NCBI GenBank assembly: GCA_964597575.1
Contig: CAZQXB010000001.1
Span: 274,111 to 338,110 of the forward strand
Source of the DNA: an uncultured Gammaproteobacteria bacterium
GTDB lineage: Bacteria; Patescibacteriota; Patescibacteriia; Magasanikbacterales; UBA922
Length of the DNA stretch: 64,000 nt
Direction of reading: 5' to 3'
Shown here: positions 1 through 64,000 of the stretch, piece by piece
Layout of the letters: every line of letters starts with the position of its first letter
Position numbering within the stretch: position 1 is the first letter of the stretch
Program-made: the position numbers and the translations under genes
The notes under the pieces: model-generated
The model's database searches: none
What the model was told of the DNA's origin: nothing
The model's input: the letters and a program-made list of their open reading frames with translations, nothing else

Positions 1-1077
1 AAAAGTGAACCAAAAACGGAAGAACTAGAAAGAAAACGATGGGCTATCCCCCCGGGAAATAAAGAGTTTACCGTAAAAGTAGGTGCGATTTTTACTCGTT
101 CTCCAGATGGCGCTCCACCCATGTTTGAAGCGCGTATTTTAGGTTGGACGGACACTGCTCGAAAAGAAGATTCGTTTATTATAACGAGTACGGAGAGAGC
201 CGTGGTTCTTGTTGATACCGCAGTTCGAACGACGCTCGTGATAAATGGCAGTAATGCCCCCGTACAAGTTTCTCCGGGGGAAGCACTTCAAACAACCCTT
301 GTGGTTAAAAATACCGGCGAAGCACCGATGACGAACGCGAGTATTCGCTTGGTTTTTGATGCGCCATCATTTAAGAATAGAAGCATGCTCAGCTGGCAGG
401 AGTTGGTCGACGAGGCGGAAGGGTCTGTGCTCGGTGAACAGCTCACACCAACGAAACGCCGTGGATCAATTACCTGGACGTCCAAAAACATTCCAGCGCT
501 TGCGAACTTGAAGCCTGGCGAACAGGTTTCGATTGACCTCTCGCTTCCGCTCAAAGATACGAGTGATAGCGACATTGCTGATTACCCTACCGGGCCGATT
601 TTAGTAACACCTGAAGTGCGGTATGCACGTGGAGGTACAACTGAGGTGGTTTCGCTTGACCCGAGAAGTTTATCTGTTGTTTCTAATGTGAGTCTTGCTC
701 CCACGGTGTCCTCGGTCGTGCGCGGTAGTGAAACAGACTATACCGTGAAATGGGTTGTGAATAATACATTCCATGACTTGAAAGATCTTCGTCTTGAGGC
801 CGATCTGTATGGAAATATTGCATGGAATCAGGCGAAATTATCAGTACCAGCAGGGACCGCGACCTTTGATCCGCAAACGAAAAAGCTCGTGTGGATTATT
901 CCAAGCATGCCCGAAAGTGTTGATGTAAATGCACTTCAATTTGCCTTTACACTCAAAGAAAAAAATCCGACTCAAACAGAATTGATTTCAAAAATTCGCC
1001 TCACCGCGACAGATGCGACGGCGAACGAGCCACTTATTCGAGTAGGGGAGAATACTCCACTTGAAGTGCAAGAATAA
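1..1077 (+). CDS. C-terminal part of a large cell-surface/adhesin-like protein; reading frame is open from base 1, so the gene is truncated at the window edge
   Basis: No stop codon in frame from position 1 to 1077. Thr/Ser/Val-rich beta-strand-like sequence resembling DUF11 conserved-repeat proteins. A terminator hairpin follows. Confidence 0.5.
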   Translation, partial: KSEPKTEELERKRWAIPPGNKEFTVKVGAIFTRSPDGAPPMFEARILGWTDTARKEDSFIITSTERAVVLVDTAVRTTLVINGSNAPVQVSPGEALQTTLVVKNTGEAPMTNASIRLVFDAPSFKNRSMLSWQELVDEAEGSVLGEQLTPTKRRGSITWTSKNIPALANLKPGEQVSIDLSLPLKDTSDSDIADYPTGPILVTPEVRYARGGTTEVVSLDPRSLSVVSNVSLAPTVSSVVRGSETDYTVKWVVNNTFHDLKDLRLEADLYGNIAWNQAKLSVPAGTATFDPQTKKLVWIIPSMPESVDVNALQFAFTLKEKNPTQTELISKIRLTATDATANEPLIRVGENTPLEVQE

Positions 1078-1090
1078 ATCAATTAAAAAT

Positions 1091-1133
1091 GAAAAAATTC
1101 GTCGGGAGCCTCCTGTCTCGCGGCGAATTTTTA
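1091..1133. terminator. Bidirectional rho-independent terminator
   Basis: A-run, then hairpin aattcgtcg...cggcgaatt, then T-run. Confidence 0.5.
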
Positions 1134-1156
1134 ATAATGCTTGTTTCTTTTATCCA

Positions 1157-1561
1157 TCACCGAACCCTTTTCTCCTTCTCTTGTTGTTTTTTCCTTACAC
1201 CAATTGCGACGCAGCACCTGATGTAGAAGTCGAGAAGGGGGAGGTTGAAAAGTATAAAATGAAATCCGTGCGCACTGTATTTTTTGTTGAAAAACATGCA
1301 GATTGCTGCTGCTCCCAAACTAATGCCACCAAGAATAATGCCACATACACATTCTGCGCGAGAGATTTCCGCGGTTACCGGATTGACGAACTTAATTGTG
1401 GAAAGAGCGAGAAAGACAAGCGTGATAGCCATGATGAGCGGTGAGAGTTCAATCACTCGAATCATGAGATACTCCATGTGCTTCACGGTAACGGGAAAAG
1501 AGTAAATTGTCAATTTCTTGGTTGGGTTCTCTTGTCCAAGTAAAATAAAATAGCCCGGCAT
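1157..1561 (-). CDS. Hypothetical small membrane protein immediately downstream of the tRNA pair on the minus strand
   Basis: 134-aa ORF with hydrophobic segments. No recognisable motif. Start codon uncertain. Confidence 0.25.
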   Translation of the reverse strand: MPGYFILLGQENPTKKLTIYSFPVTVKHMEYLMIRVIELSPLIMAITLVFLALSTIKFVNPVTAEISRAECVCGIILGGISLGAAAICMFFNKKYSAHGFHFILFNLPLLDFYIRCCVAIGVRKKQQEKEKRVR

Positions 1562-1582
1562 AAATGCTAAGCTATTTTATAG

Positions 1583-1654
1583 TGCCCCCGGAGGGAATTG
1601 AACCCCCATCAACGGCTTCGAAGGCCGCTGTGTTATCCATTACACCACAAGGGC
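1583..1654 (-). tRNA. tRNA-Arg (anticodon TCG)
   Basis: Reverse complement folds as a cloverleaf: acceptor GCCCTTG/CGGGGGC, anticodon stem GCGGC/GCCGT with loop CTTCGAA, T-arm GGGGG-TTCAATT-CCCTC. CCA is not encoded. Confidence 0.85.
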
Positions 1655-1885
1655 TAGTGGTTTTAACGTATGTATCTTATACACTAATTCGTCGAATTTT
1701 ACCAGTGCCTCAGTCAGATCTGTCACAACAGCCTGGGTTTGGTGCACAAGAGAATGGCAGGGAAACAGTTATCTTTGCCACAAGAACCACCTTCTTGAGG
1801 CTTAGCCTGAAGAAAAGATTCTTGCTTTTTCATAAGCAGCCCCTGGGCTTTCACTTCGGCCACCACAATAAATTTTCTACTAAAT

Positions 1886-1919
1886 ATCACAAAAGCAGCC
1901 TCAAGGCTGCTTTTGTGAT
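1886..1919 (-). terminator. Terminator hairpin directly after tRNA-Lys
   Basis: Perfect 15-bp stem atcacaaaagcagcc / ggctgcttttgtgat with a 4-nt loop. Confidence 0.5.
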
Positions 1920-1922
1920 ATG

Positions 1923-1995
1923 TGACCCGGGCGGGGATCGAACCCGCGACCTTGGGCTTAAGAGGCCCCTGCTCTACCAGCTGAGCTACCAGGTC
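1923..1995 (-). tRNA. tRNA-Lys (anticodon CTT)
   Basis: Reverse complement GACCTGGTAGCTCAGCTGGTAGAGCAGGGGCCTCTTAAGCCC...GGTTCGATCC. Anticodon loop CTCTTAA. Acceptor GACCTGG/CCGGGTC. Confidence 0.85.
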
Positions 1996-2095
1996 TTTTT
2001 TTACTAAACTCCACCCACTTCTAGCAAAAGATCAAATTTGTTTCTTGGAAACGAGACGAGTATACCAAAAAAAGTACAGCTCGTCAATCGTGGCT

Positions 2096-2857
2096 CTAGC
2101 CAATGGGGTCACTGCTCGAACGAGGGAGAATTTCTACCTTTGATCGCTTCCACTTCTTAATAAGAAGTGCAGCTTCGGCTGCGGACACCTGGGCTTCCTG
2201 CTTACTCGATCCATTTCCCTCGGCCACCTTTTCCTTTTCTAAGTAGACCCCGACAATAAATTGTTTATTATGATCAGGCCCTTCCTCTTTGAGGACGCGA
2301 TACGTTGGAGTGATACCTAAAAGTTCCTGAGCCGCTTCTTGGAAGCGAGATTTTGGATCGACCCAAAGACCTTCTTCTAGTACATCGGGAAGGCGGCTAA
2401 TCACGAAGCGGGTGATAAATTGGTTTGTGATATCCCAACCTTGGTCAATGTAAATAGCCCCAATAAGCGCTTCCAGGGCATTCGCGAGAATATATTCTCG
2501 TGCTTTTGTGCCACTGTCTTTCGCTTCACCGTGGCTCAAAAATAAGTATGTTTCAAGGCCGAGTTCAGACGCAACGGCCGCACACATTTTAGCGTTTACA
2601 AGAGACGCGCGCCAGTTGGTCATGTCGCCTTCCGTATTTAAGTAGTTTTCAAATAAATACTGCGTCACCGAAAGTTCGAGAACCGCATCACCTAAAAATT
2701 CCATGCGTTCGTTATGAGCAAGAGGGAAGTCACGGTGTTCGTTTAAGTACGATCGGTGAACAACAGACTGTACTAAGTGATTCTTATTATGAAAATGAAT
2801 TCCAATGTGCTCTTCGAGCGCCGTAAATTTTTTTTCAGCGTATTCAGGAACGATCAT
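2096..2857 (-). CDS. rnc: Ribonuclease III
   Basis: RNase III signature ERMEFLGDAVLELSVTQYL; C-terminal dsRBD-like region. Confidence 0.9.
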   Translation of the reverse strand: MIVPEYAEKKFTALEEHIGIHFHNKNHLVQSVVHRSYLNEHRDFPLAHNERMEFLGDAVLELSVTQYLFENYLNTEGDMTNWRASLVNAKMCAAVASELGLETYLFLSHGEAKDSGTKAREYILANALEALIGAIYIDQGWDITNQFITRFVISRLPDVLEEGLWVDPKSRFQEAAQELLGITPTYRVLKEEGPDHNKQFIVGVYLEKEKVAEGNGSSKQEAQVSAAEAALLIKKWKRSKVEILPRSSSDPIG

Positions 2858-2866
2858 AGGTATAAA

Positions 2867-3367
2867 TTAGCTGGTGACTTCGGTTGATTCTTCGTCTTTT
2901 ACGCCCTCTTTTGGTTCGTCGGGAATTTCTTCAGATTCTTTTCCTTTTCGAGGATCCACCTCATACATTGCCCCTAAGATGCCATTTACAAAGCGGCCGC
3001 TTGACTGCCCTCCAAACGTTTTGGCCATTTCAATCGCTTCGTTAATCGCCACTTTTCCTGGGACAGAATTCACAAATAAGAGTTCGTATACCCCGAGGCG
3101 CAAAATGTTGCGGTCGATATAGGTCATTTGTTCCATCGGCCATTTGGGTGCAAATTTTACAATGGCCTGGTCAATATCCTCAATATGAGACACGACACCT
3201 GCTGCGGTGTCGTGAACAAACTGATGATTTTCTTCAGAAAGACCTTTGCCAAATTCTTCAATTTGCTGATTCGCAATTGCCGGAAGCGCTGCAGTTGGTC
3301 TGCCCTTAAAGTCCCATTGGTAGAGGACTTGCATCACGATTGAGCGGGCCAAGTGCCGGTTTGACAT
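2867..3367 (-). CDS. nusB: NusB-family transcription antitermination factor with acidic C-terminal tail
   Basis: N-terminal ARSIVMQVLYQWDF and overall NusB-like helical pattern. Confidence 0.7.
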   Translation of the reverse strand: MSNRHLARSIVMQVLYQWDFKGRPTAALPAIANQQIEEFGKGLSEENHQFVHDTAAGVVSHIEDIDQAIVKFAPKWPMEQMTYIDRNILRLGVYELLFVNSVPGKVAINEAIEMAKTFGGQSSGRFVNGILGAMYEVDPRKGKESEEIPDEPKEGVKDEESTEVTS

Positions 3368-3381
3368 AAGGGGAGAAAGAA

Positions 3382-3597
3382 TTACCCTTTGCTCTTTGCT
3401 TTACGCATGAGGCGGTTTGCGCGTTTCGCAACATCAATCACCTGGCGACCACGGTACATACCCGTTGCTGGGTTTACGCGGTGAGGGAGTGATGGGTTCC
3501 CGTCAGTGTCAACACCAACGGTGGTTTTCGCGAGCGCAAAGTGTGCTGCGCGTTCGCGTTTCGAGCGGTTTGTGCGTTTTTTCGATGGCAGACCCAT
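3382..3597 (-). CDS. rpmF: 50S ribosomal protein L32
   Basis: MGLPSKKRTNRSKRERAAHFAL...YRGRQVI matches the L32 pattern. Internal ATG at 3597 chosen over the longer ORF. Confidence 0.85.
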   Translation of the reverse strand: MGLPSKKRTNRSKRERAAHFALAKTTVGVDTDGNPSLPHRVNPATGMYRGRQVIDVAKRANRLMRKAKSKG

Positions 3598-3699
3598 AGA
3601 AGTGCAGGAGTTACAAAAATTATGAAAACCCGATTCGGGAGTTTCAGATAAAAAGAGTATAGCGTAGGGGAGGAAAAAAATCAAGAGGTCATTGCCCGA

Positions 3700-4695
3700 A
3701 TGGGAAAATATCAGTATGATAGTCTCATGTCTGAAGAAAACGGCCCTATTTCTGCCCTATTTCCACCGACCCTTCCCCTGTTTGAAGATGGGTCTTTTTT
3801 GCAGTCACCGGAATGGGCTGATTTTCAACGGAGTGTGGGGAGAAAAGTGATTGCGGTACCCTCGACTAAGAGGTCACTACACGCGTTTAAAAACGAATTG
3901 CCTTTAGGTTTGTCATATCTTTACGTTCCCCAGGCCGATGTCTCTGAAACAGCCTTAAAAGAGCTTATCAAGGCGGGTGAGGAAGAGAAGGCTCTGTTTC
4001 TTCGTATTGAGCCATGGAATCAACCGCTCACCTGCTCGGGCTATACGTTTGTCCGAACGGCATCTCGTCAACCGCAGTATTCTTTGTGTGTCCCTGTTAA
4101 AAAAGAAGAAGAAATGCTTCGGGCAATGCATACAAAGACGCGGTATAATATTGGGCTCTCAGAAAGAAAAGAAGTTCAGGTAAAAAAAATAAAAGACGTC
4201 GATATTTTTTGGAGACTTCTGCAGGATACAACGAAACGCGATGGGTTTCGTGCGCACGGAAAAGAATATTATGAAAAAATGGTAACCATACCAGTGGTCG
4301 AGCAGTATGTGGCATTTGCTAGCGGTGTTCCAGTCGCAAGCATCATCACCATTCGCCACGGTGCCACCGTCGTCTATCTGCACGGGGCATCACTTCATGA
4401 GTATCGAAATCTTATGGCGCCATACGCACTTCAGTGGGCGGCACTGAAAGATGCTTTTTCAAGCGGTGCACTGTGGTACGATATGTGGGGCGTGGCCCCT
4501 CCGGCCGAGAGTCATAATGCTCATGCAGAAACATTCCACACCTATACCTGGGACACGCGACACTCTTTTCACGGCATCACACGGTTTAAGGCGGGGTTCG
4601 GTGGTATACCAGTCACGCATCCGAGTGCTGTGGAAATTCCTCTTCGTCCGTGGCTATATAAATTGTATCGTATCCGTCAGTGTTTTATTGGTTAG
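3700..4695 (+). CDS. FemAB-family peptidoglycan interpeptide-bridge aminoacyltransferase (GNAT-like fold)
   Basis: KTRYNIGLSE and GATVVYLHGAS...YDMWGV motifs reminiscent of FemX/FemAB. Confidence 0.45.
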   Translation: MGKYQYDSLMSEENGPISALFPPTLPLFEDGSFLQSPEWADFQRSVGRKVIAVPSTKRSLHAFKNELPLGLSYLYVPQADVSETALKELIKAGEEEKALFLRIEPWNQPLTCSGYTFVRTASRQPQYSLCVPVKKEEEMLRAMHTKTRYNIGLSERKEVQVKKIKDVDIFWRLLQDTTKRDGFRAHGKEYYEKMVTIPVVEQYVAFASGVPVASIITIRHGATVVYLHGASLHEYRNLMAPYALQWAALKDAFSSGALWYDMWGVAPPAESHNAHAETFHTYTWDTRHSFHGITRFKAGFGGIPVTHPSAVEIPLRPWLYKLYRIRQCFIG

Positions 4696-5291
4696 CTTCT
4701 ATACATCACAAACCTACCGTCTCTGAAACTTCTATGAGTGTTTCCTGGAGTCAAAAAATATTTTTAGTGGTAAATGCCTACATTGGCAAAAAACCGTGGC
4801 TCGATACGCTTATGCGTTTTTTTGCGGTGTGGGGGATCTATGTCCTGATCATCCTCATTTTTGTGTGGAGCCTTTTTCAGTTTTCAGAAGGTGGCTTTGC
4901 CCTTTTCGTGTTTTTAGTGGCGTGCCAAGCCTCCTTTGTTATTGGTCTTGCAGTGAATGCACTTCTCGGGGTTATACGCCCAAGAAAGCGCCCAAAAGAC
5001 GAGTTACCAGGAACTGTGGAGTTAATACAACTTCGTCCGTTTGAATATTGGAAATCTTTTCCGTCCGACCACACCATGGCCGCATTTACGTTTGTATTTG
5101 TGGCGATGATATTTGGCCTGTCTGCATTGTGCTCGGTCTTTTTTCTTTTGTTTGCTCTTCTCATTGGGTGTTCCCGGGTGTATGTTGGAGTTCATTTCCC
5201 TCGCGATATTTTTGGGGGACTCCTTGTGGCTTTTGTTGTTAATGCTGTGGTTGTTTCGCTCATCCCTCCTTTTCTGAATCTTTTTTTCTGA
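4680..5291 (+). CDS. PAP2-family membrane phosphatase (undecaprenyl-diphosphate phosphatase-like)
   Basis: PAP2 motifs KxxxxxxRP (VIRPRKRP), PSDH, and SRVYVGVHFPRD; multiple TM helices. Confidence 0.7.
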   Translation: MFYWLASIHHKPTVSETSMSVSWSQKIFLVVNAYIGKKPWLDTLMRFFAVWGIYVLIILIFVWSLFQFSEGGFALFVFLVACQASFVIGLAVNALLGVIRPRKRPKDELPGTVELIQLRPFEYWKSFPSDHTMAAFTFVFVAMIFGLSALCSVFFLLFALLIGCSRVYVGVHFPRDIFGGLLVAFVVNAVVVSLIPPFLNLFF

Positions 5292-5315
5292 AAGAAGTGC
5301 TGTCGTATCTCTTAT

Positions 5316-6011
5316 ATGAATGCCATTATTTTATGTGGTGGACTCTCGACGAGGCTGGGAGACATCACGAAATCAATTCCCAAAATTTTACTTTCCATTG
5401 GTGATCGCACCATGCTTGATTGGCAACTCGACAAGCTTTCTTCGGTTGGTATTACTGAAGTCGTCATGGCCGCCGGACACTTATCAGAAGTACTTATGAA
5501 AGAGGTGGGGGAGGTGCGTCGAGGAGTTCGTGTGCGTTATGCTGTAGAACCAGCTCGGCTTGGAACAGGCGGGGCAATTCAGTTTGCACTTCAGTATGTG
5601 AAAGATTCTACAGAACCCACCATTATCTTGAATGGAGATATTTTTACTACAGTGCCAATGGCCGACATGGTCCGTGCATTACGGAAGGAGAGCGAGGGTT
5701 TAATTTTAGGGTCTTACGTTGAGGATGCTGCAACATATGGTACCCTAGAAATCGGAGAGCACAACAGACTTCACGCATTTAAAGAAAAAGAAGGCCAGCA
5801 TGTGCCTGGGTACATTAATGGAGGATTTTATATCTTCACTCCAGCTACTACCAAATATTTTCCCCCGGAAGATGCGTTTAGTGTTGAATACGACGTATTT
5901 CCAAAAGTGAAAGACATGGATGTTTACCCCTCAAAACATGCCTGGATCGATATCGGCCAGCCCGAACGCTTGGCGTGGGCGCGGGAGCATTGGCAAGAAT
6001 TCTTAATCTAA
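5316..6011 (+). CDS. Sugar-1-phosphate nucleotidyltransferase (NTP_transferase family)
   Basis: N-terminal ILCGGLSTRLG glycine-rich nucleotide-binding motif. Confidence 0.75.
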   Translation: MNAIILCGGLSTRLGDITKSIPKILLSIGDRTMLDWQLDKLSSVGITEVVMAAGHLSEVLMKEVGEVRRGVRVRYAVEPARLGTGGAIQFALQYVKDSTEPTIILNGDIFTTVPMADMVRALRKESEGLILGSYVEDAATYGTLEIGEHNRLHAFKEKEGQHVPGYINGGFYIFTPATTKYFPPEDAFSVEYDVFPKVKDMDVYPSKHAWIDIGQPERLAWAREHWQEFLI

Positions 6012-6017
6012 TTTTTT

Positions 6018-7049
6018 GTGCGTAGAATAAAAAAAAATTTCATCCTTTTTCTTTCCGTCATTATTGTCTGTATTTTTTTAGCATGGTTTCTGACGTTTCG
6101 CTATAGCCGGGAAAGCGGATCGGTTACCATTACCGTGCTCCCTGCCGAAACGATGCAAGATGTGGCAGAGCATTTAAAAACGAATCGGGCTATTGTGTCT
6201 GAAACACTTTTCGGTGTGTATGCTAGGCTGTCGCGGCTTGACAGAAAGCTCCAAGCTGGAACATTTGTGATCGATTCACCTGCCTCAATTGCTCGTATCA
6301 CGAAAGCACTCACTGAGCCTCAAATTCGGGAAGAGCGGGTAATAACAATTATCCCTGGCTGGTCACTGCGTGATATCGCAACGTATTTCGAAAAAGAAGG
6401 GATTGCGACAAGTGGAGAACTGTACGCACTAACAGGAAAACCTGCGGAAAAAAAATCAGGTCAAGTCGGGTTTGGTGTCCCGGTACAAATTCTTAGCGCC
6501 TTACCAAGTGATATTAGTATGGAAGGATATTTGGCACCCAATACATACCGTATTTTTGTAGGTGAGCCACTGATGCAAACCCTCGAGCGCTTAGTCGCAG
6601 AACGTGAAGAAGAAATAACACCAGAACTTCTTCAAGGAATTACGAAAAGCGGTCGAACGTTTCATCAGATTTTAACGATGGCAAGTATCTTAGAGCGCGA
6701 AGTGCCGCATGAGAATGATATGGCGAAGGTGGCAGATTTATTTTGGCGACGGTTCGATGCCGACTGGGGTTTGCAAGCCGATTCCACGGTTCATTATGCT
6801 ACCGGAAAAGAAGGTGATGTATTTACGACCGCTCGTGATCGCGCCTCTGATAATGAATGGAATACGTATAAGTGGAAAGGTCTGCCGCCTGGGCCAATTT
6901 CGACACCGAGTATTGAAGCAATTCGTGCGGCTATTTTTCCAGAAAAAAATGATGCGTGGTTTTTTCTCACAACGCTCGATACTGGGGAAGTGAAGTATGG
7001 CAAGACTCTTGAAGAGCACAATGCAAATGTACGAAAATATTTACGATAA
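6018..7049 (+). CDS. mltG: Endolytic murein transglycosylase MltG/YceG family
   Basis: N-terminal TM helix; YceG-like motifs LTMASILEREV and LQADSTVHYA. Confidence 0.75.
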   Translation: MRRIKKNFILFLSVIIVCIFLAWFLTFRYSRESGSVTITVLPAETMQDVAEHLKTNRAIVSETLFGVYARLSRLDRKLQAGTFVIDSPASIARITKALTEPQIREERVITIIPGWSLRDIATYFEKEGIATSGELYALTGKPAEKKSGQVGFGVPVQILSALPSDISMEGYLAPNTYRIFVGEPLMQTLERLVAEREEEITPELLQGITKSGRTFHQILTMASILEREVPHENDMAKVADLFWRRFDADWGLQADSTVHYATGKEGDVFTTARDRASDNEWNTYKWKGLPPGPISTPSIEAIRAAIFPEKNDAWFFLTTLDTGEVKYGKTLEEHNANVRKYLR

Positions 7050-7084
7050 AAATAAAAAATGATTAAGACCTATTTACATATTGT

Positions 7085-8224
7085 ATGTCCAAAGCACTTT
7101 CATACCACAAAAAATTGAAAGGAAAAATTGAAGTTATTTCGCGTGCAAAACTGAAAAATAGAAATGATTTACGATTAGCCTACACCCCTGGGGTTGCTGA
7201 GCCATGCTTAGAAATTCAAAAAGATGTTTCTAAACTATACGACTATACCCGTAAAGGAAATTTAGTTGCCGTCATTACCGACGGAAGTGCGGTTTTAGGG
7301 TTGGGGAACATTGGCCCAGAAGCAGGGCTGCCGGTTATGGAAGGGAAGTGCGCTTTATTTAAACGCTTTGCTAATGTCGATGCGTTTCCTGTCGCCATAA
7401 AGACGCAAGACGTGGATGAGTTTGTGAGAACAGTCGAATTAATTGCGCCTATGTTTGGGGGAATTAATTTGGAAGATATTGCTGCGCCGCGGTGTTTTGA
7501 AATCGAGGAAAAATTAAAACAAAAATTGGATATTCCTGTATTTCATGATGATCAACATGGCACGGCTATTGTTTGTCTGGCTGGGCTTATTAATGCACTC
7601 AAAGTGGTTAAAAAGAGCATGAAAGATATTACCGTTGTGGTGAACGGACTTGGGGCGGCGGGTGTAGCAATTACCAAGCTTCTTCTTTTGTCCGGCGTAG
7701 GTGAGATGCGCCTTCTTGATTCGAAAGGTATCATTTTTGATGGCCGTGCGGAGGTAGATGGTGTGAAAGCCGAACTCGCCAAAAAAACGAATCGTGAAAA
7801 ACGATCAGGCGGTTTAGCTGAAGCACTTCAGGGGGCGGATGTATTTATTGGGGTGAGTAAACCAAACTTGGTAACGGAAGATATGGTTCGTTCGATGAAC
7901 GAAAAATCGATTCTTTTTGCTATGGCGAATCCCGTGCCTGAAATTATGCCCGATGTGGCGAAAAAGGCCGGGGCGTTTGTTGTGGCAACGGGCCGAAGTG
8001 ATTTCCCGAATCAAATTAATAATGTGCTGGCTTTTCCTGGAATTTTTCGAGGTGCGCTTGATGCTCGGGTGCGATTTATTACCGAAGAGATGAAGCTGGC
8101 AGCTGCGTATGCATTGGCGAAAGCCGTAAAAAAACCAACCGCAAATTATATTATTCCAGATCCTTTTGATAAACGTGTGGCAAAGCTCGTGGCCAAAGCA
8201 GTGAAAAATAAAGCGAAGAAATAA
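7085..8224 (+). CDS. NAD(P)-dependent malic enzyme (short form)
   Basis: LAYTPGVAEPC, VITDGSAVLGLGNIGP and GINLEDI motifs of malic enzymes. Confidence 0.8.
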   Translation: MSKALSYHKKLKGKIEVISRAKLKNRNDLRLAYTPGVAEPCLEIQKDVSKLYDYTRKGNLVAVITDGSAVLGLGNIGPEAGLPVMEGKCALFKRFANVDAFPVAIKTQDVDEFVRTVELIAPMFGGINLEDIAAPRCFEIEEKLKQKLDIPVFHDDQHGTAIVCLAGLINALKVVKKSMKDITVVVNGLGAAGVAITKLLLLSGVGEMRLLDSKGIIFDGRAEVDGVKAELAKKTNREKRSGGLAEALQGADVFIGVSKPNLVTEDMVRSMNEKSILFAMANPVPEIMPDVAKKAGAFVVATGRSDFPNQINNVLAFPGIFRGALDARVRFITEEMKLAAAYALAKAVKKPTANYIIPDPFDKRVAKLVAKAVKNKAKK

Positions 8225-8231
8225 TAAGCAT

Positions 8232-9287
8232 ATGCGAACTGACGATTTCGATTTTTTTCTTCCAGATGAACGGATTGCACAATCACCAATTGAGCCGCGG
8301 GATCATTCAAAACTCATGGTGATTGATCGAAACAAGAAAACGATTGAACATCGGCAGTTTTTTGATCTCTTGTCGTACCTTCGTCCGGGTGATCTTCTTG
8401 TTTGGAATAATTCGAAGGTGTTTCGAGCGCGGTTGTTTGGTCGTTTATTTAGTCCATCCGGAGAACCTCTTCGTGAGCATGCAAAACCCATTGAAATTTT
8501 TCTCGTCCGTCCTACAGAAAATACTGGGGTTTGGCATGCTCTCGCAAAACCTGCCAAACATGTGAGTCATGGTATGCAAATTCGTTTTGCATCAGATTTT
8601 GCCTGTGAAGTGGTGGTAAAAAAAGATGATGGAACACTACTTGTTCAGTTTTCTTACAATGAAGCGACGGTTCGTGTGAAAGCAAATCAATATGGAGAAG
8701 TTCCTCTTCCCCCGTATATTAAAAAGGGCGTGAATGAACTTGTGGCATACCAAACGATCTATGCTCGGGAGGAGGGTTCGGTAGCAGCGCCTACCGCGGG
8801 TTTTCATTTCACCCCCGAACTTATTGAAAAAATAAAAGAGAAAGGTGTCTCGTTTGCAGAGGTGACTCTCCATGTAGGGCTAGGCACTTTTTTACCTGTA
8901 AAAAGTGAGCAGATTGAGGATCATACCATGCATAGTGAATGGGTGGAGCTGCCAGACGCAACAGTTCAGGCTATTCATACTACGAAAGCCAGCGGTGGAA
9001 GAGTTATCGCTGTCGGCACGACGACAGTCCGTACTTTAGAGGGGGTCGCGAAGTATGCTACTGGCCTTGCCGCCTATGCAGGGGATATTAATATGTTTAT
9101 TACCCCAGGATTTCATTTTCAGGTGGTCGATGCGCTTGTCACAAATTTTCATCTTCCAAAATCAACACTCCTTATGCTGGTGTCGGCATTTGCCAATGAC
9201 CGAGAATTTATCTTGCGTGCCTACGCTGAGGCGGTGGAAAAAGAATATCGATTTTTTAGTTTTGGCGATGCTATGTTTATTGTTTAG
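8232..9287 (+). CDS. queA: S-adenosylmethionine:tRNA ribosyltransferase-isomerase
   Basis: Typical QueA N-terminus (DFDFFLPDERIAQ) and VIAVGTTTVRTLE. Confidence 0.9.
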   Translation: MRTDDFDFFLPDERIAQSPIEPRDHSKLMVIDRNKKTIEHRQFFDLLSYLRPGDLLVWNNSKVFRARLFGRLFSPSGEPLREHAKPIEIFLVRPTENTGVWHALAKPAKHVSHGMQIRFASDFACEVVVKKDDGTLLVQFSYNEATVRVKANQYGEVPLPPYIKKGVNELVAYQTIYAREEGSVAAPTAGFHFTPELIEKIKEKGVSFAEVTLHVGLGTFLPVKSEQIEDHTMHSEWVELPDATVQAIHTTKASGGRVIAVGTTTVRTLEGVAKYATGLAAYAGDINMFITPGFHFQVVDALVTNFHLPKSTLLMLVSAFANDREFILRAYAEAVEKEYRFFSFGDAMFIV

Positions 9288-9290
9288 TTT

Positions 9291-9698
9291 ATGAACATCT
9301 TTTTTTCTTCGCTCGTGGCGTTACCGATATTTGTAGCCCTCGACTTTTTGTGGCTCGGCATTATTATGCGTTCTTTTTACGTGCGCGAACTTGGCCCCTT
9401 GGCGAGGCAGGGTATTCATTATCCAAGTGCTTTTGTAGTGTATGTGCTTATGGCGCTCAGTGTTGTGGTGTTTGTTTTGCCCCGGTTTTTCGGAATGCCG
9501 GTAACATTAAAAGTATTTGCGCTCGGTGCACTTCTCGGTTTTTTAATCTACGGAATTTACGATTTCACTAATTACGCCACTCTTGCTCATTGGTCATGGC
9601 GTTTTATGGTCGTTGATATTCTTTGGGGAGGGGTCGTGTATGGCGTAACAAGCATACTAACTCTCTCAATTCTTCGATGGTTAAAAATATTTTCCTAA
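9291..9698 (+). CDS. DUF2177-like small membrane protein
   Basis: Four predicted TM segments; ATGA overlap with the queA stop. Confidence 0.5.
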   Translation: MNIFFSSLVALPIFVALDFLWLGIIMRSFYVRELGPLARQGIHYPSAFVVYVLMALSVVVFVLPRFFGMPVTLKVFALGALLGFLIYGIYDFTNYATLAHWSWRFMVVDILWGGVVYGVTSILTLSILRWLKIFS

Positions 9699-9835
9699 AA
9701 GGTGATTTTTAACGTGAATTCTGTGCGATGGTAGTCAGGGGGCAGGGGAACGATAAGAAGCCACAAGGGTCACCAAATTAGGGTGGACAAGGAGATGGTG
9801 AAGATAAAGAAGAATAGTGACTCTCGCAAAAAATA

Positions 9836-9878
9836 ATGCAAAAAAAGAATGGTGCTTAGTTGCACCATTCTTTTTTTA
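9836..9878. terminator. Bidirectional terminator between convergent genes
   Basis: A-run, gaatggtgc-ttagt-gcaccattc hairpin, T-run. Confidence 0.6.
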
Positions 9879-11031
9879 GTTCCAAAAATCTTTTTTCTTT
9901 GATACTTTCTCGAATGTCTTTTGTCAGAGAAAGAAAGAAGTGGAGGTTGTGAATCGTTGCCAAACGGTAGGCGAGAAGTTCTTCAGCTCGAAAAAGATGG
10001 TGCAAATAACTCCTGGTAAATGTGCGGCAAGTGCTGCATGCACACGTTGGGTCAATAGGTTTTTTATCTTCACGAAATTCTGCGTTGGTAATAGAGAAGC
10101 GATATTTATTTTCTTTCGTCCCTCCAGTTTTTGGAGAAATAAATAAACTTCCATTCCGCGCCATCCGGCTTGGGGAAACACAGTCGAACATGTCTACTCC
10201 ATGTTCCACAACATCAAACAAATCACTTGGTGAAAAACCAAGGCCCATCGTGTAGCGTGGTTTATTTTCTGGAAGAAGTGGAGAGAGGTAGGAAAGAATA
10301 TCCCGTGTCGCTTCCATGTTGTATCCGATGGATTCTCCTCCTATGGCAATTCCGTCAAACGGCATGGCAGTAACAGCTTTTGCGCTCGCTTCGCGGAGTT
10401 CTTTGTGGTTTCCTCCTTGGATAATGCCGAATAAAAATTGACGATATCCGTGATACGACGTATTTTTTTGGTGTTCTTCAATACAACGCGCGGCCCAGCG
10501 GTGGGTGCGCTCCATGGCTTTTGTGGCGTAGGCGGTGTCGGCCGAATCCGGAGTGCATTCATCGAATGCCATAATAATATCTGCTCCTAATTTGTGCTGC
10601 ACCTCAATAGCGGATTCTGGAGTGAAGCGATGTTTGCTTCCGTCGATGTGTGAAGTAAATGTGACTCCGTCTTCGTCAATTGAAGTAAGTTTGTTTGCTC
10701 CTGCTTCTTTTTTTTCTTTTTGTGCACCTAAAGAAAAAACTTGAAATCCACCACTATCCGTTAAGATAGGCTTACCCCACTGCATGAATGTGTGCAATCC
10801 ACCGGCATTGCCAATGAGATCTTCTCCCGGGCGTAAATGGAGGTGATAGGTATTCGCTAAAATAATTTGCGCACCCAGTTCGTTTAGGTCGCGTGGGTCA
10901 AGGCTCTTTACGGTCGCCTGAGTTCCGACCGGCATAAATATGGGCGTTTCAATGTCGCCATGATCCGTATGAATAACCCCGGTGCGTGCACGAGTTTTGG
11001 AATCCTGTGAGGTGATTTCGAAAAAAGACAT
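9856..11031 (-). CDS. tgt: Queuine tRNA-ribosyltransferase
   Basis: MSFFEITSQD...ETPIFMPVGT start and the zinc-site region CxCxxC match Tgt. Start placed at the internal ATG 11031. Confidence 0.9.
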   Translation of the reverse strand: MSFFEITSQDSKTRARTGVIHTDHGDIETPIFMPVGTQATVKSLDPRDLNELGAQIILANTYHLHLRPGEDLIGNAGGLHTFMQWGKPILTDSGGFQVFSLGAQKEKKEAGANKLTSIDEDGVTFTSHIDGSKHRFTPESAIEVQHKLGADIIMAFDECTPDSADTAYATKAMERTHRWAARCIEEHQKNTSYHGYRQFLFGIIQGGNHKELREASAKAVTAMPFDGIAIGGESIGYNMEATRDILSYLSPLLPENKPRYTMGLGFSPSDLFDVVEHGVDMFDCVSPSRMARNGSLFISPKTGGTKENKYRFSITNAEFREDKKPIDPTCACSTCRTFTRSYLHHLFRAEELLAYRLATIHNLHFFLSLTKDIRESIKEKRFLELKKEWCN

Positions 11032-11098
11032 AGAAGAATAGTTGACCATAACAATACGGACTTTTGCGCCGCTTGGCAAGGTGGTCTACAATAGGGGT

Positions 11099-11905
11099 AT
11101 GTCAAAATCCACTCAAACACTCAATGCCGGTCTTATTGTAACGAGCATTCTTCTTTTGGGAGGAATTGTTTGGGTGTGGCCAAGCACGCAAGAATCGAGT
11201 GCCCCTGTAATAAAAACACCCTTTGTCGTTACGCGTCCCTCGACAACAACACCGCCTGCGCCGAGTACAAAACCATCTCCAGTGCCGCCTCCAACTCCGG
11301 AAACCCCATTTCCTGTACCCCCACCTACGGCTTCAATTAAAAATGAGGTACGTCTCGCGGTACCGTTTACTTCGCAAGCTCCAGAAAAAAATTGGGACGA
11401 GCCCTGGCAAAATGCCTGTGAAGAAGCAGCTCTTCTTATGCTTGATGCGTACTATAAGAAGTATCAGCTTTCACCCATTTTTGCTCGAGATGAGCTTCTC
11501 AAAGTTCTCGCCTATGAAGAAAATTTGGGATATGGGGGGAGTATTGATATGGAAAAAATAAAGAAGGTTGCGATTGAAACACTTCACTTAGACCGACACG
11601 GTACGTTAAAGATTATAGAGGATCCGGGTGTCGAAGATATTAAAGCCTATATTGCTGCGAAGAAACCAGTACTTGTGGTTGCTGACGGGAAGAAGTTGCC
11701 TAACCCTAATTTTCAAGGCGGTGGGCCGGCCTATCACGCTCTTATTATCACGGGGTATACGGAAGATACATTTATTACCAATGACCCAGGCACCCGACTC
11801 GGGAAAGATTTTGAATATCACATAGAAGATTTGATGGGTGCGATTCGTGACTGGAATGGGGGAAATGTAAAAACAGGAAGACGAGTTATTTTGGTGGTGG
11901 AGTAG
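11099..11905 (+). CDS. Membrane-anchored protein with Pro/Thr-rich linker and C39-like (Peptidase_C39_2) cysteine-peptidase domain
   Basis: Signal/TM region, then PxP-rich linker. Q..NW..PWQNAC then HALIITGY then NDPG follow the Gln/Cys/His/Asp order of the C39_2 family. Confidence 0.5.
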   Translation: MSKSTQTLNAGLIVTSILLLGGIVWVWPSTQESSAPVIKTPFVVTRPSTTTPPAPSTKPSPVPPPTPETPFPVPPPTASIKNEVRLAVPFTSQAPEKNWDEPWQNACEEAALLMLDAYYKKYQLSPIFARDELLKVLAYEENLGYGGSIDMEKIKKVAIETLHLDRHGTLKIIEDPGVEDIKAYIAAKKPVLVVADGKKLPNPNFQGGGPAYHALIITGYTEDTFITNDPGTRLGKDFEYHIEDLMGAIRDWNGGNVKTGRRVILVVE

Positions 11906-11915
11906 CAGTCCTAGC

Positions 11916-12084
11916 TTGACAGCTTTGATTCGTCGTGTTTTACTATTTTTATATATGAATACAAATCAGAAAAAATCTCTTTCAGTCCAGGCTTGGTGGG
12001 CCACGAATCGTCTGTCGTGGTGTTTCTGATTTGGTAAGATTATTTCTTAAAATCAAGCGCCCCGATAGTGGGGCGTTTCTATTT
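11916..12084 (+). promoter_or_regulatory. Candidate leader-peptide attenuator: promoter, 24-codon ORF with three Trp codons (two in tandem), intrinsic terminator
   Basis: TTGACA at 11916-11921. ORF 11955-12029 reads MNTNQKKSLSVQAWWATNRLSWCF. Hairpin cgcccc-gatagt-ggggcg plus T-run at 12058-12084. Stem aaatcagaaa/tttctgattt brackets the Trp codons. Confidence 0.35.
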
Positions 12085-12158
12085 GGTTTCGGCGAGAGGA
12101 GGAGGGTCTCGCTGGCACCAAATGATGAAATATCGTTTGCGTCCAGAGGGAGGTTCGA

Positions 12159-12926
12159 ATGTCGAACAAGGAAGCTTTTTTTGCTCTGCACACGTTCAAT
12201 CCGGCACTTGCCGGAGCCGTGGGCGCTGAGAGGGAGTTGTTTATCATCGAGAACGGAGTGCTGGTGCCGCGGGCTCCAGAAGTTCTGTCAGCCCTGTCTC
12301 ATGATCCTCGGTGGACGTACGAGCTGAGCGCTTGTCAGGTGGAATGCCGTACCACGCCAACGCATGATCCCTGGGAGTTGGTACGCGAACTGTGCGAACT
12401 TCGGCATCAAGTTGTCGGGGTCGCGAGACCGCTTGGGCTCGACGTGCTCTCTATGGAAGTGGCCCCGGCTACGATTCCACGAGAGGTATATCCCGACCCG
12501 AGATATGCGACCCTCTCAACCACCTTGCCTGAGGATCGGTTCCTTGCCGCGCTTCGTGTTGCCGGCACGCACGTTCATGTTGGTTGCGCGAATCTGGAAG
12601 AGGCTGTGAGAGTTCATGATGCACTCGTGGAGCATCTCGAGGAGCTTATCGCTCTCGGAAACTTTTCGGGCGGTGAGCGAATTCGTTTGTATGAGCGTGT
12701 CACGGCTCCGCATACCTATCCGCATTGTTACGGATCAGTAGATGCCTACTACGAAGATGCGGTTCGCTGCAATTTCACTTTGCAGCTTCGCAATAATTGG
12801 CATTTGATCCGCATTTCTCGGTACGGCACGGTTGAGGTAAGAGCGTTTGGTTCCCCTTTGTGTAACAGTAAAGTCGGGGACTGGGCTGCTCGTATCCAAG
12901 AGATCCGTGCCAACGCCATACGGTAG
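12159..12926 (+). CDS. Carboxylate-amine ligase of the YbdK/GCS2 (glutamate-cysteine ligase family 2) type; high-GC codon usage
   Basis: ERELFII..ELSACQVECRTTP, HVHVGC and GTVEVRAFGSP match GCS2 motifs. RBS agggagg. Shorter than E. coli YbdK at the C-terminus. Confidence 0.7.
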   Translation: MSNKEAFFALHTFNPALAGAVGAERELFIIENGVLVPRAPEVLSALSHDPRWTYELSACQVECRTTPTHDPWELVRELCELRHQVVGVARPLGLDVLSMEVAPATIPREVYPDPRYATLSTTLPEDRFLAALRVAGTHVHVGCANLEEAVRVHDALVEHLEELIALGNFSGGERIRLYERVTAPHTYPHCYGSVDAYYEDAVRCNFTLQLRNNWHLIRISRYGTVEVRAFGSPLCNSKVGDWAARIQEIRANAIR

Positions 12927-13013
12927 TACGAGAGGAGAAAAAATCTCAGACTCTCGTACTACCTCCCCCTCCAATGTATTTCCCTTTAAAATATGATACG
13001 ATAGAAGCGTTTT

Positions 13014-13766
13014 ATGAAACCCATTCTTCTTGTACAATTTCGTACAGACCTAACTGGCCCACATGAAATCTCTTGCTTTAGAAGTGAATTTGATGCGGTA
13101 GGCGCTTCTCTTGAAACAGTTAATGCTGTTACTGAAGCGCTTCCCTCTGATCTTTCTATCTATTCAGGAATTATCTTGGGAGGAAGTGGCGAATTTTATT
13201 TATCTGAAGGTCATGGTGCTGGGACATGGCAAGAAGCGACATTTGCATTGATCGAACGAGCAAGACAACAGTCTGTTCCCCTTTTGGGTATTTGTTTTGG
13301 TTTTCAACTTCTAGGGATGGCGTATGGAGCAACTATCGTGCGGAATGAAAGTATGAGGGAAACCGGTACTTTTCTCGTTACGCAATATAAAGAAGGGGCG
13401 AGTGATGAGCTTTTGTCTTTGGCACCAGAAACATTCTTAGCGCAATTTGCTCACAAAGATTCTTTGATTAATTTTCCACCCTCGGTCATTGTACTTGCTA
13501 AATCAGAACGTGTTGCAGTTGAGGCATTTCGTGTGAGGGGTAGGGATCAGTGGGGCTTCTTGTTCCATCCGGAGTTAAATAAAAAACGTATGAGCGAACG
13601 ATTGTCCTTACTCCCAAGTTATGCTGGTGGTAATTCAGTTGATGCTCTTTTAGAGTCTTTTCACGATACCCCGGCTGCCACCGATCTTCTTCATGCTTTT
13701 ATTAAGTATGCCCAGAATCGAAATGGAAGTATTTCCCTCTCTCAAGAGGAAGCCGTTACGGTATGA
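13014..13766 (+). CDS. Class-I glutamine amidotransferase domain protein (GMP-synthase-like GATase / C26-type)
   Basis: Catalytic Cys motif LLGICFGFQLL and FHPE histidine motif. Confidence 0.75.
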   Translation: MKPILLVQFRTDLTGPHEISCFRSEFDAVGASLETVNAVTEALPSDLSIYSGIILGGSGEFYLSEGHGAGTWQEATFALIERARQQSVPLLGICFGFQLLGMAYGATIVRNESMRETGTFLVTQYKEGASDELLSLAPETFLAQFAHKDSLINFPPSVIVLAKSERVAVEAFRVRGRDQWGFLFHPELNKKRMSERLSLLPSYAGGNSVDALLESFHDTPAATDLLHAFIKYAQNRNGSISLSQEEAVTV

Positions 13767-15853
13767 TTGATTTTGCCAAAGAGCTTAATAGTGAACAGTT
13801 GGCCGTCGTAGAACACGGTGATGGCCCGTGTTTGGTTTTGGCAGGCGCTGGCAGTGGAAAAACCAGAACGATTACGTACCGCGTGGCGTACTTACTTCAA
13901 AACGGTGTTCTTCCTGAAGAAATTTTACTTGTCACATTTACGAATAAAGCCGCGAGAGAAATGACCAGTCGTGTGGAAATGCTCACCAACATGACGAAGC
14001 GTCTTCCCTGGTCAGGAACGTTTCACCATATTGGATTTCGGTTACTCAAACAGTACGCAGCTCTTTTGGGGTATCAACCGAATTTTACGATTCTCGATAG
14101 TGAAGATAGTTTAGACTTACTGAAACTCTGTTTAAAGTACGAAGGAATTGAGCGCAAAGATAAACATTTTCCATCTCCCCAAGTACTTCATGGTCTTATT
14201 AGTTTTGCGCGGAATGCTGAAACCACGCTTGAACACGTGCTTGATGCTAAACATCCACAATGGCTTTCTATTTCCGAAACACTGGTTCGCGTAGCCGAAA
14301 GTTATGAACAAAGAAAACGAAAAGCGAATGCGATGGATTTTGACGATCTCCTCACGAACACCTATTTGCTTCTGTTAAAAAACGAACGTGTACGGGAAAA
14401 GTTTGCCACACAGTTTCGCTATGTGCTCGTTGACGAGTATCAGGATACGAATAAAATCCAAGCTTCAATTGTGCGGCTTTTTTCATCACACCACAAAAAT
14501 TTACTTGTAGTAGGGGATGATGCGCAGAGTATCTACTCATTCCGTGCCGCAGATATTGCGAACATCTTAGATTTTTCTAAAACATTTCCGGAAGCGCAGG
14601 TATTTCGTTTGGAAACAAATTATCGTTCTACTCCAAATATTTTGTCGCTCGCAAATGAGGTGATTGCGAATAACATAAAGCAGCACAGAAAAACACTCAA
14701 AAGTGTTTTGCCGGAATTTGCTCGACCAGAAGTACATGCCTTTACCGATGCGCGTGAGGAGGCGGAATTTGTGGTAAGTCGAATCCAAGAATTACAGGAA
14801 GAAGGCGTACCCCTTCAGGAAATGGCAGTATTATTTCGCGCAGCATTTCATTCCCAAGCGATCGAAATGGAGTTAACCAAACGGGGTATTCCGTACGACT
14901 ACCGTGGTGGAACGCGCTTTTTCGAGCGCGCACACGTGAAAGATGTGTTAGCGTACCTTCGTATTTTCCATAATTCTAAAGACACGATTGCGTGGAGTCG
15001 TGTTCTTGCTATGCAATCGGGAATTGGTCCCGCAGCCATACAGAAAATTCTTCAAGTGCTCGAGATGTTCTCAACACCTCCTACATTTTTTGATATCCGT
15101 CATTTGGGCGCAGAACTTCCTGCGCGAGCACAGCTCGGGTGGAACGATGTGCTCAAAGCCTGGGAGGCTGTTGAGGCGACGAAGACAGAAGCCGGAGCAG
15201 TACTTCCGGGTGATGCTATCTGGGCGATTTTAGAAAGCGTCTATCGGACGTATGCAGAACATGAATTTCCGGACGCTCGGGAGCGATTGCAAGATATTGA
15301 GCAGTTAGCGAACTTTGCAGAGGCGGCAAATAAACGGGAAGAGGATCAATTGAAAGCACTCGAAATATTTTTGGCGGAAGCAAGTTTACAAGAAAGTTTT
15401 ACTGCCGCTCAGGCTCGTAAAACTTTGGATGCAGAAGAAAAGCTCACTCTCTCGACTATCCATCAGGCAAAAGGCTTAGAGTGGGAAGCGGTATTCGTGG
15501 TGCATCTTGCAGCTGGGCAATTTCCTTCTGACCGATCGCTCAAAACAGATCAGGGGCTCGAAGAAGAGCGACGGCTTTTTTATGTGGCGGTCACCCGGGC
15601 CAAAAAACATTTGGCCATGTCGTATCCGCTTGTTGGTGGCTTTGATACGACCCTTCAAGGCCCCAGTCTCTTTTTAGAGGAAATTGACCGTGAGTTATAT
15701 GATGATCACGGGGTGCGCTCGATCGCACCACTTACCGCATTTCGAGATTTAGCAGACCCTATAGAGGGGATTACCTACGAAGCGGAAGATGAACCGTTTT
15801 CTACCAAAAAGAAGCGCCCAACCTCATTTTTGTCGAGTATTGATGATCTTTGA
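13763..15853 (+). CDS. ATP-dependent DNA helicase UvrD/PcrA family
   Basis: Walker A AGAGSGKTRTI, VDEYQDTN, and C-terminal helicase motifs. Confidence 0.9.
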   Translation: MIDFAKELNSEQLAVVEHGDGPCLVLAGAGSGKTRTITYRVAYLLQNGVLPEEILLVTFTNKAAREMTSRVEMLTNMTKRLPWSGTFHHIGFRLLKQYAALLGYQPNFTILDSEDSLDLLKLCLKYEGIERKDKHFPSPQVLHGLISFARNAETTLEHVLDAKHPQWLSISETLVRVAESYEQRKRKANAMDFDDLLTNTYLLLLKNERVREKFATQFRYVLVDEYQDTNKIQASIVRLFSSHHKNLLVVGDDAQSIYSFRAADIANILDFSKTFPEAQVFRLETNYRSTPNILSLANEVIANNIKQHRKTLKSVLPEFARPEVHAFTDAREEAEFVVSRIQELQEEGVPLQEMAVLFRAAFHSQAIEMELTKRGIPYDYRGGTRFFERAHVKDVLAYLRIFHNSKDTIAWSRVLAMQSGIGPAAIQKILQVLEMFSTPPTFFDIRHLGAELPARAQLGWNDVLKAWEAVEATKTEAGAVLPGDAIWAILESVYRTYAEHEFPDARERLQDIEQLANFAEAANKREEDQLKALEIFLAEASLQESFTAAQARKTLDAEEKLTLSTIHQAKGLEWEAVFVVHLAAGQFPSDRSLKTDQGLEEERRLFYVAVTRAKKHLAMSYPLVGGFDTTLQGPSLFLEEIDRELYDDHGVRSIAPLTAFRDLADPIEGITYEAEDEPFSTKKKRPTSFLSSIDDL

Positions 15854-15879
15854 TTTTCGGAGTTTTTTCATTTTCATCG

Positions 15880-15908
15880 TTGACAAAGCCATTTTTAAGT
15901 GGTATACT
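15880..15908 (+). promoter_or_regulatory. Sigma-70-type promoter for ndk
   Basis: TTGACA-17 bp-TATACT. Confidence 0.55.
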
Positions 15909-15933
15909 CGAAAAAATTATCTTACTTGCTTCT

Positions 15934-16536
15934 ATGAATCATCCAAAGAAAGAGCGTTCGTTTGTCATGATTAAGCCAGACGGCGTACAGCGCGGTTTGA
16001 TCGGTTCTATTATTTCTCGTTTTGAACGCACCGGGTTAAAGTTGGTTTCTCTAAAGATGATGCTCGGTACTGAAGATCAATGCTGGAAACACTACAATAA
16101 AGACGATGCGTGGTTTCTTGCGAAGGGAACGATTACGGTACAGAATTTAACAGAAAAGGGTATTGAGGTGACCAAAGAGCCGATTGAATACGGAAAAGAT
16201 ATCTTACGAGGGAATGTGGTATTCATGACTTCTGGCCCAATGATTGCTATGGTTTGGGAAGGAAACCAGGCGGTAGCGGTAGTGAAGAAGCTTGTGGGTT
16301 CAACTGAACCAACGAGCTCAGACGTTGGAACGATTCGTGGAGATTTTACACTTGATTCTTACTCTCTTGCGAATATCGATGGACGTGCAGTACGTAACTT
16401 GGTTCATTGCTCAGATAAACCTGAAGAAGCAGAACGTGAGATCGAAATTTGGCTTGGTAAAGAGGATTTATATAAGTATCGTAATATTCAAGAAGAAATC
16501 TTATACGATGTAAATTTAGATGGAATTCTTGAATAA
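15934..16536 (+). CDS. ndk: Nucleoside diphosphate kinase with ~30-aa internal insertion and C-terminal extension
   Basis: RSFVMIKPDGVQRGLIGSIISRFE and SGPMIAMVWEG motifs. Insertion lies between the KHY and GPM regions. Confidence 0.85.
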   Translation: MNHPKKERSFVMIKPDGVQRGLIGSIISRFERTGLKLVSLKMMLGTEDQCWKHYNKDDAWFLAKGTITVQNLTEKGIEVTKEPIEYGKDILRGNVVFMTSGPMIAMVWEGNQAVAVVKKLVGSTEPTSSDVGTIRGDFTLDSYSLANIDGRAVRNLVHCSDKPEEAEREIEIWLGKEDLYKYRNIQEEILYDVNLDGILE

Positions 16537-16683
16537 GGCAGGAAATTGTGGATAATTTTCTTGACGAATTATCTTTTGCCCGGTAGTCTACATTCATTCA
16601 CCACTATGAAAAATGCGCAAAACAATTTCATTTGCCACATTCTCGATTCAAAACCGGGAGCGTTTGTGTGCCTTTCAACTAAG

Positions 16684-16776
16684 ATGGTCAACACTTACAC
16701 CTTTACCGGTTCCGGGGTGGCTCGTTCGTGTGGTGGATGCGGCAACGATTGTCAATGTGGAAGCTGCAAACCATAA
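16684..16776 (+). CDS. Candidate 30-aa cysteine-rich peptide (MVNTYTFTGSGVARSCGGCGNDCQCGSCKP)
   Basis: Short ORF with 6 Cys in its last 15 residues, followed immediately by a strong terminator. No obvious Shine-Dalgarno sequence. Confidence 0.3.
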   Translation: MVNTYTFTGSGVARSCGGCGNDCQCGSCKP

Positions 16777-16793
16777 TTACGAAAACGATAAAA

Positions 16794-16826
16794 GCCACCC
16801 CGAGAAATCGGGGTGGTTTCTTTTGG
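16794..16826 (+). terminator. Rho-independent terminator
   Basis: gccacccc-gagaaatc-ggggtggt hairpin then ttcttttgg. Confidence 0.6.
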
Positions 16827-16994
16827 GAAGGTTTTCTAAAAAAGTTTGTGGGTAGCACTTAGCTGAAGAAGGGGATCATCTAAGTGCTACCGGACCTTAT
16901 GAGAGGGATACAAAGTTTGAACGGCAATGGCTGTTCAGCTCCGGTGCACAAACGGCAACGCAAACAATTCACCTCAACGACAAGGAGAAGAGTC

Positions 16995-17183
16995 ATGCGC
17001 ACCCAATTCGAGATCGATCCTGATGCGCCCAAGCCAGATCAAGATCGGGCCGCTCAGCTGCTGAGCTCTCTCGGCTCCTCCGGGATGGAGCGACGCCTCT
17101 TGGCACGGGATCTGCCGGAGGGAATCGTCGCCATCAGTGATGGGGACGAGATTCGTCGGGAGGATCTTCTTCGGGAGAAGTGA
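16995..17183 (+). CDS. Small acidic hypothetical protein (62 aa), high-GC codon usage
   Basis: RBS aaggag 8 nt upstream; GC3-rich codons unlike neighbouring genes. Confidence 0.3.
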   Translation: MRTQFEIDPDAPKPDQDRAAQLLSSLGSSGMERRLLARDLPEGIVAISDGDEIRREDLLREK

Positions 17184-17199
17184 TCAAGGAGGGCGCAGG

Positions 17200-17538
17200 G
17201 TGCTTCCTGCGGATCGGTCTCGTGCCATGCACGCGACAGGTCGGAAGAGCAATTGCGTTGCCTTCCCCAACGACATTCGGACCACGGTCCGGTTGTTGTG
17301 CGGGAAAGAAACAATTTTACCAAAGAGAGAGGGGTATCGCTTGAAAAGTGGTACTGGTAAGGTAAAGAGGGGTGATAGGCGGATGACGCCTGCTGATCAC
17401 GACGAGCTCAGCCTCATGAGAGCGGCTCGCGAGGAGGCTATGAAGCGGCCAGAGGCTTCTAGAGTAGTGCGGCATCTGGAGGATGCGATCAAGATGAAGG
17501 AGGAGTGGATCAATGGACAACGGGGAAGCAAACCCTAG
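17200..17538 (+). CDS. Small basic hypothetical protein, high-GC (GTG start after aaggaggg; alternatively a 51-aa product from ATG 17383)
   Basis: RBS followed by an ORF with GC3-rich codons. Confidence 0.25.
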   Translation: MLPADRSRAMHATGRKSNCVAFPNDIRTTVRLLCGKETILPKREGYRLKSGTGKVKRGDRRMTPADHDELSLMRAAREEAMKRPEASRVVRHLEDAIKMKEEWINGQRGSKP

Positions 17539-17659
17539 CTTCGGAGGAACCATCAGTCTTCACGAGCTCGTGAATCCGGGTCAGATCGACCAGAAGAACG
17601 AGCAGTCGGTCGATGAGGTTCCGGCACCCGCGGAAGAAGACACCGCGACGGCCACCTAG
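17513..17659 (+). CDS. Small acidic hypothetical protein (48 aa), high-GC
   Basis: RBS aggagg then ATG; ends TAG; terminator hairpin downstream. Confidence 0.25.
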   Translation: MDNGEANPSFGGTISLHELVNPGQIDQKNEQSVDEVPAPAEEDTATAT

Positions 17660-17690
17660 ATGGCCACACACCCATCACAGCTTGTCTGTG

Positions 17691-17730
17691 GGCCCCGGCT
17701 ATCGCACCTTGCGAGACGCCGGGCTTTTTC
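17691..17730 (+). terminator. Terminator after the GC-rich small-ORF cluster
   Basis: cccggc...gccggg stem followed by ctttttc. Confidence 0.45.
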
Positions 17731-18003
17731 ATTAAAAAAGGGTTTATTTATCCACACTTGCCAGCCTTTTTTCGTGGCGGTATAGTACCTATGATCTTGT
17801 CTATGGTGGATCGAAATTCATATTCTACAATAGATTCTTCTAGGGAAACCTATATTGCCTGTGCCCTTGGGCGCTCGCTGCGGTTACCCACCTACATCGT
17901 AGGGATAGAGAATCTCGTCTGCCTAGATGAGGTCACGAAAGCCAACCACCCCAAAAGGGTTGTTTTTTGTTTTTCTTTATGCTAGAGTACGTGCACAAAA
18001 AAT

Positions 18004-18077
18004 CGGGCTATAGCGCAGTTGGCTAGCGCGCATGCATGGGGTGCATGAGGTCGTGGGTTCAAGTCCCGCTAGCCCGA
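18004..18077 (+). tRNA. tRNA-Pro (anticodon GGG)
   Basis: Acceptor CGGGCTA/TAGCCCG, anticodon stem CATGC/GCATG with loop ATGGGGT, T-arm GTGGG-TTCAAGT-CCCGC. Confidence 0.85.
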
Positions 18078-18096
18078 CAAAAGTAAAAAAGAAATT

Positions 18097-19023
18097 ATGT
18101 ATCACGTCCTCCTCTTCTACAAGCTGTGCAAAGTCGCGAATCCTGATCGCGAAGTTTTAATTCAAAAAGAAGTCTGTAAAGCCCTCGGGCTTACTGGCAG
18201 AATTTTGATTGCAGAATATGGAATTAATGGTACGGTTGGAGGAAGCAAAGAAGCCGTTGCTCAGTACCGCGCGTATATGGACGCCACTCGTCCGTGGCAA
18301 AATATTGATTGGAAAGAGAGTGTAAGTGACGTGGTACCATTCCCACGGTTGCGAGTGCGGGTGCGTGACGAAATTATTACAACCGGTGCGAAAGATATGG
18401 TCACTGGCGCGTGTGCGAGAGCTCGCCATGTATCTCGAGATACATTTCATGACTGGCTCGTGAAAGGCGAAGACATGGTCATTCTCGATATGCGCAATGA
18501 CTATGAGTGGGAAATTGGACGTTTTGTAAACTCAGTTCGTCCACCTATGAAATTTTTTCGTGAACTGAAAGATCATATCGAGTGGTATAAAGAAAACTTT
18601 ATTGGGAAAAAAGTAGTAACCTTTTGTACCGGGGGTATTCGTTGTGAACCAGCGACAGCCTTTTTACTTCAACATGGTTTTGATCCGAAAAATTTATATC
18701 AACTCGAGGGGGGTATTGTGAAGTACGCAGAAAAATATGGAAACGATGGTTTCTATGAAGGGAAGTGCTTTGTGTTTGATGACCGTATTGCGGTGCCAGT
18801 AAATACCAGCGAAACCGCCGTGATTGTAGGTTCGTGCAAACACTGCAAAACAAAAAATGATACATATCGTAACTGTGCCAATAAAGAATGTAATGCACTT
18901 TTTTTGGCATGTGATGCTTGTAATAGCACCCTCATGAATACCTGCAGTGAGGTATGTAAAGGCGTGATTGTACTAGATAAGACCGCTATTCGACCAGTTA
19001 GCCAGACAATGACATTAGGTTGA
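18097..19023 (+). CDS. trhO: Rhodanese-domain tRNA uridine(34) hydroxylase TrhO/YceA family
   Basis: FCTGGIRCE rhodanese active-site loop; KCFVFDDR; C-terminal Cys-rich region. Confidence 0.8.
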   Translation: MYHVLLFYKLCKVANPDREVLIQKEVCKALGLTGRILIAEYGINGTVGGSKEAVAQYRAYMDATRPWQNIDWKESVSDVVPFPRLRVRVRDEIITTGAKDMVTGACARARHVSRDTFHDWLVKGEDMVILDMRNDYEWEIGRFVNSVRPPMKFFRELKDHIEWYKENFIGKKVVTFCTGGIRCEPATAFLLQHGFDPKNLYQLEGGIVKYAEKYGNDGFYEGKCFVFDDRIAVPVNTSETAVIVGSCKHCKTKNDTYRNCANKECNALFLACDACNSTLMNTCSEVCKGVIVLDKTAIRPVSQTMTLG

Positions 19024-19057
19024 CAAAATTCCCTAATTCCTATAGGGTAGAAACCCT

Positions 19058-19190
19058 ATGAGACAAAGAGAAAACAACATGATGATGTATATGATGGCGT
19101 TCGGAATGCTGGAGTTTTTTGCTGCATAGTTTACTTGAAACGCAGAAAAGCACTCCAGCCTTCACTCGAAGGCCTTTTGTTTTTTTAGGG
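19058..19190 (+). promoter_or_regulatory. Candidate Met-codon-rich leader ORF (MRQRENNMMMYMMAFGMLEFFAA) plus terminator hairpin upstream of the SAM hydroxide adenosyltransferase gene
   Basis: ORF 19058-19129 has 7 ATG codons in 23 codons. Stem ctggagt...actccag (19111-19158), then terminator gccttc-actc-gaaggc plus T-run (19158-19190). Confidence 0.3.
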
Positions 19191-19194
19191 TTAT

Positions 19195-19983
19195 ATGTTT
19201 GTTACGATCATTAACGATTGTCGCGATGCGAATGCATTTGGGAGGCAGGGGACGCGGGTAGCTGCTCTTTTTGGTGCACCAATAACGTTGGTTGGTGTCG
19301 AGAATGATTTGGCTGCAGCCGGGAATTTAATTGATGTGCTTGATGCAGGTATGGGAGAAGAGGGGGTTGTGCTTGTGAATGTGGCACCCCGCCACGGAGA
19401 GGCAAAAAAACATGAAAATGGCACACCGTTTGGTTTTTTTTGGTACAAGAAAACACTGATTGTGGCTTCGGTTGACGGGGCGACGGTGGCGCTGGCGAAC
19501 CATCTTGGCCTTGTGAGTGATTTTCAGGTAACGGATATGAGGGAGGTTTTACAGTGGGCTGCGGCAAAGGGATTGATGTCTGAAGAAGATGCTCGAAGAA
19601 TTACCAAAACTCAGTTTCGGAGTTTTGAATATATTCCGCGTTTAGCATTTTGGGTGTGGCAAAAACAGGCGGTTCCTACCACTCCGTATGTGTTTCCTCC
19701 CTGTGATATTGCAGGAAGAATTTGGCAGATCGATAATTTTGGTAACTGCAAAACAACGACTCTCCCTGAAGAAATTAATTTTCCTGAAGGAAAAAGCGTT
19801 GCAACAAGTACTGGCGACACCGTCGCATATGCCCGTCTTAAGGATGTGCCAAACCACGAGCAGGCTCTCGTTATTGGAAGTTCTGGTATTGGAGAAAGGC
19901 GATTTGTTGAATTGGTGATTCAAGGGGGAAATGCCGCGGGGGCTACTGGGCTTAAGCAGGGTGATAAACTCTTTTTTTCGTAA
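19195..19983 (+). CDS. S-adenosyl-L-methionine hydroxide adenosyltransferase (DUF62 / SAM hydrolase family)
   Basis: N-terminal IINDCRDANAFG (TDFG-like) region and C-terminal VIGSSGIGE...GLKQGDKLFF, typical of DUF62. Confidence 0.7.
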   Translation: MFVTIINDCRDANAFGRQGTRVAALFGAPITLVGVENDLAAAGNLIDVLDAGMGEEGVVLVNVAPRHGEAKKHENGTPFGFFWYKKTLIVASVDGATVALANHLGLVSDFQVTDMREVLQWAAAKGLMSEEDARRITKTQFRSFEYIPRLAFWVWQKQAVPTTPYVFPPCDIAGRIWQIDNFGNCKTTTLPEEINFPEGKSVATSTGDTVAYARLKDVPNHEQALVIGSSGIGERRFVELVIQGGNAAGATGLKQGDKLFFS

Positions 19984-20010
19984 CGTACCAAATACTTTAG
20001 GTAAAAAAGA

Positions 20011-20043
20011 AACAAAAAATCCGGCTACTGGCCGGATTTTTTG
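20011..20043. terminator. Bidirectional terminator
   Basis: atccggc-tactg-gccggat flanked by A-run and T-run. Confidence 0.7.
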
Positions 20044-20048
20044 ATGAA

Positions 20049-20291
20049 TTACATTGTTACTTTTGAACCTTTTTTCTGCATTTCTTTGATGAAGGCAAAG
20101 GCCCCTTTTTTCTTCAGAGTACGAAGTGCACGAGTTGAGATCATGACTTTGATTGTCTTTTTGAGCTCAGGAATGAAAACTGATTTTTTTTGTAAGTTTG
20201 CGTACAAGCGGCGTTTGGTTTTCACCTTTGAGTGAGAAACGTTATTGCCGACGATCGTTTTCTTTCCGGTTAAATCGCATTTTCCAGCCAT
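20049..20291 (-). CDS. rpmB: 50S ribosomal protein L28
   Basis: MAGKCDLTGKKTIVGNNVSHSKVKTKRR matches the L28 pattern. Confidence 0.85.
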   Translation of the reverse strand: MAGKCDLTGKKTIVGNNVSHSKVKTKRRLYANLQKKSVFIPELKKTIKVMISTRALRTLKKKGAFAFIKEMQKKGSKVTM

Positions 20292-20392
20292 AGTAAGGGG
20301 GTTTCTAGATTATTTAGAGGGGCGTGGTATACTTGAAACCAAAGCGCAGGACCTCTGCAAAGATGCCAGCATAATACCCTAGACACATTGTT

Positions 20393-21007
20393 TTGTCAAG
20401 TTTCACTATGGATCTCCTTCTTTTTTACCTCATCATTGTTCCGTCAGCCATTCTTCATGAATATATGCATGGCTGGATGGCTGAACGCCTCGGCGACCCA
20501 ACGGCCCGATATGCCGGACGCCTAACCCTCAATCCGTTAGCTCATATTGACCCTATCGGCACAGTTCTTTTACCTCTTCTTCTTATACCCACAGGGATTC
20601 TTTTTGCCTACGCGAAGCCGGTTCCCTATAATCCGTATAATTTACGGAATCAGCGATTTGGCCCGGTGGCAGTGGCACTCGCAGGCCCATTCGCAAATGT
20701 GGTTTTGGCCCTTGTGTTTGGGTATATGGTCCGTATGGGTATTGGGGGTACGGCCACCGAAGCATTCGGGCTTATTGCCTATGCGAATGTGATGCTCTTT
20801 GTGTTTAACTTGGTACCTATTCCGCCTCTCGATGGGTCAAAGGTGCTTCTCGCACTTATTCCGGATGCCCTGTGGCGCCTCCGTCAGCTTCTTGAACAAT
20901 ATGGTTTTATTCTGCTTATCGCGTTTATCTTCTTCTTTTCTAGTGCGCTAAGTCCCATCGTAGAATTTTTGTATCAGCTCATTGTAGGTACCCCTTCTTT
21001 ATTCTAG
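20393..21007 (+). CDS. M50-family (site-2 protease-like) zinc metalloprotease
   Basis: HEYMHG (HExxH) and FNLVPIPPLDG motifs; TM helices. Confidence 0.75.
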   Translation: MSSFTMDLLLFYLIIVPSAILHEYMHGWMAERLGDPTARYAGRLTLNPLAHIDPIGTVLLPLLLIPTGILFAYAKPVPYNPYNLRNQRFGPVAVALAGPFANVVLALVFGYMVRMGIGGTATEAFGLIAYANVMLFVFNLVPIPPLDGSKVLLALIPDALWRLRQLLEQYGFILLIAFIFFFSSALSPIVEFLYQLIVGTPSLF

Positions 21008-21018
21008 GGCTAATGGTA

Positions 21019-21048
21019 TTGACAAATTTGCTTCTTTTTTGCTATACT
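21019..21048 (+). promoter_or_regulatory. Promoter P1 upstream of rpsL
   Basis: TTGACA-18-TATACT. Confidence 0.5.
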
Positions 21049-21164
21049 TTTTCTCGCTTTGTCTGAAAATACTCCAAGTAGAGTGCGTCAGACTTAGTAA
21101 GGAGAATGTATCGTGACTAATCTCGTGACAAGAAGACTTCAGTTCCTCATAGGCGTTGATAGCT

Positions 21165-21192
21165 TGACAAAAACATCCTCCTTCGCTATACT
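21165..21192 (+). promoter_or_regulatory. Promoter P2 upstream of rpsL, followed by a structured leader with a hairpin/T-run just before the RBS
   Basis: TTGACA-16-TATACT. Leader hairpins ccgcctttcggcgg and ggccc-gaatg-gggcc plus T-run. Confidence 0.5.
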
Positions 21193-21337
21193 CTCCACAC
21201 AATGGTTTTAGAACGGAGTAATCCGCCTTTCGGCGGGTGAAGCGTTATCGCCTCGTGCGAACGCCGTTCGGGATATCTTTTCTTCTAGAATTGGCCCGAA
21301 TGGGGCCATTTTATTTTTAATATTTGTTGGACAACCT

Positions 21338-21757
21338 ATGCCAACCATGAACCAGATGCTCCGCAAGGGTCGTCAGGCGGTGAAGACCAAGTCAAAGTCG
21401 CCAGCCTTGCAGTACACCTACGATAGTTTGCATCGCAAACGCACTGACCTGCGTCGCGGAAGCCCATTTAAACGTGGGGTATGTACGAAGGTATATACCA
21501 CGACTCCAAAGAAACCGAACTCAGCGCTTCGTAAAGTTGCCAAAGTTCGTCTTTCAAATGGGGCTGAAATTATCGCCTACATTCCAGGTGAAGGACACAA
21601 TTTGCAAGAACACTCGATTGTTCTTATTCGCGGCGGTCGTGTAAAAGACTTGCCAGGTGTGCGCTACCACATTGTGCGTGGCGTGTATGATACTCAGGGT
21701 GTCTCGGATCGTCGCCGAGGTCGCTCACTCTACGGCGCGAAGCGTCCGAAGAAATAA
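21338..21757 (+). CDS. rpsL: 30S ribosomal protein S12
   Basis: [12 protein letters not shown]...[10 protein letters not shown]. Confidence 0.95.
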
Positions 21758-21769
21758 ACCCTTCTTTAT

Positions 21770-22249
21770 ATGGCTCGCGGAAGATATATTCCAAAACGTG
21801 TCGTCGCCCCTGATCCAAAATATCGGAGCGAACTTGTCGCAAAATTTACGAACATGGTCATGGAAGCGGGAAAGAAAACCGTAGCACAAGCAATTGTGTA
21901 CCATGCTATGGAACATCTTGAAGAAAAGAAAAAAGGCAATGCACTGAAATTGTTTGAACAGGTTATTGAAACCGTTAAACCACAGGTGGAAGTTCGTTCT
22001 CGCCGTGTTGGTGGTGCAAACTACCAAGTGCCGCTTCCTGTACCAAGTCATCGTCAGAATGCTTTGGCATTCCGCTGGATTATTGAAGCTGCTCGCGGAC
22101 GAAAAGGCCGCACGATGGCTGAACGTCTTTCTCAGGAATTCGTTGATATTATCGATGGCGTCGGTGGTGCATTGAAAAAGAAAGAAGATGTGCACCGCAT
22201 GGCTGAAGCTAACAAGGCTTTTGCGCATTTTGCTCGCTTTACTCGCTAA
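21770..22249 (+). CDS. rpsG: 30S ribosomal protein S7
   Basis: Conserved S7 sequence. Confidence 0.95.
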   Translation: MARGRYIPKRVVAPDPKYRSELVAKFTNMVMEAGKKTVAQAIVYHAMEHLEEKKKGNALKLFEQVIETVKPQVEVRSRRVGGANYQVPLPVPSHRQNALAFRWIIEAARGRKGRTMAERLSQEFVDIIDGVGGALKKKEDVHRMAEANKAFAHFARFTR

Positions 22250-22333
22250 TCTCTTTTTTCGCTGTCAGACATTTTTACGGAAAGTACTTTCTGTAAAAAA
22301 TACTGAGCCGAAAAAGAAGAACTACATTATTCT

Positions 22334-24409
22334 ATGCCTCGAGAATATTCTCTCGAAAAAACCCGTAATATTGGGATCATGGCCCATATTGATGCGGGCA
22401 AAACCACGACCTCTGAGCGTATTCTTTTCTATACCGGAAAGAAACACAAAATCGGGGAAGTGCATGAAGGGGAAGCTACGATGGACTGGATGGAACAAGA
22501 ACGTGAACGTGGTATTACGATTACCTCAGCTGCGACCACTTGTTTCTGGAAAGACTATCGTATTAACCTTATCGATACTCCAGGGCACGTAGACTTTACC
22601 GTTGAGGTAGAGCGCTCACTTCGTGTACTCGACGGTGCGGTAGCTGCATTCGACGGATCACAAGGTGTTGAGCCACAGTCAGAAACCGTATGGCGCCAAG
22701 CCGACAAGTACCATGTGCCTCGTATTTGTTTTGCGAACAAAATGGATAAAATGGGCGCAGACTTTTACATGACACTTGATTCGATCCAAGAACGTCTTTC
22801 AAAGAACGCCGTTGCGATTCAACTTCCTATCGGAGAAGAATCGAGCTTTAGTGGTTTGGTTGACCTTGTTCAAGAAAAAGCATTTAAGTTTGAGGGAGAT
22901 CATGGAATTAATATTGTTGAAATTCCAATTCCTGAAGACATGAAAGCAAAAGTTGCTGATTTTCGTAGCAAACTTCTTGAAAAGGTAGCTGAAGCAAACG
23001 AAACACTCACTAACAAATATCTTGAAACTAACTCACTTACTGTTGAAGAAATTCGCGCAGGTATTCGTGAGATGGTATTGACCGACCGTATTTATCCGGT
23101 GATGTGTGGATCGGCTTTGGGAAATATCGGTGTTCAGCTGGTTCTTGATGCGGTTATTTACTACCTCCCATCTCCACTCGACAAGCCATCAATGGTGGCA
23201 AATGATCCGGATGATGTGGAAAAGCATATCGATGTAAAAATCGACGATAAAGAGCCCTTCGTTGGTTTAGCGTTTAAGATCGCGAGTGATCCTTTCGTTG
23301 GAAAACTGGTCTTTTTCCGCGTGTACTCTGGAACGTTGGCTGCCGGTAGTTACGTTCTTAATACCGTTACTGGTGAAAAAGAACGTATCGGACGTATCGT
23401 TCGTTTGCATGCAAACTCACGTGAAGATGTGCAGGAAGTATATGCCGGAGAAATTGCAGCGGCGATTGGTTTGAAGAATGTTCGAACGGGTCATACCATT
23501 TGCGATGAAAAACGTCCTGTCGTTCTTGAGTCAATGTCATTTCCTGAGCCGGTTATTCACATTGCGATTGAACCAAAAACCAAAGCCGACCAAGAAAAAA
23601 TGGGTATGGCGATGCAGAAACTCGCAGAAGAAGATCCGACGTTCAAAATTCACACAGATCAAGAAACGCTTCAGACAATTATTTCAGGAATGGGAGAACT
23701 TCACCTCGATATTATCGTTGACCGCATGAAACGCGAATACGGTGTTGGGGCAAACGTTGGTGCGCCTCAAGTTGCGTATAAAGAAACCATTCGTGGTTCA
23801 GCTGAAGCCGAAGGTAAATACATTAAGCAGTCTGGTGGTCGTGGACAATACGGTCATTGCTGGCTTAAAGTGGAACCACTTGAAACCGGAAAAGGATTTG
23901 AGTTCGTGGAAGAAATTAAAGGTGGTGCAATTCCTCGTGAATTTATTCCAGCGATTGAAAAAGGTATTAAAGAATCACTTACCAAAGGTGTGGTTGCTGG
24001 ATACCCACTCGTGGATGTAAAAGCAACTGTATTCGACGGTACATACCATGATGTTGATTCGTCTGAGGTTGCCTTTAAGATGGCAGGTTCTATGGCCTTC
24101 CAGGATGCGTGTAAGAAAGCGCAGCCAGTCCTTCTTGAGCCGATCATGAAGATCGAGGTAACCACCCCAGAAGCAAACATGGGTGATGTTATTGGGGATC
24201 TTTCGTCAAAACGTGGTCAGATTCAGGAAATGACTGATCGTGGACAGAATAAAATTGTCCGCGCTCAGGTACCTCTCGCTGAACTCTTTGGATATGTGAC
24301 GAACCTTCGTTCGATTTCACAAGGTCGTGCGTCAGCAAGTATGGAATTCAGTCACTACGCTGAATGTCCAAAAAATGTTGAACAAAAAGTTGTTGAGGGG
24401 AAGAAGTAA
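22334..24409 (+). CDS. fusA: Elongation factor G
   Basis: [11 protein letters not shown]-domain and full-length EF-G. Confidence 0.95.
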
Positions 24410-24432
24410 GATTAAATTATTTTCTCCAATCA

Positions 24433-24468
24433 AACCCCCCGCAAAAAAGTGCGGGGGGTTTGCGTTTA
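24433..24468 (+). terminator. Terminator after fusA
   Basis: accccccgc-aaaaaagt-gcggggggt then T-rich. Confidence 0.7.
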
Positions 24469-24499
24469 TGTAAGGTTCCTTGGTACCATTGTAAAGAGT

Positions 24500-25243
24500 A
24501 TGAAATTCAACGTCCTTACTATTTTTCCAAATATTATTTCTCAGTACACCAATGAGACGATTTTAGGGCGTGCTCAAAAAAAGAATATTATTTCCGTGAA
24601 TCCCGTTTTTTTACGTGACTTTGCCGAAGGTCGCCACCGAAAAGTCGATGATACACCGTATGGCGGGGGAGCAGGAATGGTGATGAAGCCAGATTCTATT
24701 TATAAGGCCCTCCAATCGATTGACGCGATTCCGATGAAAAAAACGACTGGGCTCGCTCGACTGAAAAAAGTGTTCAATCCAAAAAAAAATAAAAAAAGAA
24801 CCGTGCTGTTATCTCCACGGGGTCGTCAGTTTAATCAACGTATTGCTGAAGACTGGTCAAAACTTTCCGAGATTACTTTTATTTGCGGTCGTTACGAAGG
24901 GGTTGATCAGCGAGTCGTTGATCACATGATCGATGAGGAAATTTCTGTCGGGCCATACGTCCTCGCAGGGGGAGAACTTGGTGCGCTCATTATTATTGAA
25001 GCCGTTTCCCGACTCCTTCCAGGAGTACTCGGCAATCCAGAATCACTCTCCGAAGAAACGTTTGGGGCTTCGGTCGTAGACAAAGAAACACTTGGTCGTG
25101 CAGATGTGAAACATGATGGTGCAGAGTACCCACAATATACGAAGCCCGTAGATTTTATGGGCCACAAAGTACCGGACGTTTTATTAAACGGAGATCATAA
25201 AAAAATCGCCGCGTGGCGGGAGGCGAGTGCAAAAAAAATATGA
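24500..25243 (+). CDS. trmD: tRNA (guanine37-N1)-methyltransferase
   Basis: MKFNVLTIFP start, VDDTPYGGGAGMVM, CGRYEGVDQRV. Start chosen downstream of the fusA terminator. Confidence 0.85.
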   Translation: MKFNVLTIFPNIISQYTNETILGRAQKKNIISVNPVFLRDFAEGRHRKVDDTPYGGGAGMVMKPDSIYKALQSIDAIPMKKTTGLARLKKVFNPKKNKKRTVLLSPRGRQFNQRIAEDWSKLSEITFICGRYEGVDQRVVDHMIDEEISVGPYVLAGGELGALIIIEAVSRLLPGVLGNPESLSEETFGASVVDKETLGRADVKHDGAEYPQYTKPVDFMGHKVPDVLLNGDHKKIAAWREASAKKI

Positions 25244-25623
25244 ACTACGAAGCAAGAAACGGACCTTTCGCTACGCCTGAGGCTGAAGAAACAACCGAGA
25301 GAATTATTTCTCCTCGGGAGCGTATTGATGCAGGGTATTTACAGATGATTCATCGGGAAGCTGCTCTTTTGGCGAGCGTTCTTCGTGAACATGGGTGGAA
25401 CAAGGAAAAGTATGAAAATTTTGTTGCTCAAAAAGATTTTTTGGCAGCCATTTTTTTCCTTGGAGATCAATCCGATATTGTGCTTAAAACAGTCTCCGCC
25501 CTTAGTAAAAAGTTAAATACCATAGAGCTCTTACCAGAAGATAGGGTGTGGTGTTTCGAATTATTTAGTGAACTGGTATCAAACGGGATTCGTGATGATG
25601 AGGATACCTTGGTTGATGGGTAA
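25240..25623 (+). CDS. Hypothetical protein (ATGA overlap with trmD)
   Basis: ORF coupled to the trmD stop; no recognisable motif. Confidence 0.4.
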   Translation: MNYEARNGPFATPEAEETTERIISPRERIDAGYLQMIHREAALLASVLREHGWNKEKYENFVAQKDFLAAIFFLGDQSDIVLKTVSALSKKLNTIELLPEDRVWCFELFSELVSNGIRDDEDTLVDG

Positions 25624-25637
25624 TTTGAGAAGATTAA

Positions 25638-25698
25638 AGTTATCCCCAATTATCCACAGATGACTGCCCTTGACAGTGGGTACAAACGCATATACAAT
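25638..25698 (+). promoter_or_regulatory. 16S rRNA promoter with conserved upstream element
   Basis: agttatccccaattatccacag-N10-TTGACA-17-TACAAT. Confidence 0.55.
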
Positions 25699-25971
25699 GC
25701 TCCTGCAATTACCTCCCTACTATCCAATTGAATCTCCTCTCAAGTCTGGACAGATACTGAGAAGAAAAAAGAGAAACTGAAAATTCGGTTCCTCTTTTTT
25801 CTTTCTTAGGCCTTATAAGCCACAGAAAGATGCTCGTGACAATTCGTAATACAACCATACATTAGAGTAAGGTTTCACAAGATATATGTGACAAGTGACG
25901 AAGATCACCCTTCGGGGTTTGGTCTTTGGAACGTCTATTCTAAAACCATGTTTCATGAGACTGAAACATGT

Positions 25972-27505
<1,534 letters not shown>

Positions 27506-27642
27506 TGGAGTCACTCGCTCGGAAGAGCGTGACCATCATCTTCACCTGAATCTTGATTCAGGATGAAATTAGCAATCAGAATACCGTTCCACGTCCTTGT
27601 CACATACATCCGGTGAAATTACTCTAAAAGTATAATGAAATC

Positions 27643-27668
27643 ATCTCTCCTTAGGGGGAGATGTTTTA
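27643..27668 (+). terminator. Terminator after 16S
   Basis: atctctcc-ttag-ggggagat then gtttt. Confidence 0.5.
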
Positions 27669-27732
27669 ATTATATGGCTTGACTGTCTTTTTCTTTTTTC
27701 GTTATACTTCAATTTCACTTACCAATTCTTGT

Positions 27733-28320
27733 ATGTCCTTTGAGCGCCTTATCCGACTCGCACAAAAAACCGGCCACACCCTCATTGTTCATGATCCGAT
27801 TCAAGGACGGGACGTGGTGCTTGTTTCGGTTGATGAATATGAAGAATTGCTTTCAGGAAGAGAGCGGGAAAAAGAGCTTCAAGAAGCTGTGCGTCAGTCC
27901 CTTGTTCCCACCTGGCAAGAGCAGGTGTTTGTGCCAGACGTACCACCTCCTCCGCCAATGCCGCCAGTTGTTGATCCAGATACGGATATTCCGCCGCTTC
28001 GGGAGTATGAGTTCTCTTCTCATGAAGAGGAAAAAGACGACACTTCTCTTTTGGAAGGCGATGAGGAGGACCTCGGGGATTTGTTTGAAGAAGAAAAAGA
28101 AAAAACCGAAAAAACGACTATTGAGAGGAGCGTATCTGCGGAAGCCGCACCAGGATGGAATTCTTTAGGTGCTATAGCCCGACAACGTTTTCAAAGTGGA
28201 GCGTGGATGCGAGGGGAGAGGGAGCGTTTAGCCGATGAGGTATTTGCCCCAAAACAAACTGAAAAAAAGAGCGATGAAGAGGGGGAAGAACCCATTTTTT
28301 ACGAAGAGCCGGTGGGCTAA
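27733..28320 (+). CDS. Hypothetical protein: Phd/YefM-antitoxin-like N-terminal fold plus long proline/acidic C-terminal region
   Basis: HTLIVHDPIQGRDVVLVSVDEYEELL resembles the Phd/YefM N-terminus. PPPPPMPP then an E/D-rich tail. Confidence 0.45.
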   Translation: MSFERLIRLAQKTGHTLIVHDPIQGRDVVLVSVDEYEELLSGREREKELQEAVRQSLVPTWQEQVFVPDVPPPPPMPPVVDPDTDIPPLREYEFSSHEEEKDDTSLLEGDEEDLGDLFEEEKEKTEKTTIERSVSAEAAPGWNSLGAIARQRFQSGAWMRGERERLADEVFAPKQTEKKSDEEGEEPIFYEEPVG

Positions 28321-28382
28321 AAGTTATCCCCGAAAATTCCACAGGCACAGGGCTTGACGACTGTAAAAAAATACCGTATACT
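28321..28382 (+). promoter_or_regulatory. tuf/S10-operon promoter with the same upstream element as the 16S promoter
   Basis: aagttatccccgaaaattccacag-N10-TTGACG-16-TATACT. Confidence 0.55.
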
Positions 28383-28502
28383 CCTCGTTACATGAAGTTA
28401 GTCTTCGTGTATCTATTTTAGTTAATTATTTCTAATTTTCGGTCCCGCTGGACAACAAAACTCCTTTTGACCATTCAAAAGGGTGCGGGCGAACGTATTG
28501 GT

Positions 28503-29690
28503 ATGACAGAATTTCAACGTGTAAAGCCACACGTGAACGTGGGAACTATTGGTCACGTTGACCATGGTAAAACCACCACAACTGCTGCAATTCTTAAGGT
28601 TGCCGCAGCGCAGGGTTTGACTGCGGACGTGCAGGATGTAAATGCGCTCGATAAAGCGCCAGAATCAAAGGCGCGTGGTATTACCATCGCAACCGCACAC
28701 GTAGAATACGAAACCGCAAATCGTCATTACGCTCACGTTGATTGTCCAGGGCATGCGGACTATGTGAAGAACATGATCACTGGTGCCGCTCAGATGGACG
28801 GCGCCATTCTCGTAGTTTCAGCTGCTGACGGCCCAATGCCTCAGACTCGTGAACATATCCTTCTTTCACGCCAGGTAGGTGTACCATACATTATCGTGTA
28901 CATGAACAAGATCGACATGGTGTCAGATCCAGAACTTGCTGATCTTGTTGAGGCTGAAATTCGTGATCTTTTGAACAAATACGGCTTCCCTGGTGACACC
29001 ACTCCAATTATCCGTGGTTCATCAATCAAAGCTCTTGAAAACCCAACAGATCCAGAAGCGGCAAAACCAATTTTGGAATTGTTGAAAACTCTTGATGAGT
29101 ATATTCCAGAACCAGTTCGTGACCTCGACAAACCCCTCCTTATGCCGATTGAAGACGTGTTTTCAATCGAAGGTCGTGGTACGGTTGTTACCGGTCGTAT
29201 TGAACGTGGTATTGTGAAGATCGGCGACACCATCGAAATCGTTGGGGTACGCGACACACAAACTACAACGGTGACTGGTGTCGAAATGTTTAACAAATCT
29301 CTTGGTCAAGGTCAGGCTGGAGACAACGCTGGTATCCTTCTTCGTGGTACGAAGAAAGAAGACGTTGAACGTGGTATGGTTATTGCGAAACCTGGTTCAA
29401 TTAAACCTCACACAGAAATTGAAGCTGAAGTGTACGCCCTCACGAAAGATGAAGGTGGTCGTCATAAACCATTCTTCAACGGCTATAAACCTCAGTTTTA
29501 CATCCGCACCACGGACGTAACTGGTGATGTTACTCTTCCAGAAGGAACTGAAATGATGATGCCTGGTGACACTGCAAACTTGAAGATCAAGCTCATCGTA
29601 CCAGTTGCGATTGAAGAAAAAATGCGCTTCGCTATCCGCGAAGGTGGCCGCACTGTAGGTGCCGGCGTCGTTACCAAAATTATCAACTAA
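28503..29690 (+). CDS. tuf: Elongation factor Tu
   Basis: [18 protein letters not shown]; full-length EF-Tu. Confidence 0.95.
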
Positions 29691-29701
29691 TACCAACTTT
29701 T

Positions 29702-29735
29702 AGAGGAGGGGGGATTTCCCCCTCCTCTTGTTCTT
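29702..29735 (+). terminator. Terminator/attenuator hairpin between tuf and rpsJ
   Basis: agaggaggggg-att-tccccctcctct then T-rich, 7 nt before the rpsJ ATG. Confidence 0.5.
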
Positions 29736-29741
29736 TGATCT

Positions 29742-30110
29742 ATGGCCACCACTGCAACAAAAAATGTAAAACAGGTAAAAGTTGAACAGGATGCTGAGGG
29801 GGCAGGTCCAAAAATTCGCGTGAAGATCTCAGCCTACGACAGTAAAATTATCGATATTGCGACAAAAACCATTATCGATACGGCTGAACGTAATAATGCG
29901 AAGGTTGTTGGCCCAGTACCATTGCCAACCGAGATCCGTAAATACAGTGTGAACCGCTCAACGTTCGTTCACCGCACAGCGGCTGAACAGTATGAAATGC
30001 GTACGCATAAGCGTCTCATTGATATTGTGAATCCAAACCAAAAGGTGATTGATGCGTTGGGAAGTTTAAACCTTCCAAGCGGGGTAGATGTAGAGATCAA
30101 AATGATCTAA
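29742..30110 (+). CDS. rpsJ: 30S ribosomal protein S10 (N-terminal ~25-aa extension)
   Basis: Conserved S10 core IRVKISAYDSKIID... Confidence 0.9.
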   Translation: MATTATKNVKQVKVEQDAEGAGPKIRVKISAYDSKIIDIATKTIIDTAERNNAKVVGPVPLPTEIRKYSVNRSTFVHRTAAEQYEMRTHKRLIDIVNPNQKVIDALGSLNLPSGVDVEIKMI

Positions 30111-30142
30111 ATTGAGGGAAGAAAGGAGAGGGGAAGAGCCCC

Positions 30143-30171
30143 TTGACAGAGTAACGAGAGTACGCTATAAT
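30143..30171 (+). promoter_or_regulatory. Internal promoter between rpsJ and rplC with ~280-nt leader
   Basis: TTGACA-17-TATAAT. Confidence 0.5.
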
Positions 30172-30453
30172 AGGCCTCGTTATAACAACCAAGGCACGAG
30201 CTCGATAAGATTACCCTGAATACGGGTCTAAAAACATCGAGAATAAGGCCAAATGGTTGACAAAGGTGAAGCACCAAATTTACTAACGATCACACAATTC
30301 TCGGTTACTCGACGCGTCTTTTTCACAAAAGGCGAGCCGAACGTAACTAAAAAGAGAGGTATCACACCACTCATGTGTTCAAAGGTAAAAAACATAGGTG
30401 CAAGATACGTCTCTTTTTTGTTTGATTTTCCGAATTTTCGAAATAGCAAATGT

Positions 30454-31158
30454 ATGAAATGCATTCTTGGTACAAAACTTGGCATGACGCAGGTGTTTGA
30501 TGCGAACGGCACAGTAATTCCTGTGACGCGCGTCCAAGCTGGTCCTTGTACAGTCACTCAGGTAAAAACAGTGGAAAAAGATGGGGTATCTGCCGTCCAG
30601 ATTGGATACGGTACTACGCCACTTTTTCGTATGAACCAACCAAAGCAGGGTCATGTTCGAGGCCTTGCTCATGTCCGCTTTTTGCGTGATTTTCGTATCG
30701 CGGAAGACCATGCGCTGACTCGTGGAGGCACATTTGGTGCATCTATCTTTGCGCCAGGTGATGTGGTTCAGGTTGTCGGTACATCAAAAGGCCGTGGATT
30801 CCAGGGTGTGGTAAAACGCCATGGGTTCAAGGGTGCTCCGAAAACACACGGTCATAAACATGACCTTCGTGCGCCAGGAAGTATCGGTGCCGGTGGTGTA
30901 CAGCGTGTGTTTAAAGATATGCGCATGGCGGGACATATGGGCGACGCCCGTGTGACCGTTAAAAACTTAACCGTGGTTGAAGTTCATCCTGAGACGAACG
31001 AACTTTATATTAAAGGTGCACTTCCAGGAAGCCGTGGAGGATTAGTGCTCATTTCCACACAGAACGGTTCGTTTGAAGTGGAATCAATGGTACAGGAAAA
31101 AGAAGCGCCAGCTACCCCTGTAGTTGCCGAAGAGGTTCCTGTTGCAGTCAACGCCTAA
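30454..31158 (+). CDS. rplC: 50S ribosomal protein L3
   Basis: MKCILGTKLGMTQVF start chosen over the longer upstream ORF. Confidence 0.9.
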   Translation: MKCILGTKLGMTQVFDANGTVIPVTRVQAGPCTVTQVKTVEKDGVSAVQIGYGTTPLFRMNQPKQGHVRGLAHVRFLRDFRIAEDHALTRGGTFGASIFAPGDVVQVVGTSKGRGFQGVVKRHGFKGAPKTHGHKHDLRAPGSIGAGGVQRVFKDMRMAGHMGDARVTVKNLTVVEVHPETNELYIKGALPGSRGGLVLISTQNGSFEVESMVQEKEAPATPVVAEEVPVAVNA

Positions 31159-31179
31159 TACTCTCCAGATTGATTTTGT

Positions 31180-31806
31180 ATGAAAAACGTACCACTCTAC
31201 TCGATTGATGGAAAAGCTGTAGGCACGCTCGATGTAAACGAAGCGGTGTTTGGGGTGAAACCAAAACGATCCCTCGTCCATCAGGTCTATGTGACTTTAG
31301 TTGGCAATGCTCGTGAACCTTGGGCTCATACCAAAGACCGCAGTGATGTTCGCGGTGGTGGTAAAAAACCATGGAAACAGAAAGGGACTGGACGCGCTCG
31401 TCACGGTTCTATCCGCTCACCAATTTGGAAAGGCGGAGGTGTGACTTTTGGTCCAACAAACTTGCGTAATTACAGCCGTAAGTTAAACGTGAAGATGAAA
31501 CAGGCTGCGCTTAAAATGTGTTTGTCTGGTATGGTTGCTGCTGAACGTTTGCAAGGACTTGAAGACGCTGCTTTTTCTGGAAAAACTAAGCAGTTTGTCA
31601 CTTTTCGTAGCGCTTTACCAGGAAACAATAAAAGCACTCTTATTTTGACAGCAAAAAAAGACGAAACTCTTCTTCGTGCGACCAAAAATATCCCTCGCGT
31701 TGATGTGGTGCGTGCTGAAGATTTGAATGTGGTTGATGTGCTTCACCATCAGTATATTATTGCGACGAAAGGTGCCATTTTGGCCCTGACGAAACGTTTA
31801 GCGTAA
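31180..31806 (+). CDS. rplD: 50S ribosomal protein L4
   Basis: Conserved L4. Confidence 0.9.
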   Translation: MKNVPLYSIDGKAVGTLDVNEAVFGVKPKRSLVHQVYVTLVGNAREPWAHTKDRSDVRGGGKKPWKQKGTGRARHGSIRSPIWKGGGVTFGPTNLRNYSRKLNVKMKQAALKMCLSGMVAAERLQGLEDAAFSGKTKQFVTFRSALPGNNKSTLILTAKKDETLLRATKNIPRVDVVRAEDLNVVDVLHHQYIIATKGAILALTKRLA

Positions 31807-31818
31807 ACTTGAATCTGT

Positions 31819-32187
31819 ATGGCAAAAGCTACTACAACAAAAAAGAAAGCTGCACCAAAGGCAGCGAAAGAGAAAAAGGTAAAGACGGCCGCAGTGGCGA
31901 TGAGTTTTAATCGACAAATTTTACTCCGCCCCATCACCAGCGAAAAAACCGTGAGTCGTGAGTCACGCGGGGTGTACACCTTTTTGGTGAAACCAACCGC
32001 TACAAAGGTAGACGTAAAATTTGCAGTAAAGGAAGCCTATGGAGTCATGCCAGTGAAAGTAAATATGGTTTTGACCGACGGCAAGACAGTTCGCGCAGGT
32101 AAAGCTTTTGGGAAGCGTGGTGGTACAAAAAAAGCCATTGTGACATTGCCAAAAGATGCCCGCATTAGTATCCATGAAGGTGTCTAA
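31819..32187 (+). CDS. rplW: 50S ribosomal protein L23 (Lys-rich N-terminal extension)
   Basis: Conserved L23 core. Confidence 0.9.
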   Translation: MAKATTTKKKAAPKAAKEKKVKTAAVAMSFNRQILLRPITSEKTVSRESRGVYTFLVKPTATKVDVKFAVKEAYGVMPVKVNMVLTDGKTVRAGKAFGKRGGTKKAIVTLPKDARISIHEGV

Positions 32188-32210
32188 GCATTCCTCATTG
32201 ATCTTACCGT

Positions 32211-33056
32211 ATGCCAATCACCATTTATAAACCAACGACAAACGGCCGACGCAACTCTAGTGTGCAGGTCTTTTCCGATGTTACAAAAACTCAGCCAGAA
32301 AAATCACTGATTGAGCCAAAGAAAAAACACAGTGGTCGTAATAATACAGGGAACATTACCGTTCGTCATCGTGGCGGCGGTGTGAAACGTTATTACCGTA
32401 TTATTGATTTCAAACAGCAAAAGTTTGATATGCCAGCGACGGTCACTGCGATCGAATATGATCCAAACCGCGGTGCCCGCATTGCTCTTGTTGAGTATAC
32501 CGACAACACCAAAGCCTATGTTTTGGCAGCTGATGGTATGGGTGTGGGCTCGGTTATTGTTTCTTCAGAAAAGGCAATTGAACCATCTGTCGGTTCTCGT
32601 ATGCCTCTCCAATATATTCCTGTTGGTCTCTTTGTTCACAATGTTGAAATGACTCGTGGCAAGGGCGGACAGATTATCCGCGGTGCAGGCACGGGTGCCC
32701 AGCTTCAGGTAATTGAAGGGGATTATGCCCAGCTTAAACTCCCTTCTGGTGAAGTTCGTTTGGTGAAAAAAGATTGTTTAGCTTCTGTTGGAAAAGTAAG
32801 TAACCCAGACTTTAAACTCGTGCGTTACGGAAAAGCCGGACGCATGCGCTACCTCGGCTGGAGACCAGTCGTTCGTGGTAAGGTGATGAACCCGGTTGAT
32901 CACCCGCACGGAGGTGGTGAAGGGCGAAACCCTATTGGTTTGAAGGGTGGTCCAAAAAATGTATACGGAAAGAAAGCCATGGGTATCAAAACACGAAAAC
33001 GCGATAACTGGAGTAACAAATTTATTCTTCAACGCCGTAAGGGTAGAAAAGTGTAA
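32211..33056 (+). CDS. rplB: 50S ribosomal protein L2
   Basis: Conserved L2. Confidence 0.95.
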   Translation: MPITIYKPTTNGRRNSSVQVFSDVTKTQPEKSLIEPKKKHSGRNNTGNITVRHRGGGVKRYYRIIDFKQQKFDMPATVTAIEYDPNRGARIALVEYTDNTKAYVLAADGMGVGSVIVSSEKAIEPSVGSRMPLQYIPVGLFVHNVEMTRGKGGQIIRGAGTGAQLQVIEGDYAQLKLPSGEVRLVKKDCLASVGKVSNPDFKLVRYGKAGRMRYLGWRPVVRGKVMNPVDHPHGGGEGRNPIGLKGGPKNVYGKKAMGIKTRKRDNWSNKFILQRRKGRKV

Positions 33057-33059
33057 TGT

Positions 33060-33383
33060 ATGTCTCGCAGCTTAAAAAAAGGACCATTTGTCGATCCTAA
33101 GTTGGCAGAAAAAGTCGCGAAAGCGAAAGCCATGAACGACAAGAAGGCGATTAAAACTTGGGCCCGCGCTTCAACTATTACACCAGAAATGGTGGGGATG
33201 AATTTCGCAGTCCACAATGGGAAAGACTTCTTGAACGTCTTTGTGACGGAAAACATGGTGGGTCACAAACTCGGAGAATTTTCTTCGACTCGTAAGTTTA
33301 TTCGCCATGGTGGAAAAGCTGGTAAAGAAGCAGCTGCTCCTGCAGCAGCCCCAGCCGCTGCAGCAAAACCTGCTGCTAAATAA
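33060..33383 (+). CDS. rpsS: 30S ribosomal protein S19 (Ala/Pro-rich C-terminal tail)
   Basis: Conserved S19. Confidence 0.9.
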
Positions 33384-33901
33384 TGCATATGACGACGATT
33401 CAAACATCGGCCACACTTCGCAGTTTACGCATGTCACCTCGCAAGGTGCGCCTTTTGATCGACCTTATTCGTGGCATGAACGCACACGAAGCACTTGTTC
33501 AGCTTCAGTTTTCAGCGAAAGAAGCAGCGCGTCCTGTATATAAACTTCTTGCTTCTGGAATTGCGAATGCTACCCATAACCATGGAGCAGATGCAAAAAC
33601 ATTAGTGGTTTCAAAAGCGACCGTTGATGGGGGGGCGATGATGTATCGTTATACTCCACGCGCAATGGGTCGGGCGACTCCTGTGCGTCACCGCACTTCC
33701 CACATTACGCTTGTGTTGACGGGTGTTGGTTCGGCGACACATCGCGCTGAAGCTGCTCACGATCATGAAAATCATGAAGGGCATGATCATGCGCATGAAG
33801 AAGCGCCGAAAAAAGTAACTAAAGCACGCAAGGCACCAGCAACCAAGAAACCCCGCGCTGCGTCAAAGGCTTCCACTGCCAAGGCGAAGAAAAACGCGTA
33901 A
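33383..33901 (+). CDS. rplV: 50S ribosomal protein L22 (His/Lys-rich C-terminal extension)
   Basis: Conserved L22 core. Confidence 0.9.
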   Translation: MHMTTIQTSATLRSLRMSPRKVRLLIDLIRGMNAHEALVQLQFSAKEAARPVYKLLASGIANATHNHGADAKTLVVSKATVDGGAMMYRYTPRAMGRATPVRHRTSHITLVLTGVGSATHRAEAAHDHENHEGHDHAHEEAPKKVTKARKAPATKKPRAASKASTAKAKKNA

Positions 33902-33919
33902 TCCACTCTCAAGAATCCT

Positions 33920-34618
33920 ATGGGTCATAAAGTCCATCCCATTATCCATCGCACACAGGTTATCTATACCTGGGATTCGCGTTGGTTTTCTCGAAAAAAG
34001 TATCCTGAATATATTAAACAGGATATTCAAATTCGTGAATTTTTGAAAAAGAAATATAAAGATGCTCATATTGATGCGATCAGTGTTGAGCGTGGTCCAA
34101 AACAAACAACGATCACTATTTTAGCCGCAAAACCAGGGTTTATTATCGGCCGTGGTGGTGAGAGTTTGGATGTTCTCCGCAAAGAAATTGAACGCAAGTT
34201 TTTGCAGATGTCATCAAAAGTGAAATTGCAAATTCATGAAGTCAAATCTCCAGCACTTTCTGCTGAAATTGTGGCACAGACGATTGCACAAGAGACAGAA
34301 AATCGTATGCCATTTCGTCGCGTGATGAAGCAAACGATTGAACGCGTAATGAAGGCTGGCGGACTTGGAGTAAAAATTTGTATGTCGGGCCGCTTGAACG
34401 GAGCTGAAATTGCTCGTACCGAAAAATTGGCGGCTGGTAAAGTTCCATTGATCACTCTTCGCAGTGCTGTTGATTACGCTTCAACCGCCGCTTATACCAT
34501 GTATGGTAAAGTAGGAATTAAAGTGTGGATCTATCACGGTGAAGTGTTCGGTCGTAAAGATAAGTTTCGTGATGCTGCTGAAGCTCCTGCTCAGCCTCGT
34601 CGTGACAAGAAATCATAA
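33920..34618 (+). CDS. rpsC: 30S ribosomal protein S3
   Basis: Conserved S3. Confidence 0.95.
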   Translation: MGHKVHPIIHRTQVIYTWDSRWFSRKKYPEYIKQDIQIREFLKKKYKDAHIDAISVERGPKQTTITILAAKPGFIIGRGGESLDVLRKEIERKFLQMSSKVKLQIHEVKSPALSAEIVAQTIAQETENRMPFRRVMKQTIERVMKAGGLGVKICMSGRLNGAEIARTEKLAAGKVPLITLRSAVDYASTAAYTMYGKVGIKVWIYHGEVFGRKDKFRDAAEAPAQPRRDKKS

Positions 34619-34627
34619 TCGTGTTGT

Positions 34628-35041
34628 ATGTTGTTACCTAAAAAAGTAAAACACCGCAAGTGGCATAAACCACGCCGCCGCAACCTCGGGGTTGCGACTC
34701 GATTAACGACCGTGGCTTTCGGAACGTACGGACTCCGTGCGACGACTCATGCCTGGGTTTCATCCCGTCAAATCGAAGCTGCTCGTCGTGTCCTTACCCG
34801 ATACGTGAAGCGCGGAGGTAAGGTATGGGTGCGCATTTTCCCTGATCGCCCAATGACCAAAAAAGGTGCAGAAGTTCCGATGGGAAAAGGAAAAGGGGCG
34901 CCGGATTTCTACGTATGTACGGTAAAGCCAGGAGCAGTTCTCTTTGAAATGACTGGTTTGACCGAAGCGAGCGCGCAAGAAGCTCTCTTAGCCGCAGCAT
35001 ACAAGCTTCCGCTCAAGGCGAAATTTGTGAAAAAAGTATAA
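34628..35041 (+). CDS. rplP: 50S ribosomal protein L16
   Basis: Conserved L16. Confidence 0.95.
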
Positions 35042-35051
35042 CGCATGATGT

Positions 35052-35237
35052 ATGGAAAAACTTTCTCTTGGAACAAAAACAAAAGAAGAGCTTACCGCCA
35101 TGCTTCATGAGTCTCGTCACGAGCTCACTAAGCTTCGCTTCCAAGTAAGTGAACGCCAGCTCAAACAAGTTCACCGCATCGCTCTCATTCGCCGCACGAT
35201 TGCACGGGTTCAAACGGCCTTGGGGAAACTTCGCTAA
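35052..35237 (+). CDS. rpmC: 50S ribosomal protein L29
   Basis: Conserved L29. Confidence 0.85.
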   Translation: MEKLSLGTKTKEELTAMLHESRHELTKLRFQVSERQLKQVHRIALIRRTIARVQTALGKLR

Positions 35238-35246
35238 TATTCATGT

Positions 35247-35516
35247 ATGAAAACAACGCAGCCTACAACTCAAGCTACACATCGCCAGTTTACTGGTGAA
35301 GTTCTTCGTACGCTTGAAACAAAAACGATCCGCGTTCGCGTGGAAACCGTTATGACTCATCCGAAGTACCGCAAGCAATACGCGAAGCAAACGACCTTTC
35401 CAGTTCACGATGAGCATGCGAAAGCGAAAGTAGGGGATATTGTTACGTTTGAAGAGTGCCGACCATTGTCGAAAACCAAACGGTGGCGTCTCGTTTCTAT
35501 TCAGAAGACTGCCTAA
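35247..35516 (+). CDS. rpsQ: 30S ribosomal protein S17
   Basis: Conserved S17. Confidence 0.9.
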   Translation: MKTTQPTTQATHRQFTGEVLRTLETKTIRVRVETVMTHPKYRKQYAKQTTFPVHDEHAKAKVGDIVTFEECRPLSKTKRWRLVSIQKTA

Positions 35517-35525
35517 GACACTTCT

Positions 35526-35897
35526 ATGATTCAACATCGCGCCATGCTCTCGGTGGCAGATAACACCGGAGCGAAAAAATTGATGTGTATCCGCGTATTA
35601 GGCGGGTACAAAAAACGCTATGCACGCATCGGCGACATTATCACCTGTTCTGTAAAAGAAGCAGCTCCTCGCGGGCTCGTGAAAAAAGGTGAAGTGGTTC
35701 ACGCTGTGATTGTTCGTACGCGCAAAGAAACACGCCGCAAAGACGGAACCTATATTCGCTTTGATGATAACGCGGTAGTGATTGTTGATGATAAAAATAA
35801 AGAACCAAAAGGGACTCGTATCTTTGGACCAGTTGCTCGTGAAATCCGCGCGATGGGTTACCAGAAGATCGTCTCATTGGCTCCTGAAGTATTGTAA
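35526..35897 (+). CDS. rplN: 50S ribosomal protein L14
   Basis: Conserved L14. Confidence 0.95.
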
Positions 35898-35899
35898 GC

Positions 35900-36220
35900 T
35901 TGGCCTCTATGAAGATTAAAACTGGCGACAATGTAAAAGTGCTCTCTGGTCGTGATCGCGGTAAAACCGGAAAGATCATCCAGGTGATTGCAAGTGATCG
36001 TGGAGCCCTGGTCGTAGTCGAGGGTGTAAACCTTCGAAAGAAACATCTGAAGGCACGAGGAACAGAGAAGGGAAGACTTCTCGAACTCGCAAGTCCGATT
36101 CATATGTCAAACGTCATGCTCCTTGATCCGAAAGATAGCAAACCAACTCGAGTAGGATACAAAACAGAAGGAGACAAAAAGATTCGCGTCGCTCGTCGCA
36201 GTGGCAACTCAATCGCATAA
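35900..36220 (+). CDS. rplX: 50S ribosomal protein L24
   Basis: Conserved L24 (KOW). Confidence 0.9.
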   Translation: MASMKIKTGDNVKVLSGRDRGKTGKIIQVIASDRGALVVVEGVNLRKKHLKARGTEKGRLLELASPIHMSNVMLLDPKDSKPTRVGYKTEGDKKIRVARRSGNSIA

Positions 36221-36225
36221 TCACT

Positions 36226-36771
36226 ATGGTTCCAGAACTTCTCAAAACTTATAAAACCATCGCTGTACCTTTTTTGAAGCAAAAGTTTGGGTACAAAAAT
36301 GTTATGCAAGTTCCACGGGTTGAAAAAGTAACCCTGAACATTGGATACGGCCGTATGGTGAAAGATACTGCGTTTATTGAACGTATTACTCAAACGCTTT
36401 CTCTTATCTCTGGTCAAAAACCAGTTCACCAAAAAGCAAAGAAGTCCATTTCGAACTTCAAGACTCGCCAAGGAATGAACATTGCCGCCTCAGTTACGCT
36501 TCGCGGTCCTGCCATGTATGAGTTTTTGTATCGCTTCGTTCACCTTACTCTTCCTCGTATTCGTGACTTTCGAGGGTTAAACCCAAAGAGTTTCGATCGT
36601 CAGGGGAACTACACAATCGGCTTTAAAGAACAGATCGCCTTCCCTGAAGTTCAGGGTGATGCGGCTGATAAGATCCACGGTCTTGAAGTGGTTATTACCA
36701 CATCAGCAAAAAATCGTGAAGAAGGCCACGCCCTTCTTTCGAGCTTAGGTTTTCCCTTTCGCGATAAGTAA
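36226..36771 (+). CDS. rplE: 50S ribosomal protein L5
   Basis: Conserved L5. Confidence 0.95.
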
Positions 36772-36776
36772 TCTCT

Positions 36777-36962
36777 ATGGCTACTCAAGGACAAATTGCT
36801 AAATCAAATCGTCGACCAAAATTCTCGACCCGCATCGTTCGTCGGTGCTGGAAGTGCGGTCGTAAGCGCTGGTTCATGCGCGACTTTGGGCTCTGCCGTA
36901 TTTGTTTCCGCGAACTTGCGAACTCTGGGAAGCTCCCGGGCGTTCGTAAGTCGAGCTGGTAA
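36777..36962 (+). CDS. rpsN: 30S ribosomal protein S14 type Z (zinc-binding)
   Basis: [20 protein letters not shown]. Confidence 0.9.
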
Positions 36963-36981
36963 GGCCTTATAATGATGTACT

Positions 36982-37371
36982 ATGATGACAGATCCAATTG
37001 CAGACATGCTCACTCGCGTTCGAAATGCCTCGGCGTCTCGAAAAGCAAGTGCCACCATGCCATTCTCTAACATGAAAAAGGCCGTTCTCGATATTTTGCT
37101 CCGTGAAGGATATCTCGAGAATGTGGAAGTAGAAGGCGACACCAAGAAAACTTTGGTTGTTACCCTCAAATACACCAACAGAATTCCAGCGATTCAATCT
37201 CTTGCTCGTGAAAGCAAGCCAGGGCACCGTATGTACCGCCGAGCTGATGAATTGCCAAGAATTTTAAACGATATCGGTCTCGCGATCGTTTCTACCCCAG
37301 AGGGGATGATGACGAATAAAGAGGCACGCAAAAAAGGAATTGGTGGAGAAATTGTTTGTTCCGTATACTAA
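36982..37371 (+). CDS. rpsH: 30S ribosomal protein S8
   Basis: Conserved S8. Confidence 0.95.
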   Translation: MMTDPIADMLTRVRNASASRKASATMPFSNMKKAVLDILLREGYLENVEVEGDTKKTLVVTLKYTNRIPAIQSLARESKPGHRMYRRADELPRILNDIGLAIVSTPEGMMTNKEARKKGIGGEIVCSVY

Positions 37372-37442
37372 TGTTGATGCACGAAATGGCTGGCGCCTGA
37401 TGCACGCCCTGCCACTTCCCTAATCACACCTATTTATTATAT

Positions 37443-37988
37443 ATGTCACGTATTGGAAAGAAACCACTTGCAATTCCTTCGGGAGTCACTGTTACAGTGG
37501 CTGAAGGAGTTGTGCATGTGAAGGGTCCTAAGGGAGAACTTCACCGTACGCTCCCACCACAGGTAGCTGTGGTTGTTGCATCAAACGAAGTAACGGTAAG
37601 TGTTAAAAATCCTGAAGAAAAGAGTGAGCGCTCTTTGTGGGGAACTTTTGCGGCTCATATTGGAAACATGATAGAGGGGGTAACCGTTGGTTTTTCAAAA
37701 CAACTTGAAATTAATGGAGTAGGATACCGCGGAGCTATGCAAGGAAAAGATATTCGTCTCGAGGTCGGTTTTTCTCATCCAGTCATTTTTAAAGTTCCAG
37801 AGGGTGTGACTGCGCAAATGGAAAAAAACATTATCACTTTGACCTCAACGAATAAAGAACTCTTGGGTCAGACGACTGCTGAAATTCGTGCTATTCGCAA
37901 ACCAGAACCATATAAAGGCAAAGGGATTAAATATACGACTGAAACGATTCGCCGCAAGGCTGGTAAGGCTGCGAAAGCTGCTGCCTAA
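37443..37988 (+). CDS. rplF: 50S ribosomal protein L6
   Basis: Conserved L6. Confidence 0.95.
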   Translation: MSRIGKKPLAIPSGVTVTVAEGVVHVKGPKGELHRTLPPQVAVVVASNEVTVSVKNPEEKSERSLWGTFAAHIGNMIEGVTVGFSKQLEINGVGYRGAMQGKDIRLEVGFSHPVIFKVPEGVTAQMEKNIITLTSTNKELLGQTTAEIRAIRKPEPYKGKGIKYTTETIRRKAGKAAKAAA

Positions 37989-38012
37989 GCCATTCTTTAA
38001 GAATACCTTTAT

Positions 38013-38384
38013 ATGAAATATTCTCATCAGTCAGCTAATGCCAAACGCCTTCGTCGCCACCGCCGTGTTCGCGCTCGTGTGGTTGGAACTGCCGAACGCC
38101 CTCGTTTGAACGTGTTCCGTAGCTTGAAAAATATTCATGCCCAGCTTATTGACGATGCTACTGGTATGGTACTTGCAGCAGCGAATGCTCGCGAACTCAA
38201 AGCAGGGGATGCTGGAGAACGCACCGGGAAAGTAGCGCAAAGCTACCTTACAGGAAAGGCACTCGCTGAAAAAGCCAAGACCAAAAATATCACCACCGTA
38301 GTATTTGATCGTGGCGGATATGCGTATCATGGTCGTGTTCGCGCACTCGCTGAAGGCGCCCGCGATGGTGGTCTCGTGTTTTAA
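38013..38384 (+). CDS. rplR: 50S ribosomal protein L18
   Basis: Conserved L18. Confidence 0.9.
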   Translation: MKYSHQSANAKRLRRHRRVRARVVGTAERPRLNVFRSLKNIHAQLIDDATGMVLAAANARELKAGDAGERTGKVAQSYLTGKALAEKAKTKNITTVVFDRGGYAYHGRVRALAEGARDGGLVF

Positions 38385-38401
38385 GCTTACAGAGGTTTTA
38401 T

Positions 38402-39004
38402 ATGAATATGAAAGAACAACAGGGTAGAGGTGGACGTGGTGGTCGCGGTCCTCGCGACAATCGTCCTCGTCGTGAAAAACCTGAGTTTGACCAACAAACC
38501 ATTGATGTGTCACGTGTGACACGTGTAACGAAGGGTGGTAAACAACTTTCGTTCCGTGTTTGTATCGTTATCGGAGACCGTAAAGGCCGTGTTGGATACG
38601 GAGTTGATAAAGGGAAAGATGTTCAGATGGCAATGGAAAAGGCTTTGAATCAGGCAAAGAAAAGTATGATTCGAGTTCCTATGTCAAATGACACCATTCC
38701 TCATCAGGTTTTTGCGAAAGAGAATGCGGGGAAGATCCTTCTTATGCCAGCCCCTCGTGGTTCGGGTATCGTTGCAGGAAGTGTCGTTCGTATCATTCTT
38801 GACTTGGCCGGAGTTCCAAATGCGTCTGCTAAGATTTTAGGAACAACAAAAAATAAATTAACGAACGTGAAGGCTACTTTTGCAGCACTCCGCGCGCTTC
38901 GTCCTTATGTAAAGCGCGTAAGTCCATCAAGAGAAAGTAAACCATCTGAGCCTCGCGAAGAAGGGGAAAAGAAGAAGGCCGTTGCCAAAAAAGCGAAAGC
39001 CTAA
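38402..39004 (+). CDS. rpsE: 30S ribosomal protein S5 (RGG-rich N-terminal and charged C-terminal extensions)
   Basis: Conserved S5 core. L15 follows directly, with no L30 gene between them. Confidence 0.95.
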   Translation: MNMKEQQGRGGRGGRGPRDNRPRREKPEFDQQTIDVSRVTRVTKGGKQLSFRVCIVIGDRKGRVGYGVDKGKDVQMAMEKALNQAKKSMIRVPMSNDTIPHQVFAKENAGKILLMPAPRGSGIVAGSVVRIILDLAGVPNASAKILGTTKNKLTNVKATFAALRALRPYVKRVSPSRESKPSEPREEGEKKKAVAKKAKA

Positions 39005-39025
39005 CTTTTGTAACCTCCACTCTAT

Positions 39026-39463
39026 ATGATTCAACTTCATACATTAAGCGATAATAGTCGCTCACGCAAAGGAAAGCGTGTCGGCCGCGGTGATGCTTCT
39101 GGGAAAGGGAAGTCCGCAGGTCGTGGTACAAAAGGTCAGCGTTCACGTGCGGGTGGCCGTCGTGGTATGCTTCGCCGTTCATTTAAAGATACGGTACAGA
39201 AAATGAAAAAATTGCGTGGTTTTAAGAGCCACACCGCACCGCTTGAAACCGTCACTCTTTCAACGCTTGAACGCGTGGCTATGCCGGGTGCCACCATTAC
39301 TCCAACATTTCTTCGAAAACGAGGCGTGGTTAATCAGCCAAAAAATGGCGTGAAAATCGTTGCTTCAGGAACCCTAACAAAAAAACTGGTGATTCGTGGT
39401 TGTTTGGTAACAAAAAATGCCGTAGAAATTATTCAGTCTAAAGGTGGTTCCATTGCCGTCTAG
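39026..39463 (+). CDS. rplO: 50S ribosomal protein L15
   Basis: Conserved L15. Confidence 0.9.
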   Translation: MIQLHTLSDNSRSRKGKRVGRGDASGKGKSAGRGTKGQRSRAGGRRGMLRRSFKDTVQKMKKLRGFKSHTAPLETVTLSTLERVAMPGATITPTFLRKRGVVNQPKNGVKIVASGTLTKKLVIRGCLVTKNAVEIIQSKGGSIAV

Positions 39464-39510
39464 TAACGAGTGTTCGTGGGCGAGGCGCCTCTCTCTTATA
39501 CATTATACGT

Positions 39511-40779
39511 ATGTGGGAAACTCTGAAACGCGTGTGGGCAGTTAAAGAAATTCGTCACAGCATGCTCTTTGTGTTGGGGGTATTAGTAGTATTTCGTATT
39601 ACTGCTCATATTCCAGTTCCTGGTGTTGATGTGAATGCCCTTCGTCAGTTTTTGTCTGGAAACGAAATTTTTGGTTTGCTTAACATCTTTGCGGGTGGAA
39701 GCATTCAAAACTTTTCGATTATCATGCTCGGTATTGGGCCCTACATCACTGCGTCCATCATCTTTCAGCTTTTGGCCATGGTAGTCCCAGCTTTTGAAGA
39801 GCTTTCAAATGAAGGGGAGACCGGACGACAGAAAATCAACATGTATACTCGTATTGCAACGGTACCACTTGCTTTGCTTCAAGGGTACTCCTTTTTGCAA
39901 CTGCTTCGCTCGTCGCAGCATCAAGTATTTACGACTGACTCTACTTGGCACATTCTCGCGGTTATGCTCATCGTGACCGCCGGCACCATCTTCCTTATGT
40001 GGCTTGGGGAATTGGTTACTGAGAAAAAGATCGGAAACGGAATTTCCTTGCTCATTTTTGCGGGTATCGTCGCATCGTTTCCGACCTACGTACAAAACGC
40101 TGTAGCAAACTACACTCCTGCTGACCTCACCACCTATATCTTGTTTGCCGCGATTGTTGTTGCAACTATTGTTGGCGTGGTTTTTGTCTCAGAAGGGCAA
40201 CGGAATATTCCAGTTCAGTACGCACGTCAGGCGAGCCGTGGCCGTGGGGTTGGGGCGGTTATGAGTCAGCTTCCGCTTCGGGTGAATATGGCAGGGGTAA
40301 TTCCGATCATCTTTGCGGTGTCGCTTATGCTCATGCCAACGGTGATCGCTCAGTTTTTCCTGAATGGTACCGGTCGTCTTGCTTCACTTGCGCAATCAGT
40401 AACACTTCTCTTCCAGAATCAACTCTTTTACGGAATTCTCTACTTTGTGATGGTGTTTGGGTTTACCTACTTCTACACCTCCGTAGTATTTCAGCCAAGA
40501 AAGATTGCCGAGAACTTGCAGCGTCAAGGCGGGTTTATTCCAGGAATTCGTCCAGGAAAAGAAACCGAAGAGTATCTTTCACGTACCATGACTCGTTTGG
40601 TGTTTGTCGGAGCGCTCTTCTTGGCCATGATCGCCATCTTGCCTCTTCTCATGCAGCTCGTCACCAGCTCACAAAACTTAGTGATTGGCGGAACGAGTTT
40701 GCTTATCGTGGTTTCAGTAGCTATTGAAATTGCGAAACAGCTTGAGTCGCAGCTCACCATGCACGAATACGATCGGTAA
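39511..40779 (+). CDS. secY: Preprotein translocase subunit SecY
   Basis: 10-TM SecY. Confidence 0.95.
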   Translation: MWETLKRVWAVKEIRHSMLFVLGVLVVFRITAHIPVPGVDVNALRQFLSGNEIFGLLNIFAGGSIQNFSIIMLGIGPYITASIIFQLLAMVVPAFEELSNEGETGRQKINMYTRIATVPLALLQGYSFLQLLRSSQHQVFTTDSTWHILAVMLIVTAGTIFLMWLGELVTEKKIGNGISLLIFAGIVASFPTYVQNAVANYTPADLTTYILFAAIVVATIVGVVFVSEGQRNIPVQYARQASRGRGVGAVMSQLPLRVNMAGVIPIIFAVSLMLMPTVIAQFFLNGTGRLASLAQSVTLLFQNQLFYGILYFVMVFGFTYFYTSVVFQPRKIAENLQRQGGFIPGIRPGKETEEYLSRTMTRLVFVGALFLAMIAILPLLMQLVTSSQNLVIGGTSLLIVVSVAIEIAKQLESQLTMHEYDR

Positions 40780-40919
40780 AATTTTCTCTTTCGAATGAAA
40801 GTCCTCCGGTGACCCCGGGGGCTTTTAATTCCCCCCACCCTGAAGCCTTGAAAAAAGGAGGGAGATATGATATGGTTCTTGTGTAGAAAATACCTTCTCA
40901 TTCAACGTCACTACATTCT

Positions 40920-41264
40920 ATGAGTCTTTTCTCAGAGCTTATTGGCCAAGTGACAGGCCGAAAGTCAAATTCTTCACGAGGGTCAGAGGATAGTTCTGGT
41001 AGCCAAGGTTCCGTATTGGTCGTGACGAACGACATGATTAATGAGGTTTCAAATCGTACCGTAGGGGGGCTCAGTGCAGACCGAGATTACAGTACCGAAA
41101 CAAAGGAGGATATGGTTCGTGAAGCACTTCGTGGGGCAAGAAACGGAACAGACACAAATAGCGGGAAAATCGAAAAAGCGCTGAGAAAGCTTAAGACTCC
41201 TGGCGGAAATAGACTCATTTCAGATGGTACCATAGATAAAATTATCGCAAGATTTTCTAATTAA
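40920..41264 (+). CDS. Hypothetical Ser/Gly-rich protein inserted between secY and adk
   Basis: 114-aa ORF with no RBS and unusual composition; could be non-coding. Confidence 0.3.
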   Translation: MSLFSELIGQVTGRKSNSSRGSEDSSGSQGSVLVVTNDMINEVSNRTVGGLSADRDYSTETKEDMVREALRGARNGTDTNSGKIEKALRKLKTPGGNRLISDGTIDKIIARFSN

Positions 41265-41270
41265 ACATTC

Positions 41271-41849
41271 ATGAAGCATATTACAATTCTCCTCGGAGTT
41301 CCGGGGAGTGGAAAAGGAACGCAGGCAGAACGGTTAGCAAAAGAAGGGTATAGCCATATTTCAACCGGGGAAATGCTCAAGGCATTGGAATTCAATCCGA
41401 ATGCCCTTCCTGATGAAATTGCCGCTCTTGAAGCTGTGAAAAAGGGTGACATGGCTCCTGATCATGTGGTCTTTCGTCACTTATTTACGAGGCTTGATGC
41501 AGAAATTCCTCTTGGGTTAGACATTGTTATTGATGGAGCTCCACGTTCTGTTCGACAGGCAGAGATTCTCGAAGAATACTTTACTCGTATGGAAGCAAAT
41601 GATCGAGTAAAGGTGATTGAGATTCATGTGCCTGACGAAGAAATCATGAAGCGTCTTCAAATGCGGAAAGCCGCCGGGGTTCGTCGTGTGGACGATGATC
41701 CAGAAATCATGAAGCATCGCATTGAGCAGCAGGGAAATGCTTCTATTTCTAAAATCGTGGCATTCTATAAAGAGCGAGGACAATTATCCGTTGTTGATGG
41801 TTTAAAATCAATTGAAGAGGTTTCGTCCGAAATTAAGGCTCTTCTCTAA
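41271..41849 (+). CDS. adk: Adenylate kinase
   Basis: GVPGSGKGTQ P-loop. Confidence 0.9.
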   Translation: MKHITILLGVPGSGKGTQAERLAKEGYSHISTGEMLKALEFNPNALPDEIAALEAVKKGDMAPDHVVFRHLFTRLDAEIPLGLDIVIDGAPRSVRQAEILEEYFTRMEANDRVKVIEIHVPDEEIMKRLQMRKAAGVRRVDDDPEIMKHRIEQQGNASISKIVAFYKERGQLSVVDGLKSIEEVSSEIKALL

Positions 41850-41872
41850 AGAAGACAAAGAATTATTTTCGT

Positions 41873-42670
41873 ATGTCGTACACCAAAAAAGCCCATGAAG
41901 TGCAGGCTATCGAAGAAGGTGGTAAGCGTATGGGGGAAATTCTCGATACACTGGTCGACATGGTGCGCCCCGGTGTTTTGTTGTCCGACATCGATGCGAA
42001 AGCGGAAGCGCTTATTATCGCTGCAGGTGGTGTGCCCGCTTTTAAAGGGTATCGTCCGAGAGGTATTTCAACACCGTTTCCAGGAACGATCTGTGCTTCG
42101 GTGAACGATGAGGTGGTTCACGGGATTCCAGGTCCCGGGCGCATGCTTCTTGATGGAGATATTTTTACGATAGACATTGGTATGCGCTGGCCAGAAGGGA
42201 AAGGATATTTTACTGATACTGCGGTTACAGTAGCTGTGGGAAAGCCTAAGCCTGAGGCACTCGAATTAATGCGCGTTACAAGAGAGTCGCTTGAGGTTGG
42301 GATTCGTGAATGTGTGGCCGGGAAAACCATTGCGGATATTGGTCGTGCCATTGAAAATTATGTCAAAAGTCAGGGGGAGTATGGTATTGTCCGCGATTTA
42401 TGTGGACATGGGGTCGGGCATGCGGTTCATGAAGCTCCGTTTGTGCTCAACTATTACGATCGAAAAATGGAAGAATGGGAGTTAAAACCAGGTGTGGTGC
42501 TTGCGCTTGAGCCTATGATTACACTTGGAGATTGGCGCGTAAACACCAAGGAAGACGATTGGACCATTGTAACTGCTGATGGAAGTTTGGCAGCTCATTA
42601 CGAACATACCGTTATTATTACCGATGGCGAACCTGTGGTTGCAACTCGCCGTGCGAGCGAAGTTGTATAG
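41873..42670 (+). CDS. map: Methionine aminopeptidase type I
   Basis: Conserved MAP metal-ligand pattern. Confidence 0.9.
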   Translation: MSYTKKAHEVQAIEEGGKRMGEILDTLVDMVRPGVLLSDIDAKAEALIIAAGGVPAFKGYRPRGISTPFPGTICASVNDEVVHGIPGPGRMLLDGDIFTIDIGMRWPEGKGYFTDTAVTVAVGKPKPEALELMRVTRESLEVGIRECVAGKTIADIGRAIENYVKSQGEYGIVRDLCGHGVGHAVHEAPFVLNYYDRKMEEWELKPGVVLALEPMITLGDWRVNTKEDDWTIVTADGSLAAHYEHTVIITDGEPVVATRRASEVV

Positions 42671-42671
42671 T

Positions 42672-43055
42672 ATGAATGTTCTTGGAGTTGATGTCGGAAA
42701 AAAAAGAACTGGTTTAGCATGGATTGATACTGCGATTGGGGTTATCTTGCCCTACGGTGTCATAGAAAGCTCTGGAAACGAGGTAATAACAGCGCTCGAG
42801 AAATATATTACAGAAGAAAAAATAGAGGCCATAGTGTTTGGGCTTCCTTTAAATAATGAAGGAGAGGAAACCGATGCGTGTCGCGATATTCGTTTACTTG
42901 GAAATGCTATTCAGCAAAAGATGCATGTCGAGGTGGCGTATGAAGACGAACGATTTTCTTCTCGGCTTGGGGATGCTATGGGTGGAGATGCTACGCGTGA
43001 CGAAAAGGCCGCCATGGCCATTCTTGATACCTATATTCAAAAAAGAAAAAAATAA
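42672..43055 (+). CDS. ruvX: Holliday-junction resolvase-like RuvX/YqgF
   Basis: MNVLGVDVGKKRTGLA start. Confidence 0.8.
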   Translation: MNVLGVDVGKKRTGLAWIDTAIGVILPYGVIESSGNEVITALEKYITEEKIEAIVFGLPLNNEGEETDACRDIRLLGNAIQQKMHVEVAYEDERFSSRLGDAMGGDATRDEKAAMAILDTYIQKRKK

Positions 43056-43067
43056 TTTTGCGGGCTT

Positions 43068-43787
43068 ATGCACGCGCTTGTTCTTTCTCGCGCGCCGCGT
43101 CAGGAATATGATGAGCGTCTTACCTTTCTTTCGGAAGGCGATCAGCTTATTGAAGCGATTGCGCGCGGTTCGAAAAAAAATACCAGCAAAAATTCATTTC
43201 ATCTTGAACCTGGAACGCACATTGAGGTAGAAATTGTTCAGGGGAAAGAGCAGCGCTATGTGGGGAGTGTGGTGCCTCTTGAAGACGCGATGTTTTTAAG
43301 CACGAATGTGCTTGCTCTTCAGGCACTCATGTATGCTACCTCACTCGTATCACGAGTTTTTGAAGAGCGGGCAGACTATCAAGGATTCTACCGATTCTTT
43401 ATTCGGTGGCGTCAAAAACTCCAGAGAAACGAAGGGTCGGTTACTGCTGCAATGGCAGAATTTTTTGCCTTCTCACTCTCAAGTTTAGGATATGAGCCTG
43501 TGGTCAATGAATGTGCCCATTGTGCAAAAGCATTGTCCGAACCATATTTTTTTAGCCATACGCATGGCGGTATGATCTGTGCTGTTTGTAAAGGTTTGAT
43601 GGTTCATTCATTACATCAAGCGACCTTGCTTACCTCAGAGGAGTTTGGTTTTCTACGCACGCTCTTTACGGAGAAGCAGGGGGGTACCCCGGAGCTAAGA
43701 TCAGAAAAAATACACTCACTCCTCCGTTCGTTTCTCGAATTTCATCTCGAACAATCGATTCCTCCATTCACACCTTTTTCTCTGTAA
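43068..43787 (+). CDS. recO: DNA repair protein RecO
   Basis: OB-fold N-terminus and CxxC...CxxC zinc motif. Confidence 0.8.
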   Translation: MHALVLSRAPRQEYDERLTFLSEGDQLIEAIARGSKKNTSKNSFHLEPGTHIEVEIVQGKEQRYVGSVVPLEDAMFLSTNVLALQALMYATSLVSRVFEERADYQGFYRFFIRWRQKLQRNEGSVTAAMAEFFAFSLSSLGYEPVVNECAHCAKALSEPYFFSHTHGGMICAVCKGLMVHSLHQATLLTSEEFGFLRTLFTEKQGGTPELRSEKIHSLLRSFLEFHLEQSIPPFTPFSL

Positions 43788-43850
43788 AACAAAAAGGGTA
43801 GTCGTTTTTCGACATACCCGCCCTCCGAGACCCCCCTTCCAAAAGCACCT

Positions 43851-43955
43851 CTATCTGTCGAGATAGGCGTAGATCATCCATCCGATCATCCCAGCGGTAA
43901 GAAGGGTTGCGAAGTTTACTGCGAGAAATTCAGGATCTTGCCATATTGTAGACAT
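43851..43955 (-). CDS. Candidate 34-aa membrane peptide (MSTIWQDPEFLAVNFATLLTAGMIGWMIYAYLDR)
   Basis: Single TM helix; no RBS. Confidence 0.2.
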   Translation of the reverse strand: MSTIWQDPEFLAVNFATLLTAGMIGWMIYAYLDR

Positions 43956-44110
43956 TCTTTTTTTCACGGAAAAACTTCTCCTTATTTGCCTTATTTTAGC
44001 AAAAAATGTAAATATTTTTTCTGTTTGGAGGTAGGTATTGTACGCCTCGGTGGGGTTCAAGTCAATCGACATACCTCTTCGTATTGCGAAGAGGAGGATC
44101 TCGTGATAGG

Positions 44111-44134
44111 ATGAAAAAGCCATTTTTGAATTGA
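44111..44134 (+). promoter_or_regulatory. 7-codon uORF (MKKPFLN) with strong SD, terminating 2 nt before the asnS ATG
   Basis: gaagaggagg RBS then ATG. asnS itself has no SD. Confidence 0.35.
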
Positions 44135-44136
44135 TT

Positions 44137-45432
44137 ATGCAGACATTCATAACACAACTTGCTGAACGTGTCGGCGCGGAAGTTTTGATCCAAGGTTGGG
44201 TGCACAACACGCGTTCTTCAGGGTCAGTCATGTTTATTGAACTCCGTGACGGAACAGGGTTTATTCAGGCGGTTATTGCAAAGCCAAGTGTTTCGGAAGA
44301 AGTGTGGGCAAAAGCGCAGTCTCTCACCCAAGAATCATCTGTTGCGCTCACGGGTACGGTTTCAAAGCACCCCAAAAAAGAAAATGTTTTTGAACTTCAG
44401 GTGAAGGACATAAAAATTTATCAAATTGCAGAAGAGTATCCGATTGGGAATAAAGAACATGGTCCAGACTTTCTTATGGACCATCGACATCTTTGGCTCC
44501 GCAGTTCCCGCCAATGGGCAATTTTGCGTATTCGTGATGTGGTAACTGCGGCAATTCAGGAATACTTGCACAGCGAGCATTTTGTCCGCACCGATTCACC
44601 CGTATTCACGCCGAATGCGTGTGAAGGAACAACGAATCTTTTCCCGGTGAATTATTTCGATGAAGGAACCGCCTATCTTTCTCAATCAGGACAATTGTAT
44701 ATTGAAGCTGCCATTGCATCGGTTGGTCGATGTTATGATTTTGGTCCAGTGTTCCGTGCTGAGAAAAGCAAAACCAAACGACATTTGGCGGAATTTTGGA
44801 TGATGGACGCAGAGGCTGCCTTTGTTGAGCATGATGAAAATTTGCGTATCCAAGAAGCGTTGGTAAAACATATTGTGAAGCGTTGCTTAGAAAAATGTCA
44901 GGCAGAGTTTGCGGTGCTTGAGCGTGACATAACAAAACTCCAAAAAATTGTTGATCTTCCATTTAAGCGCCTCACTTACGACGAAGCGATTCCAGAACTC
45001 AACCGCTTAGGTTCAGATATTAAGCATGGTGAAGATTTAGGGAACGATGATGAAGCCATGCTTACGAAAGATTCTGACGTACCTATCTTTATTGAGAAAT
45101 GGCCACGTGAAATCAAATCGTTTTACATGAAAGTTGATCCGTCAAATTCCGAGCGGGTATTTAATGCTGACCTTATTGCAACGGAGGGAGCGGGGGAGAT
45201 TATTGGTGGAAGTCAGCGCGAAGAAAGTAAAGAACTTCTTTTAGAACGTATTCGGAAAGAAAATCTTCCTGAAGCTGAATTTGAGTGGTATCTTGATACG
45301 CGCCGTTTTGGTGCCGTACCACATTCTGGTTTTGGAATTGGGCTTGAGCGTATGGTGCGCTGGATGTCGGGGGTAGAGCATATTCGGGAATGTATTCCGT
45401 TTCCTCGGACGATTTCGAGACTTCGACCGTAA
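44137..45432 (+). CDS. asnS: Asparaginyl-tRNA synthetase
   Basis: Class II motifs GPVFRAEKSKTKRHLAEFWMMDAEAAF and GAGEIIGGSQRE; size typical of AsnRS. Confidence 0.85.
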   Translation: MQTFITQLAERVGAEVLIQGWVHNTRSSGSVMFIELRDGTGFIQAVIAKPSVSEEVWAKAQSLTQESSVALTGTVSKHPKKENVFELQVKDIKIYQIAEEYPIGNKEHGPDFLMDHRHLWLRSSRQWAILRIRDVVTAAIQEYLHSEHFVRTDSPVFTPNACEGTTNLFPVNYFDEGTAYLSQSGQLYIEAAIASVGRCYDFGPVFRAEKSKTKRHLAEFWMMDAEAAFVEHDENLRIQEALVKHIVKRCLEKCQAEFAVLERDITKLQKIVDLPFKRLTYDEAIPELNRLGSDIKHGEDLGNDDEAMLTKDSDVPIFIEKWPREIKSFYMKVDPSNSERVFNADLIATEGAGEIIGGSQREESKELLLERIRKENLPEAEFEWYLDTRRFGAVPHSGFGIGLERMVRWMSGVEHIRECIPFPRTISRLRP

Positions 45433-45440
45433 GATACTGT

Positions 45441-46439
45441 ATGGCAAAACGCGGAAAAGGAGCCTCACAATCACAGGGAATCCCTGAACTTTTTATTGAA
45501 CGACTGAAAGAGATGGTCGGTGATTCTGTTTTTTCACGCATTAAAAGTACGTTTGCTGAGCGCCCCACCACGTTTCGTGTGAATACGCTCAAAACTACGA
45601 AAGCCGAAGTCAAAGAAGTATTATTTTCTCAGGGCTTTAAAATGAAGGATGTTTCCTGGATGCCTGATGCGTTTATTTTGCAAAACAAAACGAAGCGTGA
45701 ATTAACCGACACTGATTTGTATAAGCAGGGAAAAATTTATATCCAAAGCTTAGCGAGCATGGTTCCGCCGATTATTCTCCAACCAAAACCCGGTGAAAAA
45801 GTTCTCGATCTCACGGCAGCTCCAGGAAGCAAAACGTCACAGATGGCCGCGATGATGCAGGGAAAAGGAGAGCTTGTGGCGAATGATGTGAACAAAGTGC
45901 GCTTTTTCAAACTCAAACACAACATGGAAATTTTAGGAGTTACCGATGAGCGCCCTGATTGGACGTTTAAGCTCCGTATGGAACATGGAGCAGATCTTGT
46001 TCGTGAATACCCGAATTATTTCGATAAAATTTTGGTTGATGCTCCTTGCAGTGCCGAAGCCCGTTTCGTCGAAGGGGAGCGAGAAACCTATGGATATTGG
46101 AAAGAAGCGAAAATAAAAGAAATGGCCTATAAGCAGCGCCAACTTCTTTTGTCGGTGTGGAGCGCGCTTAAACCCGGAGGGCTTTTAGTCTATTCCACCT
46201 GTACGTTTGCGCCTGAAGAAAATGAGGCTCAAGTTTCCCGTTTATTAGAGCGTTTTCTTGATGCGGAAATTGAGTCTGTGTGTGTTGATGGGTTAACGGC
46301 CATACCAATTCTTAAAGCATGGAAAGAAAAATCATTTCACGAAGGGGTCAAAAAAACATTACGTATTCTTCCGACTAATGAAATTGAGGGATTTTATATC
46401 GCACTCATTCGCAAAAAAATAAACCCGACTAACACCTAG
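45441..46439 (+). CDS. RsmB/NSUN-family RNA m5C methyltransferase
   Basis: DLTAAPGSKTSQMAA SAM-binding motif and DKILVDAPCSAEA catalytic motifs. Confidence 0.8.
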   Translation: MAKRGKGASQSQGIPELFIERLKEMVGDSVFSRIKSTFAERPTTFRVNTLKTTKAEVKEVLFSQGFKMKDVSWMPDAFILQNKTKRELTDTDLYKQGKIYIQSLASMVPPIILQPKPGEKVLDLTAAPGSKTSQMAAMMQGKGELVANDVNKVRFFKLKHNMEILGVTDERPDWTFKLRMEHGADLVREYPNYFDKILVDAPCSAEARFVEGERETYGYWKEAKIKEMAYKQRQLLLSVWSALKPGGLLVYSTCTFAPEENEAQVSRLLERFLDAEIESVCVDGLTAIPILKAWKEKSFHEGVKKTLRILPTNEIEGFYIALIRKKINPTNT

Positions 46440-46642
46440 CGTAGGTCGGGCTCTTCTTCCTTTTGGTTTACTCCTTTCTTTTTCGCCCGCCATCCTCCCC
46501 AGGCGGTTTTTAGGCGTGGTACCCATACTTCATGGGTGAATACAGCTATGGCCACGGCCAGAATCATCATGAGCATGGCTCGATCACCAGTCGTGTTGAA
46601 GAGAAGCGTGTCGAGAAGATACTCTCCTGGCTCCTGATACAT
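46436..46642 (-). CDS. Small membrane protein; possibly leaderless (ATG directly after TATATAT)
   Basis: 68-aa ORF with one TM helix. Confidence 0.3.
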   Translation of the reverse strand: MYQEPGEYLLDTLLFNTTGDRAMLMMILAVAIAVFTHEVWVPRLKTAWGGWRAKKKGVNQKEEEPDLR

Positions 46643-46848
46643 ATATATACCCTAATTGATCGGGTATTTTTTGTCAAAATGAAAAGGGCCACCGCGTCGC
46701 AGCCCTCTTGGAAGAGAAAAACGACGCGGTGGTGGGGCAGTGCTCGTGATTCAACGAGTGTTAGAAGAGGAAAGGGTAGAGACATTTGGGTCTATGCCCT
46801 CTGTCTACCTTCATCCTGTCAATGAGCACGTTATTGTTTACTCCTTTT

Positions 46849-46866
46849 GTCCAAAATTTTGGACAG
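46849..46866. promoter_or_regulatory. 18-bp perfect palindrome TGTCCAAAATTTTGGACA (candidate operator)
   Basis: Perfect inverted repeat lying between two minus-strand terminators. Confidence 0.4.
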
Positions 46867-46959
46867 GAAAGAGCATATAAAAAAACACCGCTTGTTAAGC
46901 GGGTAGGGGGGGGGCGTAGATCCCTCCGAAGAAGTGGTTCAGAAGAATCTACGCTGTTC

Positions 46960-47553
46960 TTAACTCCACGAATGGGTATTTTTTGCGGTCGTTAGGAGTA
47001 GTGCGTGGAGGTCCATCATGTGATTTTCGTGGTCTCCGGCAAGCTCGCTACACATTCGGCTTACCTTCTGACCTTGGTGGTCGAACTTTTGGATCTCACG
47101 AATCACATAGTCAAGCATGAAGACCATGTGGCTGGGGTCTGATCTCCAAATAAGGCCACGGAGATCCAAGTACATCGCCTCGTACTCGGCCCTGGCTCGC
47201 TCAAGCTCTATACTCCGTGGTGGCGGAGGAGCTGCGGAGACCACTACCACCCTCGTTACTCTCGTTTCGACTTTAGGCGGCTCTTCCTTCGGAGGTGGGG
47301 GCAATTTCTCCGGAGGAGGCACTGGGAGTGTGCTACTCTGCTGTCGTACCCTGTGACCCCAGGTGTAGAGGAGTACGGAGACGAAGAGGATGATGAGTAG
47401 TTCGAGAATTCGCGGATCCGCCGTCTTTTCTTCTGTGATGAAATGAACCATGAAAAGGGTGGTCGCACACGCTGCCAGGGAGACGGCAAAAGCCGTGCTA
47501 TTGTTCCTGAGATGCCGCACAACCCAGGGATCAGAGTGTCGCTTTGTTTTCAT
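46960..47553 (-). CDS. Membrane protein with Pro-rich linker; high-GC codon usage
   Basis: RBS gaaggagg 7 nt upstream of ATG 47553. One TM helix, PPPEKLPPPPKEEPP linker, helical C-terminal domain. Confidence 0.5.
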   Translation of the reverse strand: MKTKRHSDPWVVRHLRNNSTAFAVSLAACATTLFMVHFITEEKTADPRILELLIILFVSVLLYTWGHRVRQQSSTLPVPPPEKLPPPPKEEPPKVETRVTRVVVVSAAPPPPRSIELERARAEYEAMYLDLRGLIWRSDPSHMVFMLDYVIREIQKFDHQGQKVSRMCSELAGDHENHMMDLHALLLTTAKNTHSWS

Positions 47554-47641
47554 CGACTTTCCTCCTTCTAAGATTAAGAGTAAGCCTGTCAAAAAGGCTT
47601 GTCAAATGGGTATATTTTCCCTCTTGTCAGAAGGAGAAATT

Positions 47642-49447
47642 ATGCTATACTACGAACACTATTTTGTTATCTGTATGTACCGAACACACACCTGCGGAGC
47701 CTTGCGCAAAGAAGAGGTAGGTCAGTCAGTAACGATATCGGGCTGGGTTCATAAACGTCGCGATTTAGGCGGTCTTATTTTTGTTGATTTGCGTGATCGG
47801 TACGGCATGACCCAGGTAGTATTTCACCCTGAAACAGTGAAAGATTTTACTATTGCTGAATCGCTCAAATACGAATACGTTATCCGAATTGAAGGGGAGG
47901 TTATGCTCCGCGATGAGAAAGCCATTAACCGAGATTTGGTTACGGGAGAAATTGAAGTGCGTGCAAAAACAGTTGAAATTTTGAGCCGTGCTAAAGCCAT
48001 GCCATTTGAAATTTTTGATGCTGGCAAAGGCGAAGAAGATGAAGAGATTCGTTTGAAGTATCGTTTCCTTGAACTTCGCCGTGAGAAATTAAAAAATAAT
48101 ATCTTGTTTCGCGCGAAAATGATTAAACATATTCGCGAGTACATGGAGTCACGCAATTTTATTGATATTGCGACACCTATTTTAACGGTGTCTTCGCCAG
48201 AAGGTGCACGTGATTTTTTGGTGCCGAGCCGTATTCACCCAGGAAAATTTTATGCGCTTCCACAAGCGCCTCAGCAGTATAAACAGTTGCTCATGGTAGC
48301 TGGGTTTGATCGGTATTATCAAATTGCGCCATGTATGCGCGATGAAGACCCGCGGGCAGATCGCTCCCCGGGAGAGTTTTATCAGCTCGACTGTGAAACA
48401 TCATTTCTGACAAGAGAAGAATTTTTCCAACTCATGGAGCCGTTGTTTGTTGAGCTTACTGAAAAAGTGGCTGGCAAGAAAGTTCAAGAGAAGCCATTTC
48501 CTCGGATTAAATACCGTGAAGTCATGGAGACGTACGGAGTAGATCGCCCTGATTTACGTTTCGACATGAAAATTCAGAATGTCTCTGAGTGGGCCAAGAA
48601 GACATCGTTTAGTGTCTTTTCATCGGCTGAATTTGTACGAGCGCTCGTTGTGCCGGGCGGTGCTGCTTTATCCCGAAAAGACATTGATGGGGAATATAGC
48701 GATGTTGCCAGACGTGCGAAAGCAAAAGGTTTGGCGTGGCTCAAATTTCAAAATAATGCGTTTGAAGGAACTATTGCTAAGTTTTTTACCTCTGAAGAAT
48801 TTGCTGCGCTTCAAGCCGCCGTACAACCAGAAGAGGGAAGTATTGTCTTTTTTGTGGCAGACGCTTGGGAGGTATCGTGTAAAGCGCTTGGTGCAGTGCG
48901 TGCCTTTGCAGGAGAAAAAATGGGTTTGGCTGACCCGAACGTAATCGCTTGGGCTTGGGTCGTAGATTTTCCATTTTTTGAGTGGAACGAAGATGATAAG
49001 AAGGTAGACTTCGCGCACAACCCATTTTCCATGCCACAAGGTGGGCTCGAAGCACTGAATACCAAAGACCCGCTCACAATCGATGCCGACCAGTACGACA
49101 TTATTGCAAATGGGCTGGAATTATCGAGTGGAGCTGTGCGTAATAAAGATCCAGAAGTGATGTATCGTGCCTTTGAAATCGCGGGCTACGATCGTTCTGT
49201 GGTCGATAAAAAGTTTGGCCACATGATCGATGCGTTTGAATATGGCGCACCACCTCACTGCGGGTTTGCCCCGGGAATTGATCGCCTCGTTATGCTTCTC
49301 ACGGGCGAGAAAAATATTCGCGCAGTTGTTCCATTTCCAAAAAATCAACGAGCAGAAGAACCAATGATGGGAAGCCCAAGTGAAGTCAGTGATAAACAAT
49401 TAAAAGACTTACATATTCGTGTTGCTGCTGACGGTCCACGTACGTAA
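47642..49447 (+). CDS. aspS: Aspartyl-tRNA synthetase (bacterial type)
   Basis: GWVHKRRDLGGLIFVDLRDRYG and class II motifs. Start at the ATG with AAGGAG 5 nt upstream; alternative start at 47675. Confidence 0.9.
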   Translation: MLYYEHYFVICMYRTHTCGALRKEEVGQSVTISGWVHKRRDLGGLIFVDLRDRYGMTQVVFHPETVKDFTIAESLKYEYVIRIEGEVMLRDEKAINRDLVTGEIEVRAKTVEILSRAKAMPFEIFDAGKGEEDEEIRLKYRFLELRREKLKNNILFRAKMIKHIREYMESRNFIDIATPILTVSSPEGARDFLVPSRIHPGKFYALPQAPQQYKQLLMVAGFDRYYQIAPCMRDEDPRADRSPGEFYQLDCETSFLTREEFFQLMEPLFVELTEKVAGKKVQEKPFPRIKYREVMETYGVDRPDLRFDMKIQNVSEWAKKTSFSVFSSAEFVRALVVPGGAALSRKDIDGEYSDVARRAKAKGLAWLKFQNNAFEGTIAKFFTSEEFAALQAAVQPEEGSIVFFVADAWEVSCKALGAVRAFAGEKMGLADPNVIAWAWVVDFPFFEWNEDDKKVDFAHNPFSMPQGGLEALNTKDPLTIDADQYDIIANGLELSSGAVRNKDPEVMYRAFEIAGYDRSVVDKKFGHMIDAFEYGAPPHCGFAPGIDRLVMLLTGEKNIRAVVPFPKNQRAEEPMMGSPSEVSDKQLKDLHIRVAADGPRT

Positions 49448-49451
49448 CCCT

Positions 49452-50144
49452 ATGACCATTGCCTTCCAGCTTGGGCAATTCAGTGGACCGCTTGATCTTC
49501 TTCTCTCGCTTCTCTCTGAGGAGAGGTTGTCGATTAATGATGTTTCGCTTTCAGCTGTCACGGAACAGTACTTGCGCTACTTAGATTCTTTGGAGGAACG
49601 AAATGCCGATGAGTTGGCCGACTTCTTGGTGGTCGCTGCAAAATTACTGTTGCTAAAATCTAAAACCCTTTTACCTAATTTTCTTCCAGAAGAAGAGGAT
49701 GGAGGAAGTTTAGAAGCACAACTCAAGTTGTATAAACAGTTTGTTGATGCAAGTAAAAAAGTGCACAAGCTGTGGTTGAGCCCGTGGCGTAGCATTGGCC
49801 GAGAGCGCACGGTAAAGAAACCAGACGGGTTTGTGCCTCCAAGTAATGTAACCGCCGAGCGTTTGGTGATGGCAATGAAAAGTATCGTGAATCGGTTAGC
49901 CCCACCGAAACCTCTTCCGCAGACCCACATCGATAAATCTATTTCACTCAAAGAAAAGATTGATGCGATTCGTCGATTGGTTTCTTCAGGTCAGCGCCTG
50001 CTTTTCCATGAAATTTTAGAAAGTTCTCAAAACAAAACAGAAATTATTGTCAGCTTTCTCGCGATTCTCGAACTCATGAAACAGCAACAGATATTTTTAG
50101 AGCAAAGTGATTCTTTTAGTGATATCATGATCCTACCTGTATGA
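49452..50144 (+). CDS. scpA: Segregation and condensation protein A
   Basis: Typical ScpA N-terminus. Confidence 0.8.
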   Translation: MTIAFQLGQFSGPLDLLLSLLSEERLSINDVSLSAVTEQYLRYLDSLEERNADELADFLVVAAKLLLLKSKTLLPNFLPEEEDGGSLEAQLKLYKQFVDASKKVHKLWLSPWRSIGRERTVKKPDGFVPPSNVTAERLVMAMKSIVNRLAPPKPLPQTHIDKSISLKEKIDAIRRLVSSGQRLLFHEILESSQNKTEIIVSFLAILELMKQQQIFLEQSDSFSDIMILPV

Positions 50145-50692
50145 GTCTCATTCCCCAAATCGAAGCCATTTTATTTGTGGCGGGCGGTCCGGTCAGTGTT
50201 AAGGCCCTCGCAAAAGCACTCGGGAAGCAAGAACCGGATATTGCCGAAGCACTTGATAACGCTGCCAAAAAACACGAGACCACCGATTCCGGACTCGCAA
50301 TTTTGAGAACCGAGGACGGTGCACAGATGGTATCCCGGGCTTCTTTTGTGGAAATTGTTGATCAGTTTTCTCGTGATGAGGTTGCTGGTGAGTTAACGAA
50401 GGCGCAGCTTGAAACCCTCACGGTTATTGCGTATCGCGGGCCAATTACTCGCCCTGAACTTGAAGAGGTGCGTGGAGTAAACTGTGCTCTTATTTTGCGG
50501 AATTTGCTCATGCGTGGGCTTATTGAAGAAGGGGAAGATCCCGCGAAACTCGGTCGCGTGTACAGTATTTCAGCCGAAGCACTCCGTCATTTGGGAATTG
50601 TCAGCGTTCAAGATTTACCAGAATACGAAACGCTTCATGCTCATCCGCATATTGAACGCGTTCTTACTCAAGATACTTCCGATCCGTCATAG
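50141..50692 (+). CDS. scpB: Segregation and condensation protein B
   Basis: IEAILFVAGGPVS; winged-helix repeats. Confidence 0.8.
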   Translation: MSLIPQIEAILFVAGGPVSVKALAKALGKQEPDIAEALDNAAKKHETTDSGLAILRTEDGAQMVSRASFVEIVDQFSRDEVAGELTKAQLETLTVIAYRGPITRPELEEVRGVNCALILRNLLMRGLIEEGEDPAKLGRVYSISAEALRHLGIVSVQDLPEYETLHAHPHIERVLTQDTSDPS

Positions 50693-50695
50693 CTT

Positions 50696-51727
50696 ATGAA
50701 TACTCCGGCCCTGGAGGGCAGAGTGCAGAAAAGAAAAAAAGGAGTTGTTGGAGCAAGCCTCCTTTTTTTGGCTATACTTGCCCTTGGTCTTGGATTCTTT
50801 TTTGGTCTTGATGTGGTAAAAGCGCCTACAAAAACAGTAAACAAAGCGCCTCAGATTGATTTTTCTTTATCTGATGTTGCATCTCTTGCTGCGGCGCTTT
50901 TTGCTGAACGCAGTACGCCGGCAGTTGTGGTTGAGCCAGCAGTTCTTCCGCCACTTCGGGTAAGTGAAGGGGACTTGCCGACAACCAGTGCTCACGCCTT
51001 TCTCGTGCGTGATGTTTCTTCGGGCGCGTTCCTTCTGAATGGTGATGCCTATACACCATTTGCGATTGCAAGCATTACAAAGCTTATGAGTGCGCTCGTC
51101 CTTCTTGATACCAAAATTGATTGGGAGGCTACAGCCATTGTACCCGCAGATGAAGTGTCAGATAGCCATGTGCTTTCGGGGGAAGTGCAAACAAAAGCAT
51201 GGCTTTGGCAGGCAGGCCTAGTTGGATCATCAAATAAAGCCATTCTTGCGCTGGTTGATAGTAGTGGTTTAACGCGCGAAGCCTTTGTGGTTCGCATGAA
51301 CGAAAAGGCCCGTGTGCTCGGAATGTCTCGTGCTGTGTTTACCGATCCAACCGGGCTTGAGGTGGGGAATCAGGCGAGTGTGGCTGATGTTTCGACGTTA
51401 CTCGATGCTGCCATGAAACAAGGAGAAATTCGCTCAGCCCTTATGACCCCGTCGTACGATATTGTTCGGGGTGGAAAAAAAGTGTCAACGGTTTGGAGTA
51501 CGAACTGGCTTATGCTTGGCTGGGTGCCGCATACATTTGCAAGTGTGATTGGTGGAAAAACAGGATACATTCCAGAATCTGGATATAACGTATCGCTTCG
51601 TATTAAAAATGAAGATGATCGTGAAATTGATGTGGTGGTGCTTGGATCAAGCTCGACCGAATCACGATTTACTGATGCGAAAAGTTTGGCCGAGTGGGTT
51701 TTTGCACATTACGAGTGGAAGGAATAG
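50696..51727 (+). CDS. D-alanyl-D-alanine carboxypeptidase (S11, PBP5-like)
   Basis: Signal/TM region; SITK (SxxK), SSN (SxN) and KTG motifs. Confidence 0.85.
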   Translation: MNTPALEGRVQKRKKGVVGASLLFLAILALGLGFFFGLDVVKAPTKTVNKAPQIDFSLSDVASLAAALFAERSTPAVVVEPAVLPPLRVSEGDLPTTSAHAFLVRDVSSGAFLLNGDAYTPFAIASITKLMSALVLLDTKIDWEATAIVPADEVSDSHVLSGEVQTKAWLWQAGLVGSSNKAILALVDSSGLTREAFVVRMNEKARVLGMSRAVFTDPTGLEVGNQASVADVSTLLDAAMKQGEIRSALMTPSYDIVRGGKKVSTVWSTNWLMLGWVPHTFASVIGGKTGYIPESGYNVSLRIKNEDDREIDVVVLGSSSTESRFTDAKSLAEWVFAHYEWKE

Positions 51728-51740
51728 GAGATATAAAACA

Positions 51741-51770
51741 AAAACAGCCAATTGATGCGGCTGTTTTTGT
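51741..51770 (+). terminator. Terminator after the carboxypeptidase gene
   Basis: aaacagcc-aattgatgc-ggctgttt then ttgt. Confidence 0.6.
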
Positions 51771-51853
51771 AAACTCTCTTTGAAAACAAACTCATGTTTA
51801 TTTTCACAGTGAAATTTTGGGCCAGAGCATTCGCGAAGGAATGTCTGGCCCGA
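51771..51853. repeat. 83-bp direct repeat copy 1 (3' of the island lipoprotein gene), containing palindrome TTTCACAGTGAAA and hairpin gggccaga/tctggccc
   Basis: Near-identical (about 96%) to 54399-54481. Confidence 0.85.
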
Positions 51854-51884
51854 TACCTACTGCAGGATTGCGAGTAGGGTGTGG

Positions 51885-53051
51885 CTACGGAGCCACGACG
51901 TTCAGGTAGCGGATGATCTGTCCCTCCATCCCGATTTCACTCGGTTGAAGCGGCTGACCGTTGCTCCAGAATCTGGTCCCTGTGAGCTGCGCAGCGTAGA
52001 TGGTGTCGGTGTGCCCTTGTCCCGGCTCGAGCCGGGCGATGTCCACCACGACGGTGAGCTGAATGGTTTCACCTCTCTCGACGGTCTGTACCTGTCCTTC
52101 TTTCGCGAGGGACATGATGCCATCCTGGTCGCTTCTCAGCATGCCGGTCCGCCGAACAAGCGGCGTCCTTTCAGACGTGAGCCCTTCGAGACCTCCGACA
52201 TGGAAACGACCATTCGTGATCACCGGATTGTCGCCCTGCCAGAGCGTCATGTTGCCGTTGCCGATCTGCCAGATGAAGTACTCGATGCCGCCGAACTGCA
52301 GCAGATCGCAGGCGGTGATGTTGAGCACCGCTACGAGCTCGTTCGTGACGCCCGTCGGTCCGAAGTAGTCGGGGAAACCCTGGTCTTGCGTGATCCAGAC
52401 TTTCCGGCCCGTCACCGAGCACGGATCGCTCGCCGGACGAACCACACGATATGTGTCGTGCGTGGCGTCGTTCCGGATGAGCCGCGCTGCCTTCCCATCC
52501 TCCGTGCGGGTTGCGCGGAGCATGTCTCTCATGAGCCGGACCGAGTAGATACCATCCTCCTCGGCCGTTATGGGAATCCGACCGTACAGGGTGAGTCGGA
52601 GCGTGCGCCTTTCGGGCACGTTCGTTACATCCTGCGCGAGAGGTACCGAGATGATCCCGCCGATCATCTCGAAGAGCTTCTCGTAGCTTCCGTCGTGCTC
52701 CACCTTGCGGAACACTTCGGTCATGTGCGGGATCTCGAGGAAGATCGGGCTGACGTCGACCGTATTGCAGGCCGTGATCTCGAGGGTGATGAGGCGGGCC
52801 TCCCACCCGCGGTTGTACGTCCGCAGATCGTCGGTGGTGACCACGTTGATGTCGTAGTCGCCGTCCGGACACTTCTGGTCGAGTCGCTCCTCGAGCGTGA
52901 GCTCGGGATCCTCCCCCGACGGCTCCCCCTGGGGGAACGTGACGTCCGGCAGATGGATGTTGACGGTCGGCGCCGGGGCCATGGGCTCCTCACCGCACGC
53001 GGCGATGATGCTGGCGAGCGCGATGCTCGCCAGCAGGTTGAACTTCTTCAT
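51885..53051 (-). CDS. Lipoprotein (388 aa), high-GC codon usage
   Basis: RBS gggaggaag. Signal peptide MKKFNLLASIALASIIAAC with lipobox. GC3-rich codons. Confidence 0.7.
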   Translation of the reverse strand: MKKFNLLASIALASIIAACGEEPMAPAPTVNIHLPDVTFPQGEPSGEDPELTLEERLDQKCPDGDYDINVVTTDDLRTYNRGWEARLITLEITACNTVDVSPIFLEIPHMTEVFRKVEHDGSYEKLFEMIGGIISVPLAQDVTNVPERRTLRLTLYGRIPITAEEDGIYSVRLMRDMLRATRTEDGKAARLIRNDATHDTYRVVRPASDPCSVTGRKVWITQDQGFPDYFGPTGVTNELVAVLNITACDLLQFGGIEYFIWQIGNGNMTLWQGDNPVITNGRFHVGGLEGLTSERTPLVRRTGMLRSDQDGIMSLAKEGQVQTVERGETIQLTVVVDIARLEPGQGHTDTIYAAQLTGTRFWSNGQPLQPSEIGMEGQIIRYLNVVAP

Positions 53052-53246
53052 GGTAACTTCCTCCCTGGAAGTATGGTGAGAATGGACGCGTGATTGCGCC
53101 AGTCTATATTTGGGTTTTTGATTCCCCTTCGAGAGAAGATACATCAGTGTCCCATATAGGGCCACGACGTACCCTCCTTCGAAGGAGAATATTGTAAAGA
53201 AATTGTTGTTCACTTGTAGAGACAGATCTCTATTTATGAACAAGAG

Positions 53247-53317
53247 AGTATATCATAAAATGGTGGTTTTGTCAAGAGGTAAAAGGTTATATTTCTCTTA
53301 TTTTAGGTAAATTATGA
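53247..53317 (-). promoter_or_regulatory. Island promoter 1 (TTGACA-17-TATACT on the minus strand) plus conserved upstream element
   Basis: -35 at 53270-53275, -10 at 53247-53252. Element tcttattttaggtaaattatga lies 21 bp beyond the -35. Confidence 0.6.
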
Positions 53318-53343
53318 CGTCTATGTTTGCCTTTAAAAAGTAA

Positions 53344-53381
53344 AACTTCCTCGTGTCGACCCGATGGGACAGGAGGAAGTA
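53344..53381 (-). terminator. Terminator for the 250-aa island gene
   Basis: cttcctc...gaggaag stem followed (minus strand) by ttttacttttt. Confidence 0.5.
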
Positions 53382-53438
53382 GGTGGGCGTAGTGCCCGGT
53401 AGGTAGGACCCCACATCACTCCGGAGAGTGGAAAGAGG

Positions 53439-54191
53439 TTATGACTTGGTTCCAGAGAGAGTATCGAAGAATTTGCCTAGGCCCAAGTAGACCCGGTACT
53501 TCTTCTTATCCGGCTCCCTCGGACCGTAGAACAGACCCTCGTCGTTGAGGTACGGCTCTCCGTACATTACTCCCATGACCGGTCTGTAGTATGGGCGCCA
53601 ACACTCGGGATCGCGCTCGCCTGCTTGTTGGGCGAAGAAGAAGATCCGGTTCGGCATCTTGCGCGTCCAATGGACTATCCCGTACGAGTCCTTCAGGTCA
53701 GGACGCTCTTGTTCCGGTCTCACTTCGAAACTCATCGAGGTGGAGGCTTCGAAGAGCTCTCGGAAGTCCGCGTGGGATGAGTTGAACGGGACATCCATTC
53801 CGGGGTTCAAAAGCCCCTCGGTGAACAGTCCTTGGTCCATTCGGAAACCGTGCATCCCACCTTCATCTTCTGGGACGTACCAGTTCCTTCTCATCGTGAG
53901 CTTAAGTTCTTTCGTGTGAAAGGCCTTTTGAGAGGCCTCGAGAAAGCTACCGCATTGAGCGCGGAACTCGTCGGGGGAGATCGGGATCGTGAACACCCCC
54001 ATCCTCTTTTTTCTTTCGAGGATGGCGAAGAAGTGGCTAGGTGAATCGCTGGTCAAATGTCCAGCATCCTCCTCGCTCTTCTCGGTCATCTCCCATCCCC
54101 AGAGCCTCTGCCTTTTCTTCGCCACCACGACCTGCGCGACCCGCTCTTCCTTAGAGAAGAAGTTCTTTGCGTCTTCATTGTTATTGGCCAT
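53439..54191 (-). CDS. Hypothetical cytoplasmic protein (250 aa), high-GC codon usage
   Basis: RBS ggagagggaag; no signal peptide; no recognisable motif. Confidence 0.55.
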   Translation of the reverse strand: MANNNEDAKNFFSKEERVAQVVVAKKRQRLWGWEMTEKSEEDAGHLTSDSPSHFFAILERKKRMGVFTIPISPDEFRAQCGSFLEASQKAFHTKELKLTMRRNWYVPEDEGGMHGFRMDQGLFTEGLLNPGMDVPFNSSHADFRELFEASTSMSFEVRPEQERPDLKDSYGIVHWTRKMPNRIFFFAQQAGERDPECWRPYYRPVMGVMYGEPYLNDEGLFYGPREPDKKKYRVYLGLGKFFDTLSGTKS

Positions 54192-54252
54192 CTGATCTTC
54201 CCTCTCCTTTTTGGGGTTGTTATGCTACCTTTGCTTTAAAAAGGTAACAAAA

Positions 54253-54326
54253 AATTATACTCCTTTTTTTTGGTTTTGTCAAGAGGTAAAAGGTTATATT
54301 TCTCTTATTTTAGATAAATTATATGA
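54253..54326 (-). promoter_or_regulatory. Island promoter 2 (TTGACA-17-TATAAT) plus conserved upstream element
   Basis: -35 at 54276-54281, -10 at 54253-54258. Element 54303-54326 lies 22 bp from the -35. 40 bp identical to promoter 1. Confidence 0.6.
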
Positions 54327-54398
54327 TTCATACGGGTCATAAAAATGAGAGCAAACAAAAACCACCAACCGGTGAAAAGGTTGGTGGTTAATATGAGC

Positions 54399-54481
54399 AA
54401 ACTCTCTTTGAAAACAAACTCATGTTTATTTTCACAGTGAAATTTGGGGCCAGAGCATTCGCGAACGAATGTCTGGCCCGA
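54399..54481. repeat. 83-bp direct repeat copy 2
   Basis: See copy 1. Confidence 0.85.
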
Positions 54482-54534
54482 ACCTGCCGGGGGAGTCTCG
54501 GTAGACTCTACCTAGGTAGGCGGGCAGGGTGCCC

Positions 54535-55128
54535 TTACTGATTCGACATGATGGTGTAGCTTCTCGTCGTGTTGCTGAACTCGACGATCGCCGGAGACCC
54601 ATCTGCGCGGAGCGCGTCGAATTCGACGAGCCTGACCTCTCGGGTAACGCCCGGTCGGATCCACGGATTGGTGTCCACGACGAACGTGAGCAGGTGGGGA
54701 CCATCTTCGACGAGAACGTCATCGTCATCTTCGTTGAGCGTCTCGCTCCACGAGATCACGAGGTTGTTCGACCCGTCATCGACGCGCTCGACGTCGCCGA
54801 GGTTCCTTCCATCGAAGGAGACCGCGACGATGTTCGAGATCGAGTCGTTGAAGAGGGTGCCGAGGAGAACCTCGGTGTACTCCACCGAAACGTCCTTGGA
54901 AGCCGGGTTCCACCGGAGCTCGAGGGTGACGGCGAAGGGTTCACCTGCCTCGACTTCGAGCCCATCGTTGATGGGGAACATGGTCACCGCCATGTCCGGG
55001 TCCGGTTGCGGTTCGCCCAGGTTCTTGATGTCGACCTCGCGGTAATCGAGGGGCGACAGATCCGTCCTCCCACATGCCGTGGAGAAGAGCGTGGGGAGCA
55101 AAGCGTAGCAGAGCAGTCGGTTGAACAT
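54535..55128 (-). CDS. Lipoprotein (197 aa), high-GC codon usage
   Basis: RBS aaggaggaag; signal peptide ending LFSTAC; acidic mature part. Confidence 0.65.
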   Translation of the reverse strand: MFNRLLCYALLPTLFSTACGRTDLSPLDYREVDIKNLGEPQPDPDMAVTMFPINDGLEVEAGEPFAVTLELRWNPASKDVSVEYTEVLLGTLFNDSISNIVAVSFDGRNLGDVERVDDGSNNLVISWSETLNEDDDDVLVEDGPHLLTFVVDTNPWIRPGVTREVRLVEFDALRADGSPAIVEFSNTTRSYTIMSNQ

Positions 55129-55334
55129 GGCAACTTCCTCCTTGGAAGTGTGTTAGAGTGGCGCTCCATGCGCCAATCTCTCTATCAAGGTTTGTATTTA
55201 TTCCCCTTCGAGTAAAGATACATCAGACGCTCCACCTGGGAACGCGACGTACCTGTATTCGAAGAGGAATGTGTCTATATAAAGAGCAAAAATGCTTCAC
55301 AGGTGGCTTTTTAGGCAAACACTGTGAACGGCAT

Positions 55335-55405
55335 AGTATAGCACAAAAACACTGTTTTGTCAATATGTGATTGGAAAAATTTGTCTTATTTTAGCTAAAT
55401 ATGAT
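55335..55405 (-). promoter_or_regulatory. Island promoter 3 (TTGACA-17-TATACT) plus conserved upstream element
   Basis: -35 at 55358-55363, -10 at 55335-55340. Element tcttattttagctaaatatga lies 22 bp from the -35. Confidence 0.6.
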
Positions 55406-55588
55406 GTGTATAAGTTTACAAAGTCTGCGTGAAAAATACCCATTGACTTTTTTCAAAGAATATGGTACAAATATATGTCGCTTTTTTGTATAAAAAATTT
55501 GAATAATGCGACATCAGTAACGTCACCAAAACTCAACTTGCATGGTGCAGGAAGAGGGATGGTGCAACAACTGAGGGAGACAAAAGAA

Positions 55589-56080
55589 ATGACGACCGAC
55601 AACTTGCTCAACAGCTTCAAGAGCGCGGGCATCGCGTTCGCGTATTCGGGATCTGCGATGTATCCGCAGATCCCCTCGGTCAAGGACGTGCTCTATGTCC
55701 TCAGGATCGAGGAGAAGCCGGACGTGTACCAGAGTGCCCTCGGGAACCACTACGACTATGTGAGCAACGTCGCTCTGGTCGTGTCCGCGGTCGCGTTCAA
55801 CGTGCTCGACGACATGCTCGATACGATGACGCGGGAGATGGTCGTGGCGCTCGCGATCATCGATCTGTGCCCGGACGAGGCCAGGTGTCTCTCCAATCCG
55901 CGGTACGCCGACGTGTTCCGGATCGTGAACCAGGATCCGTCGCTCGAGCCCGCGCTCGCGCCGGATGCGACGAGGGAGATACTCCAGGGGTTCTGCACCT
56001 GCCCCGCACACGGGAAGGCGGGTGCGGCGCAGGGCGGCGGCAGCGTCGCGGACCAGCACCGCGGCTGGAGCGCGAGCTGA
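55589..56080 (+). CDS. Hypothetical protein (about 163 aa; alternative start 55559), high-GC, divergent from lipoprotein gene 3
   Basis: RBS gagggag; GC3-rich codons; strong terminator downstream. The antisense ORF is Arg-rich junk. Confidence 0.55.
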   Translation: MTTDNLLNSFKSAGIAFAYSGSAMYPQIPSVKDVLYVLRIEEKPDVYQSALGNHYDYVSNVALVVSAVAFNVLDDMLDTMTREMVVALAIIDLCPDEARCLSNPRYADVFRIVNQDPSLEPALAPDATREILQGFCTCPAHGKAGAAQGGGSVADQHRGWSAS

Positions 56081-56106
56081 ACATGGCTCGGCGCTGAGTA
56101 TACATG

Positions 56107-56160
56107 TCCGGCAGGAAAATCGAACTTCGGTTCGACGAGTACTGCCGGGCTTTTTTAATT
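56107..56160 (+). terminator. Rho-independent terminator ending the island
   Basis: ccggcag...ctgccgg stem then gcttttttaatttgttttttt. Confidence 0.7.
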
Positions 56161-56358
56161 TGTTTTTTTGTTGGGAGGGGGATCTCACTCGTCGCTCATT
56201 TCATTCGCTCCTCTTGGGAAAGGGCTTCCGCCCCTTCCCAACCATCCCCCAGCAAAAGTGAAAACCTACCGGTTTTCAAGCTTTCCCCAGTTCGACCCAC
56301 CTCCTGCCCTGTCAAACAAATTATAAAACCAACCTGGTTAGGTCGGTTTTATTATTTG

Positions 56359-56442
56359 TGGGCGAGGAGGGGGTCGAACCCTCAAGACCTTGCGATCGCG
56401 GGATTTTGAGTCCCGTGCGTCTGCCAGTTCCGCCACTCGCCC
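56359..56442 (-). tRNA. tRNA-Leu (anticodon CAA), long variable arm
   Basis: Reverse complement GGGCGAGTGGCGGAACTGGCAGACGCACGGGACTCAAAATCCCG...GGTTCGACCCCCTCCTCGCCCA. Confidence 0.85.
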
Positions 56443-56526
56443 GTATTTGTACGAGCATAATACTCATTTTTGTCTTTTTTGTCAATTTTCGGTATACTTG
56501 TCTGAACAGTTCGGCTTCCTTGTTTT

Positions 56527-57327
56527 ATGACCAAAATTATTGCTGTCGTTAATCAAAAAGGTGGAGTGGGAAAAACCACGACCGCCATGAATTTGGCTGC
56601 GGCACTCGCTGAGGAAGGAAAGTTTGTGCTCCTTGTTGATATGGATCCCCAAGGGAATGCTTCAAGTGGGCTCGGGGTAAATAAAAGCACGACCGAACAC
56701 GGGGTATACGAGGCACTTGCAAAACAAAAGCGGCTACATGATGTCGTACAGAATACTGGCCATGAGGGTCTGCGCGTTGCCCCTGCCACGTCAAATCTCG
56801 CTGGAGCGAATGTTGAATTAATCGACGTAGAACGCCGTGAATTTCAGCTGTCAGACCTTCTCGAAGAGGTGCGTCATGCGTACGATTACATTGTTATCGA
56901 TTGCCCACCCTCGCTTGGTCTCCTTACCATTAATAGTTTGGTTGCCGCGGACGAGCTTCTTATCCCGGTTCAAGCCGAATACTATGCGCTTGAGGGGTTA
57001 GGTCAACTTTTGGAAACCATCGGGCTTATTAAAGAACATATTAAAGCTGATTTGAAGGTGCTTGGTGCGGTCATTACCATGTTTGATAAACGGAACAAGC
57101 TGTCGACCGACATCATGAATGAATTATACAAATATTTTCCCAACAATATTTTCCAAAGTGTTATTCCTCGCACGGTCCGTTTGGCCGAGGCGCCAAGCTT
57201 TGGAAAATCGATTTTTCATTACGAACCAGGAGGTAAGGGGGCGAAAGCGTACGAACGCTTAGTCAAAGAAATTCTTTTACGCCATGATGAAGAACTGGCC
57301 TTGGCCGCTTCTCAGGCACAATCATAA
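56527..57327 (+). CDS. parA: Chromosome partitioning ATPase ParA/Soj
   Basis: KGGVGKTTTA deviant Walker A. Confidence 0.9.
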   Translation: MTKIIAVVNQKGGVGKTTTAMNLAAALAEEGKFVLLVDMDPQGNASSGLGVNKSTTEHGVYEALAKQKRLHDVVQNTGHEGLRVAPATSNLAGANVELIDVERREFQLSDLLEEVRHAYDYIVIDCPPSLGLLTINSLVAADELLIPVQAEYYALEGLGQLLETIGLIKEHIKADLKVLGAVITMFDKRNKLSTDIMNELYKYFPNNIFQSVIPRTVRLAEAPSFGKSIFHYEPGGKGAKAYERLVKEILLRHDEELALAASQAQS

Positions 57328-57333
57328 TTTTCT

Positions 57334-58248
57334 ATGGCTTTGGGCAAAGGCTTACAATCACTTATTGGCGCACCAGGGAAATCTTCCACATCCACATCCA
57401 CTTCCACGATGAATCCTCTTTCTGCTTCTTCAAAAAAAACAGAATCTGGAGTATCAGAAAAGAAAGAGCATCGAGGGAATGAAGTGTGGCAAATTCCGCT
57501 TGGTGAAATCGTTCCGAATCGCGAACAACCACGCAAACACTTTGCGAGAGAAGACCTTGATAATTTAGTTGCTTCCATTAAAGAGCATGGGCTACTGCAG
57601 CCGATTACGGTTTCAGAAAAAGCCGGTGGCGGGTATGAGCTTATTGCAGGTGAACGCCGGTTTCGCGCTTCGCAAATTGTTGGTCTTCCTACCATTCCAG
57701 CACTCGTTCGAAAAACAAAAGATGATGCTGAGCGACTAGAGTTAGCACTTATTGAAAATATTCAACGACAGGATTTAAACCCAGTTGAAGAAGCGTTTGC
57801 ATACGACCGGTTGATTCATGAATTTGGTTTGACGCAAGAGGAAGTGTCTAAAAAGGTGGGCAAGAGCCGCTCTGCTGTTGCAAACGCAGTGCGCTTACTT
57901 GATTTACCAGAAGACATGCAAAAGGCGCTCATGGAGGGAACACTTTCAGCCGGAAAGGCGCGCGCGATTTTGAGTTTAAGTAGCGCCGAAGCCCAGCGAG
58001 AAATGTTTCAGAGTATGATGGGGGAAAGCATGACCGTGCGTGAAGCTGAGGCGCGTGTGGCAGCAAAAGGGAGTGAATCGCGCAAAGGATCGGTCCGACG
58101 TGATCCGAATGTCGTCGCTCAGGAAAAACTGATTGAAGAGCGATTAGGAACAAAGGTGCACATTACCAAAAAAGGGGAGAAGGGAACGATTGTGATTGAC
58201 TACTACTCTTTGGAGGAATTGAATCGGCTTCTAAGTGAATTAACCTAA
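57334..58248 (+). CDS. parB: Chromosome partitioning protein ParB/Spo0J (S/T-rich N-terminal extension)
   Basis: GERRFRAS ParB box and HTH region. Confidence 0.9.
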   Translation: MALGKGLQSLIGAPGKSSTSTSTSTMNPLSASSKKTESGVSEKKEHRGNEVWQIPLGEIVPNREQPRKHFAREDLDNLVASIKEHGLLQPITVSEKAGGGYELIAGERRFRASQIVGLPTIPALVRKTKDDAERLELALIENIQRQDLNPVEEAFAYDRLIHEFGLTQEEVSKKVGKSRSAVANAVRLLDLPEDMQKALMEGTLSAGKARAILSLSSAEAQREMFQSMMGESMTVREAEARVAAKGSESRKGSVRRDPNVVAQEKLIEERLGTKVHITKKGEKGTIVIDYYSLEELNRLLSELT

Positions 58249-58266
58249 TTTTTTAAAGGAGGGGGT

Positions 58267-61200
58267 ATGAGGTATTATTTTATCTTCGCTTTTCTTTTCT
58301 TTAGTTTTTTTGTACCCCACAAAATTTTAGCGGCTACCTCGGTTACAGGGGATATTCAATCGGACACAACTTGGGTTTTGGCTGGGAGTCCATATATTGT
58401 AGAGAATGAAACGTATGTGCTTCCTGGCGCAACACTACGGATTGAGCCTGGGGTGGTGGTAAAATTACGACGACCATTTAGTGCGCTTTTTGTAACAGGC
58501 TCAATGATTGCTGAAGGAACATCATCTTCGCCAATTTTTTTTACATCATACCGAGATGATAGTGTTGGTGGTGATACCAACGGTGACGGAGCACGTTCTG
58601 TTCCAGCACCTCGCGATTGGGATAAAGTTTTTGTAGGATCAGGTGGACGCGTATCTTTAGCCTACGCAACTATTCGTTATGCTGGGCAATTTGCACCAAG
58701 CGCAGCACTCTACAATAATGGCGGTACAGTGTCTTCAACAGGAAGCACTTTTTCCCAAAGTATTGTTGGGGTGTATGCGGAAGGGGGAACTACTACTATA
58801 CAACGGAGTACATTTTCTGATCAATCAGTTGGATATTATTACGTGCGTGGGGTAACCCACATATCACTCAATCGTTTTTTGAATTTAAGTCGATATGCTT
58901 TCGACAATTCGTTCGGTCGTCCGATTGACGCGCGGTATAACTACTGGGGAAGTGCCTCAGGTCCATTTCATGCAACGGAACATCCTACGGGTACTGGCGG
59001 CGTGATTCATGGCGCTCGTGTACAATTTACGCCTTGGATTGACTTTGATCCTGTGCTCGAATCAGCACGAGGAGTATGTTTCTCGAACTGTCGGAATCCG
59101 GTCATTTTTATTCCGGGGATTATGGGCACTGAGTTTGTGCGACGAGAGGTGAATGGAGATGAGGAGGTGGTGTGGTTAGACATAACAAAAGTTGCGGTAA
59201 GTGATCAGGATTATTTCATGAGGTACCTTAGTTTAGATTTAGTCGGAAATCCTCTTTTTGATAATGTGTTTGCTACGAGTGTTATGCGTTTTAAAAACAT
59301 TCTTCGTACAACAATTTTTAACTATACAGAAAGTTTAATAGGGAATTTAATTGCACAGGGATATCAAGAGAATACAAATCTTTTCTTCTTCCCTTATGAC
59401 TGGCGTTTGAGTAATGCCCATACGGCCCAACTGTTGGCAGCTCGAATAGATGAGGTTCTCGCGCAAACTGGTGCTACTAAAGTAGATATCATTGCCCATA
59501 GTATGGGAGGGCTTGTGGTTAAAGAATATATCCGTACTCACGAGACTGAACCAAAGATAGATAAACTCCTATTTCTAGGTACCCCTCACTTAGGTTCCCC
59601 TGACGCTATTAAAAATCTCCTTTTTGGGGGAGACTTAGGTCTTAAATATAAAGATCACAGCTTTCTCGATCGTACTCGGGTAAAAGAACTTGCGCGAAAT
59701 ATGCGAAGTATTTACGAACTTCTCCCTACAGAGCAGTATTTACAATCGTACGGCTCAGTCGTGAGTGATTTAGAACAAAGAAAAGCGTACGACCATGAAG
59801 AAACAAAATCTTTTTTTGGTGAGCAACATTTAAACATGTTTTTGGTTTGGGGTGCGGAGTCTTTTCACCAGAATTTAGATAACTTTGTTCTCCCAGACAG
59901 TATTGAAAGTTATAGTATCCAAGGGTGTGGAATTCCCACTATTCGACGACTGGTCAAACAGTCACCAAAATTTGGAGAAGTTGAATGGCTTATGCATGTT
60001 GGAAATGGAGACAGTACCGTGCCGCTATCCAGTGCCAGTTTTGTCTCTGTCCCAGAGAGTCATAAAATTACCATTCCAGGTCTGGGCCACTCTGAGATGC
60101 CAAGTGATGATTTGATTCAACCTCTTATTATTAGTTTGTTATCCGGAAATACATCAACTATTCAAGCATCAGTACAGGCATCAAATCACCCAGATCAATG
60201 CGGTCTTCATGGTTCTCTCGTGTCAGTGCATAGCCCTGTAGCGATTTCAGCAACAGATAGTATGGGTCGGTATGTCGGAGCCTCAGTTTCTGGAGGTGTA
60301 GATTTGGGCATACCAGGATCAATGTATGAAGAGCTGGATGGAAATAAGTTTATCTTTTTACCCACAAATGAGAGTGGGGAACCATACATAATTACACTCG
60401 ATGGTATGGCCACAGGAACATTTAATGCTAGGGTTACACGTATTGTTGAAGACATTCCAGAAGAAACAAGTATTTTTATTGATATTCCAGTAACAAGTGA
60501 ATCAGTGGGATCGTTCACACTTCCCTCAGGTGAAGAAGAGTTTTCACCCGTATTAGTGTACGATGAAGAGGGGGGTGGAACCAGTACAAATATCATCCCT
60601 GACGCAACCACAAACGAAGAAGATGAGGGAGATTTTACCCCTCCTACTACAACAATAAGTATTTCTGGCACGGTTGGGGATCATGGTTGGTATAAAAGTG
60701 TGGTGACTCTTGTACCAAGCTCAGTCGATGATGAGAGTGGGGTACTACGAACTATGTACTCAGTTAATGGTGGGTCTACATGGCATGTGTACGCCACACC
60801 CCTTTTAGTGACTGGTGACGGTACTCATACTCTGCAGTATTTTAGTATTGATGCTATAGGTAATAGAGAGGATCCTCGAGAAATCAGATTCTCTATCGAT
60901 CAAACCCCACCAGAAGCAGAGTTTTATTTTGACTCTACAATTCAAGATATGAGAGTACAGGGTACTGATGTGTTAAGCGCTACAACAGTCTCAACTACAC
61001 CGACGACTTATGTAGTACGAGACCAGGCTGGTAACACACTAGAATTGGTGTTTAAAGAGGTTAATAGAAGAATACTCAAGCGAGCTTCTCTCGATCGGCT
61101 TGTCTATAATGGTCAGGTAATACTTCCAAATGCACGTCTGACATCGTTTGTCTGGCTAACAAACACAAGAAATGAGATACTATCCCTGCAGCAAGCTCTG

Positions 61201-61362
61201 CGATATGAAGTGGATGAGGGGTTATATGCGTTGTATACCAAACTCGGGAATCGTACGTTTATTCGAGAAAGAGTAAATTGGAATACGTTCGTTGATCGAT
61301 TTGAGAGTGGGATGAGGGCGTTTCGGTTTAGGACTAATAATGGTTCGATTAACTACTATTGA
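58267..61362 (+). CDS. Large secreted protein with N-terminal beta-helix-like region, a central alpha/beta-hydrolase lipase domain (PGAP1/LCAT-like) and C-terminal Ig-like domains
   Basis: Signal peptide MRYYFIFAFLFFSFFVPHKILAAT. Nucleophile elbow IAHSMGG, then GTPHLGSP. Confidence 0.65.
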   Translation: MRYYFIFAFLFFSFFVPHKILAATSVTGDIQSDTTWVLAGSPYIVENETYVLPGATLRIEPGVVVKLRRPFSALFVTGSMIAEGTSSSPIFFTSYRDDSVGGDTNGDGARSVPAPRDWDKVFVGSGGRVSLAYATIRYAGQFAPSAALYNNGGTVSSTGSTFSQSIVGVYAEGGTTTIQRSTFSDQSVGYYYVRGVTHISLNRFLNLSRYAFDNSFGRPIDARYNYWGSASGPFHATEHPTGTGGVIHGARVQFTPWIDFDPVLESARGVCFSNCRNPVIFIPGIMGTEFVRREVNGDEEVVWLDITKVAVSDQDYFMRYLSLDLVGNPLFDNVFATSVMRFKNILRTTIFNYTESLIGNLIAQGYQENTNLFFFPYDWRLSNAHTAQLLAARIDEVLAQTGATKVDIIAHSMGGLVVKEYIRTHETEPKIDKLLFLGTPHLGSPDAIKNLLFGGDLGLKYKDHSFLDRTRVKELARNMRSIYELLPTEQYLQSYGSVVSDLEQRKAYDHEETKSFFGEQHLNMFLVWGAESFHQNLDNFVLPDSIESYSIQGCGIPTIRRLVKQSPKFGEVEWLMHVGNGDSTVPLSSASFVSVPESHKITIPGLGHSEMPSDDLIQPLIISLLSGNTSTIQASVQASNHPDQCGLHGSLVSVHSPVAISATDSMGRYVGASVSGGVDLGIPGSMYEELDGNKFIFLPTNESGEPYIITLDGMATGTFNARVTRIVEDIPEETSIFIDIPVTSESVGSFTLPSGEEEFSPVLVYDEEGGGTSTNIIPDATTNEEDEGDFTPPTTTISISGTVGDHGWYKSVVTLVPSSVDDESGVLRTMYSVNGGSTWHVYATPLLVTGDGTHTLQYFSIDAIGNREDPREIRFSIDQTPPEAEFYFDSTIQDMRVQGTDVLSATTVSTTPTTYVVRDQAGNTLELVFKEVNRRILKRASLDRLVYNGQVILPNARLTSFVWLTNTRNEILSLQQALRYEVDEGLYALYTKLGNRTFIRERVNWNTFVDRFESGMRAFRFRTNNGSINYY

Positions 61363-61365
61363 TGT

Positions 61366-61689
61366 ATGCAGAAAATTTCAACAAGCGTAAAAAGAAATAT
61401 TTTGTTATTTTCAATTTGGTTGGTTGTGGTTCTTTTTCCCCATGTATTTATCTATATTAGAAATGGTAAGCCTCAAACACATTTACCCATAGAATGGGAG
61501 TATTTTTATGAGGCCGTAAGTTTTGCCGGCATTATCGCCATAATCATCTTTGTTATGGCTATGGGAAAAGCAAATAGAAATCTTTTTTCATATATTACGC
61601 TGATTCTCTGCATTCCCGTACTCTGTTTTATAGCGTTGGTCATTATTTATCGTATAGCCGCTCAACAGGCAATGGGAGCCTTTTTTTAA
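61366..61689 (+). CDS. Small membrane protein (107 aa)
   Basis: Three TM helices; C-terminus YRIAAQQAMGAFF. Confidence 0.5.
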   Translation: MQKISTSVKRNILLFSIWLVVVLFPHVFIYIRNGKPQTHLPIEWEYFYEAVSFAGIIAIIIFVMAMGKANRNLFSYITLILCIPVLCFIALVIIYRIAAQQAMGAFF

Positions 61690-61808
61690 AGACTCTCAGC
61701 TTAGACGTACGTTAAATTTTGAACGCGGATGCTATGGTTTACTCCGAGTGATACCCCGTCAGCCCCTGTGGGGTAGTTCATTTTTTTGTTTATGAAAAAA
61801 AGTCACTA

Positions 61809-62086
61809 TTGATCTCCGCATGGTTTTTAGTAATTTTATCTCAGGCCGCAATTTTTATAGCGAATTTTTTAATCGGAACACGATTAAACATATTTTGGGA
61901 TCATCTATCGTCCGCAGTTTCAATTGCAGGTTCCTGTATATTTTTCTTGTTTTTTATTTTGTTAGACCGTGTAGAGCGAAATTGGAAATCCTGGGAATGT
62001 TTATTTCTATAATACTCATAGTTTGTTTTTTAGGGGTTTTATATATTTTTAGGGCTGTTGCACGTGATGCAATGGGAGTATTCTAA
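61809..62086 (+). pseudogene. Frameshifted paralog of the 61366 membrane protein
   Basis: Frame A (61809-62012) matches the central part (AVSIAGSCIFFLFF vs AVSFAGIIAIIIFV). Frame B (to 62086) matches the C-terminus (YIFRAVARDAMGVF vs IIYRIAAQQAMGAFF). Confidence 0.5.
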
Positions 62087-62300
62087 CTTATGTCACAGAA
62101 GAGGTCCACACCAAAAAGATCGAGCGAATCGACCAGTCGAGAACGAGCAAATTGAAGTACATTTACCGACCGGTTTGAGAGTGGCGGGAGAGACTAATCA
62201 TTCACTATGAAAAGAATTAACCTTGAACTAAGCATACTCAGTATCGTGGGCATTATTTTGCCACATGTGTATCTCTCTTTTAGAGAGAAGAGCACGACGA

Positions 62301-63794
62301 CTACTTCTTTCGCGGCAACACGGCTTTCAACCAACCACTCAACCGACTCTTCTGCTTGCCACGAATATGGGCGCGCGCGGTTTGGGTTTTCACGACATTA
62401 ATCCAATCAGGGTTTGGACCTTTGCGATTTTTATCAACGAGAATTTCTACGACATCACCATTTTTGAGTGCAGTTTCGAGACTCGTCAGTTTATCGTTCA
62501 CGATCGCGCCACTACATTTATTTCCGATATCTGAATGAATGTGATACCCAAAATCGATCGGTGTGGCGCCTTCTGGTAAGTCGATGACATCCCCCTTCGG
62601 GGTAAACACGAAAATACGGTCCTGAAGAAAATTCACTTTAATTTCTTCTAAGTCCGAGAGGCCGTTTAATAAGTCTTTTTGAATTTCGGCTAATTCCTTT
62701 ACCCAGCGGAGTTCTTTTTTAGGAATAAGAGCACCGTTCTCATCGTAATGCCAGTGTGCGGCCACACCGTACTCAGCTTCCTCGTGCATTTCTGTGGTAC
62801 GGATTTGAAACTCAATCGTATCTCCATTTTCTAAAAATACGGACGTGTGGAGTGATTTATACCCATTCGGTTTCGGTTGAGAAATATAATCTTTAATACG
62901 CCCTTTGACCGGCTTCCATAATTTATGAAGAACGCCAAGGGCTGCATAACAATCGGCCATGGTGGGCACAATAATCCGGAAAGCAATGAGGTCGTGGATA
63001 TTGGTCACTTCACCTTGTTTGCGCTGAAGTTTCAAAAAGAAACTATAGAGTCTCTTTTTTCGTCCATACAAACTGAGATAGGGGATGCCCGCTTCGGCCA
63101 GTTCTTTCTTAACCAGTTCTTCAATTCTCGTAAATTCTGTTTCTTTGCCGGCCAACTTTTCTTCTTGAATTTTCTTTGTTTTTACGTATTCTTCAGGATA
63201 CACATACTGAAACGACAGGTCTTCAAGTTCACCTTTCATTTCTCCCATACCCAGACGGTTGGCAATTGGAGCGTAAATTTCTAAACTCTCAAGGGCAATG
63301 CGATAGCGTTTGTTCGGGGGCAGGGCGCCGAGCGTTTCCAAATTGTGAATGCGGTCGGCAAATTTAATAATCATGACCCGAATATCTTCGGCCATGGCGA
63401 TAAACATTTTTCGTAAATTCTCAATGTAGCGCTCCACGCCACGGTATTTTAATTTTCCAAGCTTGGTAATACCATTTACAAGGTTCATGATTTCGCTCCC
63501 GAATTCTTTTTCAATATCTTCAAGTGTAGTCGAAGTGTCTTCTGGTACATCATGAAGAAGGGTCGCCATGACAAGAACTGGGTCAATACGCATTCCGGCT
63601 AAGCGGTGCGCGGCTGCAAGCGGGTGAATGATATAGGGCTCTCCAGATTTACGAAACTGACCTTCATGAGCCCGCGCTGCGAATTCGTAGGCGCGCCGCA
63701 CTTTTTGAATATCAAAAGACTTCGGAGTATACCCCTCAATAATCTGAATAAGAGTCTCGATCGTTTGCGGATTTGGTTGTGGGGTGCTCGGCAT
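62301..63794 (-). CDS. rel: Short RelA/SpoT-family (p)ppGpp synthetase/hydrolase (HD + synthetase + TGS; no ACT domain)
   Basis: HDVPEDT HD motif, RIKDYISQPKPNGYKSLHTSV synthetase motif, and TGS region. Confidence 0.85.
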   Translation of the reverse strand: MPSTPQPNPQTIETLIQIIEGYTPKSFDIQKVRRAYEFAARAHEGQFRKSGEPYIIHPLAAAHRLAGMRIDPVLVMATLLHDVPEDTSTTLEDIEKEFGSEIMNLVNGITKLGKLKYRGVERYIENLRKMFIAMAEDIRVMIIKFADRIHNLETLGALPPNKRYRIALESLEIYAPIANRLGMGEMKGELEDLSFQYVYPEEYVKTKKIQEEKLAGKETEFTRIEELVKKELAEAGIPYLSLYGRKKRLYSFFLKLQRKQGEVTNIHDLIAFRIIVPTMADCYAALGVLHKLWKPVKGRIKDYISQPKPNGYKSLHTSVFLENGDTIEFQIRTTEMHEEAEYGVAAHWHYDENGALIPKKELRWVKELAEIQKDLLNGLSDLEEIKVNFLQDRIFVFTPKGDVIDLPEGATPIDFGYHIHSDIGNKCSGAIVNDKLTSLETALKNGDVVEILVDKNRKGPNPDWINVVKTQTARAHIRGKQKSRLSGWLKAVLPRKK

Positions 63795-63806
63795 ACCAGG
63801 AAAGGG

Positions 63807-64000
63807 TTATGCGGTCTTCCGGCGGCGTTTTGTGGCAGGTTTTTTCGAAGCCAAAAGATCAAGTGCTTTTTCAAGGGTAAGTTCTTCCTGAGTCATTTCT
63901 TTCGGAAGTGAGATAAACGTTCTCGTGCCATTTGAAATATATGGTCCATATCGACCGTCAAGAAGTTGGATTGGCTTTTCTGTTTTTGGATCAACTCCAA
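63807..64000 (-). CDS. topA: C-terminal end of DNA topoisomerase I, truncated at the window edge
   Basis: ...GVDPKTEKPIQLLDGRYGPYISNGTRTFISLPK...KRRRKTA resembles a TopA C-terminal Lys-rich tail. Confidence 0.5.
   Translation of the reverse strand, partial: GVDPKTEKPIQLLDGRYGPYISNGTRTFISLPKEMTQEELTLEKALDLLASKKPATKRRRKTA

Follow-up and report, generated by a model that had tools for sequence, protein, structure and literature searches.

A GC3-rich islet between dacA and tRNA-Leu(CAA) in a Magasanikbacteria-like genome and a probable lipoprotein family defined by its expression shell

The 4.6-kb interval between dacA and tRNA-Leu(CAA) in a Magasanikbacteria-like (Patescibacteria/CPR) genome harbors four orphan genes, A to D, and should be regarded, with a probability of slightly more than one half (about 0.55), as a lineage-variable accessory islet whose core is a surface-lipoprotein family defined by a conserved expression shell and not by the protein. 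The analysis covered a stretch of 64 kb (the window) of the 914-kb genome. The shell combines a sigma-70 promoter close to consensus, preceded by an AT-rich module, with a leader of ~190-210 nt that has a 5'-terminal stem-loop, a conserved 70-nt hairpin of ~30 bp and a 6-bp GGAGG Shine-Dalgarno hairpin. About a dozen initial codons for a lipoprotein signal peptide also belong to it, as does a stack of three or four hairpins past the stop codon that ends in intrinsic terminators.

Genes, folded leaders and 3' modules

The islet and its borders contain the following features.

51738..51770, both strands: bidirectional intrinsic terminator hairpin, 13-bp stem then T run; terminates dacA (plus strand) and closes the 3' module of gene A (minus strand) as its last hairpin
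51771..51853, minus strand: 83-nt repeat copy 1, the 3' UTR/terminator module of A, in which a GC-rich 13-bp hairpin (51819-51851) precedes an AU-rich one
51885..53051, minus strand: gene A, orphan lipoprotein of 388 aa, signal peptide MKKFNLLASIALASIIAAC|G with lipobox IAAC; GC3 0.82
53052..53240, minus strand: 5' leader of A, ~189 nt, fold z = -7.7; contains a stem-loop at its 5' terminus, the conserved hairpin of 70 nt/30 bp (53121-53190) and the 6-bp Shine-Dalgarno hairpin (53056-53072)
53247..53315, minus strand: promoter of A, -10 TATACT (53247-53252), -35 TTGACA (53270-53275), 17-nt spacer, including the AT-rich upstream module
53335..53379, minus strand: intrinsic terminator of B, CTTCCTC...GAGGAAG hairpin then U run, read from the sequence
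53439..54191, minus strand: gene B, 250 aa, without signal peptide; GC3 0.71
54254..54322, minus strand: promoter of B, TTGACA-17-TATAAT (12/12) with the shared upstream module, then a short leader of ~55 nt
54360..54389, minus strand: terminator hairpin after repeat copy 2, diverged counterpart of 51738-51770 with compensatory changes
54399..54481, minus strand: 83-nt repeat copy 2, 3' module of C, 98% identical to copy 1
54535..55128, minus strand: gene C, orphan lipoprotein of 197 aa, signal peptide ...TLFSTAC|G; GC3 0.81
55129..55328, minus strand: 5' leader of C, ~200 nt, same architecture as the A leader, with long hairpin (55200-55270) and Shine-Dalgarno hairpin (55133-55149); covariance-model match 162.7 bits
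55335..55400, minus strand: promoter of C, TTGACA-17-TATACT, preceded by the upstream module in diverged form
55443..55471, plus strand: weak candidate promoter of D, TTGACT, 17 nt, TGgTACAAA; non-consensus, found by eye and absent from the promoter scan
55589..56080, plus strand: gene D, orphan of 163 aa, divergent from C; GC3 0.89
56108..56157, plus strand: intrinsic terminator of D, CCGGCAG...CTGCCGG then T run, read from the sequence
56358-56442, minus strand: tRNA-Leu(CAA), conserved anchor to the right of the variable interval
56457-56485, minus strand: promoter of tRNA-Leu(CAA), TTGACA-17-TATTAT

An earlier note on this DNA had described two of the four genes as lipoproteins, B as a 250-aa cytoplasmic protein and D as a divergently transcribed gene, and the lipoboxes of A and C, the lacking signal peptide of B and the orientation of D agree with this; its broader wording of surface genes applies to A and C, i.e. 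two of the four. A textbook promoter, assumed for each gene, is present for A, B and C, whereas D has a weak candidate of the extended -10 type only; all four genes do possess terminators of their own. The database searches proposed in the same note returned, among 5.8 billion proteins, gene A itself as its sole match, no homologue of C and no close homologue of B, which belongs to a sparse, patchily distributed family of uncharacterised proteins. No match was obtained for A in Pfam, NCBIfam, PDB, PHROG or PADLOC, nor for D in Pfam, NCBIfam, PHROG or PADLOC, and A and C show no similarity to each other past the signal peptide. The start of D was placed at an ATG behind GAGGGAG; the frame is open from 55475, but that extension has a GC content of 39%. 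Gene callers choose an antisense ORF of 228 aa in place of C, and full-length antisense ORFs also run over A and D, which is an expected by-product of GC3-rich codons because of the codon-aligned frame.

The 5' UTRs of A and C are homologous, as proposed, being 65% identical over 193 aligned nt with the same hairpin architecture, and the range is 65-69% if the leader of an unrelated lipoprotein gene on another metagenome contig (L052) is included. No Rfam family matches the A leader. Its main hairpin has a predicted energy of -43.3 kcal/mol (z = -7.8), that of C -37.7 kcal/mol (z = -7.7), and the values across the leaders are -36 to -43 kcal/mol with z about -7 to -7.8. In the alignment, 96.6% of the main-hairpin cells are paired, compared to about 45-53% with slid partners, and double changes occur at four pairs while two G-U pairs are invariant, these covariation statistics being drawn from three sequences (three full shells; four 3' modules). 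Covariance-model scores are 136-163 bits in sense and 32-42 bits in antisense orientation. Since the G-U pairs are invariant and the sense strand scores about 100-120 bits higher, the hairpin is to be seen as an RNA structure and not as a DNA site.

At the other end of the cassettes, both lipoprotein genes are indeed followed by the same 83-bp repeat, which extends further than previously described, going on past its core at lower identity into the second terminator hairpin. The hairpin core had no match in 100 shuffles, and a third copy of the repeat is absent from the 64 kb. The 3' regions of A and C fold with z = -8.8 and -6.8, respectively, and all four 3' regions with -6.8 to -8.8. The promoter-upstream modules of A and B are 98% identical over 52 nt, the copy of C being more diverged.

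Taken together, each cassette may represent an independent, strongly transcribed unit whose long-lived mRNA encodes a surface lipoprotein that is abundant and changes fast. The mRNA ends would then be protected by the 5' stem-loop and the 3' hairpins, the long hairpin would be a plausible site for RNase III (encoded at 2096-2857 in the window) or for a binding protein, and the Shine-Dalgarno hairpin could tune translation initiation. The family would owe its diversity to duplication, to exchange inside the shell through recombination or gene conversion, and to ORFs that diverge very fast or are replaced; conversion is suggested because 98% identical patches adjoin leaders of 65% identity.

Recurrence in relatives and reality of the DNA

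A search for further copies of the UTR and repeat, as advised earlier, retrieved the 5' shell in L052 and the 3' module in both L052 and the closest reference genome (L005). The L052 contig carries the same promoter-leader-signal-peptide shell before an unrelated GC3-rich lipoprotein gene (E), and in L005 a GC-rich gene (F) lies beside dacA and is followed by a 3' module that is 93% identical to that of L052; both modules align with the hairpin in the window. The mature proteins of the shell members are unalignable past the signal peptide and are database orphans. The proposed comparison of syntenic regions showed that dacA and tRNA-Leu are separated by ~0.1 kb in L010, by 2.3 kb in L007 and by 5.1 kb in L006, with a different gene content each time, and tRNA-Leu(CAA) is syntenic with parA-parB in all three. 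The interval of L006 contains atypical genes ranging from AT-poor to AT-rich, two of them with GC3 values of 0.22-0.24 against 0.40, and that of L007 one gene with 0.53 against 0.30.

The earlier note had raised the case of a chimeric assembly, in which foreign GC-rich reads were joined into a CPR contig via short repeats. Short-read unitigs do end at the 83-nt and promoter repeats, leaving the order over a shared 47-nt segment ambiguous in the graph. However, Logan unitigs from independent assemblies of three samples match the window at 100% identity; one of them (L004) covers C, D, tRNA-Leu, parA and parB in one piece, and another (L003) the repeat, A, its leader and promoter. Such joining of GC-rich ORFs to AT-rich backbone at full identity speaks against a chimera, as does the same architecture in L052 and L005, which derive from other projects, and an artefact is therefore extremely improbable.

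Conserved flanks around non-homologous ORFs, long inverted-repeat hairpins at both ends and the 98% identical patches, which suggest ongoing conversion, might also be expected if cassettes were actively swapped by a recombinase, as in integrons or mycoplasma vsa/vpma loci, or hypermutated in a manner similar to diversity-generating retroelements (DGR-like), with the hairpins as recognition sites. Excision of the A-B segment through the direct repeats would also be conceivable, the graph being ambiguous at the shared 47-nt unitig. This explanation appears quite unlikely: no integrase, recombinase or reverse transcriptase is encoded in the islet or the examined flanking genes, no template/variable repeat pair was found, the cassettes show no adenine depletion of the coding strand, each has its own promoter, unlike in the logic of integrons or vpma loci, and the hairpin is an RNA structure. 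Of the proposed cassette system, the promoter-leader-ORF-terminator anatomy is real and recurs elsewhere, but the machinery of a system is missing.

Base composition and the question of import

Mapping of GC3 per gene bore out the contrast to the AT-leaning backbone: the islet genes have values of 0.71-0.89 versus 0.41 +/- 0.06 (40.6 +/- 5.7%, 45 backbone ORFs), corresponding to z = 5.2-8.5, and their GC1 and GC2 deviate from the backbone by no more than about 1 SD. The composition changes at the start codon and shortly past the stop codon, the intergenic spacers having 39-43% GC with the exception of the D-tRNA spacer (49%). The excess starts at codon 2, within signal-peptide codons conserved between genomes; codons 2-15 end in G or C in 14/14 cases in A, 13/14 in E and 12/14 in C, and A and E are alignable as DNA over the first roughly 35 nt. 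All seven GC3-rich genes examined (A-D, E, F and a lipoprotein gene of L007) have GC1 values 7-13 points under expectation for a genome of such GC3, as estimated with general regression coefficients and for a set including surface proteins, which have an odd amino-acid composition; a GCS2-family gene at 12 kb deviates in the opposite direction. The GC3-rich genes share a codon dialect dominated by CTC, ATC, TTC, AAC and AAG. Neither the ribosomal-protein genes nor EF-Tu are GC3-rich, which counts against the explanation preferred here. Since only the translated part is affected, conserved signal-peptide codons included, and GC1 and GC2 remain like the backbone, the excess looks like a maintained property of the ORFs, perhaps arising from selection at the level of mRNA or translation or from a biased process, and not like a donor leftover.

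The same outlier status is what recent import of ORFs from one or several GC-rich donors (about 60-68%) behind resident promoters would produce, and the setting resembles a tRNA-adjacent hot spot: tRNA-Leu has the islet at its 3' side, 50 nt away there is an inverted stretch of 20 nt from the tRNA 3' end, the interval differs between relatives with atypical genes in L006 and L007, a second GC-rich islet adjoins tRNA-Pro, and the family of B is patchy. We consider import doubtful for the islet as a whole, since backbone-like GC1 and GC2 are not donor-like, the GC3-rich ORFs are flanked by a native shell kept in other contigs, and the conserved signal-peptide codons are already GC3-rich. Moreover, the leaders have diverged down to 65% identity while all members keep GC3 at ~0.8, so that import would demand repeated and precise ORF replacement. 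For the foreign origin suggested earlier as one option, the searches gave no donor or close homologue of A, B or C among 5.8 billion proteins, no viral relatives of A-D and no plasmid relatives of D or the L052 lipoprotein. As for the tRNA hot spot, the variability of the interval was substantiated, but no integrase, no attC-like site and no direct repeat of att type from the tRNA end were detected in the islet.

B and D are without the lipoprotein shell, yet equally GC3-rich. They would be passengers of the islet and may be true imports; for both genes import is plausible, and for B it fits better than a family trait because its relatives elsewhere show host-typical GC3. The GC-rich islet at tRNA-Pro and the atypical genes of L006 are classic signs of horizontal transfer and run against the explanation preferred here.

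Comparison with known systems

Islands linked to tRNA genes by tyrosine integrases resemble the islet in their position beside a tRNA 3' end and their atypical composition, while the islet lacks an integrase, mobility genes and a directly repeated tRNA 3' end. Integron cassettes are promoterless, bounded by attC and adjacent to intI; they likewise present unrelated ORFs flanked by recurring structured elements, but each islet unit brings a promoter and a terminator with it, and an integrase is absent. Leaders stabilizing envelope mRNAs are represented by the 5' stem-loop of ompA, S-layer slpA leaders and the cryIIIA STAB-SD element. They share with the shell a strong promoter, a long structured leader with a 5' stem-loop, a strong Shine-Dalgarno sequence and stacks of 3' hairpins, although there is no sequence relationship or Rfam family and the function of the islet leaders is inferred.

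The closest analogues are the vsp/vpma families of mycoplasmas and flexible cell-surface islands. In vsp and vpma genes, the 5' UTR and the signal-peptide part are conserved within a family and between species, while the remaining parts have no significant homology (PMC2268961). The same inverse conservation, with the 5' shell and signal peptide kept and the rest unalignable, is seen in the islet, as is the clustering of lipoprotein genes in a reduced, host-associated genome typical of vsp (M. bovis), vpma (M. agalactiae), vlp and vsa. The islet differs in having a promoter for each gene and a conserved 3' module, no Xer-type recombinase or inversion site, and no intragenic tandem repeats in A and C. 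Furthermore, its ORFs are strongly GC3-enriched relative to the genome, which is not known from the mycoplasma families. Flexible or "replacement" (metagenomic) islands of surface components are exemplified by that for the cell wall in Haloquadratum walsbyi (PMC4535781). Compared to such islands, the islet shows the same fixed interval between anchors (dacA and tRNA-Leu-parAB) with atypical surface-related genes varying per relative, but it is very small (4.6 kb), consists of orphans instead of glycosyltransferase or O-antigen types, and repeats one regulatory shell with unrelated ORFs, also at another locus (L052).

The GC3-rich islet and its genomic setting

The window is a fragment of a Patescibacteria (CPR) genome, and its dacA gene is 61%, 49% and 48% identical to the nearest reference loci, which belong to Candidatus Magasanikbacteria MAGs. 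The islet, with its four genes A to D, is laid out between dacA and a tRNA gene as follows.

50696-51727, dacA, PBP5-like, left anchor of the islet
51885-53051, minus strand, gene A, 388 aa, lipoprotein signal peptide …IIAAC|G, GC3 0.82
53439-54191, minus strand, gene B, 250 aa, GC3 0.71
54535-55128, minus strand, gene C, 197 aa, lipoprotein signal peptide …FSTAC|G, GC3 0.81
55589-56080, plus strand, gene D, 163 aa, GC3 0.89
56358-56442, minus strand, tRNA-Leu(CAA), right anchor of the islet

The earlier note had described a GC3-rich four-gene islet beside tRNA-Leu, and this description is confirmed: backbone GC3 is 40.6 ± 5.7% (45 ORFs), from which A-D deviate with z = 5.2-8.5. The four genes are flanked by dacA, tRNA-Leu and parAB, and the order dacA … tRNA-Leu(-) - parA - parB is kept among relatives. 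In these the gap between dacA and tRNA-Leu measures about 0.1 kb (reference locus L010), 2.3 kb (L007) or 5.1 kb (L006), with other, compositionally atypical genes each time. A chimeric assembly, the artefact against which the earlier note had warned, is rejected by Logan unitigs from three samples, which match the window at 100%, break only at repeats (spans 40696-51800, 51788-53293, 53277-54300 and 54416-59157) and join the GC-rich ORFs to their flanks. One of them connects C, D, tRNA-Leu, parA and parB, another the 3' repeat with gene A plus leader and promoter; across a 47-nt shared segment the graph is ambiguous, and the order was taken from the original assembly.

Full-length antisense ORFs run over A (51879-53093, plus strand), C (54529-55215, plus strand) and D (55523-56188, minus strand), in the codon-aligned frame, as is to be expected when TTA, CTA and TCA codons are avoided. 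They are rejected as true genes, as judged from this frame, from their GC1 exceeding GC3, and from promoter, Shine-Dalgarno (SD) sequence and lipobox all lying on the minus strand. Automatic callers nevertheless took the antisense ORF of C (Logan unitig L004), and its 197-aa protein is absent from a collection of 15 billion proteins. Genes of this type are therefore systematically missed or mis-stranded, and hence under-represented in protein databases.

A conserved expression shell around unrelated lipoproteins

Judged from sequence, the islet centers on a lipoprotein gene family which is defined by a conserved expression shell (promoter, structured leader, signal-peptide start and 3' hairpin module), while the mature parts are hypervariable orphans. 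The modular anatomy of promoter, UTR, gene and repeat, as already proposed, is not only supported but extends to the shell of a metagenome contig (L052) and to a 3' module in reference locus L005. The homologous 5' UTRs of about 190 nt and the 83-bp repeat behind both lipoprotein genes were likewise correctly recognized: the leaders of A (~189 nt) and C (~200 nt) are 65% identical, and the repeat copies (51771-51853 and 54399-54481) 98%. Past the 83 nt, the two copies stay similar, at reduced identity, into another terminator hairpin, which shows compensatory changes, and the hairpin core of the repeat has no match in shuffled sequence. A 52-nt module upstream of the promoter is 98% identical between A and B, its copy before C having diverged. 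The earlier note had suggested looking for more copies elsewhere in the genome; no further copy of any module occurs in the 64-kb window, and none in 176 kb of related loci apart from the three shells. Homologous recombination could, on sequence grounds, delete or circularise the 2,628-bp segment (A, B and a spacer) between the 83-nt direct repeats; without spanning reads, the de Bruijn graph does not distinguish this segment from a separate circle.

The textbook promoter ascribed to every gene is present before A and C (TTGACA-17-TATACT) and B (TTGACA-17-TATAAT), whereas D has a weak candidate only. An own terminator per gene, as also claimed, is found throughout, each gene having a GC-rich hairpin with a U run downstream; that the genes so terminated are "foreign" is unproven.

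51770-51738, terminator, from the scan
54389-54360, terminator, from the scan
53335-53379, terminator of B, read from the sequence
56108-56157, terminator of D, read from the sequence

Both leaders fold more stably than shuffled versions (z = -7.7 for A, -5.3 for C) and share a 5'-terminal stem-loop, a 70-nt hairpin of about 30 bp (-43 kcal/mol in A and -38 kcal/mol in C, z ~ -7.7) and a 6-bp hairpin (ACUUCC…GGAAGU) holding the GGAGG SD sequence. Rfam matched neither leader nor 3' module: the tRNA alone reached a gathering score, and nothing else appeared between 51.7 and 56.5 kb at E ≤ 5. A pattern search from the leader hairpin yielded one contig, L052 (JACCDG010029880.1), and no copy in viral contigs. 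On L052, gene E lies behind the same promoter (TTGACAAAACCGCTATTTTATGCTATACT), the leader and the SD hairpin, and encodes a 458-aa lipoprotein (GC3 0.77, signal peptide MQKFIASMVLAFVATFVAAC|G), in an AT-leaning genomic context different from that of the window. The leader of C is closer to that of L052 (69%) than to that of its neighbor A. Over the three sequences, 96.6% of the cells of the main helix pair, against ~45-53% with partners slid; four pairs show double changes, two G-U pairs are invariant, and a covariance model scores 136-163 bits in sense versus 32-42 bits in antisense orientation. On these features the predicted leader hairpin is an RNA element and not a DNA palindrome.

The first ~35 nt of the coding sequence can still be aligned between A and E, and the region 3' of E is 93% identical to that 3' of F, a GC-rich gene (GC3 0.84, minus strand) directly after dacA in the closest reference genome, L005. 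The 3' regions of A, C, E and F all form hairpin stacks (z = -6.8 to -8.8). The more distant L007 has, in a backbone of GC3 0.30, a lipoprotein gene of GC3 0.68 whose promoter contains TTGACA and whose leader forms a 21-bp hairpin. Lipoproteins were recognized by an N-terminal signal peptide with a positively charged n-region, a hydrophobic h-region and a lipobox, read from the translations, of the form [LVI][ASTVI][GAS]C or according to the wider PROSITE rule PS51257; A (MKKFNLLASIALASIIAAC), E and the L007 protein (...LMTVVAC) contain the former, C (...LLPTLFSTAC) conforms to the wider rule only. This L007 gene (1820-2362, minus strand) occupies the place equivalent to that of a 197-aa orphan ORF of the window (46960-47553, minus strand, GC3 0.60, possible lipobox SLAAC) just upstream of aspS, which suggests this position as a second place where GC-enriched lipoprotein genes recur.

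Beyond the signal peptide, A, C, E and F cannot be aligned with each other (BLASTP, mature parts without similarity). The homologue search proposed earlier bears out the orphan status of A and C: a word-seeded search of 5.8 billion proteins returned only A and B themselves and nothing for C, leaving A and C without a homologue. Pfam, NCBIfam, PHROGs and PADLOC contain no family for A-D, PDB yielded no sequence match to A, E or the B alignment, and the marginal PHROG match of E covers the signal peptide only. Residues ~236-305 of E (L052, region 11040-11200) form three tandem Cys-rich repeats of ~22 aa (YCG-DT-WNG--CVS-VT-IPG) without Pfam match. For B, a full HMMER scan detected six weak relatives (E = 4e-6 to 7e-4) of an uncharacterised family, and an AlphaFold model from 7 sequences (pLDDT 61) gave weak fold matches only.

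As a mechanism, the shell would provide strong, independent transcription of each cassette and end-protected, long-lived mRNAs, while the family may diversify by duplication, by conversion of the shell, and by ORFs diverging fast or being replaced. Conversion is suggested by the patches of 98% identity beside leaders of 65% identity.

CPR bacteria spend their lives attached to other cells, and little is known of the way in which their surface is built and varied. The shell, the covariance model and the 3' module make this locus a searchable handle on fast-changing lipoproteins which are invisible to protein-homology searches.

Import or a maintained codon dialect

The composition changes exactly at the ORF boundaries, shifting at the start codon and again within the 60-90 nt that follow the stop and contain the GC-rich terminator hairpins. 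The spacers have 39-43% GC (49% between D and the tRNA), and GC1 and GC2 of A-D stay within ~1 SD of the backbone. The locus is thereby a natural case for separating "foreign DNA" from a "maintained codon dialect", a contrast that applies to GC-rich genes in AT-leaning genomes.

Horizontal import is a serious rival overall, as the interval is variable among relatives, lies next to a tRNA gene, and has a counterpart in a second GC-rich islet (16880-17730, 55-61% GC) directly upstream of tRNA-Pro(GGG) (18004-18078). The ORFs of the latter are all small (48-132 aa, GC3 0.60-0.71); a terminator is located near 17705-17730, and Rfam gives no match. For the lipoproteins, however, the excess of GC3 does not resemble that of plain import, since GC1 and GC2 are spared and GC1 is 7-13 points below the GC3-based expectation in 7/7 such genes (A-F and the L007 lipoprotein), this expectation being based on general regression coefficients which reproduce the backbone values. 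Moreover, the excess begins at codon 2, within signal-peptide codons conserved across genomes (G/C-ending codons 2-15: 14/14 in A, 13/14 in E, 12/14 in C), and every member has kept it despite leaders diverged to 65-69% identity. A GCS2-family (carboxylate-amine ligase) gene at 12159-12926 (plus strand, GC3 0.56) deviates in the opposite way, with GC1 and GC2 above expectation, and resembles an import of the ordinary kind that has partly ameliorated, in contrast to the islet genes. gBGC was set aside as a cause, since the transcribed leaders show no GC enrichment where they are unconstrained.

Import of B and D is plausible. The relatives of B (L053 136-762; L054 6001-6669; L055; L056 5001-5717) have a GC3 typical of their own hosts and occur in such unrelated contexts as the mraZ-dcw cluster, cytochrome oxidase genes and thiamine genes; the B family is therefore sparse and mobile, without a conserved neighborhood.

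The ORF-confined GC3 dialect in a gene family defined by its shell is a real but unexplained feature. We give about one chance in five to the reading that the ORFs of a shell-bound CPR lipoprotein family are actively kept, from codon 2 to the stop, in G/C-ending codons, A/T-ending ones being preferred elsewhere in the genome. Such maintenance would point either to codon-based expression control, for example efficient translation when wobble-dependent decoding (as in queuosine-dependent NAU reading) becomes limiting, or to biased mutation or repair that acts within ORFs only and is coupled to a rapid turnover of the proteins. It would bear on codon choice as regulation in minimal genomes, and the conserved 30-bp leader hairpin would represent a new class of cis-regulatory RNA. 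If import were true instead, incoming genes would have reused native expression signals with unusual precision. Three genes of the window have a bearing here, the first on possible processing of the leader hairpin, the other two on NAC/NAU decoding.

2096-2857, minus strand, RNase III (Pfam)
9856-11079, minus strand, queuine tRNA-ribosyltransferase, TGT (Pfam)
8232-9287, plus strand, likely QueA, an ORF judged by eye only

Relation to known variable loci

The earlier view of an active cassette "system" is unproven, as no integrase, recombinase or reverse transcriptase was seen in A-D or the neighbors tested, and no att-type repeat (first 16-24 nt sought in direct orientation, ≤25% mismatches). 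A tRNA-linked integrative island would carry an integrase at one end, direct repeats of the tRNA 3' end (attL/attR) at its bounds and an atypical composition. Only the last is found, and here just the third codon positions of ORFs are anomalous; with neither att repeat nor integrase, an integrative island is rejected. Nowhere in the window is the tRNA-Leu 3' end directly repeated. A 20-nt stretch at 56290-56309, which lies 50 nt past the tRNA, copies part of this end in inverted orientation (75% complementary arms) and may be an old rearrangement scar or due to chance. A viral or plasmid origin is rejected as well, given that A-D have no viral relatives and that D and E have none on plasmids.

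Integron arrays consist of promoterless cassettes with attC sites next to intI with attI and Pc, whereas here the cassettes have their own promoters and terminators, and no integrase accompanies them. Targets of DGRs are accompanied by a nearby reverse transcriptase, which was absent among the proteins tested, and no DGR repeat pair (template ~90% identical to the variable region, with adenine-specific differences) occurs in 51-57 kb. Finding none of the components, we reject a DGR- or recombinase-driven origin.

A literature search by run accession and topic returned nothing on such a phenomenon in CPR. The closest known pattern is that of the mycoplasma vsp/vpma families, where an adjacent recombinase and sites in the 5' UTR move a single active promoter. 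Unlike these, A-C each have their own consensus promoter, and the islet lacks a recombinase switch. What they share is the conservation of the 5' UTR and signal peptide in front of otherwise unrelated sequences (PMC2268961), as seen here in leaders of 65-69% identity, an alignable start of the A and E coding sequences, and mature parts that bear no relation to each other.

What the first reader, a model, noticed from the sequence alone, without database searches (positions are those of the whole stretch)
51771..51853. 83-bp direct repeat pair (second copy 54399-54481) with a parS-like 13-bp palindrome
Two copies, about 96% identical, each lie directly 3' of an island lipoprotein gene. Each contains TTTCACAGTGAAA, which is the ParB-binding parS core TTTCAC-GTGAAA with one extra central base. 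Each also has an AAACA-N6-TGTTT inverted repeat and an 8-bp stem gggccaga/tctggccc. The repeat is not a simple intrinsic terminator because no U-run follows the stem on the gene strand. It could be a recombination site (attC-like or cassette boundary), a protein-binding site, or a 3' UTR element.
Basis: seen in the sequence. Interest (0 to 1): 0.6.

Follow-up and report, generated by a model that had tools for sequence, protein, structure and literature searches.

The report
Duplicated lipoprotein mRNA-tail hairpin module
The two 83-base repeats are copies of a folded RNA tail that follows fast-changing surface-lipoprotein genes in a small clade of ultra-small (CPR/Patescibacteria) bacteria; it is not a chromosome-partition (parS) or integron site, and the duplication marks where an extra two-gene unit joined the locus.

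Summary
The repeat is real: 51771-51853 and 54399-54481 match at 81 of 83 bases and form the longest repeat in the window. Each copy lies on the gene strand between the stop codon of a GC-rich ORFan lipoprotein gene and a canonical intrinsic terminator. Diverged homologues sit in the same position and orientation in two other organisms (L015, L010). Across the four copies a hairpin series (HP0, HP1, HP2) is preserved: 91% of cells are paired against 27-50% in slid controls, and seven pairs change on both sides. G·U pairs and covariance-model scores (104-124 bits sense, at most 32 antisense) favour the mRNA strand. The parS-like palindrome exists only in the two window copies. It has the wrong central spacing, lacks the half-site G, and is broken in the relatives. 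No recombinase gene lies in the 64 kb, and the element does not have attC architecture. Best reading: a lineage-specific structured 3'-UTR or intercistronic RNA module, probably a 3'-end barrier or processing element. The 5' leaders of the two cassettes are only 58% identical, so the 98% identity of the 3' elements points to a recent recombination or gene-conversion event at the element. The two copies bracket a 2,628-bp unit (genes A and B) that the relatives lack. Function is inferred, not shown.

The parts
51771..51853 (-). Copy 1 of the 83-nt element (3' UTR of lipoprotein gene A), made of HP1 plus HP2
   Evidence: The covariance model R1 scores 123.8 bits on the minus strand.
54399..54481 (-). 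Copy 2 of the 83-nt element (3' UTR of lipoprotein gene C)
   Evidence: R1 scores 104.5 bits on the minus strand.
51819..51851 (-). HP1 of copy 1: GGGCCAGACAUUC-loop-GAAUG(C)UCUGGCCC, 13 bp with a 1-nt bulge
   Evidence: All 12 modelled pairs are kept in all 4 homologues, and one pair switches G-C to A-U.
54447..54479 (-). HP1 of copy 2. The single loop substitution lengthens the stem by one pair.
51771..51818 (-). HP2 of copy 1: a long AU-rich hairpin. The inner stem is UGAAAAUAAAC/GUUUGUUUUCA (51781-51806), and the outer stem is AAAUUU/GAGUUU.
   Evidence: L015 keeps it, with A-U to C-G, A-U to G-C and A-U to U-A switches.
54399..54446 (-). HP2 of copy 2
51802..51814 (.). The 13-nt palindrome TTTCACAGTGAAA called 'parS-like' (second copy at 54430-54442). 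It is part of the 5' arm of HP2 and is not conserved outside this genome.
51856..51878 (-). HP0: a small hairpin CCUACU...AGUAGG between the stop codon of gene A and the element. It is conserved with covariation in L010 and L015 and is weaker in copy 2.
51738..51770 (-). Intrinsic terminator directly after copy 1. It is bidirectional and shared with the convergent DacB-like gene.
54360..54389 (-). Intrinsic terminator 9 nt after copy 2
51885..53051 (-). Lipoprotein gene A: 388 aa, signal peptide plus lipobox, GC3 0.82. It has only one distant homologue (31% identity) in public data.
54535..55128 (-). Lipoprotein gene C: 197 aa, GC3 0.81, not homologous to A beyond the signal peptide
53052..53275 (-). 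5' leader of cassette A (about 190 nt, structured) and its sigma-70 promoter TTGACA-17-TATACT (53275-47)
55129..55363 (-). 5' leader and promoter of cassette C. The leader is 88% identical to that of relative L005.
53439..54282 (-). Gene B (250 aa, ORFan, GC3 0.71) with its own consensus promoter (54282-54254). Together with A it forms the 2,628-bp unit bracketed by the two copies.
55589..56080 (+). Gene D (GC3 0.89), the conserved divergent partner of the lipoprotein slot in all four organisms
56358..56442 (-). tRNA-Leu(caa), which bounds the island. ParA (56527-57327) and ParB (57334-58248) follow.

Best explanation
The 83-mer is a structured RNA module that is transcribed as the tail of the lipoprotein mRNA, on the window's minus strand. 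It consists of a GC-rich hairpin (HP1) directly followed by a long AU-rich hairpin (HP2). A small hairpin (HP0) precedes it, and in this genome a canonical intrinsic terminator follows it.

It belongs to a lineage-specific expression chassis: a strong sigma-70 promoter, a structured leader of about 190 nt, a GC-rich lipoprotein ORF, and this hairpin trailer. The chassis occupies one slot between dacB and gene D/tRNA-Leu/parAB in a narrow clade of Patescibacteria.

The most likely job of the trailer is to define and protect the 3' end of the upstream message. It would act as a barrier to 3'-to-5' exonucleases, or as a processing or stabilisation site, and it would insulate the next gene. This is how 3' and intercistronic stem-loops work in other bacteria.

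The two copies are 98% identical because of a recent event at the element itself, not because the whole cassette was recently duplicated. Either the A+B unit (2,628 bp) entered by recombination within the element, which duplicated it, or the two copies were homogenised by gene conversion.

Shown: position, orientation, conservation, structure with covariation, strand bias, the adjacent terminators, and the mosaic pattern of identities. Inferred: that the element is transcribed, its stabiliser or processing role, and the recombination history.
For: (1) Anatomy. Each copy lies 31 or 53 nt after a lipoprotein stop codon and 0 or 9 nt before an intrinsic terminator on the same strand.

(2) Folding. 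The 83-mers fold at z = -6.7 and -7.4, and the full 3' UTRs at z = -8.8 and -7.6.

(3) Homologues. Diverged copies lie in the same place and orientation in other organisms: L015:2342-2419, after the only homologue of lipoprotein A, and L010:123-202.

(4) Structure. 91.4% of cells are paired, against 27-50% when partners are slid. Seven pairs change on both sides, against 0-3 in slid controls, and only 5 of 500 shuffles reach that number. HP1 is paired in 100% of cells and includes a G-C to A-U switch.

(5) Strand. The G·U pairs are valid only on the gene-sense strand. The covariance model scores 104-124 bits sense and at most 32 bits antisense.

(6) Loop lengths (4-6 nt) and a bulge vary while the stems persist. 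This is typical of RNA hairpins and not of operators with fixed spacing.

(7) The same layout, a GC-rich hairpin abutting an AU-rich hairpin, follows GC-rich ORFs behind the same promoter type in unrelated CPR contigs L011 and L014, with different sequences.

(8) In L015 and L014 the module is intercistronic. That fits selective processing and stabilisation as described for the cip-cel operon (PMC10311766) and terminator or stem-loop enhancement of upstream mRNA stability (PMC11696848, PMC7509114).

(9) Mosaic identities. The A and C leaders are 58% identical, while the C leader is 88% identical to L005's. The 3' elements are 98% identical with flanks at about 60%. Relatives have one lipoprotein gene in the slot.
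Against: No transcript data exist, so transcription through the element and any effect on mRNA half-life are untested.

Only three independent lineages contribute covariation, so the statistics are modest. HP2 is degraded in L010, and relative L005 has different hairpins at this position.

Selection on structure alone does not explain why unpaired bases are also identical between the two window copies. That needs the recombination or conversion step, which is inferred.

Canonical terminators already follow the element in this genome, so a pure terminator role would be redundant.

The whole 913,817-bp source genome could not be searched, so the copy number outside the window is unknown.
Confidence: 0.6

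Rival explanations
1. The element acts mainly at the DNA level, as a recombination arm. Being the conserved 3' edge of the slot, it would serve together with the conserved 5' leader as the homology that lets unrelated lipoprotein ORFs be swapped in, added or deleted by RecA-type recombination. This is replacement-island behaviour. On this view the direct repeat is the duplicated crossover site of the A+B insertion.
For: At least four lipoprotein types with no detectable homology lie between the same kinds of flanks in four organisms. The two copies bracket exactly one extra 2,628-bp unit that is absent from relatives. The 98% identity has sharp edges, with flanks at about 60% and leaders at only 58%. 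RecO, RuvX and DprA are encoded nearby or in relatives. The concept of replacement flexible genomic islands exchanged by homologous recombination is established (PMC4033161).
Against: Across species it is the pairing, not the sequence, that is conserved (64-72% identity with compensatory changes). This points to selection on RNA structure. A pure homology arm needs no hairpins and no strand bias. No population variants, such as a genome lacking A+B, were observed. An arm of 83 bp is short. This explanation is compatible with the best explanation as a by-product rather than as the selected function.
Confidence: 0.2
2. The element is a ParB-binding site, a variant parS with one extra central base. 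It would contribute to chromosome partitioning or ParB loading next to parAB.
For: The palindrome TTTCAC-A-GTGAAA resembles the parS core and lies 2-5 kb from parA and parB. No canonical parS is present in the 64 kb. Some ParB proteins bind half-parS heptamers weakly (PMC5961200).
Against: The odd centre changes the half-site spacing. Both half-sites (tTTTCAC and aTTTCAC) lack the G at position 1, which is strictly conserved in the ParB-bound heptamer (PMC5961200; sequence). The palindrome is absent from the homologous elements of L015 (TTCAATCTTGAA) and L010, and from L005, whose ParB is 75% identical. Scored as an inverted repeat, it has no covariation and all departures break it. Palindromes of 12-13 nt are common here, 47 in 64 kb. 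The left arm pairs elsewhere within HP2.
Confidence: 0.02
3. The element is an integron-type attC site or another site-specific recombinase target that marks mobile gene cassettes.
For: It lies at the 3' end of cassette-like ORFan genes, its size (83 nt) is within the attC range, and it contains inverted repeats.
Against: The ends of the element do not pair with each other. It forms two separate local hairpins rather than a single bulged R''-L''/L'-R' hairpin. Neither strand has a GTTRRRY core (sequence). Every cassette has its own consensus promoter and leader. Gene B lacks the element. No tyrosine or serine recombinase or transposase is found in the 64 kb or in the relatives' loci.
Confidence: 0.02
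4. The element is a small mobile or dispersed repeat (REP-, MITE- or BIME-like) that happened to land twice.
For: The 83-nt unit has sharp edges and near-identical copies, and it is rich in hairpins like REP elements.
Against: The window holds only two copies, and the covariance model finds no others. There are no terminal inverted repeats or target-site duplications. Pattern scans found it absent from 185,579 species-representative genomes, the JGI metagenomes and IMG/VR. Its homologues in other organisms sit at the orthologous position, not at scattered sites.
Confidence: 0.04
5. The element is a regulatory RNA target rather than a passive barrier. It could be an RNase III or other nuclease site giving negative retroregulation, a binding site for an RNA-binding protein, or the source of a 3'-UTR-derived small RNA.
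For: HP2 is a long near-perfect duplex of about 20 bp, and the genome encodes RNase III (window 2099-2857). The primary sequence of HP1's inner stem CAUUC/GAAUG is invariant in all four copies. The TTTCAC/GTGAAA pairing and the HP2 stem are mutually exclusive, which could make a switch.
Against: No data distinguish this from simple stabilisation. The HP1 loops vary in sequence and length. No promoter is predicted for an independent small RNA. There is no Rfam match.
Confidence: 0.1

Closest known systems
3' and intercistronic stem-loops that set mRNA 3' ends and stability. Examples: selective RNA processing and stabilisation in the cip-cel operon (PMC10311766), terminator-mediated stabilisation (PMC11696848), and, from my own knowledge, the REP stem-loops of malE-malF and the Bacillus thuringiensis cry 'positive retroregulator'.
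   Same: These are stable hairpins on the sense strand, just downstream of an ORF and upstream of, or instead of, a terminator. They are sometimes intercistronic, as here in L015 and L014. Structure is conserved more than sequence.
   Different: There is no sequence relationship and no Rfam family. The specific two-hairpin layout (a GC-rich hairpin abutting an AU-rich hairpin that ends in AAAGAGAG) is tied to GC-rich ORFan genes in Patescibacteria. Function here is untested.
Replacement flexible genomic islands (Lopez-Perez et al. 2014, PMC4033161)
   Same: The chromosomal slot is the same in related genomes, the flanks are conserved, the genes inside are unrelated and encode exposed surface components, and exchange is attributed to homologous recombination.
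   Different: This island is tiny, holding 1-3 genes. The conserved 'flanks' are the non-coding leader and trailer of the gene itself. The ORFs have a strongly deviant GC3. No population data are available.
Chromosomal parS (tGTTNCACGTGAAACa), bound by ParB
   Same: It shares the hexamers TTTCAC/GTGAAA in inverted orientation and lies near parAB.
   Different: It has an extra central base, lacks the outer G/C of each half-site, is not conserved in relatives with 75%-identical ParB, and is embedded in a conserved RNA hairpin arm.
Integron attC sites
   Same: Both are short structured repeats at the 3' end of ORFan gene cassettes.
   Different: The element shows no end-to-end bulged hairpin, no R'/R'' cores and no integrase. 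The cassettes carry their own promoters, and not every cassette has the element.

Membership tests
parS (ParB-binding centromere site) | 16-bp palindrome tGTTNCACGTGAAACa with even symmetry (central CG) | tested here: not met
   The site is a 13-nt palindrome with an odd centre. No match to the 16-mer within 3 mismatches overlaps the element.
parS (ParB-binding centromere site) | Half-site heptamer GTTTCAC or GTTCCAC with conserved G1, T3 and A6 (PMC5961200) | tested here: not met
   The half-sites read tTTTCAC and aTTTCAC. Position 1 is T or A (sequence).
parS (ParB-binding centromere site) | Site conserved in relatives that share the ParB | tested here: not met
   ParB is 75% identical in L005. 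The palindrome is absent from L005, L010, L015 and L016 and broken in the homologous elements.
parS (ParB-binding centromere site) | Specific ParB binding or CTP-dependent loading | not testable with these tools
   This needs EMSA or ChIP-seq.
Integron attC | A single imperfect hairpin formed by the two ends (R''-L'' with L'-R'), with extrahelical bases and a GTTRRRY core | tested here: not met
   The folds give two independent local hairpins. Neither strand of the 83-mer has GTTRRRY (sequence).
Integron attC | Adjacent integron integrase and promoterless cassettes | tested here: not met
   No recombinase in the 64 kb. Each cassette has a consensus promoter.
REP/MITE-like dispersed repeat | Many copies at unrelated loci, with terminal inverted repeats or target duplications | tested here: not met
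   Two copies in the window, both at gene 3' ends, and no TIR or TSD. The whole genome is not available.
Intrinsic (Rho-independent) terminator | GC-rich hairpin immediately followed by a U-tract on the transcribed strand | tested here: not met
   HP1 is followed by AAAAUUU or CAAAUUU, and HP2 by an A-rich sequence. Separate canonical terminators lie at 51770-51738 and 54389-54360.
3'-UTR or intercistronic stabilising/processing stem-loop | Sense-strand hairpins just downstream of an ORF, conserved in position | tested here: met
   The position and orientation are the same in the window (twice), L015 and L010.
3'-UTR or intercistronic stabilising/processing stem-loop | Structure maintained by compensatory change | tested here: met
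   91.4% paired against 27-50% slid. Seven pairs change on both sides, and 5 of 500 shuffles reach that number. Only three independent lineages contribute.
3'-UTR or intercistronic stabilising/processing stem-loop | Measurable effect on the 3' end or half-life of the upstream mRNA | not testable with these tools
   This needs Term-seq, 3'-RACE or rifampicin chase, or reporter assays.
Replacement flexible genomic island | Same slot between conserved genes in related genomes, holding non-homologous genes of similar role | tested here: met
   dacB-[lipoprotein]-D-tRNA-Leu-parAB synteny in the window and L005, with the D-lipoprotein pair also present in L010 and L015. The lipoproteins are not homologous.
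Replacement flexible genomic island | Recombination signatures at the boundaries | tested here: inconclusive
   A sharp 83-nt block of 98% identity against 58-62% around it is suggestive. No population sample was available.
Any Rfam family | Covariance-model match | tested here: not met
   No hit at gathering scores, or at E up to 5, over 51600-56600. None in the relatives.

The most novel reading that the evidence does not exclude
The structured leader and the two-hairpin trailer together define an integrase-free, swap-in expression cassette in Patescibacteria. Unrelated GC3-rich ORFs, mostly surface lipoproteins, are exchanged, added or lost by recombination within these conserved non-coding RNA modules. 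In that case the 83-mer is both the mRNA tail and the 3' recombination arm. The persistently high GC3 of the cargo would then be a footprint of that recombination, for example through GC-biased gene conversion.
Probability: 0.15. Interest if true: 0.75.

Novelty: new member of a known kind. Interest (0 to 1): 0.4.

Why it matters
Almost nothing is known about post-transcriptional signals in CPR/Patescibacteria, which are mostly uncultured episymbionts. This work defines an undescribed RNA motif that has comparative support. The motif is tied to a hypervariable surface-lipoprotein slot next to parAB, and such proteins are likely to mediate contact with hosts or phages. The work also removes a false lead (a variant parS) and gives a concrete, testable model for how the locus gains genes. 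The surrounding features may prove more important than the repeat itself. These are the conserved structured leader, the shared promoter type, and ORFs whose GC3 is 0.8-0.9 in a genome where it is otherwise about 0.4.

Tried and rejected
1. Exact-pattern scans for the element. TTTCACAGTGAAANNNNGGGCCAGA in the species-representative genomes gave one hit (L002), which inspection showed to be chance. The same pattern with N at the palindrome centre (TTTCACNGTGAAANNNNGGGCCAGA) gave no hits in the JGI metagenomes. Three different patterns gave no hits in IMG/VR.

2. Rfam at gathering and at permissive thresholds gave nothing but tRNAs and 16S rRNA.

3. Homology searches for the cargo proteins. Lipoprotein A matches only itself by word index and has one 31% homologue by full HMMER. 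Gene D has two hits. Pfam gives nothing for A, B, C or D.

4. Exact look-ups of the window's proteins returned only short Logan unitigs of the same organism. These break inside the repeats, at window positions 51800 and 51788. That is what a k=31 assembly graph gives for a repeat of at least two copies, so it adds no information on copy number.

5. Canonical parS searches in the window and in all loci found no credible site.

6. A trimmed MAFFT alignment (A7) misaligned the 3' arm of HP1 and was discarded in favour of A6.

7. Profile comparisons meant to link the lipoprotein types as hyper-diverged homologues gave probabilities of 35%, 2% and 2.5%. Given the two-sequence profile this is inconclusive, with no detectable homology.

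8. A recent duplication of the whole cassette, as the cause of the 98% identity, was rejected because the leaders of A and C are only 58% identical.

9. The idea that the GC-rich ORFs are a recent import from a GC-rich donor was rejected. The high GC3 persists in four organisms even where orthologous lipoproteins share only 30% identity.

Full report
OBSERVATION

Positions 51771-51853 and 54399-54481 match at 81 of 83 bases (98%). It is the longest direct repeat in the 64-kb window. A 33-nt sub-pattern has no matches in shuffled sequence. The palindrome TTTCACAGTGAAA occurs only at these two sites.

SETTING

The window is a chromosome of about 45% GC with a 16S rRNA gene and housekeeping operons. 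Homologues of its DacB-like protein are mostly named Candidatus Magasanikbacteria or Patescibacteria. The exact protein also lies on a 913,817-bp NCBI contig, which is probably the source genome.

A GC-rich island lies between the DacB-like gene (50696-51727) and tRNA-Leu(caa) (56358-56442). ParA and ParB follow the tRNA. The island carries four ORFan genes:
- lipoprotein A, 51885-53051, minus strand
- gene B, 53439-54191, minus strand
- lipoprotein C, 54535-55128, minus strand
- gene D, 55589-56080, plus strand

Their GC3 is 0.71-0.89, against 0.32-0.45 in the neighbouring genes. The control regions are AT-rich.

A, B and C each have a near-consensus sigma-70 promoter. A and C share blocks of a leader about 190 nt long and the region around the start codon. 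A and C are not homologous beyond the signal peptide.

On the gene strand, each 83-mer lies 31 or 53 nt after the lipoprotein stop codon. A good intrinsic terminator follows 0 or 9 nt later (51770-51738 and 54389-54360). The element is therefore inside the predicted 3' UTR. Transcription itself is inferred, not observed.

STRUCTURE

The sense-strand 83-mers fold into two hairpins. HP1 is GGGCCAGACAUUC-loop-GAAUG(C)UCUGGCCC. HP2 is a long AU-rich hairpin. The z-scores are -6.7 and -7.4. With the upstream HP0 and the terminator, the whole 3' UTRs fold at z = -8.8 and -7.6.

Neither of the two differences between the copies disrupts a stem. One lies in the HP1 loop and lengthens the stem by one pair. 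The other lies at the HP1-HP2 junction.

RELATIVES

Pattern scans of the species-representative genomes, the JGI metagenomes and IMG/VR found no true copy. Exact protein look-ups recovered only short unitigs of the same organism, and these break inside the repeats.

Comparative data came from anchoring on neighbouring genes.

- L005 (DacB 61% identical, ParB 75%) has the same synteny. It carries a single GC-rich lipoprotein gene in the slot, a gene D homologue, tRNA-Leu and parAB. Its leader and divergent-promoter region is 86.5-88% identical to that of cassette C. Its lipoprotein is unrelated. Its 3' UTR carries different strong hairpins.
- L010 carries gene D and another unrelated lipoprotein. 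Its 3' UTR has HP0 and an HP1 homologue, GGACCAGACAUUC-GUGA-GAAUGC-CUGGUCC.
- L015 carries the only detectable homologue of lipoprotein A (31% identity) and a gene D homologue. Immediately 3' of that gene lies a homologue of the whole element, with both hairpins.

A more distant genome (L016, DacB 52%) has unrelated genes in the slot, so the island is confined to a narrow clade.

TESTS OF THE STRUCTURE

On the four-sequence alignment A6, the HP0-HP1-HP2 structure is paired in 91.4% of cells, against 27-50% when the partners are slid. Seven pairs change on both sides, against 0-3 in the slid controls, and 5 of 500 shuffles reach that number. HP1 is paired in every cell and includes a G-C to A-U switch.

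Several pairs are G·U, which is valid only on the gene-sense strand. A covariance model built from A6 scores the four copies at 104-124 bits on the sense strand and at most 32 bits on the antisense strand. It finds no further copy in the window or in the loci. Only three independent lineages contribute, so the support is real but modest.

Its one weak hit, in the distant contig L011, lies exactly at the 3' end of a GC-rich gene behind the same promoter type. It is again a GC-rich hairpin abutting an AU-rich hairpin that ends in AAAGAGAGUU. L014 shows the same layout between two genes. The two-hairpin trailer therefore recurs with different sequences, which argues for a role at the level of RNA structure.

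parS

The palindrome has an odd centre. Its half-sites read tTTTCAC and aTTTCAC, without the G that is strictly conserved in ParB-bound heptamers (PMC5961200).

Scored as an inverted repeat on A6, it is intact only in the two window copies. All departures break it and there is no covariation. L015 has TTCAATCTTGAA at that place. L010 and L005 have nothing comparable, although ParB is 75% identical in L005.

Perfect palindromes of at least 12-13 nt are common in the window, 47 in all. The left arm of the palindrome pairs with the distal arm of HP2 in the conserved structure.

No canonical parS occurs in the 64 kb. That is worth noting, but it does not rescue this site.

attC AND OTHER RECOMBINASE SITES

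The two ends of the element do not pair with each other, and there is no GTTRRRY core. The cassettes carry their own promoters, and gene B lacks the element. No integrase or transposase is found in the window or in the relatives' loci.

There are no terminal inverted repeats or target-site duplications either.

WHY TWO NEAR-IDENTICAL COPIES

The leaders of A and C are only 58% identical, while C's leader is 88% identical to L005's. A and C are therefore old, distinct cassettes. Yet their trailers are 98% identical over exactly 83 nt, and the 60 nt on either side are about 60% identical.

Between organisms the trailers are 64-72% identical. The trailers thus group by genome, whereas the leaders group by cassette type.

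This calls for a recent event at the element itself. All three relatives carry one lipoprotein gene in the slot, and the window's two copies bracket one extra 2,628-bp unit (A+B). The simplest history is that this unit entered by recombination within the element, which duplicated it. Gene conversion between the copies is the alternative. This step is inferred.

It matches the behaviour of replacement flexible genomic islands (PMC4033161).

MECHANISM PROPOSED

The element is the structured tail of the lipoprotein mRNA. Known 3' and intercistronic stem-loops block 3' exonucleases, define processed ends and raise the stability of the upstream message (PMC10311766, PMC11696848, PMC7509114). By analogy, I propose that HP1 and HP2 do the same here, and that with the terminator they insulate the next promoter.

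In L015 and L014 the module is intercistronic, which fits selective stabilisation of the upstream cistron.

A regulatory variant is not excluded. It could be an RNase III target, a protein-binding site or the source of a 3'-UTR small RNA. RNase III is encoded in the window.

VERDICT

The parS and attC readings are not supported. The 3'-UTR reading is supported, and the cassette-boundary reading is partly supported.

The element is an undescribed, lineage-specific member of a known kind of RNA signal. The more unusual features lie around it: a conserved structured leader, a shared promoter type, and a persistent GC3 of 0.8-0.9 in ORFs that turn over between unrelated sequences.

Noticed in passing
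window 53052-53240 (-) and 55129-55328 (-); L005:2384-2578 (-), L010:1336-1535 (-), L015:970-1158 (+): The 5' leader of the lipoprotein genes, about 190 nt long, is a conserved structured RNA. RNAalifold predicts 54 pairs, 14 of them with compensatory changes. There is a long central hairpin, and a U-rich strand pairs with the Shine-Dalgarno region, which looks like translational control. It has no Rfam match. The C-type leader is 88% identical between organisms whose DacB proteins are 61% identical.
   Followed up: partly
window 51885-56080; L005, L010, L015 island genes: GC3 of the island ORFs is 0.71-0.90 (0.60 for L015's gene D homologue), against 0.32-0.50 in the host genes. The switch falls at the start and stop codons. 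The bias persists in four organisms even where orthologous lipoproteins are only 30% identical, so it is not a recent import from a GC-rich donor. The cause is unknown.
   Followed up: partly
window 53237-53315, 54244-54322, 55325-55403; L011:861-901, L012:714-754, L014:1587-1627: A shared promoter architecture (GCTAAAATAAGCYAAAT, 15 nt, TTGACAAAAC, then an extended -10) drives GC-rich ORFs here and in unrelated AT-rich CPR contigs. In L012 and L014 a tRNA gene lies nearby. The upstream halves of the A and B promoters are 98% identical over 52 nt.
   Followed up: partly
L011:1935-2000 (+); L014: about 2090-2160 (+): A GC-rich hairpin directly abutting a long AU-rich hairpin follows the GC-rich ORFs in these distant contigs too. 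It is intercistronic in L014. L011 shares the ...AAAGAGAGUU motif followed by an A-rich tail.
   Followed up: partly
L015:2420-2878 and L008:4850-5171: In the organism of JGI sample 3300045502, the element is followed not by a terminator but by two small same-strand GC-rich ORFs. A terminator and the convergent dacB come after them. The element is intercistronic in that genome.
   Followed up: partly
window 16880-17700, next to tRNA-Pro at 18004-18078: This is a second small patch of GC-rich ORFs (GC3 about 0.6) with no Pfam match, beside a tRNA gene. It does not carry the island's promoter block or the 83-mer.
   Followed up: no
window 56290-56309 versus 56360-56379; window 56170-56260: An inverted partial copy of the 3' end of tRNA-Leu lies 50 nt from the tRNA. 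A hairpin-containing motif between gene D and the tRNA is conserved in L005, with apparent compensatory changes, and is duplicated there.
   Followed up: no
window 25972-27504: The 16S rRNA gene has no 23S rRNA gene anywhere in the 64-kb window, so the rRNA genes are unlinked.
   Followed up: no
whole window; parAB at 56527-58248: There is no canonical parS within 64 kb of parAB. The two matches at 3 mismatches are at chance level. There is none in the 11-kb parAB locus of relative L005 either.
   Followed up: partly

Follow-up and report, generated by a model that had tools for sequence, protein, structure and literature searches.

Genes of the GC-Rich Island

The stretch of DNA analyzed here, referred to as the window, is 64,000 nucleotides long and contains four open reading frames (ORFs) that form an island between positions 51885 and 56080. 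Their GC3 values are in the range 0.71–0.89, compared with 0.32–0.45 for the host genes, which include those of EF-Tu, EF-G, and ribosomal proteins. Two of the island genes, both on the minus strand, are preceded by the leaders that are the subject of this work. The first of them, lipo388 (51885–53051, GC3 0.82), encodes a predicted lipoprotein of 388 residues with a signal peptide ending with IIAAC, and the second, lipo197 (54535–55128, GC3 0.81), encodes a probable lipoprotein of 197 residues, with LFSTAC as an atypical lipobox. The other two genes are also GC-rich and have no family assignment. P250 (53439–54191, minus strand) has its own consensus promoter, and P163 (55589–56080, plus strand) is preceded by the promoter TTGACT-17-TACAAT, recognized by eye, and ends with a terminator that includes a UUCG loop.

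None of the four island proteins has a match in Pfam or PHROGs. Among 5.8 billion proteins, the sole match of lipo388 is lipo388 itself, and lipo197 has no homologue. P250 has only weak relatives (E values of ~1e-6, the best being 3.6e-6), one of which is encoded in the large genome of an ordinary bacterium (L019). The structure model of lipo388 is not usable (pLDDT of 31). The AlphaFold model of lipo197, based on a single sequence, is all-β and of low confidence (pLDDT of 56.6), with weak matches to the β-sandwiches of cohesins, pilins, and adhesins (TM score of ~0.47), giving only a hint that this protein might be a surface binding module.

The composition changes at the start codon, with the leaders remaining at the host's own GC content of 44–46%. 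High expression was considered as the cause of the high GC3 and rejected, since GC3 is ~0.4 in the genes of EF-Tu, EF-G, and the ribosomal proteins. Two other patches of raised GC content are present in the window. One of them (12159–12926) is an ORF resembling GCS2 (glutamate-cysteine ligase family 2), with GC3 of 0.56, and the other (16884–17538) consists of ORFs without family assignment, with GC3 of ~0.62; both may represent other foreign or atypical genes. Elsewhere in the window (38402–40779), the gene of S5 is followed after 22 nt by that of L15 and then by that of SecY, with no L30 gene, and the 16S rRNA gene (25972–27504) has no adjoining 23S gene. The missing L30 and the lone 16S gene weakly suggest a host of the CPR/Patescibacteria type.

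Promoters and Predicted Start Sites

The minus strand carries the leaders as well as both lipoprotein genes, and transcription runs from right to left. Both genes have near-consensus promoters of the sigma-70 type, TTGACA-17-TATACT, each scoring 11/12. The promoter of lipo388 is located at 53247–53275, with TG ahead of the -10 box, and that of lipo197 at 55335–55363. The extended TTGACAAAAC promoter type is also used elsewhere by the host, for example ahead of tRNA-Leu. All four leaders compared below retain the -35 and -10 boxes and the spacer of 5 nt that precedes GTTCA. The position of the promoters, together with the conserved GUUCA, predicts G53241 and G55329 as the start sites. The first hairpin of the leader, P1, begins 6–7 nt after the -10 box in each of the four leaders and, judged from the promoter position, would be located at the very 5' end of the mRNA.

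Upstream of the -35 box of lipo388 there is an AT-rich block, CTAAAATAAGAGAAATATAACC (53285–53306, minus strand). It occurs in three copies (CTAAAATAAGAGAAAT...), compared with 0.04 expected, the further ones being located at 54292–54313, in the promoter of P250, and at 55373–55394, in the promoter of lipo197. The block is a part of the 76-nt repeat family D1, the copies of which are 72–79% identical to the reference. It is absent from the related loci L015 and L020 described below, and it also precedes P250, a gene without a structured leader. This block could be either an UP element or a shared operator.

Architecture of the Leaders

In the preliminary description of this DNA, the leaders were placed at 53052–53246 (lipo388) and 55129–55334 (lipo197), in agreement with the transcripts predicted here; counted from the predicted start sites, their lengths are ~190 and ~200 nt, respectively. 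All of the sequence blocks that had been quoted as shared are present, and all belong to the mRNA sense of the minus strand, the first three having been quoted as the plus strand and the last one as minus-strand RNA. CTGATGTATCTTNNCTCGAAGGGGAAT is found at 53121–53147 and 55200–55226, and ACTTCCANGGAGGAAGTTNCCATG at 53049–53072 and 55126–55149; for each of them, the expected number of occurrences is 0, and none was found in 100 shuffles. The sharing of the blocks holds overall, the exception being TTCGAAGGAGAAT, which reads TTCGAAGAGGAAT in the second copy. The two differences between these sequences are both compatible with wobble pairing inside a helix.

That the leaders are structured RNAs, as had been proposed, is supported by their folding, which is far better than that of shuffled sequences (z = -7.7 for lipo388 and -5.3 for lipo197). 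In the in silico fold, each leader consists of four hairpins, P1–P4, with A/U-rich linkers between them. The shared blocks noted previously are the two strands of the long hairpin P2, plus P4. P1 is located at the predicted 5' end and has the base GUUCAU/GUGAAC in lipo388 (53208–53241); in lipo197 (55296–55328), it folds as UUCACAG...CUGUGAA. A single-stranded CUUUAYA element (53193–53199 in lipo388, and the equivalent positions elsewhere), which is kept in all four leaders, lies a few nucleotides upstream of P2. This element also resembles a -10 box, and a weak promoter-like site was scored at 53220–53191.

P2, assigned from the fold, the alignment, and the energies, is a hairpin of 70–71 nt (53121–53190 in lipo388, 70 nt; 55200–55270 in lipo197) that forms a nearly continuous helix of ~27–30 bp with small interruptions. 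Its base of 12 bp (AUUCUCCUUCGA/UCGAAGGGGAAU) is followed by a middle helix (GGUACGUCG/UGAUGUAUC) and capped by a variable apex. The calculated energies are -43.8 kcal/mol for the sense versus -27.1 kcal/mol for the antisense strand in lipo388, and -38.5 versus -26.5 kcal/mol in lipo197. P3 has the general form GGCGC-loop-GCGYC with flanking AGA/UCU. In lipo388 (53079–53105), the four-leader alignment gives it as AGA.UGGCGC-loop-GCGUC(C)A.UCU, and in lipo197 (55155–55179) the fold and the alignment give GGCGC-AUGGA-GCGCC with the same flanks. P4, the hairpin at the ribosome-binding site, has the general form ACUUCC-ARGGA-GGAAGU and ends 4 nt upstream of the AUG. It is ACUUCC-AGGGA-GGAAGU in lipo388 (53056–53072, with the ATG at 53051–53049) and, as seen in the fold and in a pattern search, ACUUCC-AAGGA-GGAAGU in lipo197 (55133–55149, with the ATG at 55128–55126). 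All of these features are on the minus strand.

Conservation of the Leader in Other Organisms

One more copy of the leader, L015, was identified by scanning 185,579 species genomes; it comes from a metagenome-assembled genome that carries the label 'uncultured Gammaproteobacteria'. This copy is preceded by the same promoter and followed by a gene of an unrelated, GC-rich lipoprotein of 458 residues. A scan of metagenomes led again to a single organism, identical to the one from the genome scan; the pattern used in both scans would miss variants such as the one described next. The lipoprotein of L015 has one homologue (P0010, 56% identity), encoded on a JGI contig, L020, where it is preceded by a fourth, more diverged leader. 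The promoter, P1, P3, and P4 of this leader are the same as in the others; in its P2, one base pair is missing from both strands and the apex is wholly replaced. The comparison set consists of four leaders from three organisms (lipo388, lipo197, L015, and L020). In all four cases the gene behind the leader encodes a lipoprotein-type signal peptide, beyond which lipo388, lipo197, and the L015 protein show no detectable relation to one another. L015 and L021 (CAZYEQ010000007.1) have the promoter type and the cassette in common with the window organism, as well as a similar GC content, and the 'uncultured Gammaproteobacteria' label of CAZYEQ010000007.1 may be wrong.

Each of the four leaders folds far better than its shuffled versions (z between -5.3 and -8.0). 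The proposed pairs are formed in 94.4% of the cells of the four-leader alignment, compared with 37–57% when the partners are slid by 1–3 columns, and eight pairs have changed on both sides yet remain paired; between 0 and 4 of 500 shuffles reach the observed values. The degree of conservation differs among the hairpins. In P1, all four leaders retain the base UUCA/UGAA, in which one pair has changed from C-G to U-A, and the upper part is variable. In P2, the lower 22 bp and the 3' strand are conserved in sequence, with 27 nt identical in three leaders, and the 5' strand drifts through wobble pairs. All cells of P3 are paired (100%), with two pairs changed on both sides. In turn, all six pairs of P4 are invariant in the four leaders, and hence this hairpin shows no covariation. 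Its arms are invariant while the adjoining linker and the spacing between the Shine–Dalgarno sequence (SD) and the AUG vary, and the case for P4 is based on this conservation of both arms amid variable surroundings, not on covariation.

The covariance model built from the four leaders scores them at 116–140 bits in the sense and at 24–37 bits in the antisense orientation. The energies of P2 follow the same direction (-35 to -44 kcal/mol for sense versus -20 to -33 kcal/mol for antisense), with the G-U pairs making P2 more stable in the sense strand by 2–17 kcal/mol. This asymmetry favors a helix formed in RNA over a palindrome in DNA. The leaders are conserved outside the window genome as well, with compensatory base changes in the four-leader alignment. 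With the same covariance model, no further copy was detected in the window or in the other examined loci. Rfam 15 at the gathering threshold identified only the 16S rRNA and tRNAs in the whole window, and the leaders remained without a match in a permissive scan (E values up to 10) of the region 51500–56700. In the viral collection, scans for exact patterns yielded only chance matches or none, and BLASTN with the leader gave no match in the phage and plasmid collections.

The two leaders of the window are 63–75% identical, which marks them as old copies. The identity between the leaders of L015 and L020 is 58–63%, about what would be expected for neutral DNA from the dS of ~0.5 in the adjoining ORF, and for this reason selection has to be argued from the block pattern and the compensatory changes. 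In all, just four sequences, belonging to three organisms, support a structured mRNA leader.

The Hairpin at the Ribosome-Binding Site

The 3' end of the 16S rRNA is canonical (CACCUCCUUUCU). It had been proposed that the SD is occluded by a hairpin immediately before the start codon. The hairpin itself, P4, is predicted in all four leaders, but the occlusion is not, since the first four bases of the SD, RGGA, are located in the loop, with a probability of being unpaired of 0.64–1.0. The paired part is limited to the GG of the SD and the spacer AAGU. The stem consists of six canonical pairs with no mismatches. The P4 of L015 has a lower pairing probability, and in the minimum free energy fold of its 223 nt it is replaced by long-range pairing. 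The duplex between the SD and the anti-SD is calculated at -12.5 to -17.3 kcal/mol, compared with -6.2 to -7.7 kcal/mol for P4, and, because the former outweighs the latter, the ribosome should be able to open this hairpin. In these models, the P4 hairpin is half-open: it presents the SD, can be opened by the ribosome, and is neither occluding nor heat-labile.

The 3' Blocks and the Evolution of the Cassette

Similarity between the two transcription units is also found downstream of the ORFs. A block of 83 nt in the 3' UTR of lipo388 (51771–51853, minus strand) is 98% identical to its counterpart behind lipo197 (54399–54481, minus strand), the two forming the repeat family D2. In lipo388, the block includes the hairpin GGGCCAGACAUUC-CUUCGC-GAAUGCUCUGGCCC (51819–51851) and is followed by a terminator (51738–51770); in lipo197, the hairpin (54447–54479) has a G(UUCG)C loop, and the terminator is located at 54360–54389. 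A homologous hairpin is present in L020 and L021, with a compensatory change from U-A to C-G. These 3' hairpins are very stable, and three of the four have a UUCG loop. The parts common to the cassettes are non-coding only (promoter, leader, and 3' block), and the ORFs that they enclose are unrelated. The term 'paralogous cassettes', used previously, is appropriate in the case of the promoter, the leader, and the 83-nt 3' block, but it does not extend to the two proteins, which are not detectably related.

In both L020 and L021, the cassette occupies the same place, with a DUF1761 gene on one side and a DUF305 gene on the other. The orthologous lipoprotein genes of these two genomes (L020, 5277–6584; L021, 2434–3810) also have high GC3, within the range 0.71–0.89. 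Their dS is ~0.5 and their dN/dS is ~0.6, whereas the neighboring pair of DUF1761 genes (L021, 1307–1720; L020, 4567–4977) has dS of 2–3 and dN/dS of 0.10–0.16. These values would be explained either by exchange of the cassette after the split of the lineages or by constraint on its synonymous sites; under either reading, the comparison indicates that the lipoprotein evolves fast. An assembly artefact or a chimera was rejected as a source of the island, since the same junctions are present in independent assemblies (L016, L017, L018, L021, and L022).

An inverted, diverged copy of the 3' end of tRNA-Leu(caa) (GTTCGACCCACCTCCTGCCC) is located at 56290–56309 on the plus strand, just inside the boundary of the island. 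The tRNA-Leu(caa) gene itself is found at 56358–56442 on the minus strand, with a terminator hairpin between the gene and the inverted copy. The inverted copy may be the remnant of an integration site; no matching copy was found at the other edge of the island. Neither an integrase-like ORF nor a corresponding Pfam match was found in the island or next to it. An integron attC site was likewise considered and rejected, since P2 is located between the promoter and the ORF, and the RYYYAAC/GTTRRRY core sites are absent.

A Possible Role in mRNA Stability and Translation

The analysis shows the promoters, the conserved and covarying structures, and the half-open SD; the start site and the effects on mRNA stability and on translation are inferred. 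We tentatively favor a reading in which the leader may be a constitutive cis-acting module that stabilizes the transcript and sets the level of translation within a portable expression cassette. Such a cassette would consist of the consensus promoter, the self-folding leader with its four hairpins, a GC-rich lipoprotein ORF, the extra-stable 3' hairpin, and the terminator. With P1 at or next to the first transcribed base, the 5' end would not be single-stranded, and P1 and the long helix of P2 would jointly shield the mRNA from decay starting there. P4 would keep the ribosome-binding site in one defined local fold, with RGGA exposed and the GG and the spacer paired, so that the loading of ribosomes would be fixed, and somewhat damped, whichever ORF follows. 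The consensus promoter, the constant spacing of P1 from the -10 box, the stable 3' hairpins, and the presence of unrelated ORFs behind one type of leader are all in keeping with a constitutive role in cis; the very stable 3' hairpins would suit a long-lived transcript.

Stem-loops at the 5' end are known to stabilize bacterial mRNAs, as in the case of ompA of Escherichia coli, and it is the 5' UTR stabilizers of this type, found on abundant mRNAs of envelope proteins, that the leader would most resemble in its mode of action. The features in common are a long leader (>130 nt) ahead of a gene of an envelope protein, a stem-loop at the 5' terminus (here a predicted one), additional hairpins split by A/U-rich single strands, and a last hairpin that adjoins the ribosome-binding site. 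However, there is no homology in sequence or structure, nor is there a sign of control by Hfq or an sRNA, and P2 is much longer (~30 bp) and is conserved in sequence. The latter property is the main weakness of the stabilizer reading. A pure stabilizer needs pairing only, and the sequence conservation of the lower stem and the 3' strand of P2 would suggest a specific partner. The lack of covariation in P4 and the small number of distinct sequences, only four, are further points on that side.

Possible Alternatives: Operator, Cassette Exchange, and RNA Processing

The main rival explanation, possible but rather unlikely in our estimation, provides such a partner. The leader would be an operator for an RNA-binding protein or an antisense sRNA acting in trans, with its binding site either in the 3' strand of P2, which is invariant, or in the ARGGA loop of P4. 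Capture of the P2 3' strand would set free the 5' strand, UUCUCCUU, a mimic of the anti-SD, which would then pair with the SD and turn translation off; in the sRNA version, which is related to the sRNA target suggested in the preliminary description, the candidate sRNA would be complementary to GUAUCUUNNCUCGAAGGGGAAU. The identity of 27 nt of the 3' strand in three leaders, next to a 5' strand that drifts, is in line with this mechanism, and blocking the 3' strand in silico does lead to pairing of the 5' strand with the SD in three of the four leaders. However, the switch costs 21–26 kcal/mol, the lipo197 leader does not form the alternative pairing, and no complementary sequence is present in the window.

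The protein version of this explanation draws on a resemblance to the sites of CsrA/RsmE. Those operators have a GGA in a short hairpin loop overlapping the SD, and this arrangement is found in P4, where the loops are AGGGA, AAGGA, and AAAGGA and the stem is short; additionally, the loop of P3 is AUGGA in two of the four leaders. On the other hand, such operators have two or more GGA sites at suitable spacing, this second GGA site is missing from the other two leaders and is thus not conserved, and CsrA/RsmE operators have no long helix similar to P2. A tblastn search with two CsrA sequences gave no match to a CsrA gene in the 64-kb window, which is a part of the genome only, or in the other examined loci.

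We can also speculate, as an unlikely extension of the cassette model, that the conserved frame of promoter, leader, and 3' hairpin would constitute a portable, integrase-free system in which GC3-rich surface lipoproteins, orphans that evolve fast, are exchanged between bacterial lineages with small genomes and swapped by recombination of the non-coding flanks, the leader being an insulator against context that guarantees expression of any inserted ORF. Two known arrangements have a similar layout, and the likeness is one of layout only. Morons of phages are also single ORFs with their own strong promoter and terminator, deviant base composition, and signs of an age lower than that of their flanks, but the cassettes described here are not in the context of a prophage, they have no counterpart in the collections of viruses, phages, or plasmids, and the promoter type is the host's own. 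The vsp/vlp loci of Mycoplasma similarly contain lipoprotein genes with a common promoter and 5' UTR and with wholly different mature proteins. They differ from the cassettes described here, in which neither a phase-variable tract nor an invertible element nor repeats within the genes were detected, the nucleotide sequences of the signal peptides are not conserved, and only two copies are present in 64 kb.

P2 could alternatively be a processing site of RNase III, the cleavage of which would remove P1, remodel the leader, and either set the half-life of the mRNA or activate translation. RNase III cuts helices of this size, its substrates being about two turns or more in length; P2, with its 27–30 bp, is long enough, and the host has an RNase III gene (2096–2857, minus strand). 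We nevertheless consider this explanation quite unlikely, since the enzyme does not require conservation of the stem sequence, and cleavage would discard the conserved P1.

Similarity at the Level of DNA, Temperature Sensing, and Other Candidates

It is improbable that the similarity of the flanks exists at the level of DNA only, with the flanks being tracts of gene conversion or recombination anchors for the swapping of ORFs, and the hairpins having no function in RNA. The 98% identity of the 3' blocks around unrelated ORFs would agree with this explanation, as would the sequences preceding the promoters, which share 79% of the positions of the 76-nt repeat and, ahead of the -35 box, include a long run without differences, and the cassette of L020 and L021, which in terms of dS (~0.5 versus 2–3) is younger than its flanks. 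The leaders of the window are, however, too diverged to have been converted recently, and neither an integrase nor core sites of the attC type are present. In addition, the compensatory changes and the G-U asymmetry in favor of the sense strand point to a helix in RNA.

The idea that P4 is an RNA thermometer, in which warming would melt the hairpin and free the SD, was put forward in the preliminary description and can be considered very improbable. A hairpin that involves the SD is indeed conserved in all four leaders, and in this respect P4 is similar to the ROSE and fourU thermometers, which also have a hairpin at the SD in the 5' UTR. In RNA thermometers, the SD or the AUG is held by weak or non-canonical pairs that melt at physiological temperatures, whereas no such pairs are found in P4, and its predicted melting is far above that range. 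The isolated hairpin is calculated at -6.2 kcal/mol at 37 °C, -4.1 kcal/mol at 50 °C, and still -2.5 kcal/mol at 60 °C, and in both leaders of the window the probability of pairing of the 3' half of the SD stays, in silico, essentially flat at 0.92 or above from 15 to 50 °C. In L015 it decreases over the same range from ~0.95 to ~0.6–0.7, corresponding to a partial opening in silico. Only the last two bases of the SD are paired, the signature motifs of ROSE and fourU are absent, and there is no match to either in Rfam. A thermosensor is unlikely because P4 stays closed in the leaders of the window and has no mismatches, half of the SD is already exposed, and the duplex between the SD and the anti-SD is stronger than the hairpin.

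A leader peptide, MYL[L/Y]SKGN..., encoded by the invariant 3' strand of P2 and controlling the downstream gene, can hardly be given any credit: an AUG with a purine-rich stretch 5–6 nt upstream of it is present in three leaders, but it is buried in a stable helix, the frame enters the main ORF without a stop in lipo388, and the candidate is contradicted by L020, in which the AUG is lost and the frame is shifted by a 1-nt deletion. A riboswitch was also rejected, since the four hairpins are independent, with no junction and no terminator/antiterminator pair, and the alternative fold carries the cost of 21–26 kcal/mol given above.

Implications

If the leader is functional as proposed in the stabilizer reading, or in another role, it would represent a cis-acting RNA motif not previously described; it has no match among the catalogued RNA families. 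To our knowledge, no well-characterized control of genes at the RNA level has been described in CPR bacteria, and a search of the literature gave no pertinent result. The surface lipoproteins with which the motif is associated are without relatives in public protein collections, with the exception of one orthologous pair, which is fast-evolving. The contrast in GC3 (~0.8 versus ~0.4 in the host), taken together with the synonymous divergence of the cassette, which is several-fold lower than that of its neighbors in the one pair of genomes compared, points to a class of surface-protein genes that would be either mobile or specially constrained. Such a class of genes could bear on the interaction between these bacteria and their hosts.
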